Assembly (NCBI GenBank): GCA_030704615.1
Contig: CM060731.1
Coordinates: forward strand, 59,272,001-59,336,000
Direction of reading: 5' to 3'
Source of the DNA: Takakia lepidozioides
Lineage: Eukaryota; Plantae; Bryophyta
DNA: 64,000 nucleotides
Shown here: piece by piece, positions 1-64,000 of the stretch
How positions within the stretch are numbered: the stretch's first letter is position 1
Layout of the letters: each line of letters opens with the position of its first letter
Translations under genes and position numbers: made by a program
The notes under the pieces: model-generated
The model's input: only the letters and a program-made list of their open reading frames with translations
What the model was told of the DNA's origin: nothing
The model's database searches: none

Positions 1-467
1 GGTGTTACCAGTAATATGTTGTGTCAGACCAAGGTCTGGGAAGGTGGCAAATGCAGTAGTTCTTTTATGGCAAGAAAAATAAACAGAGACATGGGGGAAT
101 GATCGGGATAACAGGGAGTTAATGGAATGACGGTGGACAGAGCAGGAAATGTAGGAGGTCAACCGACTGGTTCGATTCCAACAGAATCGCACCCAATTGG
201 CATGGGCGCTTTTGCACATCATGCTCAACGTCCATAATCACCACCTCTTGCACACCAAACCTCAGGTGTGACTCCTCTTCCAGACATGTAGGAAATGAAA
301 TGGAGGGAAGCAATCTTACCTTCTTTTGAAGGATGGAGCTGGCCCAAGAAAACCCTCTCTGACAAAGTCCACCATCTACAACGCAAAAGCACACACATAA
401 AAGAAACAGATAAGGCCAAGAAGGCAGGTTCCTGTGTAAGCAAAAGTGCCTCTAAAACTTTAGATTA

Positions 468-1115
468 TACTCATAAGACGTTGCCGTAGCCTTTGTGGCC
501 ATTGACCCCGCGCTCCATATGAGCGGAACACCAAGGGACAGAAACTACCTTTGTCAGGGGCTGATGCCAGTGGTATGACTTACCTTGGAAAAGACAATTC
601 ATCCGAGTTTTGCAGATATCCTCTAGAAATCCATTCACACGAGCATCGATCTGCTGCGTGTGGTTTGCCCAATAACTAGGCCCTGAAAGGGCCTGGGCTT
701 TTGGCTCAGCCTTGAGACTTTCAAAGTTGGTAAACAGAGCTACACGCAGAATTCCCTTGATGGATTTGAAGAGGACATCTCTCTGGTGAGAGTACCCAGG
801 ACAATGAATCAGAAAGTGAATATTGTCTTCAGGTTGCCCACACAACGGTGTTTGCAACCCCACTTTGCTCTCTGCTTCTGTTTGCTGTTCAAAGGTAGGC
901 TTCCTGCCCTGAGTTTAAATTTCAGTCTAGTCCCGAGGGTGGGTAAACCCTTGAGGTCATCCACGATGGCCTCTCCCATGTCACAGACTGGGAACAAGTT
1001 CAGGGAAGTTTCCTGCCTAACTTCATTTTCATCAGACAATTTCGTGGCAACAGACATGGCTTCGGACACTACAGCTTCAGACTTATCCGGCAGGGTCAAG
1101 GCTTGCGGACTCTAT
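468..1115 (-). mobile_element. 5'-truncated non-LTR retrotransposon 3' end (RTE/RTEX-like), in ATRX intron
   Basis: Frameshifted ORF with C-terminal CPLCGQPEDNIHFLIHC zinc knuckle. Clearly homologous to the copy at 35205-36150 and shares its 3' UTR. Confidence 0.8.
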
Positions 1116-1165
1116 CACTTTAGAATGTAAACACATCCATTATTGCAAAGGTACGGCACACTTAC

Positions 1166-4100
1166 ACAGTAGTATTCCATCAGATTGTTCTGCAGTGGTG
1201 ATCCAGTCAATGCAATTCGGCGCTTTGTTCTCACTTGCTTGAGTGACTGTGTGATATCAGCCTTTCGATTCTTAATCATGTGTGCCTCATCACACACAAG
1301 TAGATCTGGCCCTGGATGCTGCACTCTCACTTATTGGGCGTTAGGTTGCACAACTGTTCAGTTTGCAGAAAGACTACCATTGTAAATCAAGAGTTGATGC
1401 AATTGGGTCAATTTCAAGCAGGAGCAAGCTAGTGGTAAGAATACAGGTCACACGGTGTCTTTCAATGAGTGGGGTACGTTGAACACCTCAATGATAACCT
1501 TGCATGTACTCCTCTAATGTATATCAAATAGCCATGTAAGGTATCCATGGCATGCAGCTCTAGAACCCACAATGCAATTTTCACACGTCTTCAAATACAA
1601 GTATGGTCAATCCTGGCAACTTGCAGATAGGCTGGGTGAGGCGGTGTCAGGTAATAGAAATCTGCAGTCCCCACAGTTGACAGTTGTTCCAAATCAAATA
1701 AACTTGTGTGTCAGTGGGGTAATATGTGGGCATTCACCTGCAATGACACGCAAAGGCCTTCCCTCACAGACTTGTCCTTCACAGTTTTGCCCATGGATAG
1801 ATTGCGGAACGCAGTGTAGCCAATGAGCATGACCCCACCATGCACTTGCCATCTATTAAGGAGATCTGCTCGCTTTACATTGTCCCTGTCCCATAAAAAA
1901 ATATCAATTTTCCATCTTTGAAGGGCTTCTAGGCTATCCCAAGCATGATCACATTCATGACTCTGTGATGGACATCTACAAGGATTAGAACTGCCTGGCA
2001 GCAACCTTAAAGTGGATGCTATAAAGTTCCTTTCTTGCTTGTCTTACTTTGGCCCATGGGCTCGTGAGGATCCCTGCTCCCAATTTCTCTCCCTGTGTTA
2101 TAAAGTTACTTTCTTTCTTTTGTCCGGTGAGTCCCTAAAATAGAGACCCCAAAAGTGGTTATAAAGCCCATGCCCAGTTTACAAAAGCAGAAACTGAGAA
2201 GAAAGCAGAACGGGACCTCCACCACTGACACGGAATCCTTAGATCTTTAGTATCTGCCCCTGATCTACATGAGCTTCCTGCCTCAATCTGCAGGGTACCA
2301 ACTCTGTAGATGTCCGAAGCCCTTAGCAAAGAAATGAAATGGTACTTTATAACGTCCGCGGAAAGAAAGAAAGTCATGAAAATGGCGAGAGGTTCAAGGC
2401 CAGAGGGACTCTAGTAGAACACTGTAGACAAGAGGGTCAGTTGGCGGAGGGGAGAAAACAAAAAAGAAATCTTGTATTGCCCAGAGGAGCCCAGAGAACT
2501 GGGAACTCGAGGAAGCCTTACCGAGCAACATCTTCCAGCATGTACACGGATATGGGTTCTTCATTGGGTGGTTGCCACTTGCGAAACTCGCTGCGCCAAT
2601 TGTGCAGAACATTGACAGGTACTACAATCAGCACTGTTCTCAGCCCCAAGTCCACCTTTTTCAACACTGTGTGTATGAATGCGATTACCTGCAAACCAGC
2701 CATGTACATTATAAACTGTTGGAGATACTTTAGCAATACGTGATACAAACAGGGGATCAAAAACCACCAGTCTTAATTTTGTTAAATTGGAGTGCTATTC
2801 AGATTATCCCCCACAAGTGTACGACAATGTGAGCAAACAGAAGAGGGCTTGCCTGCAATGTTTTCCCAAGGCCCATGCAGTGGGCCAGGATGCATCCAAG
2901 CCCATCAGCATGCGATTTCACCTTATTCACTGACTCGATGCAATTCTCCCACATAAATCGCAGGCCTGCCAACTGCACATCCACTGAATGAGTTGGCATG
3001 TAGAGATGCACCAACTGCCAGCCATGCTGTAATTACAATAGACCCTCTTATTCTAGTTTCTCTCTTGTTGTTCTACTTGAGTCCCTTGGGCCCTTTGGGC
3101 ATAACAATTTCCAACAGCACATCCAAAGAACGAGTTGGCGAGATGCACCAACTGCCAGCCGTGTTGCAAAGACCCAATGCCCTTTTCAATTAGAGAAGGG
3201 CAAGGTAGGAGGAAGGGATAATATTAGAAAGCAGCAGATCTACTACCATTGGTGGAGCTCACTTCAGTTGAGGAACGTACTTTTCTGAGAATAATTAGGT
3301 GTATCTTGAGGACTTTGTCCAAAGAGGCCTTTAAAGAACATGAATTTGCTTCCAAATGAGAAGGGAAGTCAGTTTGGTATTCTCTGAAGCTCATTGAGCT
3401 GGTTGTTTGTCTAACATGATTTCCACTTAATTGGCCAATGCATTGTGAGAAAGGAAGTAAGGAGGAAAATTGTTGTGCCCAAAGGGCCCAAGGCACTCAA
3501 GTAAAGCGCTGTCTGATGGGTAATGTGTATGTGGGAGTGTCTTTTCCTTCCTGTGAACATAGTAGCGAGAACTAACGTGAACGCTGACTCAAGATCACAG
3601 GATCTTTTCTCCCGTTTTGAAGGCCTAGTTAAAAAAGTATGTTTGCAATCCATGTTATTGAAAGATGGGTAAAACCTGATGGGGCCGCAAATGGCCTGAG
3701 ATGACGGGTGAAATTCGCACTTCTTCCTCTTCATCCTGGCGAGCTTTATTCAAGACAAAACCTTCACTTGCAATGTCATCTTCACACATATCTAATTCCT
3801 CCTCCGCATGTGCATGGCGATTTGGATTGCGTTGGGATTTAACAGGAGTACCAGCACCACTAGCTCTAGCAGCCCGCCACTTTTCTACCCGCTCCTGCCG
3901 TTCCTGCATAGCCAAGAAAGCAATAGATCAAGTTTGAGCACAAAAATCCCAACGACTGGGATGAGTACATTCATCCACACATCACAGTTGTAATGAGGAA
4001 ATTGAATCATACCTTCTCGATGGCCACAATGTTCTGCGTCTTTTCGTCAAGTTCATCATCATCCAATGCTCTCCTAATGTTTCTGCGGTGCTTCCCTCTT

Positions 4101-7100
4101 CTGTCCACACACACACACACACACACACCACCCAACTAACAGCAAATAAACATTTGATGGACTCTCCTGAAGGAGTGACTAACTGTTACTGCCAGCAGAA
4201 CTACTGCAAAATGAATCGTTAAGTATGGACTATATGTTTCTGTATATTGATCCAGACTCGGTTTTGTCTTGTGTGTTCTAATTGAAGCATGACAGAAAAG
4301 ATGCTGCTACTAAAACCCCGGGAAATTTTTTTCATGCCTTCCTTTTCTGGATAGCCACCACCCCCCACTTTTTGTCTCTTTCTCAACATCACCAAGCACA
4401 AAAGACAGGTGAAGGGTTGAAAATACCAAATGACTGTAGCACACCTAGAAATCCAGAGCCAATAATGCATGCATGATTTACCATTGAAGTTACCTTGCTC
4501 TCGGCTTCATAATGACCTCTGTGTCACTCAACCCATCCTCATCGAGATTGTGCATAATGTGGGCCTCCGACTGCACTCGCTTGAACTCTTCAACCAAAGG
4601 CTTCAGGGGCTCTGGGTTGCAGGAAAAACAGCGCCAATCCATGCTACTGAGAATATCATGGAGCCTTCTTTCGCCAGAATTGCGAGAAATACAACACTTG
4701 CAAAAACCATTGCCACATTTTCCACAACGTACAATGTCAACCCCCTGCCGGCACCAACCGCAGTTGGCCTCTGAATCTTCTTCATCCTGCATATGATACA
4801 TTCCAGGCCCAACAAGCATTCAACAACCAATGAAAGAACAATAGATCTTGTCTCATTATATGGCTAACATTTTAATATGCAGCAAGAATTAATTCTTCTC
4901 CAGAATCCCAACTTCTTAAGTAACTGCATAAAGAACCTTCTCTTGAGTAAATACAGTGACAACACCTTGCGCAACTCAATACCGAACAAGCCCGTTCCAG
5001 AAGACAACACGGCCTTCATCCTACAGCCTCTGGAAAGTATCATTTCAAGTTGATTCTACAAATTACTTGGACATCGTAACCAACTTATTTGTAGCAACAT
5101 TTAAGGAGCCCAACTAGATTTGGAACCAAAGAAGAGTGAAGTACCTCATCGAATGGGTGCTTTTTGAGACGTTTGTAGCATTTTTTGCAAACGCCTACAC
5201 CAAGTTGCGGGTGCCTGAAAAGGTCAATCTTCTTCAGCAGCATCCCACATGCTGTGCACTGAATATCTCGTGGGTCAGCATCCCGCATTACATTCATGGC
5301 CACTCTTCTATTTTTACGACTTGGGGGCAGAAAATCATCATCATTGGGATCATCATCATCATCAATTTCCTGCAAGAACTTTTCTGCGTTTAGAATCAAG
5401 TGAAAAAGAACAATCCGGATGATAAGTCACAGTTCACAAAAAGGTTCATGTACCACTAGTCGAAGAAAGACAGGTAATGAGGGGAAGGTCTAGCAGTTGA
5501 ACCAAACAAGCTGTGGAGCACCATCAGTTCCACTGGGAGTGAAACAGGTTACCTGTGTTTCATGTATGTCTATGTAGCCCGAGGTGGACTTCTTCAAACC
5601 CCTTCGCCGATATTTCCCGCCAATAATGGCAACCTGATCAGATTCCTTTGAGCCTAACCCAATGAAGTTCTTCATCTTCTCCCCCGTCACATCCCTGAAC
5701 ACTGACCTCTCAGGTGGTTTTGTCTCCCCCATCACTATGCACTCTTCAATTTCCTCACGCTCCCCATCACTGTCAATCACCACTGTAGTTCGAACTTTCT
5801 TCTTTGTTGGAACCTCTGGAAAGACCATTTATCAATGTGAGAGCCTTGTAAACTCAGCAAAGGACAAATAGCTGAAGGGGTTTTCCAACCTCTTCTCCTG
5901 CGGTGAAAATCTTTCGCAAGCCAAGACCATGATCTGTATCCAAAACATGGTGAACTAGATTGATAATTGAAAGATGGAACTAAGGAATGGGGGAAGTCTG
6001 GAAGAGCCTAAAGAGAGGGCTTTCACCACATTGTGCCCCACCCTGGGTAGAGAAGAACAGCAACCTATATGATATTGCAGTGCTCCTATCTTTAAGCTCA
6101 GACTTATGATGCCTCTAAAATTGGTTACTGGCAGACTACATTAGGAAGGCTTGAACATCCCACTGCCTCAGAAACCGGAATCATCCATCCAAAGAATGAA
6201 CATATACTAACATTGCTGCTTCCTACACAGCTTGTCTGATCGGAGCATTGAATGCCCTGCCCTGTGCTCTGTCCCTTGTCCCCAGATACAGGGTAGTCCG
6301 GTCCATCTCGCTGAGTCCAACGAACAAGTAGGGAAAGGGCAAGCTGTTATGAGTTATGATCCCCACATACTAATATGGGCCTCTAACAGATCACTATTGT
6401 GGGACTTGAATACCGTTACCTGCAGGTCTTGGCTGTATTAGTTCAAAACTGTTCATGCATTGAGTTGTTGTTTAGTCTCTTACCCACATTGGCGGGTAAG
6501 CTGAAAAAACACTACCAACTCGCCAAAAGGTAATTACTTTGTGAATTGTGTTTTGTGAAGATTCAGAGGACATCCCACATATTTCCAACCTGTCATATAC
6601 ACCCACAAATATTCACAGTAGTTTCTTCCTTTCTATTATGAGATCCCGGGAGATTCTTGTCTATTCTGAGATATCCAATCTCTCACAGAGGTCTTCCATA
6701 TGAGGATCATACATGCTTAGCTGCATATCTGCACAAGGCTTTGACTCTTAAACAAAGCCTTGAGCAATGAATGTTTTTTGGGAGCATGTGGAGGCCCCTC
6801 TCTTTCTTGGTTCATGCTTTTGCTTGTCCCATGAGCTCTTGGAGCTTTCCGCGGACATTATAAAGTACCATTTCATTTCTTCCAGTCCTCCCCGTGCGAC
6901 ATTTGCTCTCACTGTTTTCGAGTTTAACACTATTCCATCCTACCTGTATGGGAGGACTGGCCCTTTAGACTTCAACAAGCACATTCAACAAACTGAAAAT
7001 CGCCTTGCTCTCTCAAACAGACTCACTCACCGGTGGGTTCCAGGCGTCTTTTGACAGTCTTTAATTGCATTGCTGTCACAGCAGCATCTTCCAACTCAGG

Positions 7101-10100
7101 GCTCTCTCCCTCCTCCCCAAAATGCTTGTCCCCATCAATTCCACTCACACCATCTGCAACAATTGTCCATGACTCCATTCAGATCCAACCAAAAAGCCTT
7201 TCGTGCCCACCTTCTTTGCACTCCCAACTACCACATCATATTTTGTCAAATCAGGGAAGTCAAGGAGCTCGATTCTGGCCAATGAATCACGGAAACATAC
7301 TGTGAATCATTCAATCAAGATCCTCTTGACAACACCCAGATATATCCTTTACATATATCCTCCTTGTCTGAGTACAGAGAAGAATGAGACTTTATGACAT
7401 CCACAGGGGGCCCCGAACTCCCAACAATATGGCAATGCTGAAAACAATCGAGACAACAAGAGAAAAATTAATGACAAAACTTTATAGCCATGAGGATCCA
7501 AGCCAGAAATGTAAGATACAATGGCTGCACTTCCAAAAAAATGGCAAAAAGTGGAGAGGTATTTTGGGTGCTCTCCATCTGCAAGTCTAATGGGCAGAAG
7601 CGACTGTACAATTGTATCACCTCAATTCTCAAAGGCAGCGAAGTACAGGGTTGGGAGCTTAACCAATACCTGTTTTTCTAACCTCAGGAATAGAGCTGGA
7701 TGGCAATGAGACGGACTTTACATCCAATCGGCAATGTACGACAATCAGGTTCTCATGCACTGAATCAAGTTTTGCGCCTGCCTTTGCTGTGATTTCCACG
7801 TTAACCTTGCAGTTTGTCTCGAATGCCTGCCTTGTAGAATCTGAACCTGCATCTCCGCCCATACTGACACTCTCTCCTACATGGGGAGACCCATCCTTGG
7901 AAAGCTTCCATTCACAGGTTGTCAAGTCGTCTGGAAGTAATGCAGAACCCGGGTCCTCAGGGGCTGCCACTCCAGCCGAAGATCCACCCTGTAGCATGTG
8001 CAACAAAATGAATCCTTTACATTCACAAGGAAAAAGGGAGGAAACGCATCATTTGTTAGTGATATGTTTTGGTTCCATGGGCTCTATGTTCAGTTAATAA
8101 GATCATAAAGTATCATTTCATTCCATTGTCTATCCATCTGAATTTTACTGTTACCAAGGAAAGGGGAACACCCAGACAACATTTTAACCAAAAACATCAA
8201 CGTTATTTTCCTCCACATTAGACAATTACACCCTAGTTCGCACAACTGGCTCCATAAGGTTAATATACTGAGGATACTATCCCCTGGGTAGTCTATCTAG
8301 TTTACATAGTTGGCTATGTCATAGCCATTTATGGTCCATAACATGCCTTGTGGCATATCTGCAGGCTATAATCTTGGACAACCACTTGAGTTGAGTTTAA
8401 TGGATGCATTGGGAGTCCCAGGAATCCTTTGATGTCTCATACGCTCTCAAGAGCTTCCCATAGACCTTATAACTTTGTCCTTTATTGCTTTCTCTCAACC
8501 CCTTGATATGCTGTCTGGTAGTTCTACCTTGTCCCACGGTATTCTGGCCCCCACAGAACAAAATAGATTCCTACCTTTGTTCTTCTGCCCTTACTATAGC
8601 ACCAGCAGCTCTTGAATAAACCTGGCTCCCTCCAGTATAAGGCCAAGGCCAGAATGTAACCACTACTCAAATCCCACTAATCAGAGTTTCGTCACTGGAA
8701 GAACACAACGGCAAGTAACCGTGAGCTTACAGTGCACTTGATTTCGCGGTAGTTGTTGTGCACTTTGTATTGTAGTTCTGCTTATACATGTCCAGTTTCA
8801 CCAGATTTGCTTCACCTCTCTTGTAGCACATGTATTGCCTCCGCAAAACATTCAGCATGTAGCTGAAGCATGTCACTGGTTGTTTGAGAAGGCACGAGGT
8901 GATGGCATTTCACCAGTGGGCTTGAGGACCACAGTGAGTACTTTGGTGTTGAGGGTCAAGCCAAGTTTCCATGATCATTGGTGGCATTTTAGCCAAAGTG
9001 TCATGGAAGGGGAAGAGTGACTGTTTCCTGAAGACTCTTGCTATGATATGCCCTGAGAGCATAAGTTGTATGGAATATGAATATCAATCCCCCTGGTGTC
9101 AGCTGTGGGTTTGAACTCACCAGGATAAATGCGACACAACCCGAGTCTACATTTGTCCAGTGTTGATGGGGACATCAAATTATGAGGACCCAAGGCTACC
9201 AACCAGAATGCTCCTACACCTCCGGAGACATGGTAGACTATGAGTGACTCCAAGGATTCCTAATTGAACATTCAGAAAGTTCCCTCTATAGGAGGACGAA
9301 CTTGAATTACGACCCAGCTCAAGCCCACTCCAGCATCTAATGAATCAAAAATAAATGTCTCAGAAGAGTTAGACAGGATGTAAACATTTACTACCCCTCT
9401 CAGAAACAGCATGAACTCCTCAGTGCCCCAACAAACAGCAATTTATGCACCTGGAGAAGTGGGCACGGAGGGGCCTTCTCTTTAGTCACCTGTACAAACT
9501 GAGTCGTAGAATTGTTGAAGATGGACTTTGTGCTTGTAGATTGGGAGCACCTGAGTCCCGCCTTTGGGGCCAAGGCTCTTCTTTGCAACCTGCGCGATGT
9601 TTTTACATCGTCTTCCTCCCGCACCTAGTAAAGTGAAAATGCCATTGAATGTCCATGTCAGGTTGATTTGACTGACATTTCCAAGTGGTCTGACCCGTCT
9701 TTACTAGATTGCAACTGTCCAAAATCAACCTTCAAAATTGAAGTTGACTGTAATAAAGTTATCCGTTAAGTGAACCGGATGGAGGGCGAGTGCAGCCAGT
9801 TTGGCCAAAAGACGCGATGAATGTCAAAGGGCGGGGCGGGCAAAGTACAAGCAAATAAAACAAGGGGCGAAACTCAAAATCCCATGAAAAAGCACGTAGA
9901 ACGTGCTTGATCCGCTGTCTTCAGCCTTTGCATCCGCGGGCCCCACACCATGTGAAGGAAGTGAGGCGCAGGTCCAAGGCTACAGCGAGGGATAAATGTC
10001 CCGATTGCCGAGGAGGAAGGAGGAGGCGGCGCAGGGCACCTGGCACGGGGCCTACATTACTGACATGCTCGCCTGTCCCCACTTTTTGCCGCTTGTGCCC

Positions 10101-13100
10101 ATTTCTCTTGACTTTACGGATAGGGGCTTACTGCCCACCATCAACAGGGCCCCACTTAACGAATAACTTTAATTTTATCACAAAATGTAATCTAGAGGAC
10201 TTGAAGCGAAGAGCCTTCAAATCCACAACCAACCTGGTGCGATGTACACATTGCCTCCAATACCCAAGTAACTTATGTGGATATGAATAACTACCTTCTT
10301 CAGAGAGGTTTTCTGCCCATCCGTTAACCCACGTTCTCCTTCATTTGCCAAAGCTTCTGTAAAGAGGTTACCCTTCTCAATCTCAATATCGCCTATCTCC
10401 TCCACCTGCAACAAACAAACACACAAAACCCCCTGTTGTCTCTGATTCTATAAATGCTAAATCTACTCTTTCATTCACCGTAATATTCATCCATACTGCC
10501 TACTCAAGGACATTCCTACATGTATCTTGGACAAGGTGGAAAGACAAACAGAATTCTCACAGGTTATGTTAACAACAACATTGCAAGTTCCTCTAACAGA
10601 GCAAACTGTAGCTATAAAATTGCATGTTCTCTTCAGTCTAAAGGTCAGCAAAGTTATGACGCCATTGGAGTATTGTCAACACCAGCAAGCCTTCAATATT
10701 GACCACTCTGAATAGGTTATACAACACCCTGCCATGCAGCAAGCTTACAAATGTGGGTACAATCACATAAAAGTAGATCTCACATGAGAGTACATAAGAA
10801 ACCTTGCAGAACTGCCCTCAACTCAGTGTCCTGAAAAACCAACACTAATGCTCTTCCCAACCCAAAATATCCTGGTGGCACTGCACTTCAAAGTAGAGTT
10901 GTGACCCTGTCGAACAAGGAGAACCTCATTATTGAAACCATTGAAGACGATACTTACGCTGTCAACACCAGGTAGGTCTAATCCCATTCGTGCTGCTTGC
11001 TCAGGCGTGGAAGCCAAGTACACAGCTGCCCATTTCTGGGTTCCCATAAGGCTCCCAGGCATCGAAAACTCCTTATCTAGACACTCCACCAGCGACCATC
11101 CATCTTCTGCTGAGGGTCCTTCAGCAGGGACCCTCACTTTCCTCTCTAGAAATCCACTTGCCCCTTCATCTTGAATCCTTCCATGGTGCCTGTATATCCT
11201 CACATCAGACTCCAGGTTAACTCTGTGTAGCCAAACAACCAAATTACTGAGGCTCAACGCAATGCCTAGCGTATTGAAGTAAAACTTCCTACCAAATGTT
11301 GCATGTGGGTTCAATTCAATCAAGGTTTGTTTCTCCTATCCACAGAAGGTACTGTCCTACAACAATCATGTCGAACAAGGTGCATATGATGTCTAGCCTA
11401 CAATTCCGAGAATGAACCCACAGACAGAAGGAAATGATAAGTCCGTCCTTGTACCTTCTTACTGGCCTCAGAGTTCTCAGCTCACTCTCAGCCTTGCTCA
11501 CAACTTCGAAGACTTCTTGAGTGGCTTGTAGACCTACCCAGTGAATCCTTTTCTTCCAGGCATCAGTTGTGCAGTCTTCAGAAGCTTGTTTCTCAACTTG
11601 TTTAAAAAGATCAGGAAGATTCACACCAGCATCATCCAATTTCTCCTATACGAAAAGAGATTTTCTCTCATCAGTTCACCCAACTTAAAACATGTATTAG
11701 TCTTAGATTAGACACAAAGTAGGATGGCACATCATAAACAGCCACGGGAACGCAACGAGCTTCTAGGGCAAAGAAGTGATCTCACAACCAACTCACACTA
11801 GTTTGTATGATGGTATCCTTGTAGGCTTCTTCTACTTCTTGGGCCACTCCGACCTCTCTGTTCCTACATATTAACTAGACAGATGGAAGACATGAATGTG
11901 AGATCAGAAAAAACAAGCAAACAGAACGAAAGGAAAAGGCAAGAAAAGTTGAGACCTGCAAGAGGGAGCTTTGATCCGCCAGTTCCGCAAAAGTCTCCTC
12001 CCACTGCTCCATATAATTGCTCATTTCTTCACTGACTGCCGCCTCCAACTGCACTATGGTCAATACAGGACTAACTCTTTCAGATAGTGGCTGGCAACAC
12101 AGCCAGGCCTAAGCAGAAGAAGCATTTACAGGCAGGATTCCCGTACCGTCGTTTGAAGACATCTGTTTCACTGCTTACCCGGGATTCAGTTTCTACTTCA
12201 TACCCCAAAATAATTGCAGACTATAGTTATATAAAACATCTTATTTGCTTCTCCAAATGGCTTGCTATCTTGACTGTCTGAGAGAATGTACTCATAAAAC
12301 CTTGTATGCCGTAGCCTTGTGGCCTTGATACCCACCATCTCCCTCTTGTCTCAGGGAGAGAGATGACGCCAACCAACGTTAGCAAAAACGAGAGCATCTT
12401 TCCCTTGCGGGTTCTGTCTGGAACATACACTCCACCGCTTCGCTGAGAAAACCACATACCTCAGATCCAGAGTAGGTCTCTGCAAGCTCCAGTCGCACAT
12501 CCTCTCTGACATGCTCCATCGATTCATCCTCCAAGGCTTCCTGCGCTTCTGCAGCCTGAAGAATTCCATCCACAGAACTTAGGTCAGAAGGACATATGTC
12601 ATCACTCCACTAGAGTACTTAGCAACCAGCACACCTACGCCAGTCTTGAAATATGCTTAACACAAGTAAACAAGTCCCAAAGGCATTAAATGCTGCCAAT
12701 GGTTCCAGGACATGGGTACGATCACTGGCTGGTGGTTAACTTCAAGTTTGCACCGCAAGAAGTTAGCCCGGTTAGTAACTAAGCTAAAAATAGAACCTGA
12801 TAATATCTCTTGCTGGGAACAATGAAACTAGTCGAATAATCAGTACATCTTCAACATACAGGGAATATGACTTTCATGTGCTAAGACAACCAACATGATG
12901 CAATAGTAGTAAGTTGAATGCCTTGTCATTCTCCGAGAAGAAGTAGATAGGTACCTCACTCTCTACTTGCAGAAGCCGATCAACCAGTTTTTGGATCTCC
13001 TCATCTGTGAGAGGAACCTGCCAATCCAAAAAGGATGTCATCTAGTTATTGGCTCTGGGAAACACATGCGGAAACAGATGCGCAGACACTTGTGAATTTC

Positions 13101-13402
13101 TAGCAGCTATTACTGCATTCATTAGTGAAGACCTTCCAGGGCGAGTGAGACAGTCAAAATCACTCGTTAGATACGATTGACATGTCAGAAACCTTCAAGT
13201 ACCCACCTCATTGCTGGACTCCTCTTCCTCTTCAGAGAGGAAGGCACGATCATCATCATCATTCACCTCATTCCATTCTTCTTCTTCCCCGTCATCCTCT
13301 TCCACTTCCTCTTCCTCTACTTCTCCAACAAGTAAGTCCCCCAATCCATCCTGGTCTCTTTCCCTGCTTGCTACTTCATTACCAGAAAGCTCCTCTGGCC
13401 AT
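1166..13402 (-). CDS. ATRX: ATRX-like SNF2 chromatin remodeller (plant CHR20 type), multi-exon, 3' part beyond left window edge
   Basis: Exons read: acidic exon 13402-13207; [21 protein letters not shown] 13017-12955; [12 protein letters not shown] ~12555-12460; WKKRIHWVG ~11640-11455; GASGFL...[14 protein letters not shown] ~11190-10967; ADD zinc fingers [17 protein letters not shown] (~5400-5144) and CGWC..CGKC..FCKCC..WRCFSC (~4787-4493); SNF2 motifs [15 protein letters not shown] (~2972-2853), [12 protein letters not shown] (~2688-2520), [26 protein letters not shown] (~1312-1166). The splice junctions that were checked are phase-compatible. Confidence 0.95.
4107..4129. repeat. (CA)n microsatellite
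   Basis: cacacacacacacacacacaca next to an ATRX splice acceptor. Confidence 0.9.
6755..6900 (-). repeat. Dispersed repeat, probably a retroelement remnant; related copies near 2330-2375 (+) and 62510-62660 (-)
   Basis: Shared core ttgtcccatRagctct..gagctttcYgYggacRttataaag..tttcatttc; translates as [14 protein letters not shown] / LYNVHRKLIELMGQ. Confidence 0.55.
12278..12335 (-). repeat. Short copy of the LINE 3' UTR terminus
   Basis: Reverse complement ggccacaaggctacggcatacaaggttttatgagtacattctctc matches the 3' ends at 468-505, 35065-35110, 35205-35245 and 62380-62430. Confidence 0.75.
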
Positions 13403-13700
13403 CTGTTAAAGAACCACTTTGCTCTATAAGAATGGTAGCATTGAGGCTTCTGTTGCTGGCAGTACTTACCCACACAGAATGTCAGGATACTCCAAATAAA
13501 TGCAATCAACTTTGAACGCCTTGCATAGTACTTACCAAGAGAATCAAACAACTTGGGACAATTATACTGATACCAAAAGCTGTAATCTATTACCCTGAGG
13601 ACAAAATATACCAACACCAAAAGCTGTAGAACTAATTCTCTAACTGAACAAAGAGAAGGATATGAGAAGAATTGGAACTTTCTTTAACCACTAAACCTAC

Positions 13701-16578
13701 TTTAGATCAGAAGGGATGACTGATGTAGGGATCAAGACCCCAATACTGCTGGGAGAGGCTGCAGCTTCAGCTGCCAGTGCTGAGTTTGTAACCTCTTCCC
13801 TTCTTTCAATTTTATGCTCATGAGTCATATTCATCTCCATCACAGCATGTGTGCTGGTGCTTCTATCCTCTTCTGCATTCACATCTGTCATGCCTCCCAA
13901 AAGTCCCAGTAAGTTGGTTAGTTCTTCCCTCATCACCAACAGATGAAAGATGATGCTTCATTTGACAATATCAGGCCCCCATACGATTAGTCAACAGAAG
14001 GGGAAAAAGGCATCTAAACACAAAAATTAACTACTGGATATACCCATCGTTGTTTAAAGTCATAATGGATCACCCATTGCCAGTGGAACCTAGTATCAAG
14101 TGTTTACAGAGGAGTTGCTGCAGTGACTACTATAAGGAGCTTTACTTCAGTGTCCGTACCCAGTAGGACAAATTTATCGTGATCTTACAAGGCCCTATTA
14201 TGCCTGTGCTTCACGAGGCAAGGAAAAACTCTTGAAGCAAGAAACAAATCAAAGACTAACAAAATAGCAACCAACTCACTGTGTCCCATCTGTTCCAGCT
14301 GCTCCATTCGTCCCAACTTGTCCAACCATGCCTTGATCTCACCAGGCCTTTCAGGAGCACAATTCCCAGCTTCCAGGAAGGCAGCCCTGGCATCAGGTGT
14401 CCTCTTCAGCGAGCAGAGAGCAATGCTGTTGCAGACCCCAGAATAATGATTAATTACACTGGAAAGTCAGTAAAGGGGAGGGCACAATTCACTCAAAAAA
14501 GGTAAAGAGGAAAGAGCTACAACTGCATATGACAGTCCAGTTGGAGAAGGCCAAAATGACATAGGAAAAGGAGAACTTTGGTGGACAGCAACAGCATAAT
14601 GGATCAACATACCCCTTCCTTGTGTAGGCCTCCTTCAGAGCTGGTTTAAGCTGAATGGCTCTGTCAGCATCAGCAGCTGCTTCTGAAATATACAATCAGC
14701 TTTTATGAGCACCAACCACAGACTCATGTTGTAGACAACAGGGGAGCAAGATAGGGAACAATGTCCACATGTACATATACCATTTCAGAATGGCCAACCC
14801 AACCTAGAGCTGCCACAAGTTTGAGATACTCACCATTACCTGCATTATTAAAGGTCACCGATCAAACAAGCTGTGCAGGCTGGTGTTTCTGATCATTTCA
14901 GTTAGGCAGAATGCTTGATGATATGTGGGTGGTGGCCTTGAGGGAAGAGATGGATACACTGAGTGGGTGGGAGTAAGAAGAGCTCAACTCAAATTACAGG
15001 TTGAATCAAGGCACATGCACCCGACCCTTGGGATTCCAAAGTTAAGGCAGATATCCCATCCAACTAGATGAAAATATCATTATGGCACCACCCATCTAAG
15101 CAACTACAGTTGATTTTGCTCTGATCCCTGGCTAGCAACTTACTGCTACAAAAGGCCCACTCCATCTACCCAATCTTGCAAAATGACGAGAAGTGCACAC
15201 TCAATGGTTCCAACATGACCACCAACAACTGAAATTCTTGTAAACTGAAACACAAACAAACTCAGGCGACCTGTAGAAAGCATGACTTGCACAAGTTCTC
15301 AGACCAAAGTTTATCATGTCCTGTCCCACAAACATCCATCCCACATTGAAATTCACAACTTGCTCCCATCTGATGAAAATTCCTCTGGCGACCAGTGGCT
15401 TCTGTTTGGCTTGGTGTTGTAGAACTTCAAGGGGCCTGATGCTTTTGAATTTGTTTGCTGATGAATTGATTTTGAGAACACGAGCATCAAATGAAATTGC
15501 ACACCATCTGGCTTATTTTAATCTTTACGTACATTACCTCCTGCCTGGCTCATGCGGACCCTAAATGCAATTGAAGCCAATTCATTAGTCTGCCATCGGG
15601 CAGAATGCAGGCATTATTATAGCACCATAATTTATAATTATGTGTCACCAAAGAGTACAGTTTGTAGTTCATAACACACAAATGCATTCTGCACCTAAAT
15701 ATGCATGTGGCCAGAGAAGCCTATAGACTGTTTATTAGTGCAATCTGAATAAGACAGCAGGTACATACTTCACAGGGCGCAAAATTGTCTGAACTACAAA
15801 CAGCAATATCATAACCAGCAACATCTGAGACAAATGGAGATAGTTTTGGATGGTGCGATAAAAATGCCCTTTGAGACCCACGCTTGATTGTGCGCAGATC
15901 CTGTAGATTGACAGATGGTTCAGCAAAAAGTAAGAAGCATACTCCTTCAATTAATGAGGTTTTTCCTTACATGCACAGGCAGCAGGCCATGCGAATTGCT
16001 ATAATCAATAAGGCTATGATGACATGAGCAGGAGAGAAGAAAGGAAGCCATAGAAAAGGCACCGGCGGTGAAAAAATCCAAAGGGTGCATGTGCACAAGG
16101 TGGTTTTGTATCTGTAACTCTGCACCTTACTGTGGGAAGGGGCATGGTATAAGGAAGAAGACTCGAAGATGTACTCAGTAAAAATTCCCTGGACAGATTT
16201 AACCCACCAAGGAACAAATCTCAGAGGTCACGCATACCCCTTCAGTTTTCTCTTCTAAGAAGGAAGTGGCTAATGCTGCACTGGCAGTAAGTGAAAAGGG
16301 CACAAGAGACAGAGAGCCAAGTGAAGAAGATGAAACAGAAGGGGACAGTGGAGGGGGAGGCAGAGAGCTAATACCCTGCGGATAGCTCTCAACAACAAAC
16401 ATGTAGTCAAGGTAAAGATGACAAGAAAAGTACCTGCAAATTTGTGATCAACGCAGTGTCGAATAGAGCGAACAACATAGAGTTGTGCACTATTGGGGTT
16501 GGCCTTAATGGCCTTGTCGCAGACCGCGAGCCTATGATCTAGCTTCAATACAGCATTTCCTCTACCGCTCTCCTCCAT
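13701..16578 (-). CDS. SGT1-like N-terminal exons (TPR domain plus linker), probably fused to ATRX
   Basis: Exon1 16578-16434 (MEES..CDKAIKANPNSAQLYVVRS..KFA, phase 1); exon2 14682-14613 (EAAADADRAIQLKPALKEAYTRKG); exon3 14425-14280 (IALCSLKR..AAFLEAGNCAPE..AWLDK, phase 1); candidate exon4 13872/13884-13701 (phase 1 in, phase 2 out). No stops or frameshifts. Resembles plant SGT1 (EAVADANKAIELDP..KAYLRKG) including intron positions. Confidence 0.8.
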
Positions 16579-18199
16579 TAAGAGAACGCAAAGCCTTCAA
16601 CATTGCACAGAGAAAATGGGCAACGGTGGGAGCGGATGAAGTCGAGAGGTATTTTACCTGCGATCAACTGACCATCAAGAATTAAGCAGGACCGTGTACG
16701 TGGTGTATTCGAGAATGGCCCACTGGATACAGACTAAGAGAAACAGAGACAAGGAAGGTGCAGAGAATGACACAAGAGAGCGGCAAATACACGGGGCTCT
16801 ATGGCAAGCACGGTGCAGCGTGCATAGACAGGCACAGATGAAAGGCGAACAGCGTCAGATGACAACTTTCTCTCTACGAGTCAGAGAAAGAGACAGTCTC
16901 TCAAACTGAAAGGGAGACTACCAGACTCCGAAGACGTTGTGCCTTCACAACAACATAATTCGATCAGTGTACACCCCACTTCCTTGGCGAGCTATGAAGA
17001 ATTCTGTCTGGAAAAATGCTAATGACTCGGAGACGACAATGAGAAGGACAGGCGGGATTGGCCGCCAACCTCAGAACTGAGAAAGAGTCTTTACAAATTG
17101 GTGACTGTCATATGGTAGGGTGAGACTCAAGATCGAAAAGCGGAAGCGGGCTAACCCTGCGAATATAAGGTACAAGATGGACAGAAAAGCCCTCCGAACT
17201 GAAGGAATCCTGCATCAAGTTGTCGCCATGATGAAGAGCAATTTGATCACAAAAACTCGCGTCTTCAGTAAGACGGAATGACAACATCTCATAACACCAA
17301 ACACCAACAAGAGAATGGCAGTAGGCTCGAAGCGCGATTCTCATGTGAACCGAGAAGGAGATTCTACTCAGCAGAAGGAAAATGTTTCAAGTTCTTGATC
17401 ACATGACACACCTATACTTAGCTTGACGGGAACAAGTCAGGGCACAGAAAAAGTACAATACTGAGATGGATCCCTCTTCAAACATTAGCGCAACGATACC
17501 TGAATGGCCAAGTGTAAGCGCGTCCTCGACTGAAGAAATATAACCTACTCCACCAACTATCTTTCAAAGATCTCCATCCCGTAGAGGGGAAACCAGACTA
17601 GACGACAACACGGTGAAGTTTGAAGTAAAGGAAGAAGATTTCTTTCTGTGCTCCCCGCAAAACATTTGTGATCAAACTCGTCCCTCATCTCTATCGCCAT
17701 TTACACCCTCCCTTCACAAACTCCGAATCCCTAATACCCAATGCCTCTGCAAGCTCCATCTCATGACTGTGTGCATTTGAACACAGGACCTCACCCTACG
17801 CTGCCCTAACCACCAAATCATGCTTTATCGGAGCTTAAAACACGGCCTAATACCTATTAGATCAAGGAAATGGGACATTTTTTAATCCCCCATTCAATTG
17901 ACGCGATGAATGGAGTTGAACCCGGCACTAGTGCACTGTGAGGTACAAATTCAAGCCCGTCTGACCAGCAAACCTTCCCGCGTACGCTACCCTTATACCC
18001 AAGTCTGACGAACGATTTGCACGTCAGTATCACAACGAAAGGCGCAACCGAGCTAGCTGGTCGCTTCACCGTCTATTCCCCGCGACAGGGGTTACATTCT
18101 CACCCAAGTTAGGCGGCGGCCATCCCAATATTACAACTCCAGATATCAACGGCTGAAAAAAATCCCAGGGAAATAAGAGAGAAACATTTCTTATTTTTA

Positions 18200-18830
18200 T
18201 TTTTTCCAAGGAAACACCAGCCCCAGCAACTGGGCCTTGAGGGCGAAAATAAATCCCCTTTCTGGGCGAGGGACGCATTCCAGGGGCAGAGCCCCAGCTT
18301 CAAGGCAGAGAGACAGATGACAAGGGTTTGAACCCCAGAACCACACGGCAATACACGAGTGGCTTACGGGGGCCACAGCCATCAAATGTCTATATTTTTT
18401 CTTTTTTCTTTTTTCTGAGAAACAGGGGATGAATGAAACTTTATGTAACTCAGGCCCCCTTATTTCTACTCATTTGCAGATGGTTTAGGTTCCAAATTTT
18501 TTTTTTTTAATGGGCCCTGCTTCCCGAGCCCACCAAAGTGAGGTGGAGGCAAAAGAAACCTGTAAAATCTAGCCTTTCCCCTCTTTATATACTCTCTCGG
18601 TGGTCGAGCCTTCTAGAAAGGGGCCCACCGCCTCATCCTGCTTTTGGAACTAGGAGGGCTCACCTCCTACTTCTATGCTTGGCCTCTACACGTGGCCTCA
18701 CATTTCACCCATTCTAACAGAGGTACCCTCCCTCCCTATTGGCTCTCCAATCCTCTCCCTTTTTCCAACCTTCAGGAATAGCCCCTACCAGAACTCAGGG
18801 CAGGTCCCCTTAAGTATATTTAAGGGGAAA
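18200..18830 (-). repeat. Repeat carrying an internal tRNA-like module, homologous to 28960-29430
   Basis: Colinear blocks ggcc(c)ttgagg..aaaata(a/aa)ccc, gggtttgaa(a)cccc, ggccctg..gagcccac, tttatat..gagccttctagaa(a/g)gggg in both copies. Confidence 0.6.
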
Positions 18831-20597
18831 AAAACTATAACCCCCCCCCCAAACACACACCATAACGGATGGAAATTTGGAAAACTTGGATGAATATCGC
18901 TTAAAAGCTCGGTTATGTCCGATAATTCACCATCACTCGCCTCTCGACGGACTGTAGCCTGGCATCAATCGCCGCTCCTGTGGCTCAGCAGTATCCTGTG
19001 CCATGCTACTCATCTTGGTGGATACCTAGTCCGTAGTCAGTGAAAGAGCCAACAAGACAGGGTGAAAAGAACGAACAAGGGCAGACAACTCCAGATACCA
19101 TGAAAAGAGACCAATATCATTATGAAAGGACAAGAAAAAACAAATGACAGAAATAAAAGGCCATGACGAATTTTAAAATTTTCCAATAATGTTTATTAAT
19201 TTAATTATTTGCTATATTATGCCGCCAGGTCAGAGAGCAATAATGGAGCCTACGCCTCCGCACCACACATGCTGGGATGTACGAGCTTATTACAGCTGTG
19301 CCGGATTGCGACCACCACGATGGATGGATGGATGGATGGATGTGTCTTGACCAGGCCGGTCACACCCATGGAATGAATGAATTGCATCCAAATATGAACT
19401 TGGATGGAATCTCGGGTGACGTGCATAGAGACGTGGATTTGAACCAACCTCAGGCTGCCAGGTCAGCCATTGCATGAAACCAGTGGTTCTTCAAGGAGAC
19501 GTGGATGAATGAACATCGATGGTGGGCCCCACAGGATGAACTGAATAATCATTAGTTTGAACCATTCAACTCCGAGGAGACTCACTTGACATGACTAAAT
19601 ATTCAATTTTCGAGACAATGGTTCATCCACACCAATAGTCCATCCATTTCCAGTGTGATGAATGTGCTTGAAGAGTCCTTGTATCCGTTCAGTCACATTT
19701 GGATGAAAAGATATTGATGACATCCATACAATAGAGCCTATTTAGCTTTAAATACGTGGGTAGATGAATAGTAAGCATACAAATCATGTGACGGTATCTA
19801 AATGCAAATTAAGATGATATTATGATAGAAAGAGAAGAGAGAGAGATGAGACACCAACCGGAGGTAGCGTAAACAGGAGCCGCTTCCCTAAGGCTCGTGG
19901 TACTGCTGCGCTTCCCTTTCAAGGTGGGCAATATGATTATGGTCGCATTCAGAAAGGTATTTGCCACCAACTTGCTGAATCTCGACCATATAAGTTTCGT
20001 TGACAAAGCATTGTAAGGTTCAAACTTCAACTACTTCAGAAAGCGTCCGTGGTGAAATTCAAATAGAAAAATAGCTAGGTTATCTAAGCATTGGTAACTT
20101 GCAACCTCTCAAAATGGTAGAGGAGACTCTTATCTTGTGAAAACAAGCATGATAGCCTTGAGCGAATTACTATATGATTACATGACTACAATAGCGAGCA
20201 CCTAGAGGTTTTATACTTGCTCTATCAAGCCATTGTATTCTTTACAACTGGCTACAACCAGTCACAAAAGCAAGAACAAATCTGAAACCTTAAAATAAAG
20301 TGTATTTGAAAAGGCAATTGCCGGTGGCCCCTGCTCTCAACGGGATGCACATAACAGACCTTGGTTGCTTTGACCCACGGAATAATCCAATCTCTAAACT
20401 ATAAGTCCACGTGTGAGGGGGTAACATTGGAAAAGGGTCATAATATGTGGGCTCCTAGAAAGCAAAGTGGTAAGGGCATAAACCATTTCACTCATGGTTG
20501 TGGGTTCATATCACATCTTGGATATCATAAAGATGTCCACGTCTTCCAAATCAAGTACACCATAGTTGCATAAAATCACGTGACATAGCGTTAACAC

Positions 20598-21389
20598 CAG
20601 TGTTGGGCGGTTATTTATATTTTTTGCTAACAAGCGGTTGCGGTTACATTGGAACTCAATATTGAAAGAACCTTGTAGGCCGGTTACTTCAATTTATTGA
20701 CTTTCTAATAACCTGTCGGTTGCGGTTAAGAGTGACATGTTTTTTTGGCCAGATACCCATAAATCCCGGTTATCATTTTCGCTACAACTGAGGATTATAC
20801 AACAGGTTATGTTTATTTGTTTATTTATTTAAAATGAATATGCTGAAACTTCTATCAATCATAGTATATTTTCAATGGATTAGTTCAATAGAGTTGGCCT
20901 GCAGGTATATTTTAGATATATGACACATGCATCTGGAATTACTAAATGAATTGGGCTCATCCATGGGGATTTCAAAAACTACAATGTCATATCATAATGT
21001 TTCAATGTGCTTCAATACATGAAGCTCTAGCAAGCTCATTCATGAATTTAGCCAAGGACTCACACCTCAGAAACGCCACTCATAACCTTAGGTTATTCAA
21101 TCCAATATATATATATTCGTAACCGTCCACTTCAAAAACACCCAACTGGTTGTCTACATCATTTTTTTAAATTTTGACCTCCGCCGGTTATTTGTATGCC
21201 TACACTCTGTCAGTTCCTAACGGACCGATTATTTCAATTTTTCATCTCCTTTACTTGTATGCCTACAATCTGCCAGTTCCTAACGGGACCGATTATTTCA
21301 AATCTTCATCTCCTGCGGTTATATATGTATATAACCAGATAGATAACCAACTGTTATTCTAGACAAGAATAAGTAACCGCCCAACATTG
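20598..21389. mobile_element. Non-autonomous hAT element (MITE)
   Basis: TIRs CAGTGTTGGGCGGTTA / TAACCGCCCAACATTG (1 mismatch), perfect 8-bp TSD GTTAACAC (20590-20597 and 21390-21397), many internal CGGTTA/TAACCG subterminal motifs. Confidence 0.92.
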
Positions 21390-21539
21390 GTTAACACGTC
21401 AGCATCACGTAGTGATGTGCATCACGTCACCTCAATAACTAACTTCATGTTATAAAATTTTATCTTATTTTAACTTCTACAAAGCATAGTTAACAATACG
21501 TAAACTGCTACTTCAGCTTTGACGCCCCCAAATTATAAG

Positions 21540-22310
21540 AAATTAATTCATAAATTCAGGACTACCAAATCTAGCCGATTTTTAAAAAATATGTAATAAA
21601 TCGGGCCCGCCAGCTCTGGCAATATCTATTATCAAAAATATATCTAATAAATTCAAAACCACCAACTCTAACGGTCTTGATCTTCAGAAAATTATGTATT
21701 AAATTCGGCACCGTCAGCTCTGACATTCCCAATTTTAGATAAAAACAATTATTACTAGCTTTGGCGGTCCACATTTTCTAAATATTTAATAAATTTAGGA
21801 TTGATTGTCCTAATTTTTTAATTATTTTAATGAATTTGGGTTCCCCAACTATTGCAATCCAATCTTGTTTTGTAATTATTTTATTAAATTCAAGAGTGCC
21901 AGCTCGGACGCTTTTTATTTTTTTGCCTTCTTGGATAAAATTTGGACTACCAGAGTTCGTGGTCCCAATTTTTATTTAATTTTTAGAATAAAATCAAAAT
22001 CACCAAAGCTACTTGTCCAAGTTTTAATTTTAAGTTTTATATTTTATTTCTTTTTAAAGATTTCAGATCGAGACTGTCAAAATTTTATTTTTATATTTTT
22101 AATAAAATTGGGACCATATTGACGGCCCTGGACTTTTAATCTTTATTATTTTTTATAAAATCGAGACCGCTATATTAGGCGGTCCCGAATTTTTTGATTT
22201 ATATGTTTTAAATCAAGATAGCCAGAGATGATAATCCCATTTCTTTCTTTCATCTTTAAAGATAAAAATCATGATCGCCTAATTGGCGGTCCTTATTTTT
22301 CTCTTTTTTA
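21540..22310. repeat. Degenerate array of GGGACCGCC-N5/6-GGCGGTCCC dyads in AT-rich spacers
   Basis: For example gagaccgctatattaggcggtccc, gggcccgccagctctggc and gatcgcctaattggcggtcc; period about 50 bp. Confidence 0.75.
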
Positions 22311-22337
22311 GAATCTGTTATTCAAAAAATAAAAAAT

Positions 22338-25060
22338 TCAGTGGGGTTTGTCCCCGTTCCCCTCCCAATTGTAACCATGCCTCGATTTCCCCAACCACCT
22401 TGTCGGTCTTAAAGTCCTTAGTTTCTTGAGATGTCCCTTTGGGCACATGCAAAAAATATGTTTCACCGTTGTCCGAGCTCCCAAGTCATACATTGTGCAT
22501 TTTGCTGTGTTAGCATCCCGTATGGGCCTTATCAGTTTTAATCGAGATTTGGTTGGCAGCATATTGAATGTTGTCTTGACCATGGTACCGTACTCTGGAA
22601 CAGAAAGCATGATAGTTTTGAGCCAAGATCTATTTTCCGGGGCCTGAAGTCCTTCATACTTCAACATTTGGGACGTCTTGAGTTGCCCCAACTTCTGAAG
22701 ATCCAGCTTTGCCGTTGCCTGATCTAAGTACAATTTGAGCTCTTTTGCATCTTCAATCCTAATATATTCCAACCTTCTTGAGAAATTTCAGAGATGGTCA
22801 ATCCGGATACCCAATTCTCTACATGTTTTAGTCAATTCTCTATCATGTAAGTATGTCATTATTTCATTTGTACCATCCTTATTCCGTTTCGAAATATCAA
22901 TTTCCCAAACAACCGTCCAACATGGGACTTTCGATTGGTTGTGCTTTCCATTTGAGAAATATCATTGGGGAGGTCACTCCCCGTATATTTTCAAAACCAC
23001 GTGAGAACAAATATAGGGTGCAATTTATTTTTTTGAGGTAAAATTTAGAAAAAATTTAGTGAGAAAATATGGTAAGATAATATCCTTTCACCTAGTTTTT
23101 TCTTAAAAATGTCACAAAAAAAATCCAGAGTTTTACTTAAAAAGTTAATGTAGTAAAGGGTTTTATCTACAGTATAATGTCTCCATCATTGTGAAGTTTC
23201 TCATATTTCATCCAGCTCTAATCCATCAAGATAGGTAGAGAGCACCTGAGGTTCAAATATGATTCCAGTGATACACAGTGGATTGATGTTGATACCATAA
23301 TCTCAACAATGACTATGGCATTTGAACCATCTCAAAACTTATATTCTTTAGATCCAAGTGATGTTGCGGCTTTCAATGAGTTCGTGGCTAATGAAAATCA
23401 AACTTTTTCTTGGGTCTGGCATTTGACTTATGTTATATGGAATGTACTTGTTTGTGTAAATACTTTGAAATTTTGCAATTATTTAAAACGACAATTTAAA
23501 ATATGGTCTAATTAATTGTTGCAAAAGAAACTTATAAAGAAAAATAGGGTGTTAGAAAATAAAGGGTTTTACAATATTACCTAAAGATAGGGTGGAGAAA
23601 AATGCAAAATTTTAAAAATATAGCCTAGTATAAATATACCTTTGTATGCACGTGATATGAAAAAAATACATATAGAGACCCTCCGTGGAAATATCTAGCC
23701 GTGCGAATCATGCTCACCATTTGCATCTTACAGGAGTAATGTGGCACGGTGACGGAACAACCCAGGTATGAGTTCATCTGGAGAGTCCAAAAAGCGAAAG
23801 ACGGAGCTCACTAGCGTCCCTTTGTATATCGCGTGAAAATCCCTTAATCTCACCCCAAGTGGCGGGTCCCTGCTACTAGTAATTTTCCGCTTTCCACTTT
23901 GGGTTTCCGTCCCAATGTTTTCCGGGCGGATGCATTTGTACGAACGTAGTTTCATCTAAAATGAACTTAGGGATCACGTGGGTTCTCATGATGAACTCCA
24001 ATATGGGTCAAACTGCCATTGTAATCATATCCAACTTGAGTGAAGGATGGAGCAACTTGGTGAACTAACTGTCATTGACTAGAATCAATTTGGCATGCAT
24101 CTTTGCCAATGTCATCATTCATGGGTGATCTTGTTGTCCACCTTCCATCTGCGGGATTTGATTCGTGACAAGGCTGGCCGGGGACTTGTGCATTCTCAAG
24201 TACTTAAACGTTTAAGCTACAAGAAGTTTGCATGACTTCTTATCCTTGGAGAGTAACCGAAATTGGAAGATCCACTCCCTTTCTTTGACGAAATACCCGA
24301 GCTCAAACTTGACATTTTTCCGTATAGAATGCGATCTCCGACCAATCTGCCCATTTAGAACCAATTTTTGCCATCTTCAATAGATCGGGCAGCAAATCTG
24401 ACACTCGAAATTCATCGTCCACATAATCTGCTCCCGTCACATTGATGTTTCCCAAACCAGCTTACGCATTCTTGTTCCACCCATTTAGCCACTGTGTCTT
24501 TGATGAGCGCAAAGATCAGTGGACTAATCGTGTTTCCTTGCGCAATCCCGTTTATAATGTGGATGATATCTGATGACTTGGTATTTCTCATTGTCGTTTC
24601 GATCCACATCTTTTTTAGGCTTGGAGAGAGGTTCGTCATAAGATGATTATCGCAATGTGTCCCAACGGGATGGACGTGAACGCATCCGCATAATCAGTCA
24701 TGAGGACAAACACATCTTGTTGCCTCCGTCTTGACTGTTCTAAACAAGATGTCAACTTAAAGTCTCATTCTGCGCAACCTGCTCTCCCTGGATTTATCCC
24801 CACGTGCATGATGGACCTCACTTGTGCCGCCCCCAGTCCTTCATGTGCTTCATTAGCAATCAGATTCGATAAAATCTTGAAGATTACATGAAGCATGGTA
24901 ATGGGTTGTCCTCCCCCTGGATCCCTTGGATCCTTCCCCGATTTTTGAAATAAACATGACTTTAGTGTTTCTGCAGGCGAGCAACGGGATTCTGCCGAAC
25001 CTATACCGAAGATTTAAAATACCTCTGTCACTATAAAAGAAATCTAATTTCAAAAAATTA
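22338..25060 (-). mobile_element. Degenerate non-LTR retrotransposon with RT and CCHC-RHD signature (RLE/R2-group-like), interrupted by a DNA transposon
   Basis: RT motifs QPITML, GINPGRAGCAE, TDYADAFTSIP, GIAQGNTISPLIF, ADYVDD, FKYL (~24930-24195); C-terminal KC..TVKHIFCMCPKGHLKKLRTLR(H)DKVVGEI with a 1-nt deletion in H (~22500-22380). Confidence 0.75.
22998..23654 (+). mobile_element. Non-autonomous TIR element with CACGTG termini, copy 1
   Basis: Ends cacgtgagaacaaatatagggtgcaattt ... atacctttgtatgcacgtg; internal coding remnant FKYDSSDTQWIDVDTIISTMTM; ATAGGGTG subterminal motifs; homologous to 43529-44439. Confidence 0.7.
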
Positions 25061-25464
25061 TTTCATTGTAATACAAACTCATCTAGTATTTGGTCTTGGG
25101 CGGGAATAGGATTGGGTCTCTCCGTAGCGTCAAGTAGCCACCACGATCTTTCGAGTGCGAGGCGGGGTATTTTTTTTTTTCGAGTGAGGTCTTAAATGTG
25201 GTAACACATCACCTGCTCTCGCTGATACTTCCTTCTAAGGCGGAACGCTCCCCCTAGATTCACGTGGAACTAGTAATTAGAATTTTTGACAACGTCCTAC
25301 CCCACGTTACAAGATAATAACATAATTCTTCTATTTTTTTTCAAGAATAGAAATTCATAGTTTTGAGTTGATTCGCGATTTCGTCATGTACGTGATATGA
25401 AGTGGTGAAGAAATAACTCCGCGGACCGATTCTATCGAATGTAGTTATGATCCTTTTGATGATG

Positions 25465-26005
25465 CTAAAATCGGGAATGCCAGAGTTGGCTGTCATGATT
25501 TATTTATTTTTCTGAAACCAAAGCTTGAAATAATCGGGACCTCTAGAGTTGACAATCCTGATTTTTTTTTTTCGATAAAATTGTGACCAACAATGCTCGT
25601 AGTGTTTTTTATTTGGTAAATTTGGATGAGATCAGGACCGCTTGTTCTAGCGATAGTAATGTTTGTATTTTTTAATGATAAAATCGGGACAATCCCAATT
25701 TCTTCAATATTTTTTAATTTGTTCTTATGGATGAAATCGGGACTGCCAATGTTAAAGAATATAAATGGATAAAACATGTACTGCGAGCTTTAGCGATCCC
25801 AAATTTTTGTAAACACAATTTGGATAATTGGCGGTCCCGATATTCAATTTTTTGTTGTTTCTTAATGTTTCGGGATCACCAGAGCTGATGGTCTCTGTTT
25901 TTTTAACATATATATATATATATACCGCATGTGCTGGCGGTCCAATTTTACTTAAGTATTTTTCAAAATATATGGGACCGCTAGCACTGGTGGTCCCAAT
26001 TTTAT
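25465..26005. repeat. Second block of the GGGACCGCC/GGCGGTCCC dyad array
   Basis: aaatcgggaatgccagagttggctgtcatgattt, gggatcaccagagctgatggtctc, gggaccgctagcactggtggtccc and similar units. Confidence 0.75.
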
Positions 26006-26269
26006 TTAGATAAAATTTGAATTAACTAAATATTTGAAATATCTATATTATTTACCTAGCCGATGTGACACTTTTTAGATTGTTTCCTCATGCCATGTGG
26101 CCATTTTTCATACATTTTTAGCCTATTTGGCATCTATTTTTCAGCCTCTATATTTTTTGAGTATTTTTATATAAAACTAACGAAATGACGCAGACCCGCG
26201 TCAACGTCAGGTCCGAGGTGGCCTAACATGAGGCACGCACGGTTGATTGCGGATATATATGAATACTAC

Positions 26270-27043
26270 CACTACTATGATTAGGAGATAACGACGCCTG
26301 CGACAGTCATTTGCAAATAATTTGTGACAATACCCAATATCGTAGGTGCACTAGGCGATATTCCGACGATATTTCGTTGCAAAGTTTTGTAAATACCTTC
26401 ATTAAAAAAAATAGAGCTTAGTGAAGTGGGGCTCACTCTCTGATTGGAATTTCAGTTTGATTTGGAACAGATGAGTCCATACTGGTTTTGGATTGAGTTG
26501 AGGCCCTGTGGTTATGAAGAAATAAGTGTCTTGGCACTGACATTGATTTTCCTGTTGGATGTAATCAAACGCATCTTTGGAATCTTGGAATGAGACCGAC
26601 CCTGCAAGTTAAGTTCTATCACCGTTGAGAATTGACGCTGCAAGCTGAGGGCCTTGCTTGTATCGAGCAAACACTTTTGAAATTCTTGCAAATTCCCTGT
26701 GAATAGCAAAACAAGCAAATCATATATGCACTGCCTGAAATTGGTCATAGGTGGACTACAGAAATAGAGATAAATACTTCACAAGTAGTATCTGCGGTAC
26801 ATCTCGTCGCACGTACGATATCTCCTTTAAAAATATAAAGTATCATTGTAATCCAAACCAAGAAATGTTTTTGCTACTGCTATTGCAACGGTTCAACAAC
26901 GATTTTTTGTTGCAAATTTTAGTAAAAATATTTGTTAAAAAGCTGTGTGAGAATATTTTATGGCATGTAAGTCCCATTGAAAACTAAAATAAAATTTACG
27001 ACAAAAAAATTGTCACAATCAAAACCAATAAATTTTTGTAGTG
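26270..27043. mobile_element. Non-autonomous CACTA element
   Basis: 5' CACTAC, 3' GTAGTG, 3-bp TSD TAC on both sides (26267-26269 and 27044-27046); subterminal gcaa/ttgc, cgac/gtcg repeats. Confidence 0.8.
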
Positions 27044-28959
27044 TACACCCTATGGATGCAAGTTGCAAGAAATATCACGAGCACAAAATGGACTCCAATT
27101 TTTTATAGTCAAAACAACATGATATGTATGAAGATCGCTAGTTGCTACTTATGGTCTACAAAGATAGTCCACAGAGAATGTCAATGATTTCAAACATATC
27201 GTCACAACTATTTAGGGAAATTTTTTAAACCAAAATTTAGTAAGATTGTCAGTACAACTCGAGGAGATTGTGAATAAGCATTGAAGGCATGACCAAGCAT
27301 CGTCTGATGGTCGTTGGGCCGGCCGTTCCACCGTCGCTAGACACAACGGCGGTTGCCGAGCCCTTTGTTATTACCATTGTTCATTTAAATTAAATGAATT
27401 TTCTTGCATGTAATGTTTGAGGGACGTGGACACTTAACTTGTCACAGTTTTCACACCCCCCCTTCCCCCTAGCCCCGAAAATTATATTACCGACACCTAA
27501 AACTGACAAGATGCAGGCCGCGTCAACGTCAGGTCTACGCGACCTGACATCACTAACACAGATAATGGGGTTCACTAGTAATTCATAAGGGCTGAAGAAA
27601 GAGATTGACAGATTCACAATTTCCCACATGAAAGGGTGTCACAAACTCAAAACCATACACTCATATGACATTGCCCAAAGATGCACAATCCATGCAATGA
27701 GACACATCTACAATACAAATTCCATGGATATGCTGAAAGTGAAGCAAACAAAATGTTTGTGTTTTTCATACCTGTTACCGTTAAAAATAAATAAATAAAA
27801 TACTTGTTACCGTACATAGTACCCCCAACACTTCCATTTCCCACCGGTTTTTGTAAGTGCAACTCAAAGCGGATGTAGATTGCAATGAATGATTAAAAAG
27901 AAATTGGTTCCTAGATCATTTCTTGAAGCACCGACCGCCGGGGCCCTCACCTCCCATAGGCCTGTTCACAACCAAGAATGTAAAAGAGAGATTGCATTGA
28001 AGCAAGAGGGCCCACCCAACTCAGAAAAACAGATAGCACATTCAAGCACAAGGGTCGACATCTCACGTTCCACCTCCCTAAGCTATGCAAAATTAAGACA
28101 TGTTTTGTTTGGGCAAAGGGAAAAGACCTCATGCGGGGTTCAACCCTATTTTCAGAATGTTCTTACTCAAGGGTGTCGGATATGGTGGGGCCGCAACTCT
28201 TGTCATACTTGGCCACCTAGGTTATTAATCGTAGTAACTCTATAAGTGGTATCTGTCGTGGCGGGTTTGATCCCTGAGCAAGTTAATTCCCAGGAAAGAC
28301 ACATATCTTTCCCAACACTGGATTGTACCAAATGGGGGTCAAGAGACACCATAATTTAAAATAGATACCTTTGTGATAGCAGTCGATGGATTGAACCCAA
28401 TCACTTCTGAGGTGGTATGTGCCCATTAACACGGGCTACATCTTGGTTCTCTTATATGTGTACAATACATAATAATATAAAGAGCATTTTGAAGAATTTG
28501 ATGGATCAATCGACAACTACATATAACTCTAATAATTTGAACTAAATTTTCTTTAACGTGAACCTTCATAACTTATGCCTATATCTTATGTGAGTGGGTC
28601 TATAAAGTCAACCCTCCATCAAAGCTTAAAATTAAATAACACTTGTTACTTCAATAGAATATATGATTTATTTGGATGATTTCTCCCTAAACAAGCGTAA
28701 ATTATGGCATCTTTGGTTCCCGAGGGAATACTACCTTCTGTTGGAAGGTGACCACTTTGAGCCCTAGATCACCTAGCTTGTCAGGGGCAAGGCACAAATT
28801 GCCAACCATTGGGCTACTTGCTCTAGTGCTAATAAACTAAACAATCGGGTAGTGCCATATACCATGCAGTGCATCATAGGCCACCTAATAAAAACTGTCT
28901 GTCCTTTAGTAGGGGTCATACTTTACTCTTTTCTTATTTTCTTTTATTTTCTCTTTTTT

Positions 28960-29430
28960 TTAAGCAAAGAAGAAACCTGGGAGCGACAGCCCACAATGTA
29001 GGCCCTTGAGGAGGGGAAAAAATAACCCTTTTTCATTTTTTGGCCATGGAGGCACACACGACGAACAACATCCATACAAAACGCCACGAACAATCCACAC
29101 ACGGGGCAGGGAAGCGGGTTTGAAACCCCAACCACCAAGGCGGCACATTGTGCACTTACCAGCTGAGCTACCACCCAATGTATTTCACATGGGACAATCT
29201 TCTGATGGAATTTTGGTTGTTAATTCAGAACCACATTATATTTATATTGAGGTTTCTATTCATTTAAAAATTGTTCAAATCAAATTCACGTTTTGAAACG
29301 GAGGCCCTGATTTGAGAGCCCACAAAAATAAGGTTGAGGTTGGAGAGCCCCTCGAGAGCCCCTCCTTTATATGCCCTTCTCTCAAGCTGTGGTGGAGCCT
29401 TCTAGAAGGGGGGCCATCACCCCCACCCCA
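28960..29430 (-). repeat. Second copy of the tRNA-module repeat (tRNA-like core 29110-29178)
   Basis: Core reverse complement gggtggTAGCTCAGCTGGtaagtgcacaatgtgccgccttggtggttggGGTTTCAAACCcgc has A- and B-box-like motifs. Confidence 0.65.
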
Positions 29431-29875
29431 TTCCCTCACATATCCTATTTCTCAGCTGTGCTCCATGAATGGAGCAGCTCTGCTCCGACCCCATTGGCTG
29501 CTCCATTCTTCTCTATTTTTTGGACCTTCAGAAGTAACCCCTGCCAAAATTTGGGACCCTTTTGACTTTGCCGATGGGCCCAACACGTCCCCAACATTTG
29601 GAGAGGATTCAACTCGCCATAATGTAGTTCTCTCATCCGGAAGGCCGTTCATTTCATCCCTTTACTGCTTGTATGTAACATTGGGCCATATTATTGCTGC
29701 CACCCAACGCTTCATTGGGTTAGCCCTTCATTTGTTCGAGAGAGATTGTTTTATTGCACCACGTGGCAAGTCTTTGGCTATTGTAGCTCTCTGACAGCGA
29801 CATCTGGGGTTACAAACTGAGGAATACTCCCCCATTCCAATTATGTTCGATGATGGTCACGGTGAGATGACTCAA

Positions 29876-30382
29876 CATGACCCATACACAAGCACATGGA
29901 AGCTTCCTACATGCATTTTTGATCCATTTGGGTACCCAAAAAGAAACACTCCATCATTTTATTTTTCTTGCTAGAGGAAACAAAGCCCGCAGTTATGAAC
30001 TAGGTCATCGCCTTGTGGAAGGCAATTACGGCACATAATGGGAAGCCCTCACATCAAGCCATGAAGCTGGACCCCGCCGCTTGCGGGTCCACCTGGTGGC
30101 CATTATCTAATACATACATGAAGTGGGGTAATCCCCATGTATTAAGTGATTACGACATGTAATGGGTCGACCCAACCTCTCCCAGCTCCCCCACTTCATG
30201 TCAGGGCTCCCCATTATGCGCCGTAATTGCTTTCCACACGGCAATTACCTAGTCCATAATTGCAGGCTTTGTTCCCTCTCACAAGATTAAAAAAAAATGA
30301 TGGAGTGTTTCTTTTTGGGTACCCAAATGCATCAGAAGTACATGTAGGATAGAAGCTTCCATGTGCTCGTGTATGTTTCATG
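29876..30382. repeat. Long inverted repeat / foldback MITE (arms about 175-185 bp)
   Basis: catacacaagcacatggaagcttc..gggtacccaaaaagaaacactccatcatttt..gcaattacggcacataatggg pairs with cccattatgcgccgtaattgc..aaaatgatggagtgtttctttttgggtaccc..gaagcttccatgtgctcgtgtatg. Confidence 0.9.
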
Positions 30383-30795
30383 CTCATCAAGTCACATGGC
30401 TTATGTACACTGATGTACCTGAATATATATATATATTTCTTGGTGACGATTTTCCCCCATTTCCCAAAAATAAGAAGATGGGTGAAAGTTCATTCAATTG
30501 GAGGAAAGTTGACCCAGGACACTGATGGAAAATTGACGATTAGGTTACTATTTTGATAGTACGTTCATCACACAGACGTGATGGTACCTAACCCCAATAT
30601 GTGTTGTCATGGATAGGAATCCCACACAACCAGGGCTGCCATATTTGGCAAGAGCCCTGGTCAATGGAAACAGGACGGAAAAGCAAATGAATATCTTTGG
30701 AGCCCTTCATCCAGCATATGGGCCCCAACAAATCTCAGTGGGATACATATTGTAGAGCAGCTTCCAGGAGTCCACCTTTTTCTCCCTTTGTGTTA

Positions 30796-31169
30796 GCATC
30801 CGAAGTTGGTTACAATGTAGAGGGGTAGGGCAGTAGAGTGCCCATTTGTGGGCACCAGGATGGAAATTTGATAGGAGTTGCGATGGTGGAAGGACAACAT
30901 ATTTTTGCCACAAGTATCATCACAGGTATGTAGTCTGGTGTCGTTTTCACTTGGAACTGTGTCGTTTTGTAGCCGCCATTGGAAAAAGTGTGGCCAAAGC
31001 AGCTGAAGGTGGGAGGTGGGCTCCCTCTAAGAAAGGCCAATCCACAATGCAGCATAGTCAGGGTGCTAAGCATCATTCCAGCCAAGTGTGCCTAGACAAT
31101 CCTGCTGTGAAATCTATGAGTGAGGCCAAAGAAGAGTCTGACTCAGTTTCAACAACCAATTTGTCGTAG
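30796..31169 (+). pseudogene. Spliced gene fragment of unknown family
   Basis: Exon SEVGYNVEG*GSRVPICG..FATSIIT ends at cag|gtatgt and joins in phase via ttgtag| to AAIGKSVAKAAEGG..TNLS*; contains an in-frame stop. Confidence 0.35.
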
Positions 31170-31368
31170 CATTCAAAGAAGTAAATAAAGCACACTAACA
31201 TATGTCTTATTTTCCGAGTACGTACTAATGCTATGTAAGCGAAGTTCTTATGCTCCTTTGAACACTTTAGTGTAGAGCTTTGTAAGATGGGTTCAGTACC
31301 ACTGCAGTGTAGGTGCACTGTTATAACCAGTTCGGTTCCTTTTGGTACCTACACACTTCAGATGGGAA

Positions 31369-31517
31369 CGTTGTATGATAGAGGCACTAAGATCCACGAG
31401 TCAATCCATTTCCTGCACTTCTCTAGCATTGTAACAAAATTCAGTGTTGTTGTATGACAGAGGAACAAAGATCGCCGAGTTGATCCATATTCCAACACTT
31501 CTCTAGCATTGTAACAA
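31369..31517. repeat. Two-copy tandem duplication (~80 bp)
   Basis: gttgtatga(t/c)agagg..aagatc..gagt..atccat..cacttctctagcattgtaacaa occurs twice. Confidence 0.8.
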
Positions 31518-32995
31518 TTTGGAAACTCAGTGTTGTCGACTCATTTGCACTGCAGCCTAATCCCACATTTTCTCCATCTTACTTCCTACCTATAACTGAT
31601 AACTTTCAACCAAAACAAACCCTATAACGGCTTTCTGTTTTTGTTCTGGCATCCTTGAAGCTTTACCCAAAGCATCTGCTTAGCTTGTATGCATTCGTCT
31701 CAAATACCCCACATTTATTAAAAACAATATTAAGTCTTATAATTCTGCCAGTAGATGTGAAGAAGCTAATCTACAGTTTGCACTACAGCTAGGAGATGTG
31801 AGGTCAGATACACAGCGAATATTATTGGCTCGATACCGAGAAAGGAAATTGGATAATATCAAGGAAGGTCCTCAGTGTCTGTTAAGCAACCTTGAAGTTC
31901 ACCGAAGTACTTACAGAGCCTTTCATATGCCTGTGAGTGCATGATAAAAACCATTTTATACTGGTGGCTGGTTGAATTCATCAGGAGGCAACTCCAACGC
32001 ATAGTGTTAGAAACCTGGTTAACATCAGATTAGCTCTTCATGGTTGACAGACCGTTCAACCAGCCCTTTCATAGCATCAGACCACTTGGCCACAAGGGGA
32101 AGAGGCTCTTATTTCCACTGATTTCAGGCAGTAATCTGTCTCAACTATAGGACTTCAATGCTATTTTTGGATCAGTCAGGTATGTCACTGGATCATCCTT
32201 CATTGTGAAAGCTTAGGTCAGAAAGCTGCATGTTAATTAAACCTGAAATGTGGGGAAAAAGTTCATTGTGCAACTGTTGAAAATGGAACTGTCTAACGTA
32301 ACTGGAGCTGGATACAAGACCAGTCAGTTACGTGTTGCGTTTGAGGGTTGTGCATAATCCCTCCTCTCTTGTGGGGCCACACTCTTGTGTGAGGGCAAGG
32401 CAAACATACATGGAGGCATCTAATGTGCGACTTCTAGGATTAGGGTGACAATGTCCTAATCCTATACTCCTTGGAGCCTGGGATACTGCGATATCCCCAC
32501 TGCTGAAACATGTCCTTTTGGTATAAGCGTAATCTTCACAAATCAGGCTTGGTCAGCTTTTCCTAATCAGACCTCTCAGCTAGAGCCCTATTCTGGTTGA
32601 TTGGTGCGGAAATGGCAGCCACTTGTGACACCTATGTTAAGTACACTTGAGGTGTAAATTGCAGTGCTGTAGTCAATAATCCCAGCCAATCCCAGCCTTC
32701 ACTGTAACCACTTTGATGTTGCCGTGCTATGTCTTTACATCCTTCTATATCCAAAAGTGTGTCTACACCTTGGTCCTCTCTGTTGCGAAAACATCTCAAC
32801 TCTCCTCATAAAGTTAAAGGAAAAACCATTCATGATGGGGGACTGATATTGATGGGCTAAACTCCCTGTCTACCACCTAACCTGTGCCCAGTTAACTACA
32901 AACTCATGTACAAACGCTCAAACACAGTCTACCATACGGATGCAGAACTCAGTAGTCTGAAAACTGCTGTGCTTTGCTCACCAGATGCCTTTACC

Positions 32996-35900
32996 TCACA
33001 GCTCCCACTTCTTCATCTCCATGCCTGATGGGGCACTCCATTCAATTGTCTTGCTACCCACCTCTTGCAGTTGGTAGACAGCACCCTACCAATTGACTCA
33101 ACCTGCAGGGATAGCAATCCAGAAATTCATTAGTCATATTGAGAAGTACCAAAGGTCTAAGGAAGACAACCAACATATAGAATGAAAATTACTCCATGCT
33201 GTTCTTTATCTTGATTCACTAATTCTGGGCCCCTACTACAAAGGACCAACACTTATATGAGCACTTGCCATAAGCTGAACATGTGTGTATATAATGAATT
33301 GACATGAATGGTTTCTTTATCTCAGACCATAGCGCAATGAAAGCCCATCTCCCCACGGGAGTCACTTAAAACACAAATGTTCTCCAATTATAGTATTGTC
33401 CTTGTCAGACTGGCGGTATTACAATGAAATACACTGTACCAACACAAGCTGCAGCCAATACAAGTTAAATCTTGGCAGTGAAAAGCCTGGAGGCTTTACT
33501 GACTTGGCAATAAGCCTCCAGAAGTACACTGTCGAGGTACCACAGTGAAAATAGATCAGGGGGATTTACAAATCGACTTGTTCATGGCCAGCTGCATATC
33601 CTCATTAGCATTTTGGTAAATTGCCCGGAATAGCTTGTTCAAAGCTGCATCCCCTTCTAGTTTTTCATCCTTTTCCTGCAGCACAAGGTTGCTTCATTTC
33701 AGAAAGGGGCAGAAGAGCTGGGGGAAAGGAGAATGATAAGCAAAATGTGGTCCATCAGACAAGGCCAAAAGCATCCGGTTTCAAAGTCTAAAATCAAGTT
33801 CATCTTAGATCCCAGAGACCAAGGCAGCCAAAGACAAAACCTTCCTTTCGCGTGCGCTCAAAATACGCACCAGAGACTGTGTAAGCAGCCTGAGAAGGAA
33901 AAACAACAAGAGCATGATGCTGTCACAACATTTCAACGCAACAAAGAAGAGATACCCACCTCCTTCACTTCAGCCTCCAGCTTGTCCCAGTCCTTAGGCG
34001 GCTATTTACTGGATGTTGGGTACTTGGTCTTGCACTCCACACAGTCTGTCATACCAGTGCACCACCTTCAGCATAAGATATGGCACTGCTTTTACTTGAG
34101 AAAGAAGGTCACAAAATAAGTAAGGTGGAGACAACCGAGACAAGATGCTTGAGTTCCACCCCGACCAACAGACGATAGTCCAGCCCCTGGCTGTGTCAAA
34201 AGGTTACTGCCTTCCTAGTTACTTCCAAAGGATGCTCTCTGCGTTGGCGAGCTTTATCTCTACTTCAGTACTCAACAACCTGTGCATGCATTGTGGTGGA
34301 ATAAAGTTTATCCTGTTCAGCAACATAGCCAGGTCCCTCTACTTCCACAGAGACGCACATACAATTACCAACCCGAAATTCTGTGCAAAAGGTCATTGAT
34401 GCCTCGCAAGCAATTGGAGCTTAACTTACCTTACCAAACAAACAAAGCAAAGCAAACGGCTCTTCATGGTCAGTGTTGATGACACACTCATTGGCAAAAC
34501 AAGTATATTTACAATAATTAATGGCCTTGTGGAATGAACACCCTGGCATCACCTAGCCACCTGCTACAACTCCAAAAAATGATACTTGATCACTTCCACA
34601 CTCCTAGAGAAAAAACAGGAATAGACGTAAGGAAACAAAACGGGGAAAGAAGAATAAGAGAGCCAAACTTACAGTCTGCTCTCCATAGTTGCCAGACACA
34701 GATAACACAGTCAGTGGATGAGATTACAATGGACGCAGACAGACAAACAACAAAGAAGACATCCCGCGAACCTCTCCAACAGAATAAATATGCAATTGAG
34801 GCCTTCGTTTGGACAAGCAGCTTGTGCAAGCCAAGGTCTGTACTGCCCCAATATTGCAGTCTATCCACAAGTAAGAATTTTGATGGTATAGAACACAATC
34901 CAATAGAAGGAAGGGCCTCTCACTACACACTCATAGAAGTCCCTCTTTGAGTATGTATGCGAAACCGTATCCATAAGCATGGCGCAGCTCAAGGCCCTGA
35001 GGGATCCCAGCTGCTCACATAAAAGCCAATCAACATTTCAAAATAGACACTAGTGCCTTGGAGAGAAAGAATGTACTCATGAGACATTGGCTGTCGTAGC
35101 CTTGCAGCCATAGACCCCGTGCCCAGTTTGGACAGATCAAGTGGGAACAGACTACCTTTGTGTGGCGCTCCCTCCATAGTGGTGGTTCAGGCCTGGTAGA
35201 GGATGTACTCATAAGACGTTGTTTGCCGTAGCCTTCTGGCCATTGACCCCACGCCCAGATTGAGCAGAAGGGACAGAACCTACCTTTGTCAGGGGCTGAC
35301 GCCGGTAGTAAGACTTCCTTGGAATAAACAATTGGTCCGGGTTTTCCAGATATCCTCTAGAAATCCCTTTAAACAAGCATCAACCTGCTGTGTGTGGTTT
35401 GCCCTATAACTAGGCCCCAAAAGGGCCTGGGCTTTTGGCTCAGCCTCGAGAATTTCAAAGTTGGTAAACACAGGTACAGGTACAATTCCCTTGGTAGCTT
35501 TGAAGAGAGCGTCTCTCTGGTGAGAGAACCCACAATGAATCAGAGAATGAATATTGTCTTCACGTTGCCCACACAACGGGCAATTGCACTCTCCCTTTCC
35601 TCTCTGCTTCTGTTTGCTGTTCAAAGGTAGGCTTCCTGCCCTGAGTTTAAATTTCAGTATAGTGCTGAGAGTGGGAGACCCTTGAGGTCATCCATGATGT
35701 CCCCCATGTCACAGACTGGAAACAAGTTCAGGGAAGTTTTCTGCCTAACTTCATTTTCATCAGACAATTTCCTGGCAACATACATGGCTTTGGACACTAC
35801 AGCCTCTAAGTCAGATTTATCCACCAGGGTCAAGACTTGTGGGCTAAGATTCAGATCCTTGAGAATCTCTTCTTCTCTCTTTTGCCAGGACTTAGCCTGG

Positions 35901-36793
35901 TTGACAGGGCAATCCTGCTTCCAAGATATAGAGTCGATTAACTTAGGATATCTGATGTTGGACATATGTTGCAGCTGATCCCACCATCTGACCTTGAGTT
36001 CATCTCGTCGGGAGCTTAAGGAAGGGATGCCAAACTCACCGCGAACAGCCACATTGGCTGTTTTGGAGCATGCTGACATGCAGTCCTAAAGCACCCCCAC
36101 TTGAATGGATTCTAGAGACTTAGCCTGGTTGGAGTACACCTGGTAGAGAAAGAGGGAGAAAAAGACTATTCGGTTTAGCAGGTAGGGAAAGATCTTCTCT
36201 TTTCAACCTTTATCTTGGTCTTTCCAGGGTAGTAAGACATCAGACATACATCTCTCTTCACACACGGTGACAGTGTCATAAGTTCTTTCACTGTGATACA
36301 CCCTTGTTAGTTTGTTACTCTTGCAAGCCACAAAATGACATACCTCTCTGGCCGACATCACTTGTTGATTTTGAAATGCTCCAAAATTGAGTTTATAATA
36401 TCATTTCCATTGTCATTAGAAAAAACACTCATCTACAAAAGAGTCCAAGAAACAGCACTCCAGCCACCCCCTCCACCCTATTGCTCATACTAGGGTACAT
36501 TCAGATTGAGTTGCTTTGGTCACTATTTACCAATTGCTTCATGAGGATACACTTCACCTCAGATCATCCACATGAAACAAACACCTAACCTGCTTTTCAC
36601 AGTGGAAAATAGACAACAGTATACTTGAATTTGGCTGGTCAAGGAGGTGGTGGGGGAGGAGCAGCAACTAGGGCCGAAGGAGGCTTGATTGTAACAGGCC
36701 ATCTCTCTGCAACAGTTTCCAATGGTGCTTTCTCATCATTGGTATCTGGCGCCACTGCCACTTGAGCGTGTTTCCCAGCAACTTTGTGTTCCT
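32996..36793 (-). pseudogene. SGT1: SGT1 pseudogene (linker, part of CS domain, SGS domain)
   Basis: Exons: EEHKVAG..PPP*PAKFK (36793-36625); FIPPQCMHRLLSTEVEIKLANAESILWK* (~34310-34215); YPTSSK*PPKDWDKLEAEVKE (~34030-33960); EKDEKLEGDAALNKLFRAIYQNANEDMQLAMNKS (~33677-33570); VESIGRVLSTN/frameshift/KEVGSKTIEWSAPSGMEMKKWEL* (33102-32996). Confidence 0.9.
35060..36150 (-). mobile_element. 5'-truncated non-LTR retrotransposon (RTE/RTEX-like) plus an extra tandem 3' UTR copy, inside the SGT1 pseudogene
   Basis: ANVAVRGEFGIPSLSSRRD..RYPK and CNCPLCGQREDNIHSLIHC; homologous to 468-1115; second 3' UTR copy at 35060-35165. Confidence 0.85.
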
Positions 36794-37387
36794 CTGCAAG
36801 CCAACACAACACATGTGACTGGCACTCATTCCATAAAGATAAACAGCACACCACCAAGCCTGAGGTGGTTACAATGAACACCATCTGGTACATATGTAAT
36901 GAGTGCATTAGACTTAATTACATATATATGTTGATGTGGAAGCCTATACATTGCAGAGAACCAGCGAAGTCGCATCGCCTTAAGAGAGGGCAGACCAAAC
37001 ACCAGGCTAAAGTTTTAGGGCTTGGGGTTTCTGGTTAGGTTCAAGTATGCTTCCCTGTTCAATAACACAAAGATTCCCAAACCAAGCCTCACCTTTCCAA
37101 CCCTTGTCTCAGTTTTGGTCTCCGCTCCCTCCCCTCCTATCTTATGATGTCCACTGACCGTGTCACATGCTGAAGCTACATTCTCCAGTGTAACTAGCAA
37201 GCTCACTTCCACTATGACTGGAATCTGTCCCGAAAATGGACAGCCTTCCTGTTCCATACCTCACACTCAAGAGAGGATGGTTTCTTCTCTGTGATGGCAA
37301 TAAGTGGGTAATTCTGCATCACACTTCCAAATTCTTATTTTCTAAAAAATAAAACGGATAATTTCAAAAATATAAAAAAAAAAACAT

Positions 37388-37949
37388 GCGACCGCCATTT
37401 GGCGGTCGCTTAATTTCAAAAATATATAGAAAAACAAACGATCGCCATATGGAGGTCGGTAAATTTAAAATTATATAAAAAAACAAGCGACATATGAAAA
37501 TAAAAGCGACCGTCACATCGGTGGTCGCTTATTTTAAAATAATACAATATTTACGACCGCCAAACCGGAGGTCGTTTTAATTTAATAATATATAAAATAA
37601 AAGTGACCGCCAGCCTGGAGGTCGCTTAAACTTGAAATTATAAAGATTAAAAGCGACCGCCTTACTGGCGGTCGCGTTTTTTTTTAAATCTTAAGAATAA
37701 AAGCGACCATCATATTGGCGGTGGCTTTATCTTAAATATGAAGCGACCGCCATACCGGCAGTCGCATTATATTTTGAAATAAAAAATAATAGCGACCGCC
37801 ATACGGGCGGTCGCTTAAATTTAAAAATATACAAAATAGAAGTGACCATAATATTGCACAAAATGAAATGAAATAAAAGCGACCGCAATAGTGGCGGTCG
37901 CTTGTTTTTCATAAAAAATAAAAATAGCGACCGCAGTATTAGCAGTCGC
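37388..37949. repeat. Array of about 10 GCGACCGCC-N4/5-GGCGGTCGC palindromes with A/T-rich spacers, period about 50 bp
   Basis: Units start at 37388, 37438, 37506, 37553, 37603, 37653, 37703, 37743, 37792, 37879 and 37927, plus degenerate units. Confidence 0.9.
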
Positions 37950-38189
37950 TTAATTTCAAAGTTATAACAAATATGATTGTACCGCATTTTTAGGGTGGGC
38001 GCTATTGGTTCGTCATTTATTCATTTCACTTTCATTTCACTTTCATTTCACTTTCATCTTTCAGGGAACCCTGCTCCCTTAAATTGCAACACCTAATTTG
38101 AAGTTCTTATGAAAAAAAAATATAAATGAAAGTAAACTAGTTTAAACTGGACAAAAATTTCGCAAAGTGAGCCTGTAGCATGCTTCTGC

Positions 38190-38990
38190 CCGCATGGTTA
38201 CCAATGCAGAATCTTGAAAAGCACGTCCAATCCTTGAGGCATCATCCATTCTCCTTGAAACCTGAACTTGCAGACAGTGTTTCGGATGTATTTTATGACC
38301 GTCGTTCGATGATTCGAACGGACTTGCATTATGCGGGGGCTTTGCTCAATCCATTCTTGCTCAACAATACCATGCTCCGAGACGTCGCTAATACCAAGGC
38401 CGGCCTCGTGCGGGTGTTCATGCGACTGGCTCCGCCGAACATAGCAGAGAGAGCTATATTCGAGTATCAATGCTTTTCAAATCGCCGCGACCTTTTTGAA
38501 AACATGCCAAATCCAAAAGAGCTCAATATGTTGCCACATGAATGGTGGGATCTTATTGGAGCTGGAGCAAGAACATTGGCTCCCATTGCGAATTGTATTC
38601 TTGCTCAAGTGTGTTCTACCTCATCTTGCGAATGCAAAGGGAAAGTTACTCATTTGTTCACAACAAGATTCGCAACAGATTGAATCCCGCGAGGGCTGAC
38701 AATTTGGTGTATGTGTATACCAATTGCCGACTGCTACGTGAAAGGGCAGCGGATGATGCTGCAGCATGGTATGAGAGGAATTTGCATTCCGAAGACTCTG
38801 CAGCATGGTATGAGAGGAATTTGCATTCCAAAGACTCTGCTTCTGAGGTAGATTCGATAACGATACTGAGCCTCAGAAGGAATCATCTCAGAGGGAATCA
38901 TCTGCCTCCGATAGTGAAGATGAATCCGATGATGTTCCCGAAAATGCGTATAACCCGTTTATGTTCACAGAGGATGATGTTTATATCCAG
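38190..38990 (+). mobile_element. hAT transposase C-terminal remnant (dimerisation domain), frameshifted
   Basis: LHYAGALLNPF, EWWDLIG..LAPIA..ILAQVCSTSSCE / YSFVHNKIRNRLNPARADNLVYVYTN; 39-bp tandem duplication at 38760-38837. Confidence 0.85.
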
Positions 38991-40409
38991 CCGACTTAAA
39001 AGTCTGCAAGTGACTTAAAAGTAGGTATATCAATGGTATAGCTCCTACACTTATCCACTTACCTACCTTTGATGACATTCTTGAAAAAGTATATATTGCA
39101 GATGAAGGTGAAGCTGCAATTGTGTCATCCCCAGAACATGGTCCTCAAAATGAAGTTGGGATCGACCCTCGCTCCCCCACTACACGCTGAAGCCACCGGT
39201 AGTGCCCCAATGGAGCTTAGGGGTGATGAACTTCCAGGACCGAGCAACGTACGTAACATTATTCATACAAACGATGGTGTTGAACCCATTGTACAGTCGA
39301 CAGGACAGGATCATGCTTCACCGATATGACCAGCTCTACCACAATACCAAATCCGATCCAGCTCCCCATCAACTCAGCGGGCATTAAGGAGCACCAGGGT
39401 TGATCTGTTTTCCACATGCACGCATCATTCTACTGCATTGGATCGGGCAGAAGTTGAAGCCTCAGATGATGACAACCTGCCGCTACAATTCTACTTTAAC
39501 CGACGTGTTGCGTAGCAGACCGGTGGTTCCTCACATGCTGGACGATCTAATGTCGGTCCATCTCGGTCATAATGCTCCGATGGGCTGAAAATCCGAGTCA
39601 CCCTCGACTTCACCACGTTGCCATGATCAATGCTAGAATCGTCTTCCATATCCGACCTCATATATCCAGGCCTTTGAATCTGCAAGCGACCTCGAACCAC
39701 ATTTAGTTCTCTCTGAGGTCGACTCTCAATCTGGTCTTGAATATCATCCACAGTATCTGGCCTATTTATGGGCCGATTGCCAGAGAACAAGATTGAGCCA
39801 AAAATAAAACCGTTGCGGAGTAGAAAACCCCAATCAAAGACAATGTAAACCTATTTATTTGCTTGAAATTCATTTAAACGTAATTTAATTGTAAATTGGT
39901 GGAAGAACGAGGGGTGTGGTTGGGGAGACAAATGTTTGTTGTTTATCTTACTTCTCCGTACATGTGTTGCAAACACTTTAAGCACATGCGGGCAAAAGAT
40001 GGGCCTCAACCTCATCCGTTCAATGGGTGTATTGGTCATTCACCCATAGCAGGATTTTTTTTTCGCAATGAACAAAATTGGATGACACGTGAACGCCTCA
40101 TTGGCCCATTGAACAAATTTCAATTGATCTCATATTACTCTGGGATCTGTCTGATGACACATTGGACATACTGGCCAAGTCTCGAAGCGAACAAAAATCA
40201 TTTGGATAGGCAACCATCCATTGGCCCATTGGATGAATTTCGTTTCATGTCATATTACTCTGAAAATGTTGGACTATTCTCTGTCGTTTATGGACTTGGG
40301 ACGCAATCGAAGGTGGTCTCGAAAGAGGTATCGGAGGGGGATCTGCCCTCTTCGTCTCACCGTCGAAGCAGTAGAAGAAATTGAAGTAAAACAGCTGTAG
40401 GCATGCATC

Positions 40410-40550
40410 AGCCCAATCGCCAGTTTGCTGGTGAGTCCGCTCGCCAGTCCGCCGGTCAGTCTGCTCGCCAATCGCCAGTCTATTTGTCAGTCCGCTCGCC
40501 AGTCGCTAGTCGCCAGTCTGCTGGTTAGTCCGCTCGCCAATTAGAGTCAG
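40410..40550. repeat. Degenerate (TCGCCAGTC)-like tandem repeat
   Basis: cgccagtttg, cgccagtccg, cgccaatcgccagtc, gtccgctcgccagtcgctagtcgccagtc. Confidence 0.75.
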
Positions 40551-40779
40551 TCTACTGGAGGAATCAGTCTCTTGGAGGGTCTGGCCTATCCGCTAGAAGG
40601 TCCGCTGCCGTTAAAGAACTAGGACTTAGAAAAAATTCAGAATCTAGACCCAATGAAAGGGGGGTGGGTCATACTGGCGGGGCCCATAGGCGCATTGAAC
40701 TCGCTATTTATTAAATAATGAGAGGCGTATATTTTAATAATATCATTATAATTTACAATTCTAACTCATGATGATTGAT

Positions 40780-41861
40780 ATTCATCGATACAAATAAACT
40801 TGTATGGAAAAAAATCAAGCAGTATGTCGTTTTCATTATCCATTATCTCTCATGCATTCAACTCTGATTTTAGAACCTTTTCAACAAGACTTAGATGACA
40901 ATGATACAAGACGATATGCAAAGATAGCAAATGATATATTTGAAACACTAAATAAAATGGATGTTAATAAAAATATTTTATTCGACGAATTTACGGGATT
41001 ATTTAATTTAGAAATGGACATATATCTTAAAAAATTATGAAGTCGACTGAAAAAACCAAAAATATTTTTAAAAAGAGCATATAAAAATATTCATACAAAT
41101 GCTAGCAGAAACATTGGTTTTTCTATGCGCAAATTTTTGCCCGATTTTGACCTCAAAAAATAAAATGGAATATTCTGTCGCAAATTCCCTATTTTTCATG
41201 GATGAAATCGCCAAACTTCTCCAAATAAAAGATAAATTATGGATGTATTCGCCAAATATGGATGATATAAATGGATTACAATAGAGATCTGGATGAATGT
41301 CAGTGGATGAACCGAATGTACGAATATTTTTTGCAACTCTGTAGCCACTCGTGCTATTTTCCAAATTTCTTAAAACAAATGCTAAGCGGGAATCTGAAAT
41401 ATATAGCTGCAACATTTAATTTGAATACCAGAAAAACAATTCATATTATTGCAGTCTATAAACCTCCAACACTACAATTTAGTATTTTCTTATCTTCTTC
41501 CAAAAAGCTCATTGATAATATCCCACATACATGCCCAACGATAGTATTAGGGGATTTTAATGTAGATCTCTTACAAAATAATACCGTAACAACAAATCAA
41601 TTGCAAAAATTCATGTTTTTCTTTTCACATGCAACGCCAATTTCCCAATTAATACTGCTATTTATGGATCTCAACTAGCACATCAATCAACACTGCATAA
41701 TGTGGCATTACAAAAGCATATTGCACGGACCATAAACGTCCTGTATTTATTGCTTTTAAATTACCTAATTACATTCCTTGCTACCAACATATATGATCAT
41801 CATAATACTCTAATAGGTAGTCATCATAAGGAGGAGCCATTACCACGTGACGAGCCGCTTG
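40780..41861 (+). mobile_element. Helitron deletion derivative with Rep fragment and AP-endonuclease (EEP) fragment
   Basis: CRFHYP..TLILEPF and KPKIFLKR (Helitron Rep); IIAVYKPP..PTIVLGDFNVDLL and YCTDHK (EEP); decayed 3' hairpin ccattac-cac-gtgacga followed by CTTG|T. Confidence 0.7.
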
Positions 41862-43339
41862 TTAATAATTATTGAAGGGAAATTATTTAAAATCCCCATT
41901 TGTTTTTAAAAAAGTCAGTTGATGTATATTGTATGCATGTTGTTACATATATACAATAATAATATATCATATACACATAGATAGTTAATGACTTTATTGA
42001 TTAGTGTGCAATGAACTATAGGTGTGATATTGAAGTGGTCAAGGGTCTAAACTTTGTTTATAGTTAGATAAATAACTAGGATTGTGAGATAAAAATGATT
42101 AATGTGTGGGGGCCTTAGATGGTTGGCATGCAGCTGCAATGTTTTTTATTTAGGAAAAAGAAGTTGAAGGGCCACGTGGCACGGGGTGGCGGACGCGGTC
42201 AATTATATGGTAATTGTTTTTCCATTAAAAAAAATTAAAAATTAAAAATTAAAATTAATGAGTCGCGCCTCACCACGCCACGTGGCAGCGCACAATTTAA
42301 ATACTAATTGATTTTTACTTATAATACTAGTATTTTTTGAGTCATATCCGTGACTAAGCACATGATTTTGGAAAAGAGTCATGAAAACCGTTTTTTGGCA
42401 TAGTGGATTCGGCTAGACCATACCAAACCGAACTGCCCTTATTAGTCTCCATTTAGGGATCTTGCCTATCTTAATCTGACTATATCATTAAGAAAATGTT
42501 GAGCTCAATGAATTCAATTGAACCTCGAACGCACCATACCCATTGAGCTCAATTGGGCATAGGTAATACTTGTTTTATCAAGCATTGTGCATATTCATAG
42601 ACATGAGTAGATAAAACAATTAGCTGTATTCAAGGGTGACATGTACTACAACGTCCATGCTATTCGAGGGCAGTCCTAAAGCATCTGGTGGTTTGCGTAT
42701 AATGGCAATAGGCACCATTGCATTGGCCTATGGCCCCACCCATATAATACATGAAGCCAATGTGAGAGTGTTGGCCATTGAATGCATTTTGGATCCTGAT
42801 AAAGTTTCGAGCCACGTGTGTAGATTTGGGCGGAATAAAATATTATATGGAAGCTAGGGCACAAGGATACCTTACAAGTCATGGGGTTCATCAAAGCCAC
42901 ATAGATGTATGTTATCCATTATGGCCGACGCAGCTATAAAGGGAGGCGCATCATTTAGAGACATAAGAAGATTCAATTTAAAATACTATTGTCGTCTGTT
43001 TGTAAGATAAACATCTTAACCGGGCAAGGCAATTACCTAAACTCTCCCACGAATTTCAAAGTCCCACTTTTCAATTTATGGAGATATAATATGGAGGTTT
43101 GTATTCTGCGAGGGTTTTGACCATTTCATAAATGGCCATGAGATCAGCTCTGATAATGGTGGGGAGGCTGGATAGTCGGTGTGATGAACCTTGTTTGGCA
43201 TATGCATGATAGATCTCGTAACGAGCTTTTGCTGGGAGCCATCTATGTAGTATGAATTAATGTGGGAATATTTCATGGGTCTTGAGTGTGGATAGAAAGG
43301 AAAGAGGGCCCCGAGGAAGTCACTCTCTATCAAAGTATG

Positions 43340-43505
43340 ACGCTTTTCGAAGGAAGCGTAACTTATGGAGTCACTTCACCCCGAAGGGCTACTGCTTTCC
43401 GCTAGGGAGGTGGACACCTTTATGACACACCAGACCATGGTTTGAACCCACAACCACATCTAACGTGGTATGTGCCCGTTACCACTGGGCTACATGCTGG
43501 TTGTC
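43340..43505 (-). mobile_element. tRNA-derived SINE-like element with TSD; relatives at 28365-28447 and 28690-28760
   Basis: A box TAGCCCAGTGG, B box GGGTTCAAACC; flanking direct repeat cactctYtatca (43321-43332 and 43506-43517). Confidence 0.7.
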
Positions 43506-43528
43506 CACTCTTTATCACTTGTATGGGG

Positions 43529-44439
43529 CACGTGAGATAAATGGGTATTTTGTAGGGGAGTATTACTTTTATTTTAGGTATTTTTTATTATCCTATAATT
43601 ACATAATTATGTTATATGGTGAATTTTTTTAATGTTATTTTAATTATTTTTTTATTGTTTAAAAATATTAAACACCCTATATTAATAATACAATAAAAAA
43701 ACGTTCTGCACTCTATCAAAAGTCATAGTGACTGAACTAATAACTGAGTCTACATCTATCCACTTGTAGTCGGTATGAACATACTTGAATTTAAATTGTC
43801 CTCTAGATTTTGAGAAGTAATTTAATAACACTATAATTGGTGTGGTTGGTCTATTTAAGATATCAATATGCTGCCGCGATATCCCCTGCCTGCTCCCCAC
43901 TTGCTCACTAATGACAATTGACATGGCTCCGAAAAATATTCCCTCGAAGCTTCTCCTCGTCTTTGTCAGCCCTTGGTCGGCCTTCTCGTACTCTATCTGC
44001 CGCTGCTGCTTCTCGTGCTTCCAGTCAACCATCCACCCAAGCAGATTTCTTGTAGCTATCAATCCATAGGGATTCGAAGGTAATCTGTGCTTCAAATCCG
44101 GCCCTCACGGATGACGATGGACAGGAAACTCCCTCCCTTACCATTAGAAAAAAGAGAAACCCCTGCGCTCAAACCCCCTCCCTTACCATTAGACCCTAAA
44201 CTCTAAATGTACGATACGTGTCCACGGACTAATCACTGGACGACACGTGTCCACATATATTATCTCAAGCCTATAATAATCTTAAAATTTCTTAAAAAAT
44301 GAGTCATTATTTTAAACCCTATATTCATTTAAATTCCATAATCACATTATATTGTACCATTATTAATTTTAAATATTTTTATTTTTATTATTATTTTTAA
44401 AATAAATTACATCCTATAATATATATTGTTTTGCACGTC
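43529..44439 (-). mobile_element. Non-autonomous TIR element with CACGTG-like termini, copy 2
   Basis: Both ends match the corresponding ends of 22998-23654; remnant FKYVHTDYKWIDVDSVISSVTM; flanked by GG on both sides. Confidence 0.7.
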
Positions 44440-44489
44440 GGTCGAGCTATTCTTGTATTTGTTGTTGTTTAAACAGTGAGGTACATGAA

Positions 44490-46420
44490 TATATGTACAT
44501 GATGGAGATATTACAGAGGAAATATACATGGACCAACAAAAAGAATTGGTTGTAAAGGGGAAAAAATTGATGGTATGTAAGCTTCTCCAGTTTTGTATGG
44601 TTTGAAGCAATCTCCTAGAGTGTATAATGACAAACTAATTGATACATATCTCATGTCTGAAAAGTTTGAGAGAATATTATTTGATCACAACATTTATATA
44701 TAGAGAACTCCGAAGAAACTACTTTGTGATCATAATATTATAGGTGTATGCTTTGATTTTTACTTCTAATAACTTGGTTCTATCAAAATACACCAGAGAT
44801 ATTCCCCACGGTTCCTTACCCCGCGTAAATGCCCAGGCTGGCAAGGTTCTGGCCAATTATCACACGTGGCACCATGTGTAAGATAGGCTCAATGTCACCG
44901 CACTCGTGACAAAACTCAACCTCTTTACGCAAAACTGGTTTGTTTGTGCCAGTAATAAGGCACCAACTCCTCGGCTTTCCCGTCACCTTTGCATGCACAT
45001 CCTTGTGTGTTGCGTGTGTGTCGTCACACCAACTGCGTGGCTCTTGTTGCTGTGTGCAAGCATTTCGTGGGTTCGGTGCTGGCCACTTGTACAATACGAC
45101 ATTCCAATCAAATGAATGCAAAACCGGGTTTGTCTCCTCGTGTATGTAACCATACATGACCTTCTCTAGCGCTTGATTCGTAGTATGAAGCTTGATGACT
45201 ACGAATCCCATACGCAGGAAGCCTTTCTCACGTTCGGCGCAAGAGACTCTCTAGCAGACACGACTCTCCAATCAAGGAAAGTCCTCGAGTAAGAATTTCA
45301 CCTGTCATAAAGTACTGCTCAAAACTTTCCCCTGACGCGGAGTCTGCATTTGTTCAGACCATGCTTATGATCGATGGCATTACACCAAGAATGTGTAGTG
45401 CGAAGTTAGTGCCCAAATCAAGGAAGAACCGGTCTTGAGGCCTCTACAATTGGAATAAAGAATTTTTCTCAAAGAAGTTTGAGATAGTGGAGATCGGATT
45501 TGATTTAATTTGTTCGACAAGACCGATTGATTTATCTAAATCAGCATAAGTATTTTGAGGAAATCTTGAAATACTATGGTATGGTTGAAGCATGAAAGTA
45601 TGTTCCATTCTCAAATGAAAACTCTCATAAGATATGTGTCTTTAGAGTGTTGCAAACTTGGAGACAATGAGAGCTATTCATTATCAAAGTATTCTAAGAA
45701 GTTCCATGTACGCAATAGTCTGTATAAGGCCAAATACTGTATAAACAGTAGGGTTGTAAGTCAGGTTCACCTAATCCTTGACAACTACATAGGTTTATAA
45801 AACGGATTTTTCATTATTTAATGTGCACAATTAGAATTTGGGTTATGTTTCAGAGCGAACATTGATAACGTTCATTTAGACCAAATGTACTTGGATGATA
45901 TCTCAGATATTGCTCGCAAGAGCACAAGTAACATCTATGACAATGTGATGCAGATTGGGGTGAATTTGTTGATGACCGTCATTTTATATCTGGCTATGTT
46001 TTTTTGCTGGCACATGGTGCAATTAGCTGGAGCAATATTCATCAATTAAGACAGAATATATGGCTGCAACTCAAGCTATGAGACACAATGTAAATATCGG
46101 CATTTTTGTCAACTATTGGTTATCCACAAAGGGATACCATGGTCATATATGATGATAACCTAGGCTGTAATATTGCTCTATTGAAAAATCCAATTTTTCA
46201 TGTTTGCACAAAGTATATTGAGATTAATCATTATATGGTACGAAAGAAAACTGACATGGCAGGAGTTGTCGAATTGGAGTATTAATAATAATTACATGAA
46301 CATCAACAACATGGTTAACGATATATTAAGTAAAAAGTTATGCTGAAAAACCCGGATGTTCTTGAGGCTTGATATGAGTAGTTAAATACATAACTTGGAA
46401 CTCGTTCAATAGGGGTGCTG
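44490..46420 (+). mobile_element. Degenerate Ty1/Copia RT-RNaseH, interrupted by a LINE fragment (~44800-45465, minus)
   Basis: GDITEEIYMDQ..VCKL..LYGLKQSPR, KKFEI, TEYMAATQA, TKYIEINHYMVR; PPT-like aggggtg near 46410; the insert has HECGDIEPILHM zinc-finger-like motif. Confidence 0.75.
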
Positions 46421-47799
46421 AAAATCAACTCAATACCAAGATATTTCTATTCAAACTTACTATGATAACAAATCACAGCGCAAGAATAGTAGTTATGACA
46501 AGTTATACTTAATAGTGATGATAACCCTCCATTTGCAATGATTATAAGTCTAGTATTAGGATATCAATTGGAGATAATTGATATTGAATATGCAGTTGAT
46601 ATAGTTATCTTCGCTAATTCAAGCTTGGACATTAGATATAAATAGGCAAAGCACGGAGGGTACATAGCTTGTTGTGTTCGTATGGTTGTTGAGCATGCAG
46701 TTGATATAGTTACTAGAGCCACCCCCAAAAAGAAAGATGTTCTTATTTATGCTAACTCTAGTTGGTGTCAAAAGAAGAAGACTCCAACCATAGCCGACAT
46801 AATTAAAAGCCACTTCGCCTTCCGGCTACTGTCCCTCCTTTGGGGGTGGGCCCTATAGAAATGGAATATGCTAGTGCGCATACATGCCCCTAAGTGTGGG
46901 TATATTCTAGTTTGCGTTCGTTAATAATGATGGCTATGAGGGATCGGATGACAATAAGATGTATAATTTCAAAACATTGATAGATTGCAGTGGTAGGTGT
47001 CTTGAAATAGTTGTGCAACGCATGCATGCCGGCATTGTGGATGATGCCTCTTGTAGTAGTTGTGATGACTAGTAAAGGGCCAATTTTCCATCCTTGTCTT
47101 CTAATTGCAAGGATAAAAATGGGTGTATTTTTCGTATTTAGTTAAAATTGTTGTGTTTGGGTATGGGTCGCGATAAATGGATGTTGAGGTTGCTTGATGG
47201 GTCGAGGGGGGAGGGGGGAGCGGGGTTGATAGGTAGCACTGTGAATAATAGTATGGGGCAGCAACAGAGCAGCGGCCATGTTGGAACTAGGGGGCCGTCC
47301 TTGGTAGGTGCCACCATTTATAAGATAATACCATCGGATGGCCGTGTGGGATCGAAGATAATAAGTTTTAATGAGAGCTCTCCACTCAACCATATGAACA
47401 CAACAATCTCTATATCTCCATTCTCTTACCTATTTATGCCCAATGTCCATGCCTGAATTAGCATTATATATATAGAGAGATTGGATCTTGTTGTGTTCAT
47501 GCGAGAAAGCACTTAAAATTTGTTAGTTTTTATTCCTAGTATTCACAACACTTTCATCATTTTCGGCCTTTGAATAGCCATAAAGACCAGGCAAAAAAAG
47601 GAAAAAAGTCCAGCCATGAATATTCCACAATATGCCCTAACTAGGGCTGCAGAGAACTTTGGAATATACATTTTCACAAGATGGTTTATTTTGTTTCTAG
47701 GTAGGGATTTTCGATATGTTCAAGGGAGTGGCAAGGCCAGATGAAATATTTGACCAGCCTTCATGCCAAGTAAAATCCTGGCCCTTGAATCTTCCAGGA

Positions 47800-48736
47800 T
47801 TTCAGACACCTGTCACGACCGCATAGTAACTCTCACGAGCGCTTATCAGTCTCTTATTCGTATACCTATGGGCATTTTTTTCCCGGCGGATGTCCGCCGT
47901 GAGAGTCAACTGTCGACTGACACGTGACGCAACATAATAGGCTTGGAAGATATCAGTCTGCCCGGTAAGCTGCCCCACCTAGAAAAGTGGCTATCCGGGC
48001 AATGCCATCTGCCAGCCCATTCCCCGATGAGTTATGCAGGCAGGTAATTATCTTGTTATAGACTTTACCAACCAAAGATGCAGATAATTTTTGCAAGAGG
48101 TAAAAGTCGTTACAATTGGATGTGACAGAATGGGAAAGCAGTTACTAGCTACAGCAACGGGGACCAACAAGAGGTTGCATTGGTCCGACGAGGACAATAA
48201 TTTTATTCCAGATCCCCAGCCCCGGAATAGCTCTGGAATCTCGAATGCTCCTTGCACGAGCTATTCGGATCACGTGGCGCAATGCCATTGATTACGAAGG
48301 GATGTTGTTCTATAATAACACATGCTGGGGCCTACTCACATCTTTTTGGATGAGATATGATAAATCTGGATGTAAAGTGCAATCCTCACGACCGACTATG
48401 CCCGATAACATTCCCCCTATTCCCTGCAGGCAGGTGGCATCCATGGGCTACTTTTGCACACCTGGATCAAGAAAGTTTTTTATGCTTCTTCAGGAGTGCG
48501 CTGCCCGGAGATACAGAAATCTAAGTTTTTTTAAGAGATATAATAAAGTTTTAGTCTAAGTTGGCAGAGTGGAAGTGAGTTTTGTCCGGAGGTTTTAATT
48601 TTTTTGCCTCCTAATGGTAATCCTTATGGTAGCCTTCGCGCTTGTTAAGGGTTTTAATTTATGCCCGTTCAATAAGTTCTAATAAAGCTCTCAAGGGCTT
48701 CCTCCCTTTCTCTTAGAAAATTTAAAAAAAAAAAAA
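47800..48736 (+). mobile_element. L1-like LINE 3' fragment with poly(A)
   Basis: RAIRITWRNAIDYEG resembles the L1 ORF2 C-terminal W.IW..RN motif; AATAAA at 48681 and A-tract at 48724-48736. Confidence 0.55.
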
Positions 48737-48894
48737 TCCATAACATGGCACCGCCCTCTTTCTGAAGGAGTTAAAAAAGGAGAAGAAAAAAAAGGGGAAG
48801 ATCATGCACGGTAGCTCAGTTGCTGAAGCTAAATACGAATCGAGAAAAACCAAGCATAAAAACTTCACGACAGGTACGAAACGAGTGAATCTGC

Positions 48895-48965
48895 TGGAGA
48901 CCGGGTATCGATCCCCATACCTCCCGCATGCCTAGTGAGCGCTCGTCCATTTGAGCTACACCCCC
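48895..48965 (-). pseudogene. tRNA-Ala pseudogene / tRNA-Ala-derived repeat
   Basis: GGGGGTGTAGCTCAAATGGACGAGCGCTCACTAGGCATGCGGGAGGTATGGGGATCGATACCCGGTCTCCA resembles plant tRNA-Ala(AGC) but has anticodon-arm mismatches and a 3' deletion. Confidence 0.8.
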
Positions 48966-51124
48966 ACTACTACACTCTTCAGCAATATGTACTAAATTTA
49001 TAATGTGCAATGGTCTCCAAAGTACATGCACACAGCAAACTTATAATCAGCGTATATTTGAAGTGCTAATCTGTGTGTACTCAATTGTTAATTTATAACA
49101 ACATTTATGAGGATTGAGGATCATCATGGCCGTGGTATCAACTACTTACAAGTTTTCAAACAAATTCTTTTTCCGTGATCGAAACATAAAAAGTGCATTA
49201 GTGGGACCCACCTAATCTAACCGATATAACAGCACTTGTTCACTACACTCTGTGTGGGACTTTACAACTGTCGGAGTGGATCATAAATCGTAACAAAAAC
49301 AGCAAACATTTTCCCTAGAAACAATCTTATTAGCCTCAAAAGTGCTGAGCATGGAATCTTGACGGAGGCATAATAAGCAGTTTGTCGTGTATGTGGGCAT
49401 CCGAATTTCTAGAATCTAGCCAATTGTTCAACAATTTAAAAATCACTTTGGATGGAAAGATGTTAATAAGTTGTGGATCTTGTGTCACAGGAAAAATATA
49501 TAGAGAAAAACTATACAAATATGTAATGATAAAACCTTCCTGTTATCAATGAAGGAGAGGATACAGAGGGACCTAAAATGCCATGATAGTATTTATGTGC
49601 GTACAAGTGTATCAACTATCAACTCAACAAAATTGTGGACAGGAAACTTTGTTGCACGAGTTTATTCGGTTTGCTCCTTACGACCCGGCATCGCCATTCA
49701 CGGCTTACCACACGCATGCGGGCAAGTAAGCTCCACCATAACATGGCCACAACGGGCTTCGCCGATGAGGCCCAGTTTTCTCACACCAATGTTCCGGCTT
49801 GCTCCGTCTTGCTTGCATCAGCGAAATTTAGCAGGCGAATGGAAAGCAAAAAAAGAAAAGAAAAGCACATGAATGTGGCCAGCAACGTATCCAAATCTTC
49901 CGTTTGGATGGGAATGGATGCAATCCAAATAGACGTGCCAGGTGTCAGATATGGCCAATGGGTGAACAGAAAAACCGCAGCCCCACGTGGACTACTGATA
50001 CCTTTTTTAGTGGCCCCAATTTTACGAGGGGTAGCTGCCCGATGCGTTCAGGATCTGGACTTATGGCCCAAATTGGACAAAGGCTATGGTCCAAATTGTG
50101 CAGCACCTGGATTAGGTCACGGCCGCGGCCTGCGGGCACGCTAAAGGTTGGTGTGCGTCATAACCGTTGGCCAACCACGTGGCGCGCTCCGAAAATACGG
50201 CTTATCGTATGACTCATCGCTTTTCCGAGCTGCCGTCGGACTTGTCGCCTTGCATGTGGCCCCTCTGTTTTAGCCGCAGTAAGTTTTGGATGTATCTTGC
50301 CACGCCGAATCTACACAGATCCAACGGTGAATACGATCTCAGGGTGGGACCATCGATATCCACCTGGTATTGTTACCCTGGCTCGTCTCCAAAAGGAAGG
50401 GTGAAGTAGCCGAGAACAAGTAACGGGTGGGAGCGGGGCATGTGGTAAAGTACATCGCGCTGTCAGTGGACCATATTTAGTGCCGTGCTCCTTACGTACC
50501 GTAGGATAGATATTCTAATCTAATCGGAATGTAGTAAAGATATTCTAATCGCCCTTTAATTAGCTGAAGCTGACTGTACAAACGATATGGGACAAAGAAG
50601 GAGCAATATAATTGTCCTGCGACCACGTTCCTGAGAGTAGGTTTCACACCGCTGTGGTTCCTGGACTAACTAGGCCGCAGCCATTGGCATCCATGCAGGT
50701 GGTCCGCATCCGGAAGGTATAATTTGAGCATCTTCCTATTTGAGCTTGCAATAGGTATCTCCAGATATATTACGCAACGAAATTGGACAAAGATTGAGGG
50801 AAAGGGAGCCGCTGACATGGCAAGCGGCTAAGTAGTGATCTGATGTGGCAGTGGTGAGGCTGCTGGCTCCAATTACCGCGGATAATTGTTTTTCTATCTT
50901 ACTAGGTTGTATAGCCCCTTTTTATGAAAAGAGATGCCACGTAGGCAGAAGTTGATAAGGGCCAGAATTGTGAACTGTTGCTCCCAGATTCCTTTTTTGA
51001 AAAAGAATAAATAAAAAGAATTTGTGAACTGTCGCTCCCAGGTGTTTCCCTTTCTAAGAAATAAAAAACAGAAAAGAAAAGAAAAGAAAAATAATCGACC
51101 GTTCACACTTAGCCCTTAAGTTAA

Positions 51125-51915
51125 CCCTTAAGTTCCCAAGCCCTTTTTTGACTTTTTACCAATTTTGAGTACCCAGCTGCAGTAAATTGCCCCTAGAAAC
51201 CTACCAAAAATCATCCAAAGATTCCAGCCTTATAACAGTGGGCCCAGCTCATTTATGCATGACAAACCAAAAAATGAAAAAGTCCACCGTGGAAATTGTG
51301 AGATTATAACATTGGCCTGGACCTCAAATATCAGGTCCCAAAGAAAAAGTGAGAAAGAAATTGGTTTGACCAAATCAAAACCTAGCTTTATCCAAGCCCA
51401 AGACCCACCATTTCCAAATCAATAGTGGAGTGGCCATGACCCCACTAAATTGCAGGTCCAACTGATTTTTTCACCTATGGTTGCTATTCATGCAATTACA
51501 TGGGGGTTGAAATCTCAAAATTGACAAGAGAAAATGTGCCTCCAAATGAAGTACTTTTATTTTTACAAATTTTTTAAAAGCCAATGGTGGATGTGTGTCT
51601 ATAATGCTCACACAGCACAAGGTGCAGTGCTTTCTCCAAAATTGCTAATTTTCTGCCAAAAATGGCCTTTGGAGTGCAATCTGTTTTGGGCTTGTTTACT
51701 GCCACGTCAGCAAGCCTTTTTCAGGCCCCAAAACGTAAATGAGAGATCTAAGATATTTTTTTGGAGTTCGCAGCTTTTGTTTTTTGCATCACGCTCGAGA
51801 CAAATCCCTTGTCATTAAAGCTTCAGGAGTGGGCCCCATCAGATTAGATCTGCAAAAATTTGGTGGAACTGCAAATTCAAAGTGACCCGATTCAGGTCGC
51901 TTGGGAACTTAAGGG
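51125..51915. mobile_element. piggyBac-type non-autonomous element
   Basis: Perfect 17-bp TIRs CCCTTAAGTTCCCAAGC / GCTTGGGAACTTAAGGG flanked by TTAA on both sides (51121-51124 and 51916-51919). Confidence 0.85.
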
Positions 51916-52509
51916 TTAATGATAATTAGAAACTATCAGCCTGTATGGCTCTTGTAAGCTTATTTTTTCCTTACCATCTCAATAAATCATCGTTTCATCG
52001 TTTCATCCAGTACTGGTTTCATCCTCTTCTTAAGAAGAAAGAAGAAAAAGAAAAAAGAAACTAACCTCTTTTAAGTTGATTTTTCGATGAGTTGCTTTAT
52101 GGTATACAGCCTGGCAAGACCGCTCATGTTATATGAATCTTATGTTAAATTTGTTCTCTAAACAAAAATAGACATATAGGAGAGTACAAGACTACCAAAT
52201 TCGTTTTTTTTATTATTCAGGTAGGTCTAAAAGCTTTCACTTTCACTTTCTCCACTTAAATTAGAGAATCAAATGTTTTAATAATAAAGTTTTACCAGTA
52301 TTATCTGGTCGGCAAAAGAAACATTAAAAAACACAAAGAATCATCCGCTTTTCAAAAAAGCAAAAAGGATGAATACAATGTTGAATGTGGTGGTGGTTAA
52401 GTGAGTAAAAGTGAGAGGGTGGGAAGCATCGCCCTAAAAAACACTTGGCGGAGATGGTGGAAGGGATCATCAACGCGGACGGTGAAAAGTCAAAAAGAGT
52501 GAAGAGGCA

Positions 52510-52640
52510 GCACGTTGTGCGGCGGGTGGGCCCCGCGCGCCCAAAGGCGGTGGCCAGCGGAGTGCGGGGGAGTCGGGGCCCATGCATCACGTGGCAACAA
52601 CGCAAAAGCGCAGCACTTTTGCTGCCACGCGTGCAGAGCC
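52510..52640 (+). promoter_or_regulatory. GC-rich proximal promoter module of the CCA1/LHY gene
   Basis: TCP site GTGGGCCC 52526-52533, G-box CACGTGGC 52588-52595, CCACGCGTG near 52625; the CCA1/LHY ORF is ~1.2 kb downstream. Confidence 0.5.
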
Positions 52641-53803
52641 CCTGGCCACAAGATTTCTTTTGGCTCTCTCTCTTTTTTCAGGATTTTTTGCTTTAATGTT
52701 TTCATTGCACTTTTTGAGGATTTAAAACAAAACAAAAAAATTCCGCTCTATTGTGTTCCCGCTATGTTGGACCCGTGTAACTTCACCTCTTGGATGGATG
52801 ACGTTTCCGAAGATGGATGAGATGGGAGGGCGGCTACCGGTGAATGGACGTAAAGAGTGAAGGTTGGATGAACCGCATCCGTGTAGCTTACGAGAGCGAG
52901 CCCTCGCCGCTCTGGTTGTTTGCCGGTCTCTGTGTAGAGAGAGCCCTTCGTCTCCTTCGTCTCGGATCCATTCCTGCTTGGCGCTTGTGGACTAGGTTGT
53001 GTGCGTGCCAAGCTTTTCGAGCATCTTCTGAGCATGCATTTTGGTGTGCATCGTTTTTCATTTTCCGACTCTTTTTTTCTTGTCTCAGTGAGGTGGTTGA
53101 AGATTTCGTTCTCCTATGAGGAGTAGTGGCTTCTCTGATTGCAAACCTGCTGCTTTGCGTCACTTCTCTGCATCTGGACCGTTTTAGAAAGCTGGGTCAT
53201 TGTCGTGGACCTAAGAAATCTGTCCTCCTCTAGTCGATGTATCTAGGACGAAGTGGGTTTAGTATCTAGGAAACACTGAAGAGCGGGGGAGAAGATAAGG
53301 GAAGGCATTGTATGGATGCAGCGCACAGCGAGGTGTTGATGCCAGTATGGGAGAAGAGCCTACCCAAACGATTTGATTCAAGCAAGTCTGCAAGACCTTG
53401 GACAGTTGGGGCAAATCTGCAAAAAAGAAACGACATAGGAGTACCATGGAAGCGAGACTGTAGGGGGAAATCGTCGAGTGGAGGTTCAATTGTTTACTTT
53501 GCCAGAACAGGATCTGCAAGTAAGAGCAGTCTGTATTTTTCTTATTTCCGTTCGTGACAGTGCCAGTTGCAAGCAGCATCCTGATTCATTCAAGGGCCTT
53601 TCGACAACAAGGGATGTTTTCAAGTACGCGGGTTCTTATTTGGAGATTACAAGTTGCGGGAAGAACATTTGCACAGCTTTGTGGAAGCGAAGAACGGCCA
53701 CATCGACAGTGGAAGGGTTGCCCGGAAGAAGCTCAGGTAATAAGGCTTAAGCTGAGTTAGGACTTCTCGAAGGCAAGTAGTCTACGCCTCTGAAGTGACC
53801 ACG

Positions 53804-56800
53804 ATGATAATGGATGTCAGTCCTAGTGTTGGAACTCAACATGGTGGTGGAGAGCGTTCAACTCATTGGACAAGGTTTGCTTTAGGAATTCCACTTACTA
53901 CAGATTCGAATGCCTTAGACAAGGCTCAAAGTGAAAGTATGTCCACATCAGGGGATGAAGGTGTGAATATGAAGGTAAGGAAGCCTTACACCATCACCAA
54001 GCAGAGAGAGAGGTGGACTGAAGAGGAGCACCAGAAGTTCTTGGAGGCCTTAAAACTTTATGGTCGAGCCTGGCGCAGAATTGAAGAGCACATTGGCACC
54101 AAGACTGCTGTTCAGATTCGAAGCCATGCGCAAAAGTTCTTCTCCAAGTTGGAGAGGGATGCTACAGCTGGGGGCGGCCTCCCTCCAGGAGAGGCACATG
54201 CTATTGATATTCCGCCCCCGCGCCCCAAGAGGAAGCCCAGTCATCCGTATCCTCGGAAAGCTGGGGGAAGCTTCTATAAGAATTCAGAAGATGATAGCCC
54301 CCTGTTGTCAGCAGTTTCCGCAGGTACTCCTGTGGTGGCCACCCTTGGAGACGGCTGTATGAAGCATACCAGGGAGCAAGATGAAGTGCCAGAGGTGTGT
54401 GAAGACTCTCCGAAGCGGACAAAGCAAATGCCTCAAAAAGAAAACCCACCATTACAGGAAGGAGAGGCCATGTTTGCAAGGCACAGTCCTGCCATCAACC
54501 ATTGGGGTCACTCTGAGTCCAGTTTTGTGCCATTTCAGCATGGGACAGCGACAGTTGCACATCATCTGGCTGCTGCGTTAAGTGCAGGTATGCGAATGCA
54601 GCAAGGTAATAACTTGCCCGCAAAGCCCGAGGGGTTCCAGAACAGCCTCATGGAATTCTCTGGTTTCCAACAGGCGTACTTGGGACGCTTCCATGGGCAG
54701 CAGGTCCCTCATCATCCAGCCTACGGGAATCTGCAGAATTTGGCTCGAATTGTGGGGCTTGCAGCACCCAGAGGTATGGTCTTACCTTGGAGTCAATACC
54801 CGGCTGTTCCATCACCCCCACCCCGGGATCTGTCAGCCATGGCTGCCGCCGCAGCTGCAGCTGCAGCGTTTTGGCCTGCTCTTGTGTCTGGGGCGACCAC
54901 TACAGGAATGCCAGAGGCCACTTCCGCAGATTATGAAAGCGCGACACAACTTGGAGCAAATGGCTCAGCGGAAAAGCCGAATACCCCTGAGGATTCAGGT
55001 GCAGCAGCAGCCGTCGCAGCGGCCACCCTTGCCGCCGCATCAGCGTGGTGGGCTCTTCAAGGTGCTGTGCCTCCAGGTACGGTACTCCCTGGTGTGGGAG
55101 CTGTCTACAATCCGATGATGCTAGCTGCAGCAGCAACAGCAGCTAATGCTGCTGTCTCCATACCCACACCACACCTTACTCACCAAGCTAGGATGTGGAA
55201 ACAAGAGGCTGAAAGGTGCCCTGAGGGTTCTGGTGTGGATGGAGAGGCCGGGACTACAGAGGATTTTCTGCTGGAAATCGCAAGTAGTAGAGGGACCTCT
55301 ATGAAATCGAGCGCAGCCCGAAGGGCAGAGAGGGCATTGCGAGTGAAGGAGAGTAAGGCTCGGCGAGGTACCGGGATTCATTTATCCACATCATCGCCGG
55401 GGGAGTCTGCACTGAAGCCAATGAATTCAGGTTGCGGGGAGCATGGGCGTGAAGCTGGGCAGGGCACTGAAGCCACTAGGAGTATTATTGAACCTGCTAG
55501 CGGAAGTCTTTCTCATGCTAACACTTCCAGAGAGGCTCTCCGTGAAGTTAACAAGCAGAAGAATGAGCAAGTCGGGAAGAGAGAACGTATGGTCAGCCCC
55601 GGTAGCTCTCAGGATGTAGAGGAAGATGACCGGAGGAAACTTATGAGAGGGAGGTCCGTAAGTGGGTCCAATTCTCTGCCAGGGAAGTATGCAGTTGGCC
55701 ACCTGGACAAGCGTGCAGCGCAACTGACTCCTCCCGAAGCATCTTCTGGCAGTGATGGGAGTGGGAGTGATGGTACACCTGTTGATGGGAATGTGTCAGG
55801 GGCTGGCAGCCGAAGCTCCAACTCATCAGCCTGTGGGGCCCAGCCAGGGGGCACCCAACAGTCAGGCTGGACTGATGGTTCTTCAGATGTGGAAGGAGAA
55901 GTCCTTCCTATCCGAGTCAAGAAGGATGGGCCGAGTTCATCAGCAGCAGACATGGCTGAGAGAGATCGAGAAAATGCAACAAAGAATAATATGAGGCACT
56001 CCACCAGTGGTATAAGTATGAATATGTCCAAAGATGGTGAGAAACATTCACATAACCAGAGACATTTGGTGGGTGGTGCACAGGATGTTGTAACCAGGGT
56101 GCAAAAAAGCGCAGCACTTGATGGTGAGCAACGGAAAGAGGTTACTGGGGAAGGTCGGATGGCTTTTCAAGCCCTTTTTTCTCTGGAGACATTACCACGT
56201 TCATTTTCGCCTCCTCCTCGGTCATCTCTCAAGCCCAATGATCCTTTGGCACACAACAAAGTTTCTCCTTCTGAGGGGACTGTGAAACAATCCCAATTCC
56301 ACGGGGATTTCACCACCCGTGTTACTCACAGCAGAGCCACCCCTTGTGAAGGGGGTGTCCCCCCTATCCTCCTGAAATCTTACAGTAAGGTTGCAGGGAT
56401 TGGATTCAATGCTTGGGAGCCTCTCAGAGCGGTTGATGGTTGCGAAAGTAGCATCACGATGTCGTCCCTCCGGCCAGGCAAGAGCCCAGACGAGCTGGGA
56501 TCTTTAGAAAGGAAGAGGAGTCTCAAGAAAATGGAGAGGTGCAGGAGTGTGGCCACCAGCTGGCTGAAACTCGGGACGCAGACCTCAAGCCTCCAAGGAG
56601 AGGAGGGGGTTGATGACCAAGATACAGCGGGAACTGCAGATGAAAGTTGTCGCTCTAAACAGGAACTGGCTGATAGGGAAGAGGATGTTTCCAGTAGTAG
56701 TTTGGATTCTTCTGAGAGGGGGAAGAAAAGTTACAGATCTAAGTTATGTGTTGATGGCAGACTCGACAATGGTTTTGGTTTTAAAAATGTCACCACCAAA

Positions 56801-56938
56801 GCTAATACATTGGCTTTACACATAGCTGGCTCACAGGCCCCTCTCTCCACTGTTTCCAGCACTGGAAGTGTAAAATATAGTGGTTTAGGATTTGTGCCAT
56901 ATCAAAGGGTTTCCTTGGAACCCTCTCTTAAGCTATGA
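53804..56938 (+). CDS. CCA1: CCA1/LHY-clade single-MYB (SHAQKF) circadian clock transcription factor, intronless ORF of ~1000 aa (start at 53804 or 53939)
   Basis: KVRKPYTITKQRERWTEEEHQKFLEALKLYGRAWRRIEEHIGTKTAVQIRSHAQKFFSKLE, IDIPPPRPKRKPSHPYPRK, and the LHY-specific motifs AAATLAAASAWW, EGRMAFQALFS..LPRSFSPP and GFVPYQR. Confidence 0.95.
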   Translation: MIMDVSPSVGTQHGGGERSTHWTRFALGIPLTTDSNALDKAQSESMSTSGDEGVNMKVRKPYTITKQRERWTEEEHQKFLEALKLYGRAWRRIEEHIGTKTAVQIRSHAQKFFSKLERDATAGGGLPPGEAHAIDIPPPRPKRKPSHPYPRKAGGSFYKNSEDDSPLLSAVSAGTPVVATLGDGCMKHTREQDEVPEVCEDSPKRTKQMPQKENPPLQEGEAMFARHSPAINHWGHSESSFVPFQHGTATVAHHLAAALSAGMRMQQGNNLPAKPEGFQNSLMEFSGFQQAYLGRFHGQQVPHHPAYGNLQNLARIVGLAAPRGMVLPWSQYPAVPSPPPRDLSAMAAAAAAAAAFWPALVSGATTTGMPEATSADYESATQLGANGSAEKPNTPEDSGAAAAVAAATLAAASAWWALQGAVPPGTVLPGVGAVYNPMMLAAAATAANAAVSIPTPHLTHQARMWKQEAERCPEGSGVDGEAGTTEDFLLEIASSRGTSMKSSAARRAERALRVKESKARRGTGIHLSTSSPGESALKPMNSGCGEHGREAGQGTEATRSIIEPASGSLSHANTSREALREVNKQKNEQVGKRERMVSPGSSQDVEEDDRRKLMRGRSVSGSNSLPGKYAVGHLDKRAAQLTPPEASSGSDGSGSDGTPVDGNVSGAGSRSSNSSACGAQPGGTQQSGWTDGSSDVEGEVLPIRVKKDGPSSSAADMAERDRENATKNNMRHSTSGISMNMSKDGEKHSHNQRHLVGGAQDVVTRVQKSAALDGEQRKEVTGEGRMAFQALFSLETLPRSFSPPPRSSLKPNDPLAHNKVSPSEGTVKQSQFHGDFTTRVTHSRATPCEGGVPPILLKSYSKVAGIGFNAWEPLRAVDGCESSITMSSLRPGKSPDELGSLERKRSLKKMERCRSVATSWLKLGTQTSSLQGEEGVDDQDTAGTADESCRSKQELADREEDVSSSSLDSSERGKKSYRSKLCVDGRLDNGFGFKNVTTKANTLALHIAGSQAPLSTVSSTGSVKYSGLGFVPYQRVSLEPSLKL

Positions 56939-58439
56939 TACAGCTATGCGCCACCTGTATATGCAGGAAGCCTGTTGGTTCCTTCTTTTCAATCTCTGAT
57001 GACCGTTCCTGTTCTCTTTCTGGATGCTTCAAATTGCAGATGTGAGCTGGTGTGTGTAAGGAGACAAGCTTTCTTTCGAGAGTGCGGTAGTTACAACAGT
57101 GATGCCATCACTGGTGTTTGCTTTTCCAACTCCACCCCTTTTGAGATGTGGTAATGGCCATTACAGCATCAGTGAGAATTTCATCAGCAGATTAGATGGG
57201 CATTATATTCTCTTTTGTGAGAATCCTGTGAAAATTCTCTAATCTGGTTCACTTGATTTCAGTAGTCACCAAGGCAGGTCTGCCAGCTCAGATGCGAACC
57301 CCTTGGACATGCTAATTTCATTCACAATCCCATGCTGGAAGCTGTCCCAACTTGATGTTGGTGGTATTGTAGAATGTAGCAGCACGTCTGATTCCTTGAC
57401 TTCACAGGTGCAGACCTGAGTTGGTCTGATAGTCTGGTCATCAAGGTGCCACATTGTGCAGTTCTAAGTTGCAACCAGCAGACAGAAACTTCTTACTACA
57501 ATCACTGCCTCGCTCTTGGTAATTCGCATCGTCGCCATTTGCTCGGCCCGATTCCTGCCGCCTGTGTGTAGCCAAAATGGCTTTGATAGTGGAAACAGTC
57601 TCTTCTCTCTTAAGCACACAATAATTCCTTTTAAAGTTTCTTCTGTGATTCCACTTCAAAAACTCAACAACCAGCCTTGCTTCAGAACCTCCGGATTCTG
57701 AGTCAAATGCATCATTATTCACACGGGAACGTTTGCTCCCGTATCCTGCCCAGCAAAAAGAACAAACTTCGTCTGCAACTACAAGGCATCAGACTACAAA
57801 TGTGCAGTCGTGCAAGGAGCATGCCCAGCTTTTTGATAGGTCAAATAATCTGTATGAGAGTGTGGGGGATTTGTACTGAAGTTGCCAATCTAGCAAAACC
57901 TTGTCCGGGCTGTTTTGCGCTTCACAATTTTGTCACCAAGCAGTTCTGGAAGGCTTGAGGCATCAAAGTGAAGAAAAAATTGGTAATGCCAAGAGTAATC
58001 TGCGAGAAGATTCATGTGATGACCGATGCAATCGTGACCTGCTTCTCTGCAGTTTCGTTTTTCATGCATCTATCATGTCACTGATGTAAAAAGCACGCAG
58101 CATTTGACATGGCTACCGAAACTCCTCCTTCAGAAATTGTTGCTGAGGAAGACTTGTTGAGGACCACTTGCTAAGGTCACAAAATCAGGTTGCACTTGTC
58201 TGAACCTGCTCCTACAATCCGATAGCATCCCCGGCCACACAAGAGAACCTGCTCGCTTGGCCAAAGCCTCTGCCTTCGATAGACTCCGACATGCAGGCCG
58301 AGCACAGAGCCGTGGCTGGCGACCGTAGAGCCGCAGCAGAGAACCCCAACCATAGGTGCCCCAGGATGTAGTTCTGCATATTGTGAAGGCTTTGGAACTG
58401 GAAACTGGACGCTCGGTGAAAAATACCATCAAAAGTTTA

Positions 58440-58481
58440 GTCCCATATCGTTTGCGCAGAAAGTCGGAGCAAGTATAAATA
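58440..58481 (+). promoter_or_regulatory. Plant snRNA-type Pol III promoter (USE + TATA)
   Basis: USE GTCCCATATCG 58440-58450 (consensus RTCCCACATCG), 23-nt gap, TATAAATA 58474-58481; this spacing is the Pol III type. Confidence 0.85.
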
Positions 58482-58503
58482 TGCCAACGGACCTTAGGTT
58501 TAA

Positions 58504-58720
58504 ACGACTATACTTGAACAGGATCTGTTGTATAGTGCGTACAATCGATCTGAGAGTTCCGTCTCAGGCAAGACTCACAGCTCCGACGATGGCTCCGGCC
58601 AAGGCCGGAGCATCCCGGCGGCAGTCGCGCTCAGGGCGGCGAGCCACGACTCCTCGGCTCGATGAACGTCCCACCCGCTCATTCCGCGGGTGGTGATGGG
58701 CGGCGAGCGCTCTGACGGGT
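58504..58720 (+). ncRNA. U3: U3 snoRNA
   Basis: 5' ACGACTATACTTGAACAGGATCTGTTGTATAG (GAC box, A', A), box C GATGA near 58661, box D CTGA 58712-58715, T-run terminator after 58725, USE/TATA upstream. Confidence 0.88.
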
Positions 58721-59989
58721 AAACCTTTTTCCTCTTTTTTTGTCTATTTTTCTCTCTTAGGGATTGTGTTCGGAGTGGTTATTCAACAGTCTTTCTTTGA
58801 TGGCCCTGGAAGAATTTGAATAAACAAAGACCTAGGTTGGAACAAGTTGCTCTCCATTTCTCTTGTGTGATGTTGTGGCATGTAATGTCTGAGTATTCAA
58901 TCTTAGTGTATGAGTGTCTTATAGTTAAGACGACTGCTAGAGTGGCACCTCAAACTTGGGTGTGCAGCTGCCTTGAGAAGGTGCTGGAAGGAACTTGGGA
59001 GTGCAACCTGCTCAAAGCACATGTTAGTTCATTCAACTAAATGGCGGCAAAGGGCACAAGCTGCCCACCCACCAAGTAGGTAAGAGATAAATGCTACCAT
59101 ATTGTGATTTTTTCATCATTTGCAATTAGTAGTGTGGAATACCAAGGAAGATAGACCCAATAAGCCAAACAAATGGATTGAATGAGATGAAACAACAACT
59201 GTATTCAATTTGTAACAACTGCCCAATTGGCTTTCATTCTCTTTTGAATGCAGAAAAGAGCAAAAGCAATTGCCATCCCATCTGCATCATAGCTACAATG
59301 TAGTGGCTACATTTCTAGGGACATGAAAACTATACTGGAGTACTGGAGTCATGGAGGTATTGTGGGGACAGGTGGCCACTTGTACCTCTGGCTAAAATTG
59401 ACAAACAGAAGGTTTTTTTTCTGGTATTTTCAAAGTGTTGTCACATCTTCTCAAAAGAGGAGACTTTTAAGGTATCTTCTAGGGATGGAATAGTGTTTTG
59501 GGTGATGAATTCAGAAACCCTAGAGTTCTTGACCTATTGATCCTATCTGCATGCTACTTACTGAGCAAGGGATTCATACAAATCCAATTCATGCAGCATC
59601 AATCAATAACAGACTACCCAAGTACCATTACAATCATTATGTGAACTTCCAATTGAACTTCCAAGTGGCCACAATGGGATTGGATCTCGGTGTCAGTCAG
59701 TCAGTCCAAAATCCCCCCTACCTGCTCCAGTCAAGTGCAATTAAGCGCTGACTTCCCACCGAATTGCTCTTCCAATATAATGCATGCTTCGTGATTGGAA
59801 GAACAAGTTCGACCAGAGGCTTCCAGGGAAGTAGGAATAGGAGAGCACTAGGGAAAGATTGCTCTGACCAGCACTTTCGTTTGCAAATCCTTCTGTTTGA
59901 TTCCCAGCAGTGATCAATTTGATCCCGAGGCGAAGAATAACCAGTGAGGCTCAACGGTTCCACTAGTCCGAGGTGGATTGCGCAACTTG

Positions 59990-60016
59990 CGTTCTACCGA
60001 GCTGAACTAAGAGCGC
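59990..60016 (-). pseudogene. trnW: 5' fragment of plastid trnW-CCA (NUPT)
   Basis: GCGCTCTTAGTTCAGCTCGGTAGAACG, ~100 bp downstream of trnP as in plastomes. Confidence 0.8.
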
Positions 60017-60117
60017 TTCTTCGCATCACAATTCCTTGAATGGAAAAGGGTGACCTTTATCTATTTATATTCAACAAAAAGTATTCCGTAAATATAATAT
60101 ATATATGGAATTCGGGG

Positions 60118-60191
60118 TAGGAATGACAGGATTTGAACCTGCGGCATTTTGCACCCAAAACAAACACGCTACCAAGCTGCGCTACATCCCT
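60118..60191 (-). tRNA. trnP: Plastid-type trnP-UGG, organellar insertion
   Basis: AGGGATGTAGCGCAGCTTGGTAGCGTGTTTGTTTTGGGTGCAAAATGCCGCAGGTTCAAATCCTGTCATTCCTA; full cloverleaf with anticodon TGG. Confidence 0.9.
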
Positions 60192-60421
60192 TCCATTTCC
60201 CATTCTTCCACCCACTACAATTGTATCTCATTCAAAGCTTTTTGCCTACACCTTCCAACCATTGCTTCGTTGACCACACTATCATTTCCTGTGGATATGC
60301 CACAGGAAATCCCCTCAGCAGTTTCATGATCAATATTCTCAGGAAATGGTGGATGAACTGAGTAGCTACACAGATCAACGAATGAAGCAAGACACTCGTA
60401 CCTTTCCAGAAAAACATCGTT

Positions 60422-62160
60422 TCACCAGTAATCCTCACAAGAACAAACCCCATCTTTAAAGTGGTGAAAGCGATTAGCGTCCCGTACAACAATTGCTCGG
60501 CCAACAATCTTTGAGATGAACTTGGTTTAGGTGTGGCAGTCACCACACACCCGAAGATTCTTAATGAGACGGAGAGCCGTCCTAGGGGCTGTGCTGATCA
60601 GCCCAAAACCAATAGCCAGCTTCTCACTGTGGTAGCAAAAAGAAAATTCCTTCTGCCCCCCCCCCCCCCCCCAGATCATTCAATACAAAGCGTGTCAGGC
60701 AAATACACTGACTCCTTCATCTGCTCAGACAATATTCTCAGCTCAGCATGGATTTCCTTAATTTTGGGATGCAAGTTGTCATCTACAACAAAGGTGTGCA
60801 CCCTGTTCCCAACCTCAATGCAGCAGCAAACTGGCTCCTTTCTAACCCCTCTGACCTTCATCATATTTCTCACCTTCCCACCTGTCAGCTGTGGCATAGA
60901 TGTTTGATAGCAACACGTAAGTCGCGGAATCCTGTTCATCCAACTTGAAAATAGAGGTTGCCGCATCTCCACATTGCCATGGATTCTGCAGTCACCAAGC
61001 AAGGCCTTCCACATCACAATGTCTGGTTTGATTGGCATTTGACTAATGAGGTCCTCTGCCTAGCCAATCGCCCTGAAAATCCAAGAAGGTCGACCATGCA
61101 GCCAAAATGCTTTGCTCTTGGAGTGACACCATGATCTTGACTCAGGGAATCAAAGTAGTGTCTTCCTTCGTACAGTAAGCCAACATGGCTGCATGCAGAG
61201 AGACCACATACAAATGTGATGCTGTCCGGCTTTAATACTGTCCGGCTTTAAGCCTTCCTTTTGCATTCCTTCAAAGAGTAGCAAGGCCTCCCTATGACAA
61301 ACATGCTGGGCATATTCTGCGATCATCGCGCTCCAAGACACATCTCATTCAGCAATCATTCAACACTCCGTTTGCATCCTTGATGCACCCACATTTGGCA
61401 TACATGTCCACAAGGGTACTGTCAGAATGACATCTGGTACAATTCCAGCTTTGCCGATGTCACCATGGACCTCTTTGCCCTTTTCCAGGACTACCAGGCT
61501 CGCACACGCATTGCAAACGCTAGCAAACGTGATCTGGTTGGGCGTCACCCCTTCCCACATCATTTGCTCATAGGTCTCCAAAGCCTCCGTCCCGCGTCCC
61601 TGTTGTGCATATCCTGCAATCATTGCATTCCAAGACACCACATCTCACTCACCCATACTGTCAAACACTCCCTTCCCATCCTCCATGCTCCCACATTTGG
61701 CATACATTTTCATCAGAGCAGTGTTCAGAATGACCTTTGGTATGATTCCAGCTTTGACGATGGCACCATGGACCTCTTTGCCCTTTTCCAGGACTGTCGG
61801 CTTGCACACGCATTGCAAACGCCAACAAACGTGATGTGGTTGGGCTTCACCCCTCCCCGCACCATTTACTCATAGGTCTCCAAAGCCTATACCCCGCACC
61901 CCTTCTGTGCATATCCTGCGATCATTGCGCTCCATTACACCACATTTCTTTCAGCCATACTGTTGAACACTTCCTTTGCATCCTCGATGCACCCACATTT
62001 GGCATACATGTCGACTAGGGTATTGTTCAGAATGACATCCAGTACAATTCCAGCTTTGACGATGTCACCATGGAGCTCTTTGCCCTTTTCCAGGGCTGCC
62101 AGGCTCGCACATGCATTGCAAACGCAAACAAACATGGTGTGGTTGGGCTTCACACATCAT
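60422..62160 (-). pseudogene. PLS-class PPR-DYW RNA editing factor pseudogene
   Basis: VSWNAMIAGYAQQG, NTLVDMYAKCG, E/E+ MPIKPDIVMWKALLGDCRIHGN, DYW domain [40 protein letters not shown]; many frameshifts and stops; poly-C tract at 60656-60672. Confidence 0.92.
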
Positions 62161-62269
62161 TTGCTCATATGTCTCCACAGCATTCCTATCACACACACCC
62201 ATGCCACAGGGTAACATCGAAAAAATCACTTCAAATCACGATAGATCCACCCAGCAAGCTTACTTGACT

Positions 62270-62510
62270 CCTGGAGGATATCTGGACTGTATTAAGGTAA
62301 GTCATACTACCGGAGTGAGCCCCTTACAAAGGTAGTTTCTGGTCCCTTTTGTTCCGCCCAAACTGGGCGCAGGGTCTATGGCCACAAGGCTACGGCAAAC
62401 AAAGTCTTATGAGTACATCTCTCTCTCTCTCTCAGGTTTGTGCCCACACTGGGGACGTGGCCTGTGGACACAAGGCTACGGCAAACGTCTTGCGAGTACA
62501 TTCTCTCTGA
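62270..62510 (+). mobile_element. LINE 3' UTR fragments (two tandem termini) with (TC)n tail
   Basis: caaaggtagtttctggtccc..ggccacaaggctacggcaaac..tcttatgagtacatctctctctctctctc, then a second acaaggctacggcaaacgtcttgcgagtacattctctct. Confidence 0.75.
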
Positions 62511-64000
62511 GGCCTTGGAGCAATAGTTGCTTTTGGGCTGCTTGCAGAGGGCCCCTATCTATTTCTTGTTTCATTGTCTCTTGTCCCATAAGCTCTATGA
62601 GCTTTCTGTGGACGTTATAAAGGTATTGCTTCATTTCATTTCCTTCTCCACGAGTATTCACCTCTTGTAGAGTCTATGTCACATCTTTGGCAAACTGGGA
62701 GCTACAACCTCAGTGCTGAAATCAATATTATGTGTTCTGACATGATTTTTCTACCACTCAAGACATCCAATACTCGATTTCCTTTGACCGGATTATACGT
62801 CTCTGTGCGCTAGCCTGCGGGACTCAGATGTTCCGCTCATTGATGACATTGCTCACGTATTGGTTTACACTGTGACTAGCAGGGGCTGGGAAACACAGGG
62901 ACAAAACCACTCCATTGAATGCATGGTTGCATATGGGATATAATTGACTGTTATAGCCCCTGATTGTCAGTCAAATCAGAGTCTCGGATGAACACAACCC
63001 TATGGTAGTTGTTGCTAGCAAGAAATGACACTCTCATTTACTGGGCGTATACCTGTTCAAGAAGCCAAAACACTATGCCATGGAAATCAATAATTCGCAG
63101 GTAACGGTCCATCCAGCCAGCATCTGCAGGCGCAATTAGATCACACACAGGGGCACTCCACGTGCTGTTGTGACCCAGAAGCTGGATAGTGTCTGCAAGG
63201 CTCGCATTTGCATCTATTTCAATATCTGCACAATCCCACAACATTAGGTTAGTAATCAGACCTGGATGGTTCGTAATTGTAACATATTTAGGTCTACATT
63301 TTGTTGATCATTTCAGTTGTATCCACTTATTTCGACACCTCGGGTACATCCTACAAATGCAAAGGACATATGAGATAGATGTAGATTGAGATAGACATAA
63401 CTAAATGAAATTAGAAATGAAGCAATTTGACATTACTACAAACTGCATGCTAGGGGACCAGGATGCAGGAGAACTTATACCTTTCCACTCGAAAAAGCTT
63501 TTAGACACGTCCACAACTACTCATATCACATACTCATCAAAGACAATGAACCCAGAGAAAACATGACATTTTCTTTTTTAACTCAATTGTCATTGAGCAC
63601 GGTTTCGACTACAAACTAAGCCACATGCACACAATTCGGATTAAGGGTGACCACGTTAGCTGACCATGGTCAGATTCCCATTACTGTCAATCAAGGTCCT
63701 GGCGAAGGCACTCAAATAGATTAAGAATGAAACAGCTCTAGCATTTGGACATCAGAACATACAGAATTGGAAAGGCCACGCGGGAGATTGCCCACCTTTG
63801 CCACGAGGGAGATCGGGGAAAAGACCACATTTTGACTTGATCAAGGGCAGACTTGAGATGTTGGCCAGCAGGCAGTGATCCTGCTCTGCTCTGCTCCACA
63901 GATCCTCCATCTTTTGAGGCGATTGCCATGACTGTACTTGTGACATTTGGTGGAGTAGCTAGAAACTGATTGAAAATGACAAATCATTACCAAATGTTTC

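Follow-up and report, generated by a model that had tools for sequence, protein, structure and literature searches.

In human and Arabidopsis, the architecture of ATRX is an ADD domain plus an ATPase/helicase (PMC12607251, a 2025 review), and the word "tetratricopeptide" does not occur in that review. A domain rearrangement of ATRX is documented in Drosophila, where ADD and helicase are carried by two genes, dAdd1 and dXNP (PMC12607251). The tetratricopeptide (TPR) domain of SGT1, for its part, self-associates in plants and yeast and binds Skp1 in yeast, and it does not bind HSP90 (PMC3979677, PMC5282575). No paper linking ATRX and SGT1 structurally was found in the literature. Chimeric genes can arise by exon shuffling or 5' exon capture, in which a partial DNA-level duplicate brings along its introns and provides promoter, ATG and N-terminal domain, is spliced to a phase-compatible acceptor and leaves the old start codon to decay. 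Most exon-shuffling chimeras described so far are young and lineage-restricted.

The locus analysed here lies in a stretch of 64,000 nucleotides from the moss Takakia lepidozioides (hereafter the window). Its ATRX gene encodes an ADD zinc finger followed by a SNF2 ATPase, as in plant ATRX (Arabidopsis AtATRX/CHR20) and animal ATRX. No TPR has been described in known ATRX. In the window, a TPR module stands in front of the gene in a compatible frame, and ATRX has lost its ancestral start codon. Like the N-terminus of SGT1, the module would comprise three TPRs in about 120 residues; unlike in SGT1, the CS and SGS domains do not follow, and the exon after the third TPR exon is ATRX exon 1. The rearrangement would thus be an N-terminal domain gain, in contrast to the fission seen in Drosophila. 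It also differs from the mostly young chimeras in that the arrangement is common to two lineages as distant from each other as the other moss loci compared (60-73% identity in conserved ATRX exons).

The ATRX gene and the exons upstream of it

The features on which the argument rests are the following, in the direction of transcription.

16578-16434, minus strand: TPR exon 1 (E1), 145 nt, ATG at 16578, phase 1 out
14682-14613, minus strand: TPR exon 2 (E2), 70 nt, phase 1 in, phase 2 out
14425-14280, minus strand: TPR exon 3 (E3), 146 nt, phase 1 out, GTGAGT donor at 14279
13885-14279, minus strand: proposed intron 3, or spacer between a TPR gene and ATRX, 395 nt
13701-13884 (alternative start 13872), minus strand: E4, phase 1 in, phase 2 out, donor AA/GTAGGT
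13207-13402, minus strand: E5, acidic ATRX exon, phase 2 in, phase 0 out
12955-13017, minus strand: E6, conserved 21-codon ATRX exon
5085-5399, minus strand: ADD-domain exon of ATRX (Pfam PF17981, ADD_ATRX)
1115-3014, minus strand: SNF2 ATPase exons of ATRX (Pfam PF00176); the gene continues past the window start

On the minus strand lies an ATRX gene of the moss type, with an acidic N-terminus, ADD and SNF2. ADD_ATRX is matched at 5085-5396 with an E-value of 2.5e-8 and 34 bits against a curated cut-off of 25.7, and PF00176 matches three exon ORFs (E-values 5.6e-5, 2.5e-7 and 2.5e-13; profile positions 2-172). The gene leaves the window at its start; at an orthologous locus in a second species (L006), a Helicase_C match lies downstream.

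The exon coordinates, splice sites and phases given in the initial annotation were all reproduced by script on the minus strand. The ATG at 16578 is the first in-frame one past a stop located six codons upstream, and E1 to E3 join into 120 codons that are free of stops and end in phase 1. In the spacer, a CTAAC motif lies 33 nt 5' of a CAG acceptor, and the CAG acceptors open E4 at 13884 or 13872, both in phase 1. Codon usage is coding-like downstream from the acceptor, while the preceding 25 in-frame codons look non-coding. E5 is open in the phase-2 entry only, with no in-frame ATG upstream. The initial annotation had described the acidic exon, taken as the first of ATRX, as lacking an in-frame methionine of its own, which is true of E5 but does not extend to E4 in the window: together with its in-frame upstream stretch, E4 contains ATGs at 13933, 13891, 13840, 13834 and 13828. 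No inverted repeats flanking the TPR module were found, and a scan for bacterial-type promoters and terminators is uninformative for plant DNA.

Origin of the TPR module

Similarity to SGT1 and other TPR proteins was searched exon by exon, not with the joined domain. The best solved match of E2 is the TPR of plant SGT1 (9uib_A residues 55-76, E-value 2.9e-5). Profile matches of E1 in the PDB are TPR proteins, among them SGT1 residues 25-46 at the same +5 offset (E-value 0.05), and E3 had no match among solved structures. The TPRs of SGTA, Hip and Sti1 score only slightly below SGT1, and the Pfam TPR matches of single exons stay below cut-offs. Language-model look-alikes of E3 are generic TPR clusters with scores below 0.9, which we take as a lead only. 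Taken exon by exon, these short matches lend the proposed SGT1 ancestry weak support through E2 and E1 and none through E3; the module may derive from SGT1. Neither tblastn nor a loose motif scan detected a second SGT1-like copy or pseudogene in the window, and the pseudogene with the same exon phases on which the initial annotation had drawn was not recovered; by tblastn, no further SGT1-like segment was seen there either. A six-frame motif scan, which is a weak test, revealed no CS or SGS part, and nothing CS-like lies between E3 and ATRX.

Searches of large collections were of little help. E4 retrieved a spurious repeat protein only among 1.84 billion protein representatives, and the ORF containing E1 had no match among proteins of 56-178 residues; both results come from a collection in which the species appears to be absent, since the best matches of an LHY-like ORF of the window were only 34-35% identical. 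Metagenome scans with E4 and with an E3 alignment were both blank.

Conservation of the module and loss of the ATRX start

Five related genomic loci were available for comparison, and E6 is present in all of them. At L006, which is 73% identical to the window in conserved ATRX exons with a dS above 1, the same three TPR exons lie 5' of ATRX on the same strand. Their lengths are 145, 70 and 152 nt (145, 70 and 146 nt in the window) with identical phases, and the ATG of E1 is conserved. For E2, identity is 73% at the protein level and 79% at the DNA level; E3 is 56-59% identical, and E6 reaches 78% DNA identity. Exons can be aligned between the two species and introns cannot. Wherever an exon differs in length, it does so by a multiple of three, and E1 to E6 join into one open frame, which is 268 codons long in the window and 281 codons long in L006. 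DNA identity of the TPR exons by codon position is 66/78/51%, and their dN/dS, a check proposed at the outset, is 0.26 (bootstrap 0.13-0.45), indicating purifying selection. Because ATG, exon lengths and phases are kept and dN/dS is low, the TPR module is, on this comparison, a selected coding module and not a pseudogene.

The other moss loci reveal what preceded this arrangement. At three loci without TPR exons (L002, L008 and L001), ATRX starts with an ATG in an exon that is homologous to E4 and likewise ends in phase 2; no TPR exons occur in the 5.1, 0.7 and 1.9 kb available upstream. TPR exons ahead of ATRX, sought in loci of related species, are present in L006 and absent from the available upstream sequence of these three. 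The last 33 codons of E4 are homologous to ATRX exon 1 of L006, L002 and L001, and E4 of L006 is significantly similar to coding exon 1 of L002 (p below 0.0002). By these alignments, E4 is the exon in which ATRX coding originally began, lengthened on its 5' side. Its interpretation as the linker exon of SGT1 is ruled out by this homology to the ATG-bearing exon 1 of TPR-less mosses, and the acidic exon, previously regarded as the first of ATRX, is therefore the second coding exon; its homologues are found in L006, L002, L001 and L008. Where the ancestral ATG stood, the alignment has AGG for the window and GGG for L006. By this alignment, the ancestral start codon is lost in both TPR-bearing species.

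How the two parts may be joined

An in-frame fusion of the TPR module to ATRX offers, in our judgement, a fairly likely account of these data and the best one. Its support comes from comparison: the exons are conserved, they are phase-compatible in two species, and the next exon of L006 has no start. In both species, tandem pairs of phase-1 CAG acceptors, 12 and 15 nt apart, are the first well-formed ones 5' of the old start, those of L006 having been picked for phase compatibility. From these features we infer the E3-to-E4 splice. Between window and L006, the stretch by which E4 is extended 5' is not significantly similar (p 0.7), and its coding status rests on openness.

Under the fusion reading, the 5' end of ATRX would have gained a three-exon, DNA-level TPR copy in the common ancestor of the two species. 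The acquired domain of about 120 residues, whose nearest solved relative is the TPR of plant SGT1, would have come with an ATG and probably also with a promoter. The phase-1 donor of E3 most likely joins a CAG acceptor in the former 5' untranslated part of ATRX exon 1; translation would then continue in frame through the old leader, and the original start codon of ATRX would have become dispensable and been lost. The predicted product runs from the TPR through a poorly conserved linker and the acidic region into ADD and SNF2.

A gene producing both forms is possible but not probable. A promoter 5' of E1 would drive the fusion, and internal starts or intron retention would yield plain ATRX or a short protein made of TPR and E4. 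The ATGs retained in E4 of the window and the tandem phase-1 acceptors of both species are in favour of this reading, and retention of intron 4 would introduce a TAG immediately after 13701. The lack of internal ATGs in E4 of L006 speaks against it.

Somewhat less credible, and in our view unlikely, are two separate head-to-tail genes, with a TPR-only protein encoded by E1 to E3 and an ATRX that has its own promoter in or near the spacer and starts at an ATG of E4. Three of the ATGs in E4 of the window (13840, 13834 and 13828) are indeed close to the ancestral start position, 10-14 codons before it, and the E4 extension is not demonstrably conserved. The TPR protein could end by read-through of E3, where a stop follows after 31 codons in the window and 30 in L006, or at a TGA six codons into an exon opened at 14089; the acceptor invoked for the latter near 14090 does exist (tag/GT). 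The donor of E3 in L006 is also weak (GTACAG), and that of E4 is GC-type (GCATGT). ATRX of L006 could, moreover, start at position 4087, where an in-frame ATG lies closely 5' of the acceptor of the acidic exon. Against two genes, the E4 frame of L006 has 113 open codons and no ATG, although the exon resembles coding exon 1 of L002. The codons read after E3 are unconserved and unrelated between the species, and the TPR module has no conserved tail, stop or terminal exon of its own in either. The spacer is short, with 395 nt in the window against 281 nt in L006, and is conserved neither in nucleotides nor in protein, while the phase-1 donor of E3 is kept despite a 6-nt change in exon length. The failure to find a protein of 56-178 residues with E1 points in the same direction, but weakly, given a collection without the species. 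Were the genes separate, what is left would be an SGT1 paralogue made of the TPR only, conserved and closely linked to ATRX, a result of minor interest.

A dead, non-coding fragment of a duplicated SGT1 in the promoter or leader of ATRX might be suspected from the presence of TPR exons without a CS or SGS part and from single-exon Pfam scores under the cut-offs, but it is highly improbable, and a pseudogene relic is rejected, as the reading frame, the start codon and the splice sites have stayed intact in two species with a dS above 1 between them and no bootstrap replicate of the dN/dS of 0.26 reached 1.

Coming back to the in-frame fusion, it probably equips ATRX with an additional protein-binding head in two moss-like plants that are only distantly related. 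By analogy with SGT1, the TPR would mediate self-association or the binding of a partner such as SKP1, and not of HSP90. With slightly better than even confidence, we propose an old, selectively kept TPR-ATRX remodeller in one moss lineage: an exon-shuffled TPR of SGT1 type would have replaced the start codon of ATRX and given this H3.3-linked remodeller a head for self-association or docking, possibly coupling it to SKP1/SCF or to chaperones. Such a protein raises the questions of whether the TPR dimerises ATRX or recruits a partner, and whether a TPR-less ATRX is able to complement it. If true, the locus would show a domain gained through 5' exon capture in a form that is clean and can be dated, sister lineages having kept the ancestral exon 1 with its ATG. 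ATRX, otherwise described as ADD and SNF2 from animals to Arabidopsis, would then have a new architecture through the conserved additional TPR at its N-terminus.

Gene model upstream of ATRX

A script rebuild of the stretch 12800-17200, read on the minus strand, returned every exon coordinate of the initial annotation, which had proposed a chimeric SGT1(TPR)-ATRX gene:

E1, 16578-16434, minus strand, TPR exon, 145 nt
E2, 14682-14613, minus strand, TPR exon, 70 nt
E3, 14425-14280, minus strand, TPR exon, 146 nt, GTGAGT donor
E4, start 13884 or 13872, end 13701, minus strand, 184 nt from 13884, phase 2 out
E5, 13402-13207, minus strand, acidic ATRX exon, 196 nt, open solely in the phase 2 entry from E4
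E6, in the window, minus strand, conserved ATRX exon, 63 nt

Once joined, E1-E3 give 120 codons without a stop, ending in phase 1 at the GTGAGT donor, and both starts of E4 are in phase 1 behind CAG acceptors. By codon usage E2, E3 and E5 look coding (p ≤ 0.02), E1 (0.11) and E4 (0.08) do so more weakly, and the signal is clearly non-coding in the 25 in-frame codons directly before the E4 acceptor. The downstream gene is ATRX and extends past the window start: exon ORFs below 13400 match ADD_ATRX over the cut-off (E 2.5e-8) and, in three exons, SNF2-rel_dom. Two ORF pairs at 471-1130 and 35289-36079 (both minus), alike and with a common cysteine/histidine motif and tail, resemble the 3' portion of a retroelement; one of the two copies is in an ATRX intron that separates SNF2 exons. 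The stretch 16600-17000 (minus), which precedes the ATG of E1, is strongly pyrimidine-rich, with a CAG/GTAAAA site near 16660, and may be a promoter or a leader with a leader intron. Elsewhere in the window, a tRNA gene (60118-60191, minus; Rfam RF00005, 61 bits) adjoins a PPR-like ORF (60676-61038).

E4 and the start of ATRX

Relatives were retrieved with the conserved ATRX exon ORF 10826-11335 as query, matched to exon-sized ORFs on their genomic contigs. TPR exons are absent upstream of ATRX in 5.1 kb of L002-L005 (one species), 1.9 kb of L001 and 0.7 kb of L008, a boreal-moss metagenome contig. In these loci ATRX opens with a short ATG-bearing exon, phase 2 out, just before the acidic exon. 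Because its last 33 codons are homologous to that exon, E4 is, on this sequence comparison, the ancestral first coding exon of ATRX (shuffle p: 0.006 between the window and L006, a locus that carries TPR exons; <0.0002 between L006 and L002; 0.02 between the window and L001). This homology rules out the SGT1 linker exon that E4 had been taken for. JGI metagenome 3300013314 holds two different ATRX-like contigs, L007 and L008, which are two host species or two paralogues.

In a gapless alignment, the ancestral ATG is replaced by AGG (window) or GGG (L006), and the frame upstream of it is open for 85 and 113 codons, respectively; the 113 open codons of L006 contain no in-frame ATG. An exon that is conserved as protein but has no start codon needs entry from a coding exon before it, for which the TPR exons are the only candidates. 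An independent start of ATRX in E4 is possible in the window, which retains ATGs 10-14 codons before the old start: the initial annotation, which gave the acidic exon as lacking an in-frame methionine, omitted in-frame ATGs at 13933, 13891, 13840, 13834 and 13828, in E4 and its open upstream stretch. Also counting against the join, L006 has a weak E3 donor, a GC-type E4 donor and an in-frame ATG just before the acceptor of the acidic exon. The L006 intron after the first ATRX coding exon (3820/3821, GAG/GCATGT) is likely a GC-AG intron; at the homologous codon position the donor of the window is GT.

In favour of the join, the acceptors of E2, E3, E5 and E6 are all CAG in both species (8/8), and moving upstream from the old start, the nearest well-formed CAG sites of each species form a phase 1 pair, with a spacing of 12 and 15 nt. 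Overall, we regard a TPR-ATRX fusion transcript as moderately probable. A point against it is that E4 ahead of the old start has no significant similarity between the two species (p 0.7), although this segment may simply be a fast-evolving linker.

Conservation of the TPR module

As the initial annotation had suggested looking for, TPR exons also precede ATRX in a related species. In L006 (Logan SRR36092047), tblastn with the window exon peptides placed homologues of E1, E2 and E3 at 1544, 2948 and 3169, upstream of the ATRX exons and on the same strand. Exons E1-E6 measure 145, 70, 152, 220, 193 and 63 nt there, all differences from the window being multiples of three; phases are identical and the joined frame is open over 281 codons, in a model built from the L006 sequence with acceptors picked knowing the required phase. 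At the DNA level the two loci align in exons only, not in introns. The proposed dN/dS comparison of the TPR exons, over 117 ungapped codons, yielded dN 0.32, dS 1.23 and a ratio of 0.26 (bootstrap interval 0.13-0.45, no replicate reaching 1), and the E1 start ATG is kept, and first in frame, in both species. Frame, phases, ATG and this ratio together exclude a pseudogene. Reading through E3 gives 31 (window) and 30 (L006) unrelated codons, with no conserved tail, which favours the join to ATRX. Judged by conserved ATRX exons, L006 is the closest relative of the window and vice versa (73% identity versus 60-69% to others), and since their distance is about that between L001 and L002, the TPR-ATRX arrangement is old.

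Origin and possible role of the proposed TPR head

Searched exon by exon, the TPR matches in Pfam all remain sub-threshold. Against solved structures, E2 has the TPR of plant SGT1 as its top match (9uib_A, residues 55-76; E 0.0027 alone, 2.9e-5 as a two-species profile) with SGTA second; E1 matches TPR proteins in general, including 9uib_A residues 25-46 at an equal +5 offset, and E3 has no relative there. The CS and SGS domains were absent in a motif scan of the window, a weak test, so the TPR exons are not an SGT1 gene, and tblastn with a loose motif scan found no second SGT1-like copy in the window, where a pseudogene had been reported. Protein collections lacking this species gave no match for the E1 ORF (proteins of 56-178 residues) and no relative of E4 among 1.84 billion representative proteins; two metagenome scans (E4; E3 alignment) were blank. 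The absence of the species follows from an uninterrupted 1047-codon ORF at 53795-56938 (plus), encoding an LHY/CCA1-type SHAQKYF MYB protein, whose full-length matches, Sphagnum included, are no nearer than 34-35% identity; the species is a moss-like land plant on a deep branch. SGT1 ancestry of the TPR exons is plausible from these similarities, not established.

Most likely, a partial DNA-level duplicate comprising TPR exons, introns, ATG and promoter would have arrived in front of ATRX. Splicing from its last donor to an acceptor within the ATRX leader would have followed, and the old start would afterwards have decayed. In L008, the stretch 40-690 holds a plausible leader intron: its donor, GTAAGG, is near 48, and its acceptor, ttttcag, precedes the ATRX ATG at 691 by 24 nt. 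Such an acceptor, should it be real, is the kind of site that a captured upstream exon could use. The literature searched holds no link between ATRX and SGT1 or a TPR domain. The TPR of SGT1 mediates self-association in plants and yeast and, in yeast, Skp1 binding, and does not bind HSP90 (PMC3979677; PMC5282575). By analogy, the TPR head might make ATRX dimeric or serve as a docking site for a partner.
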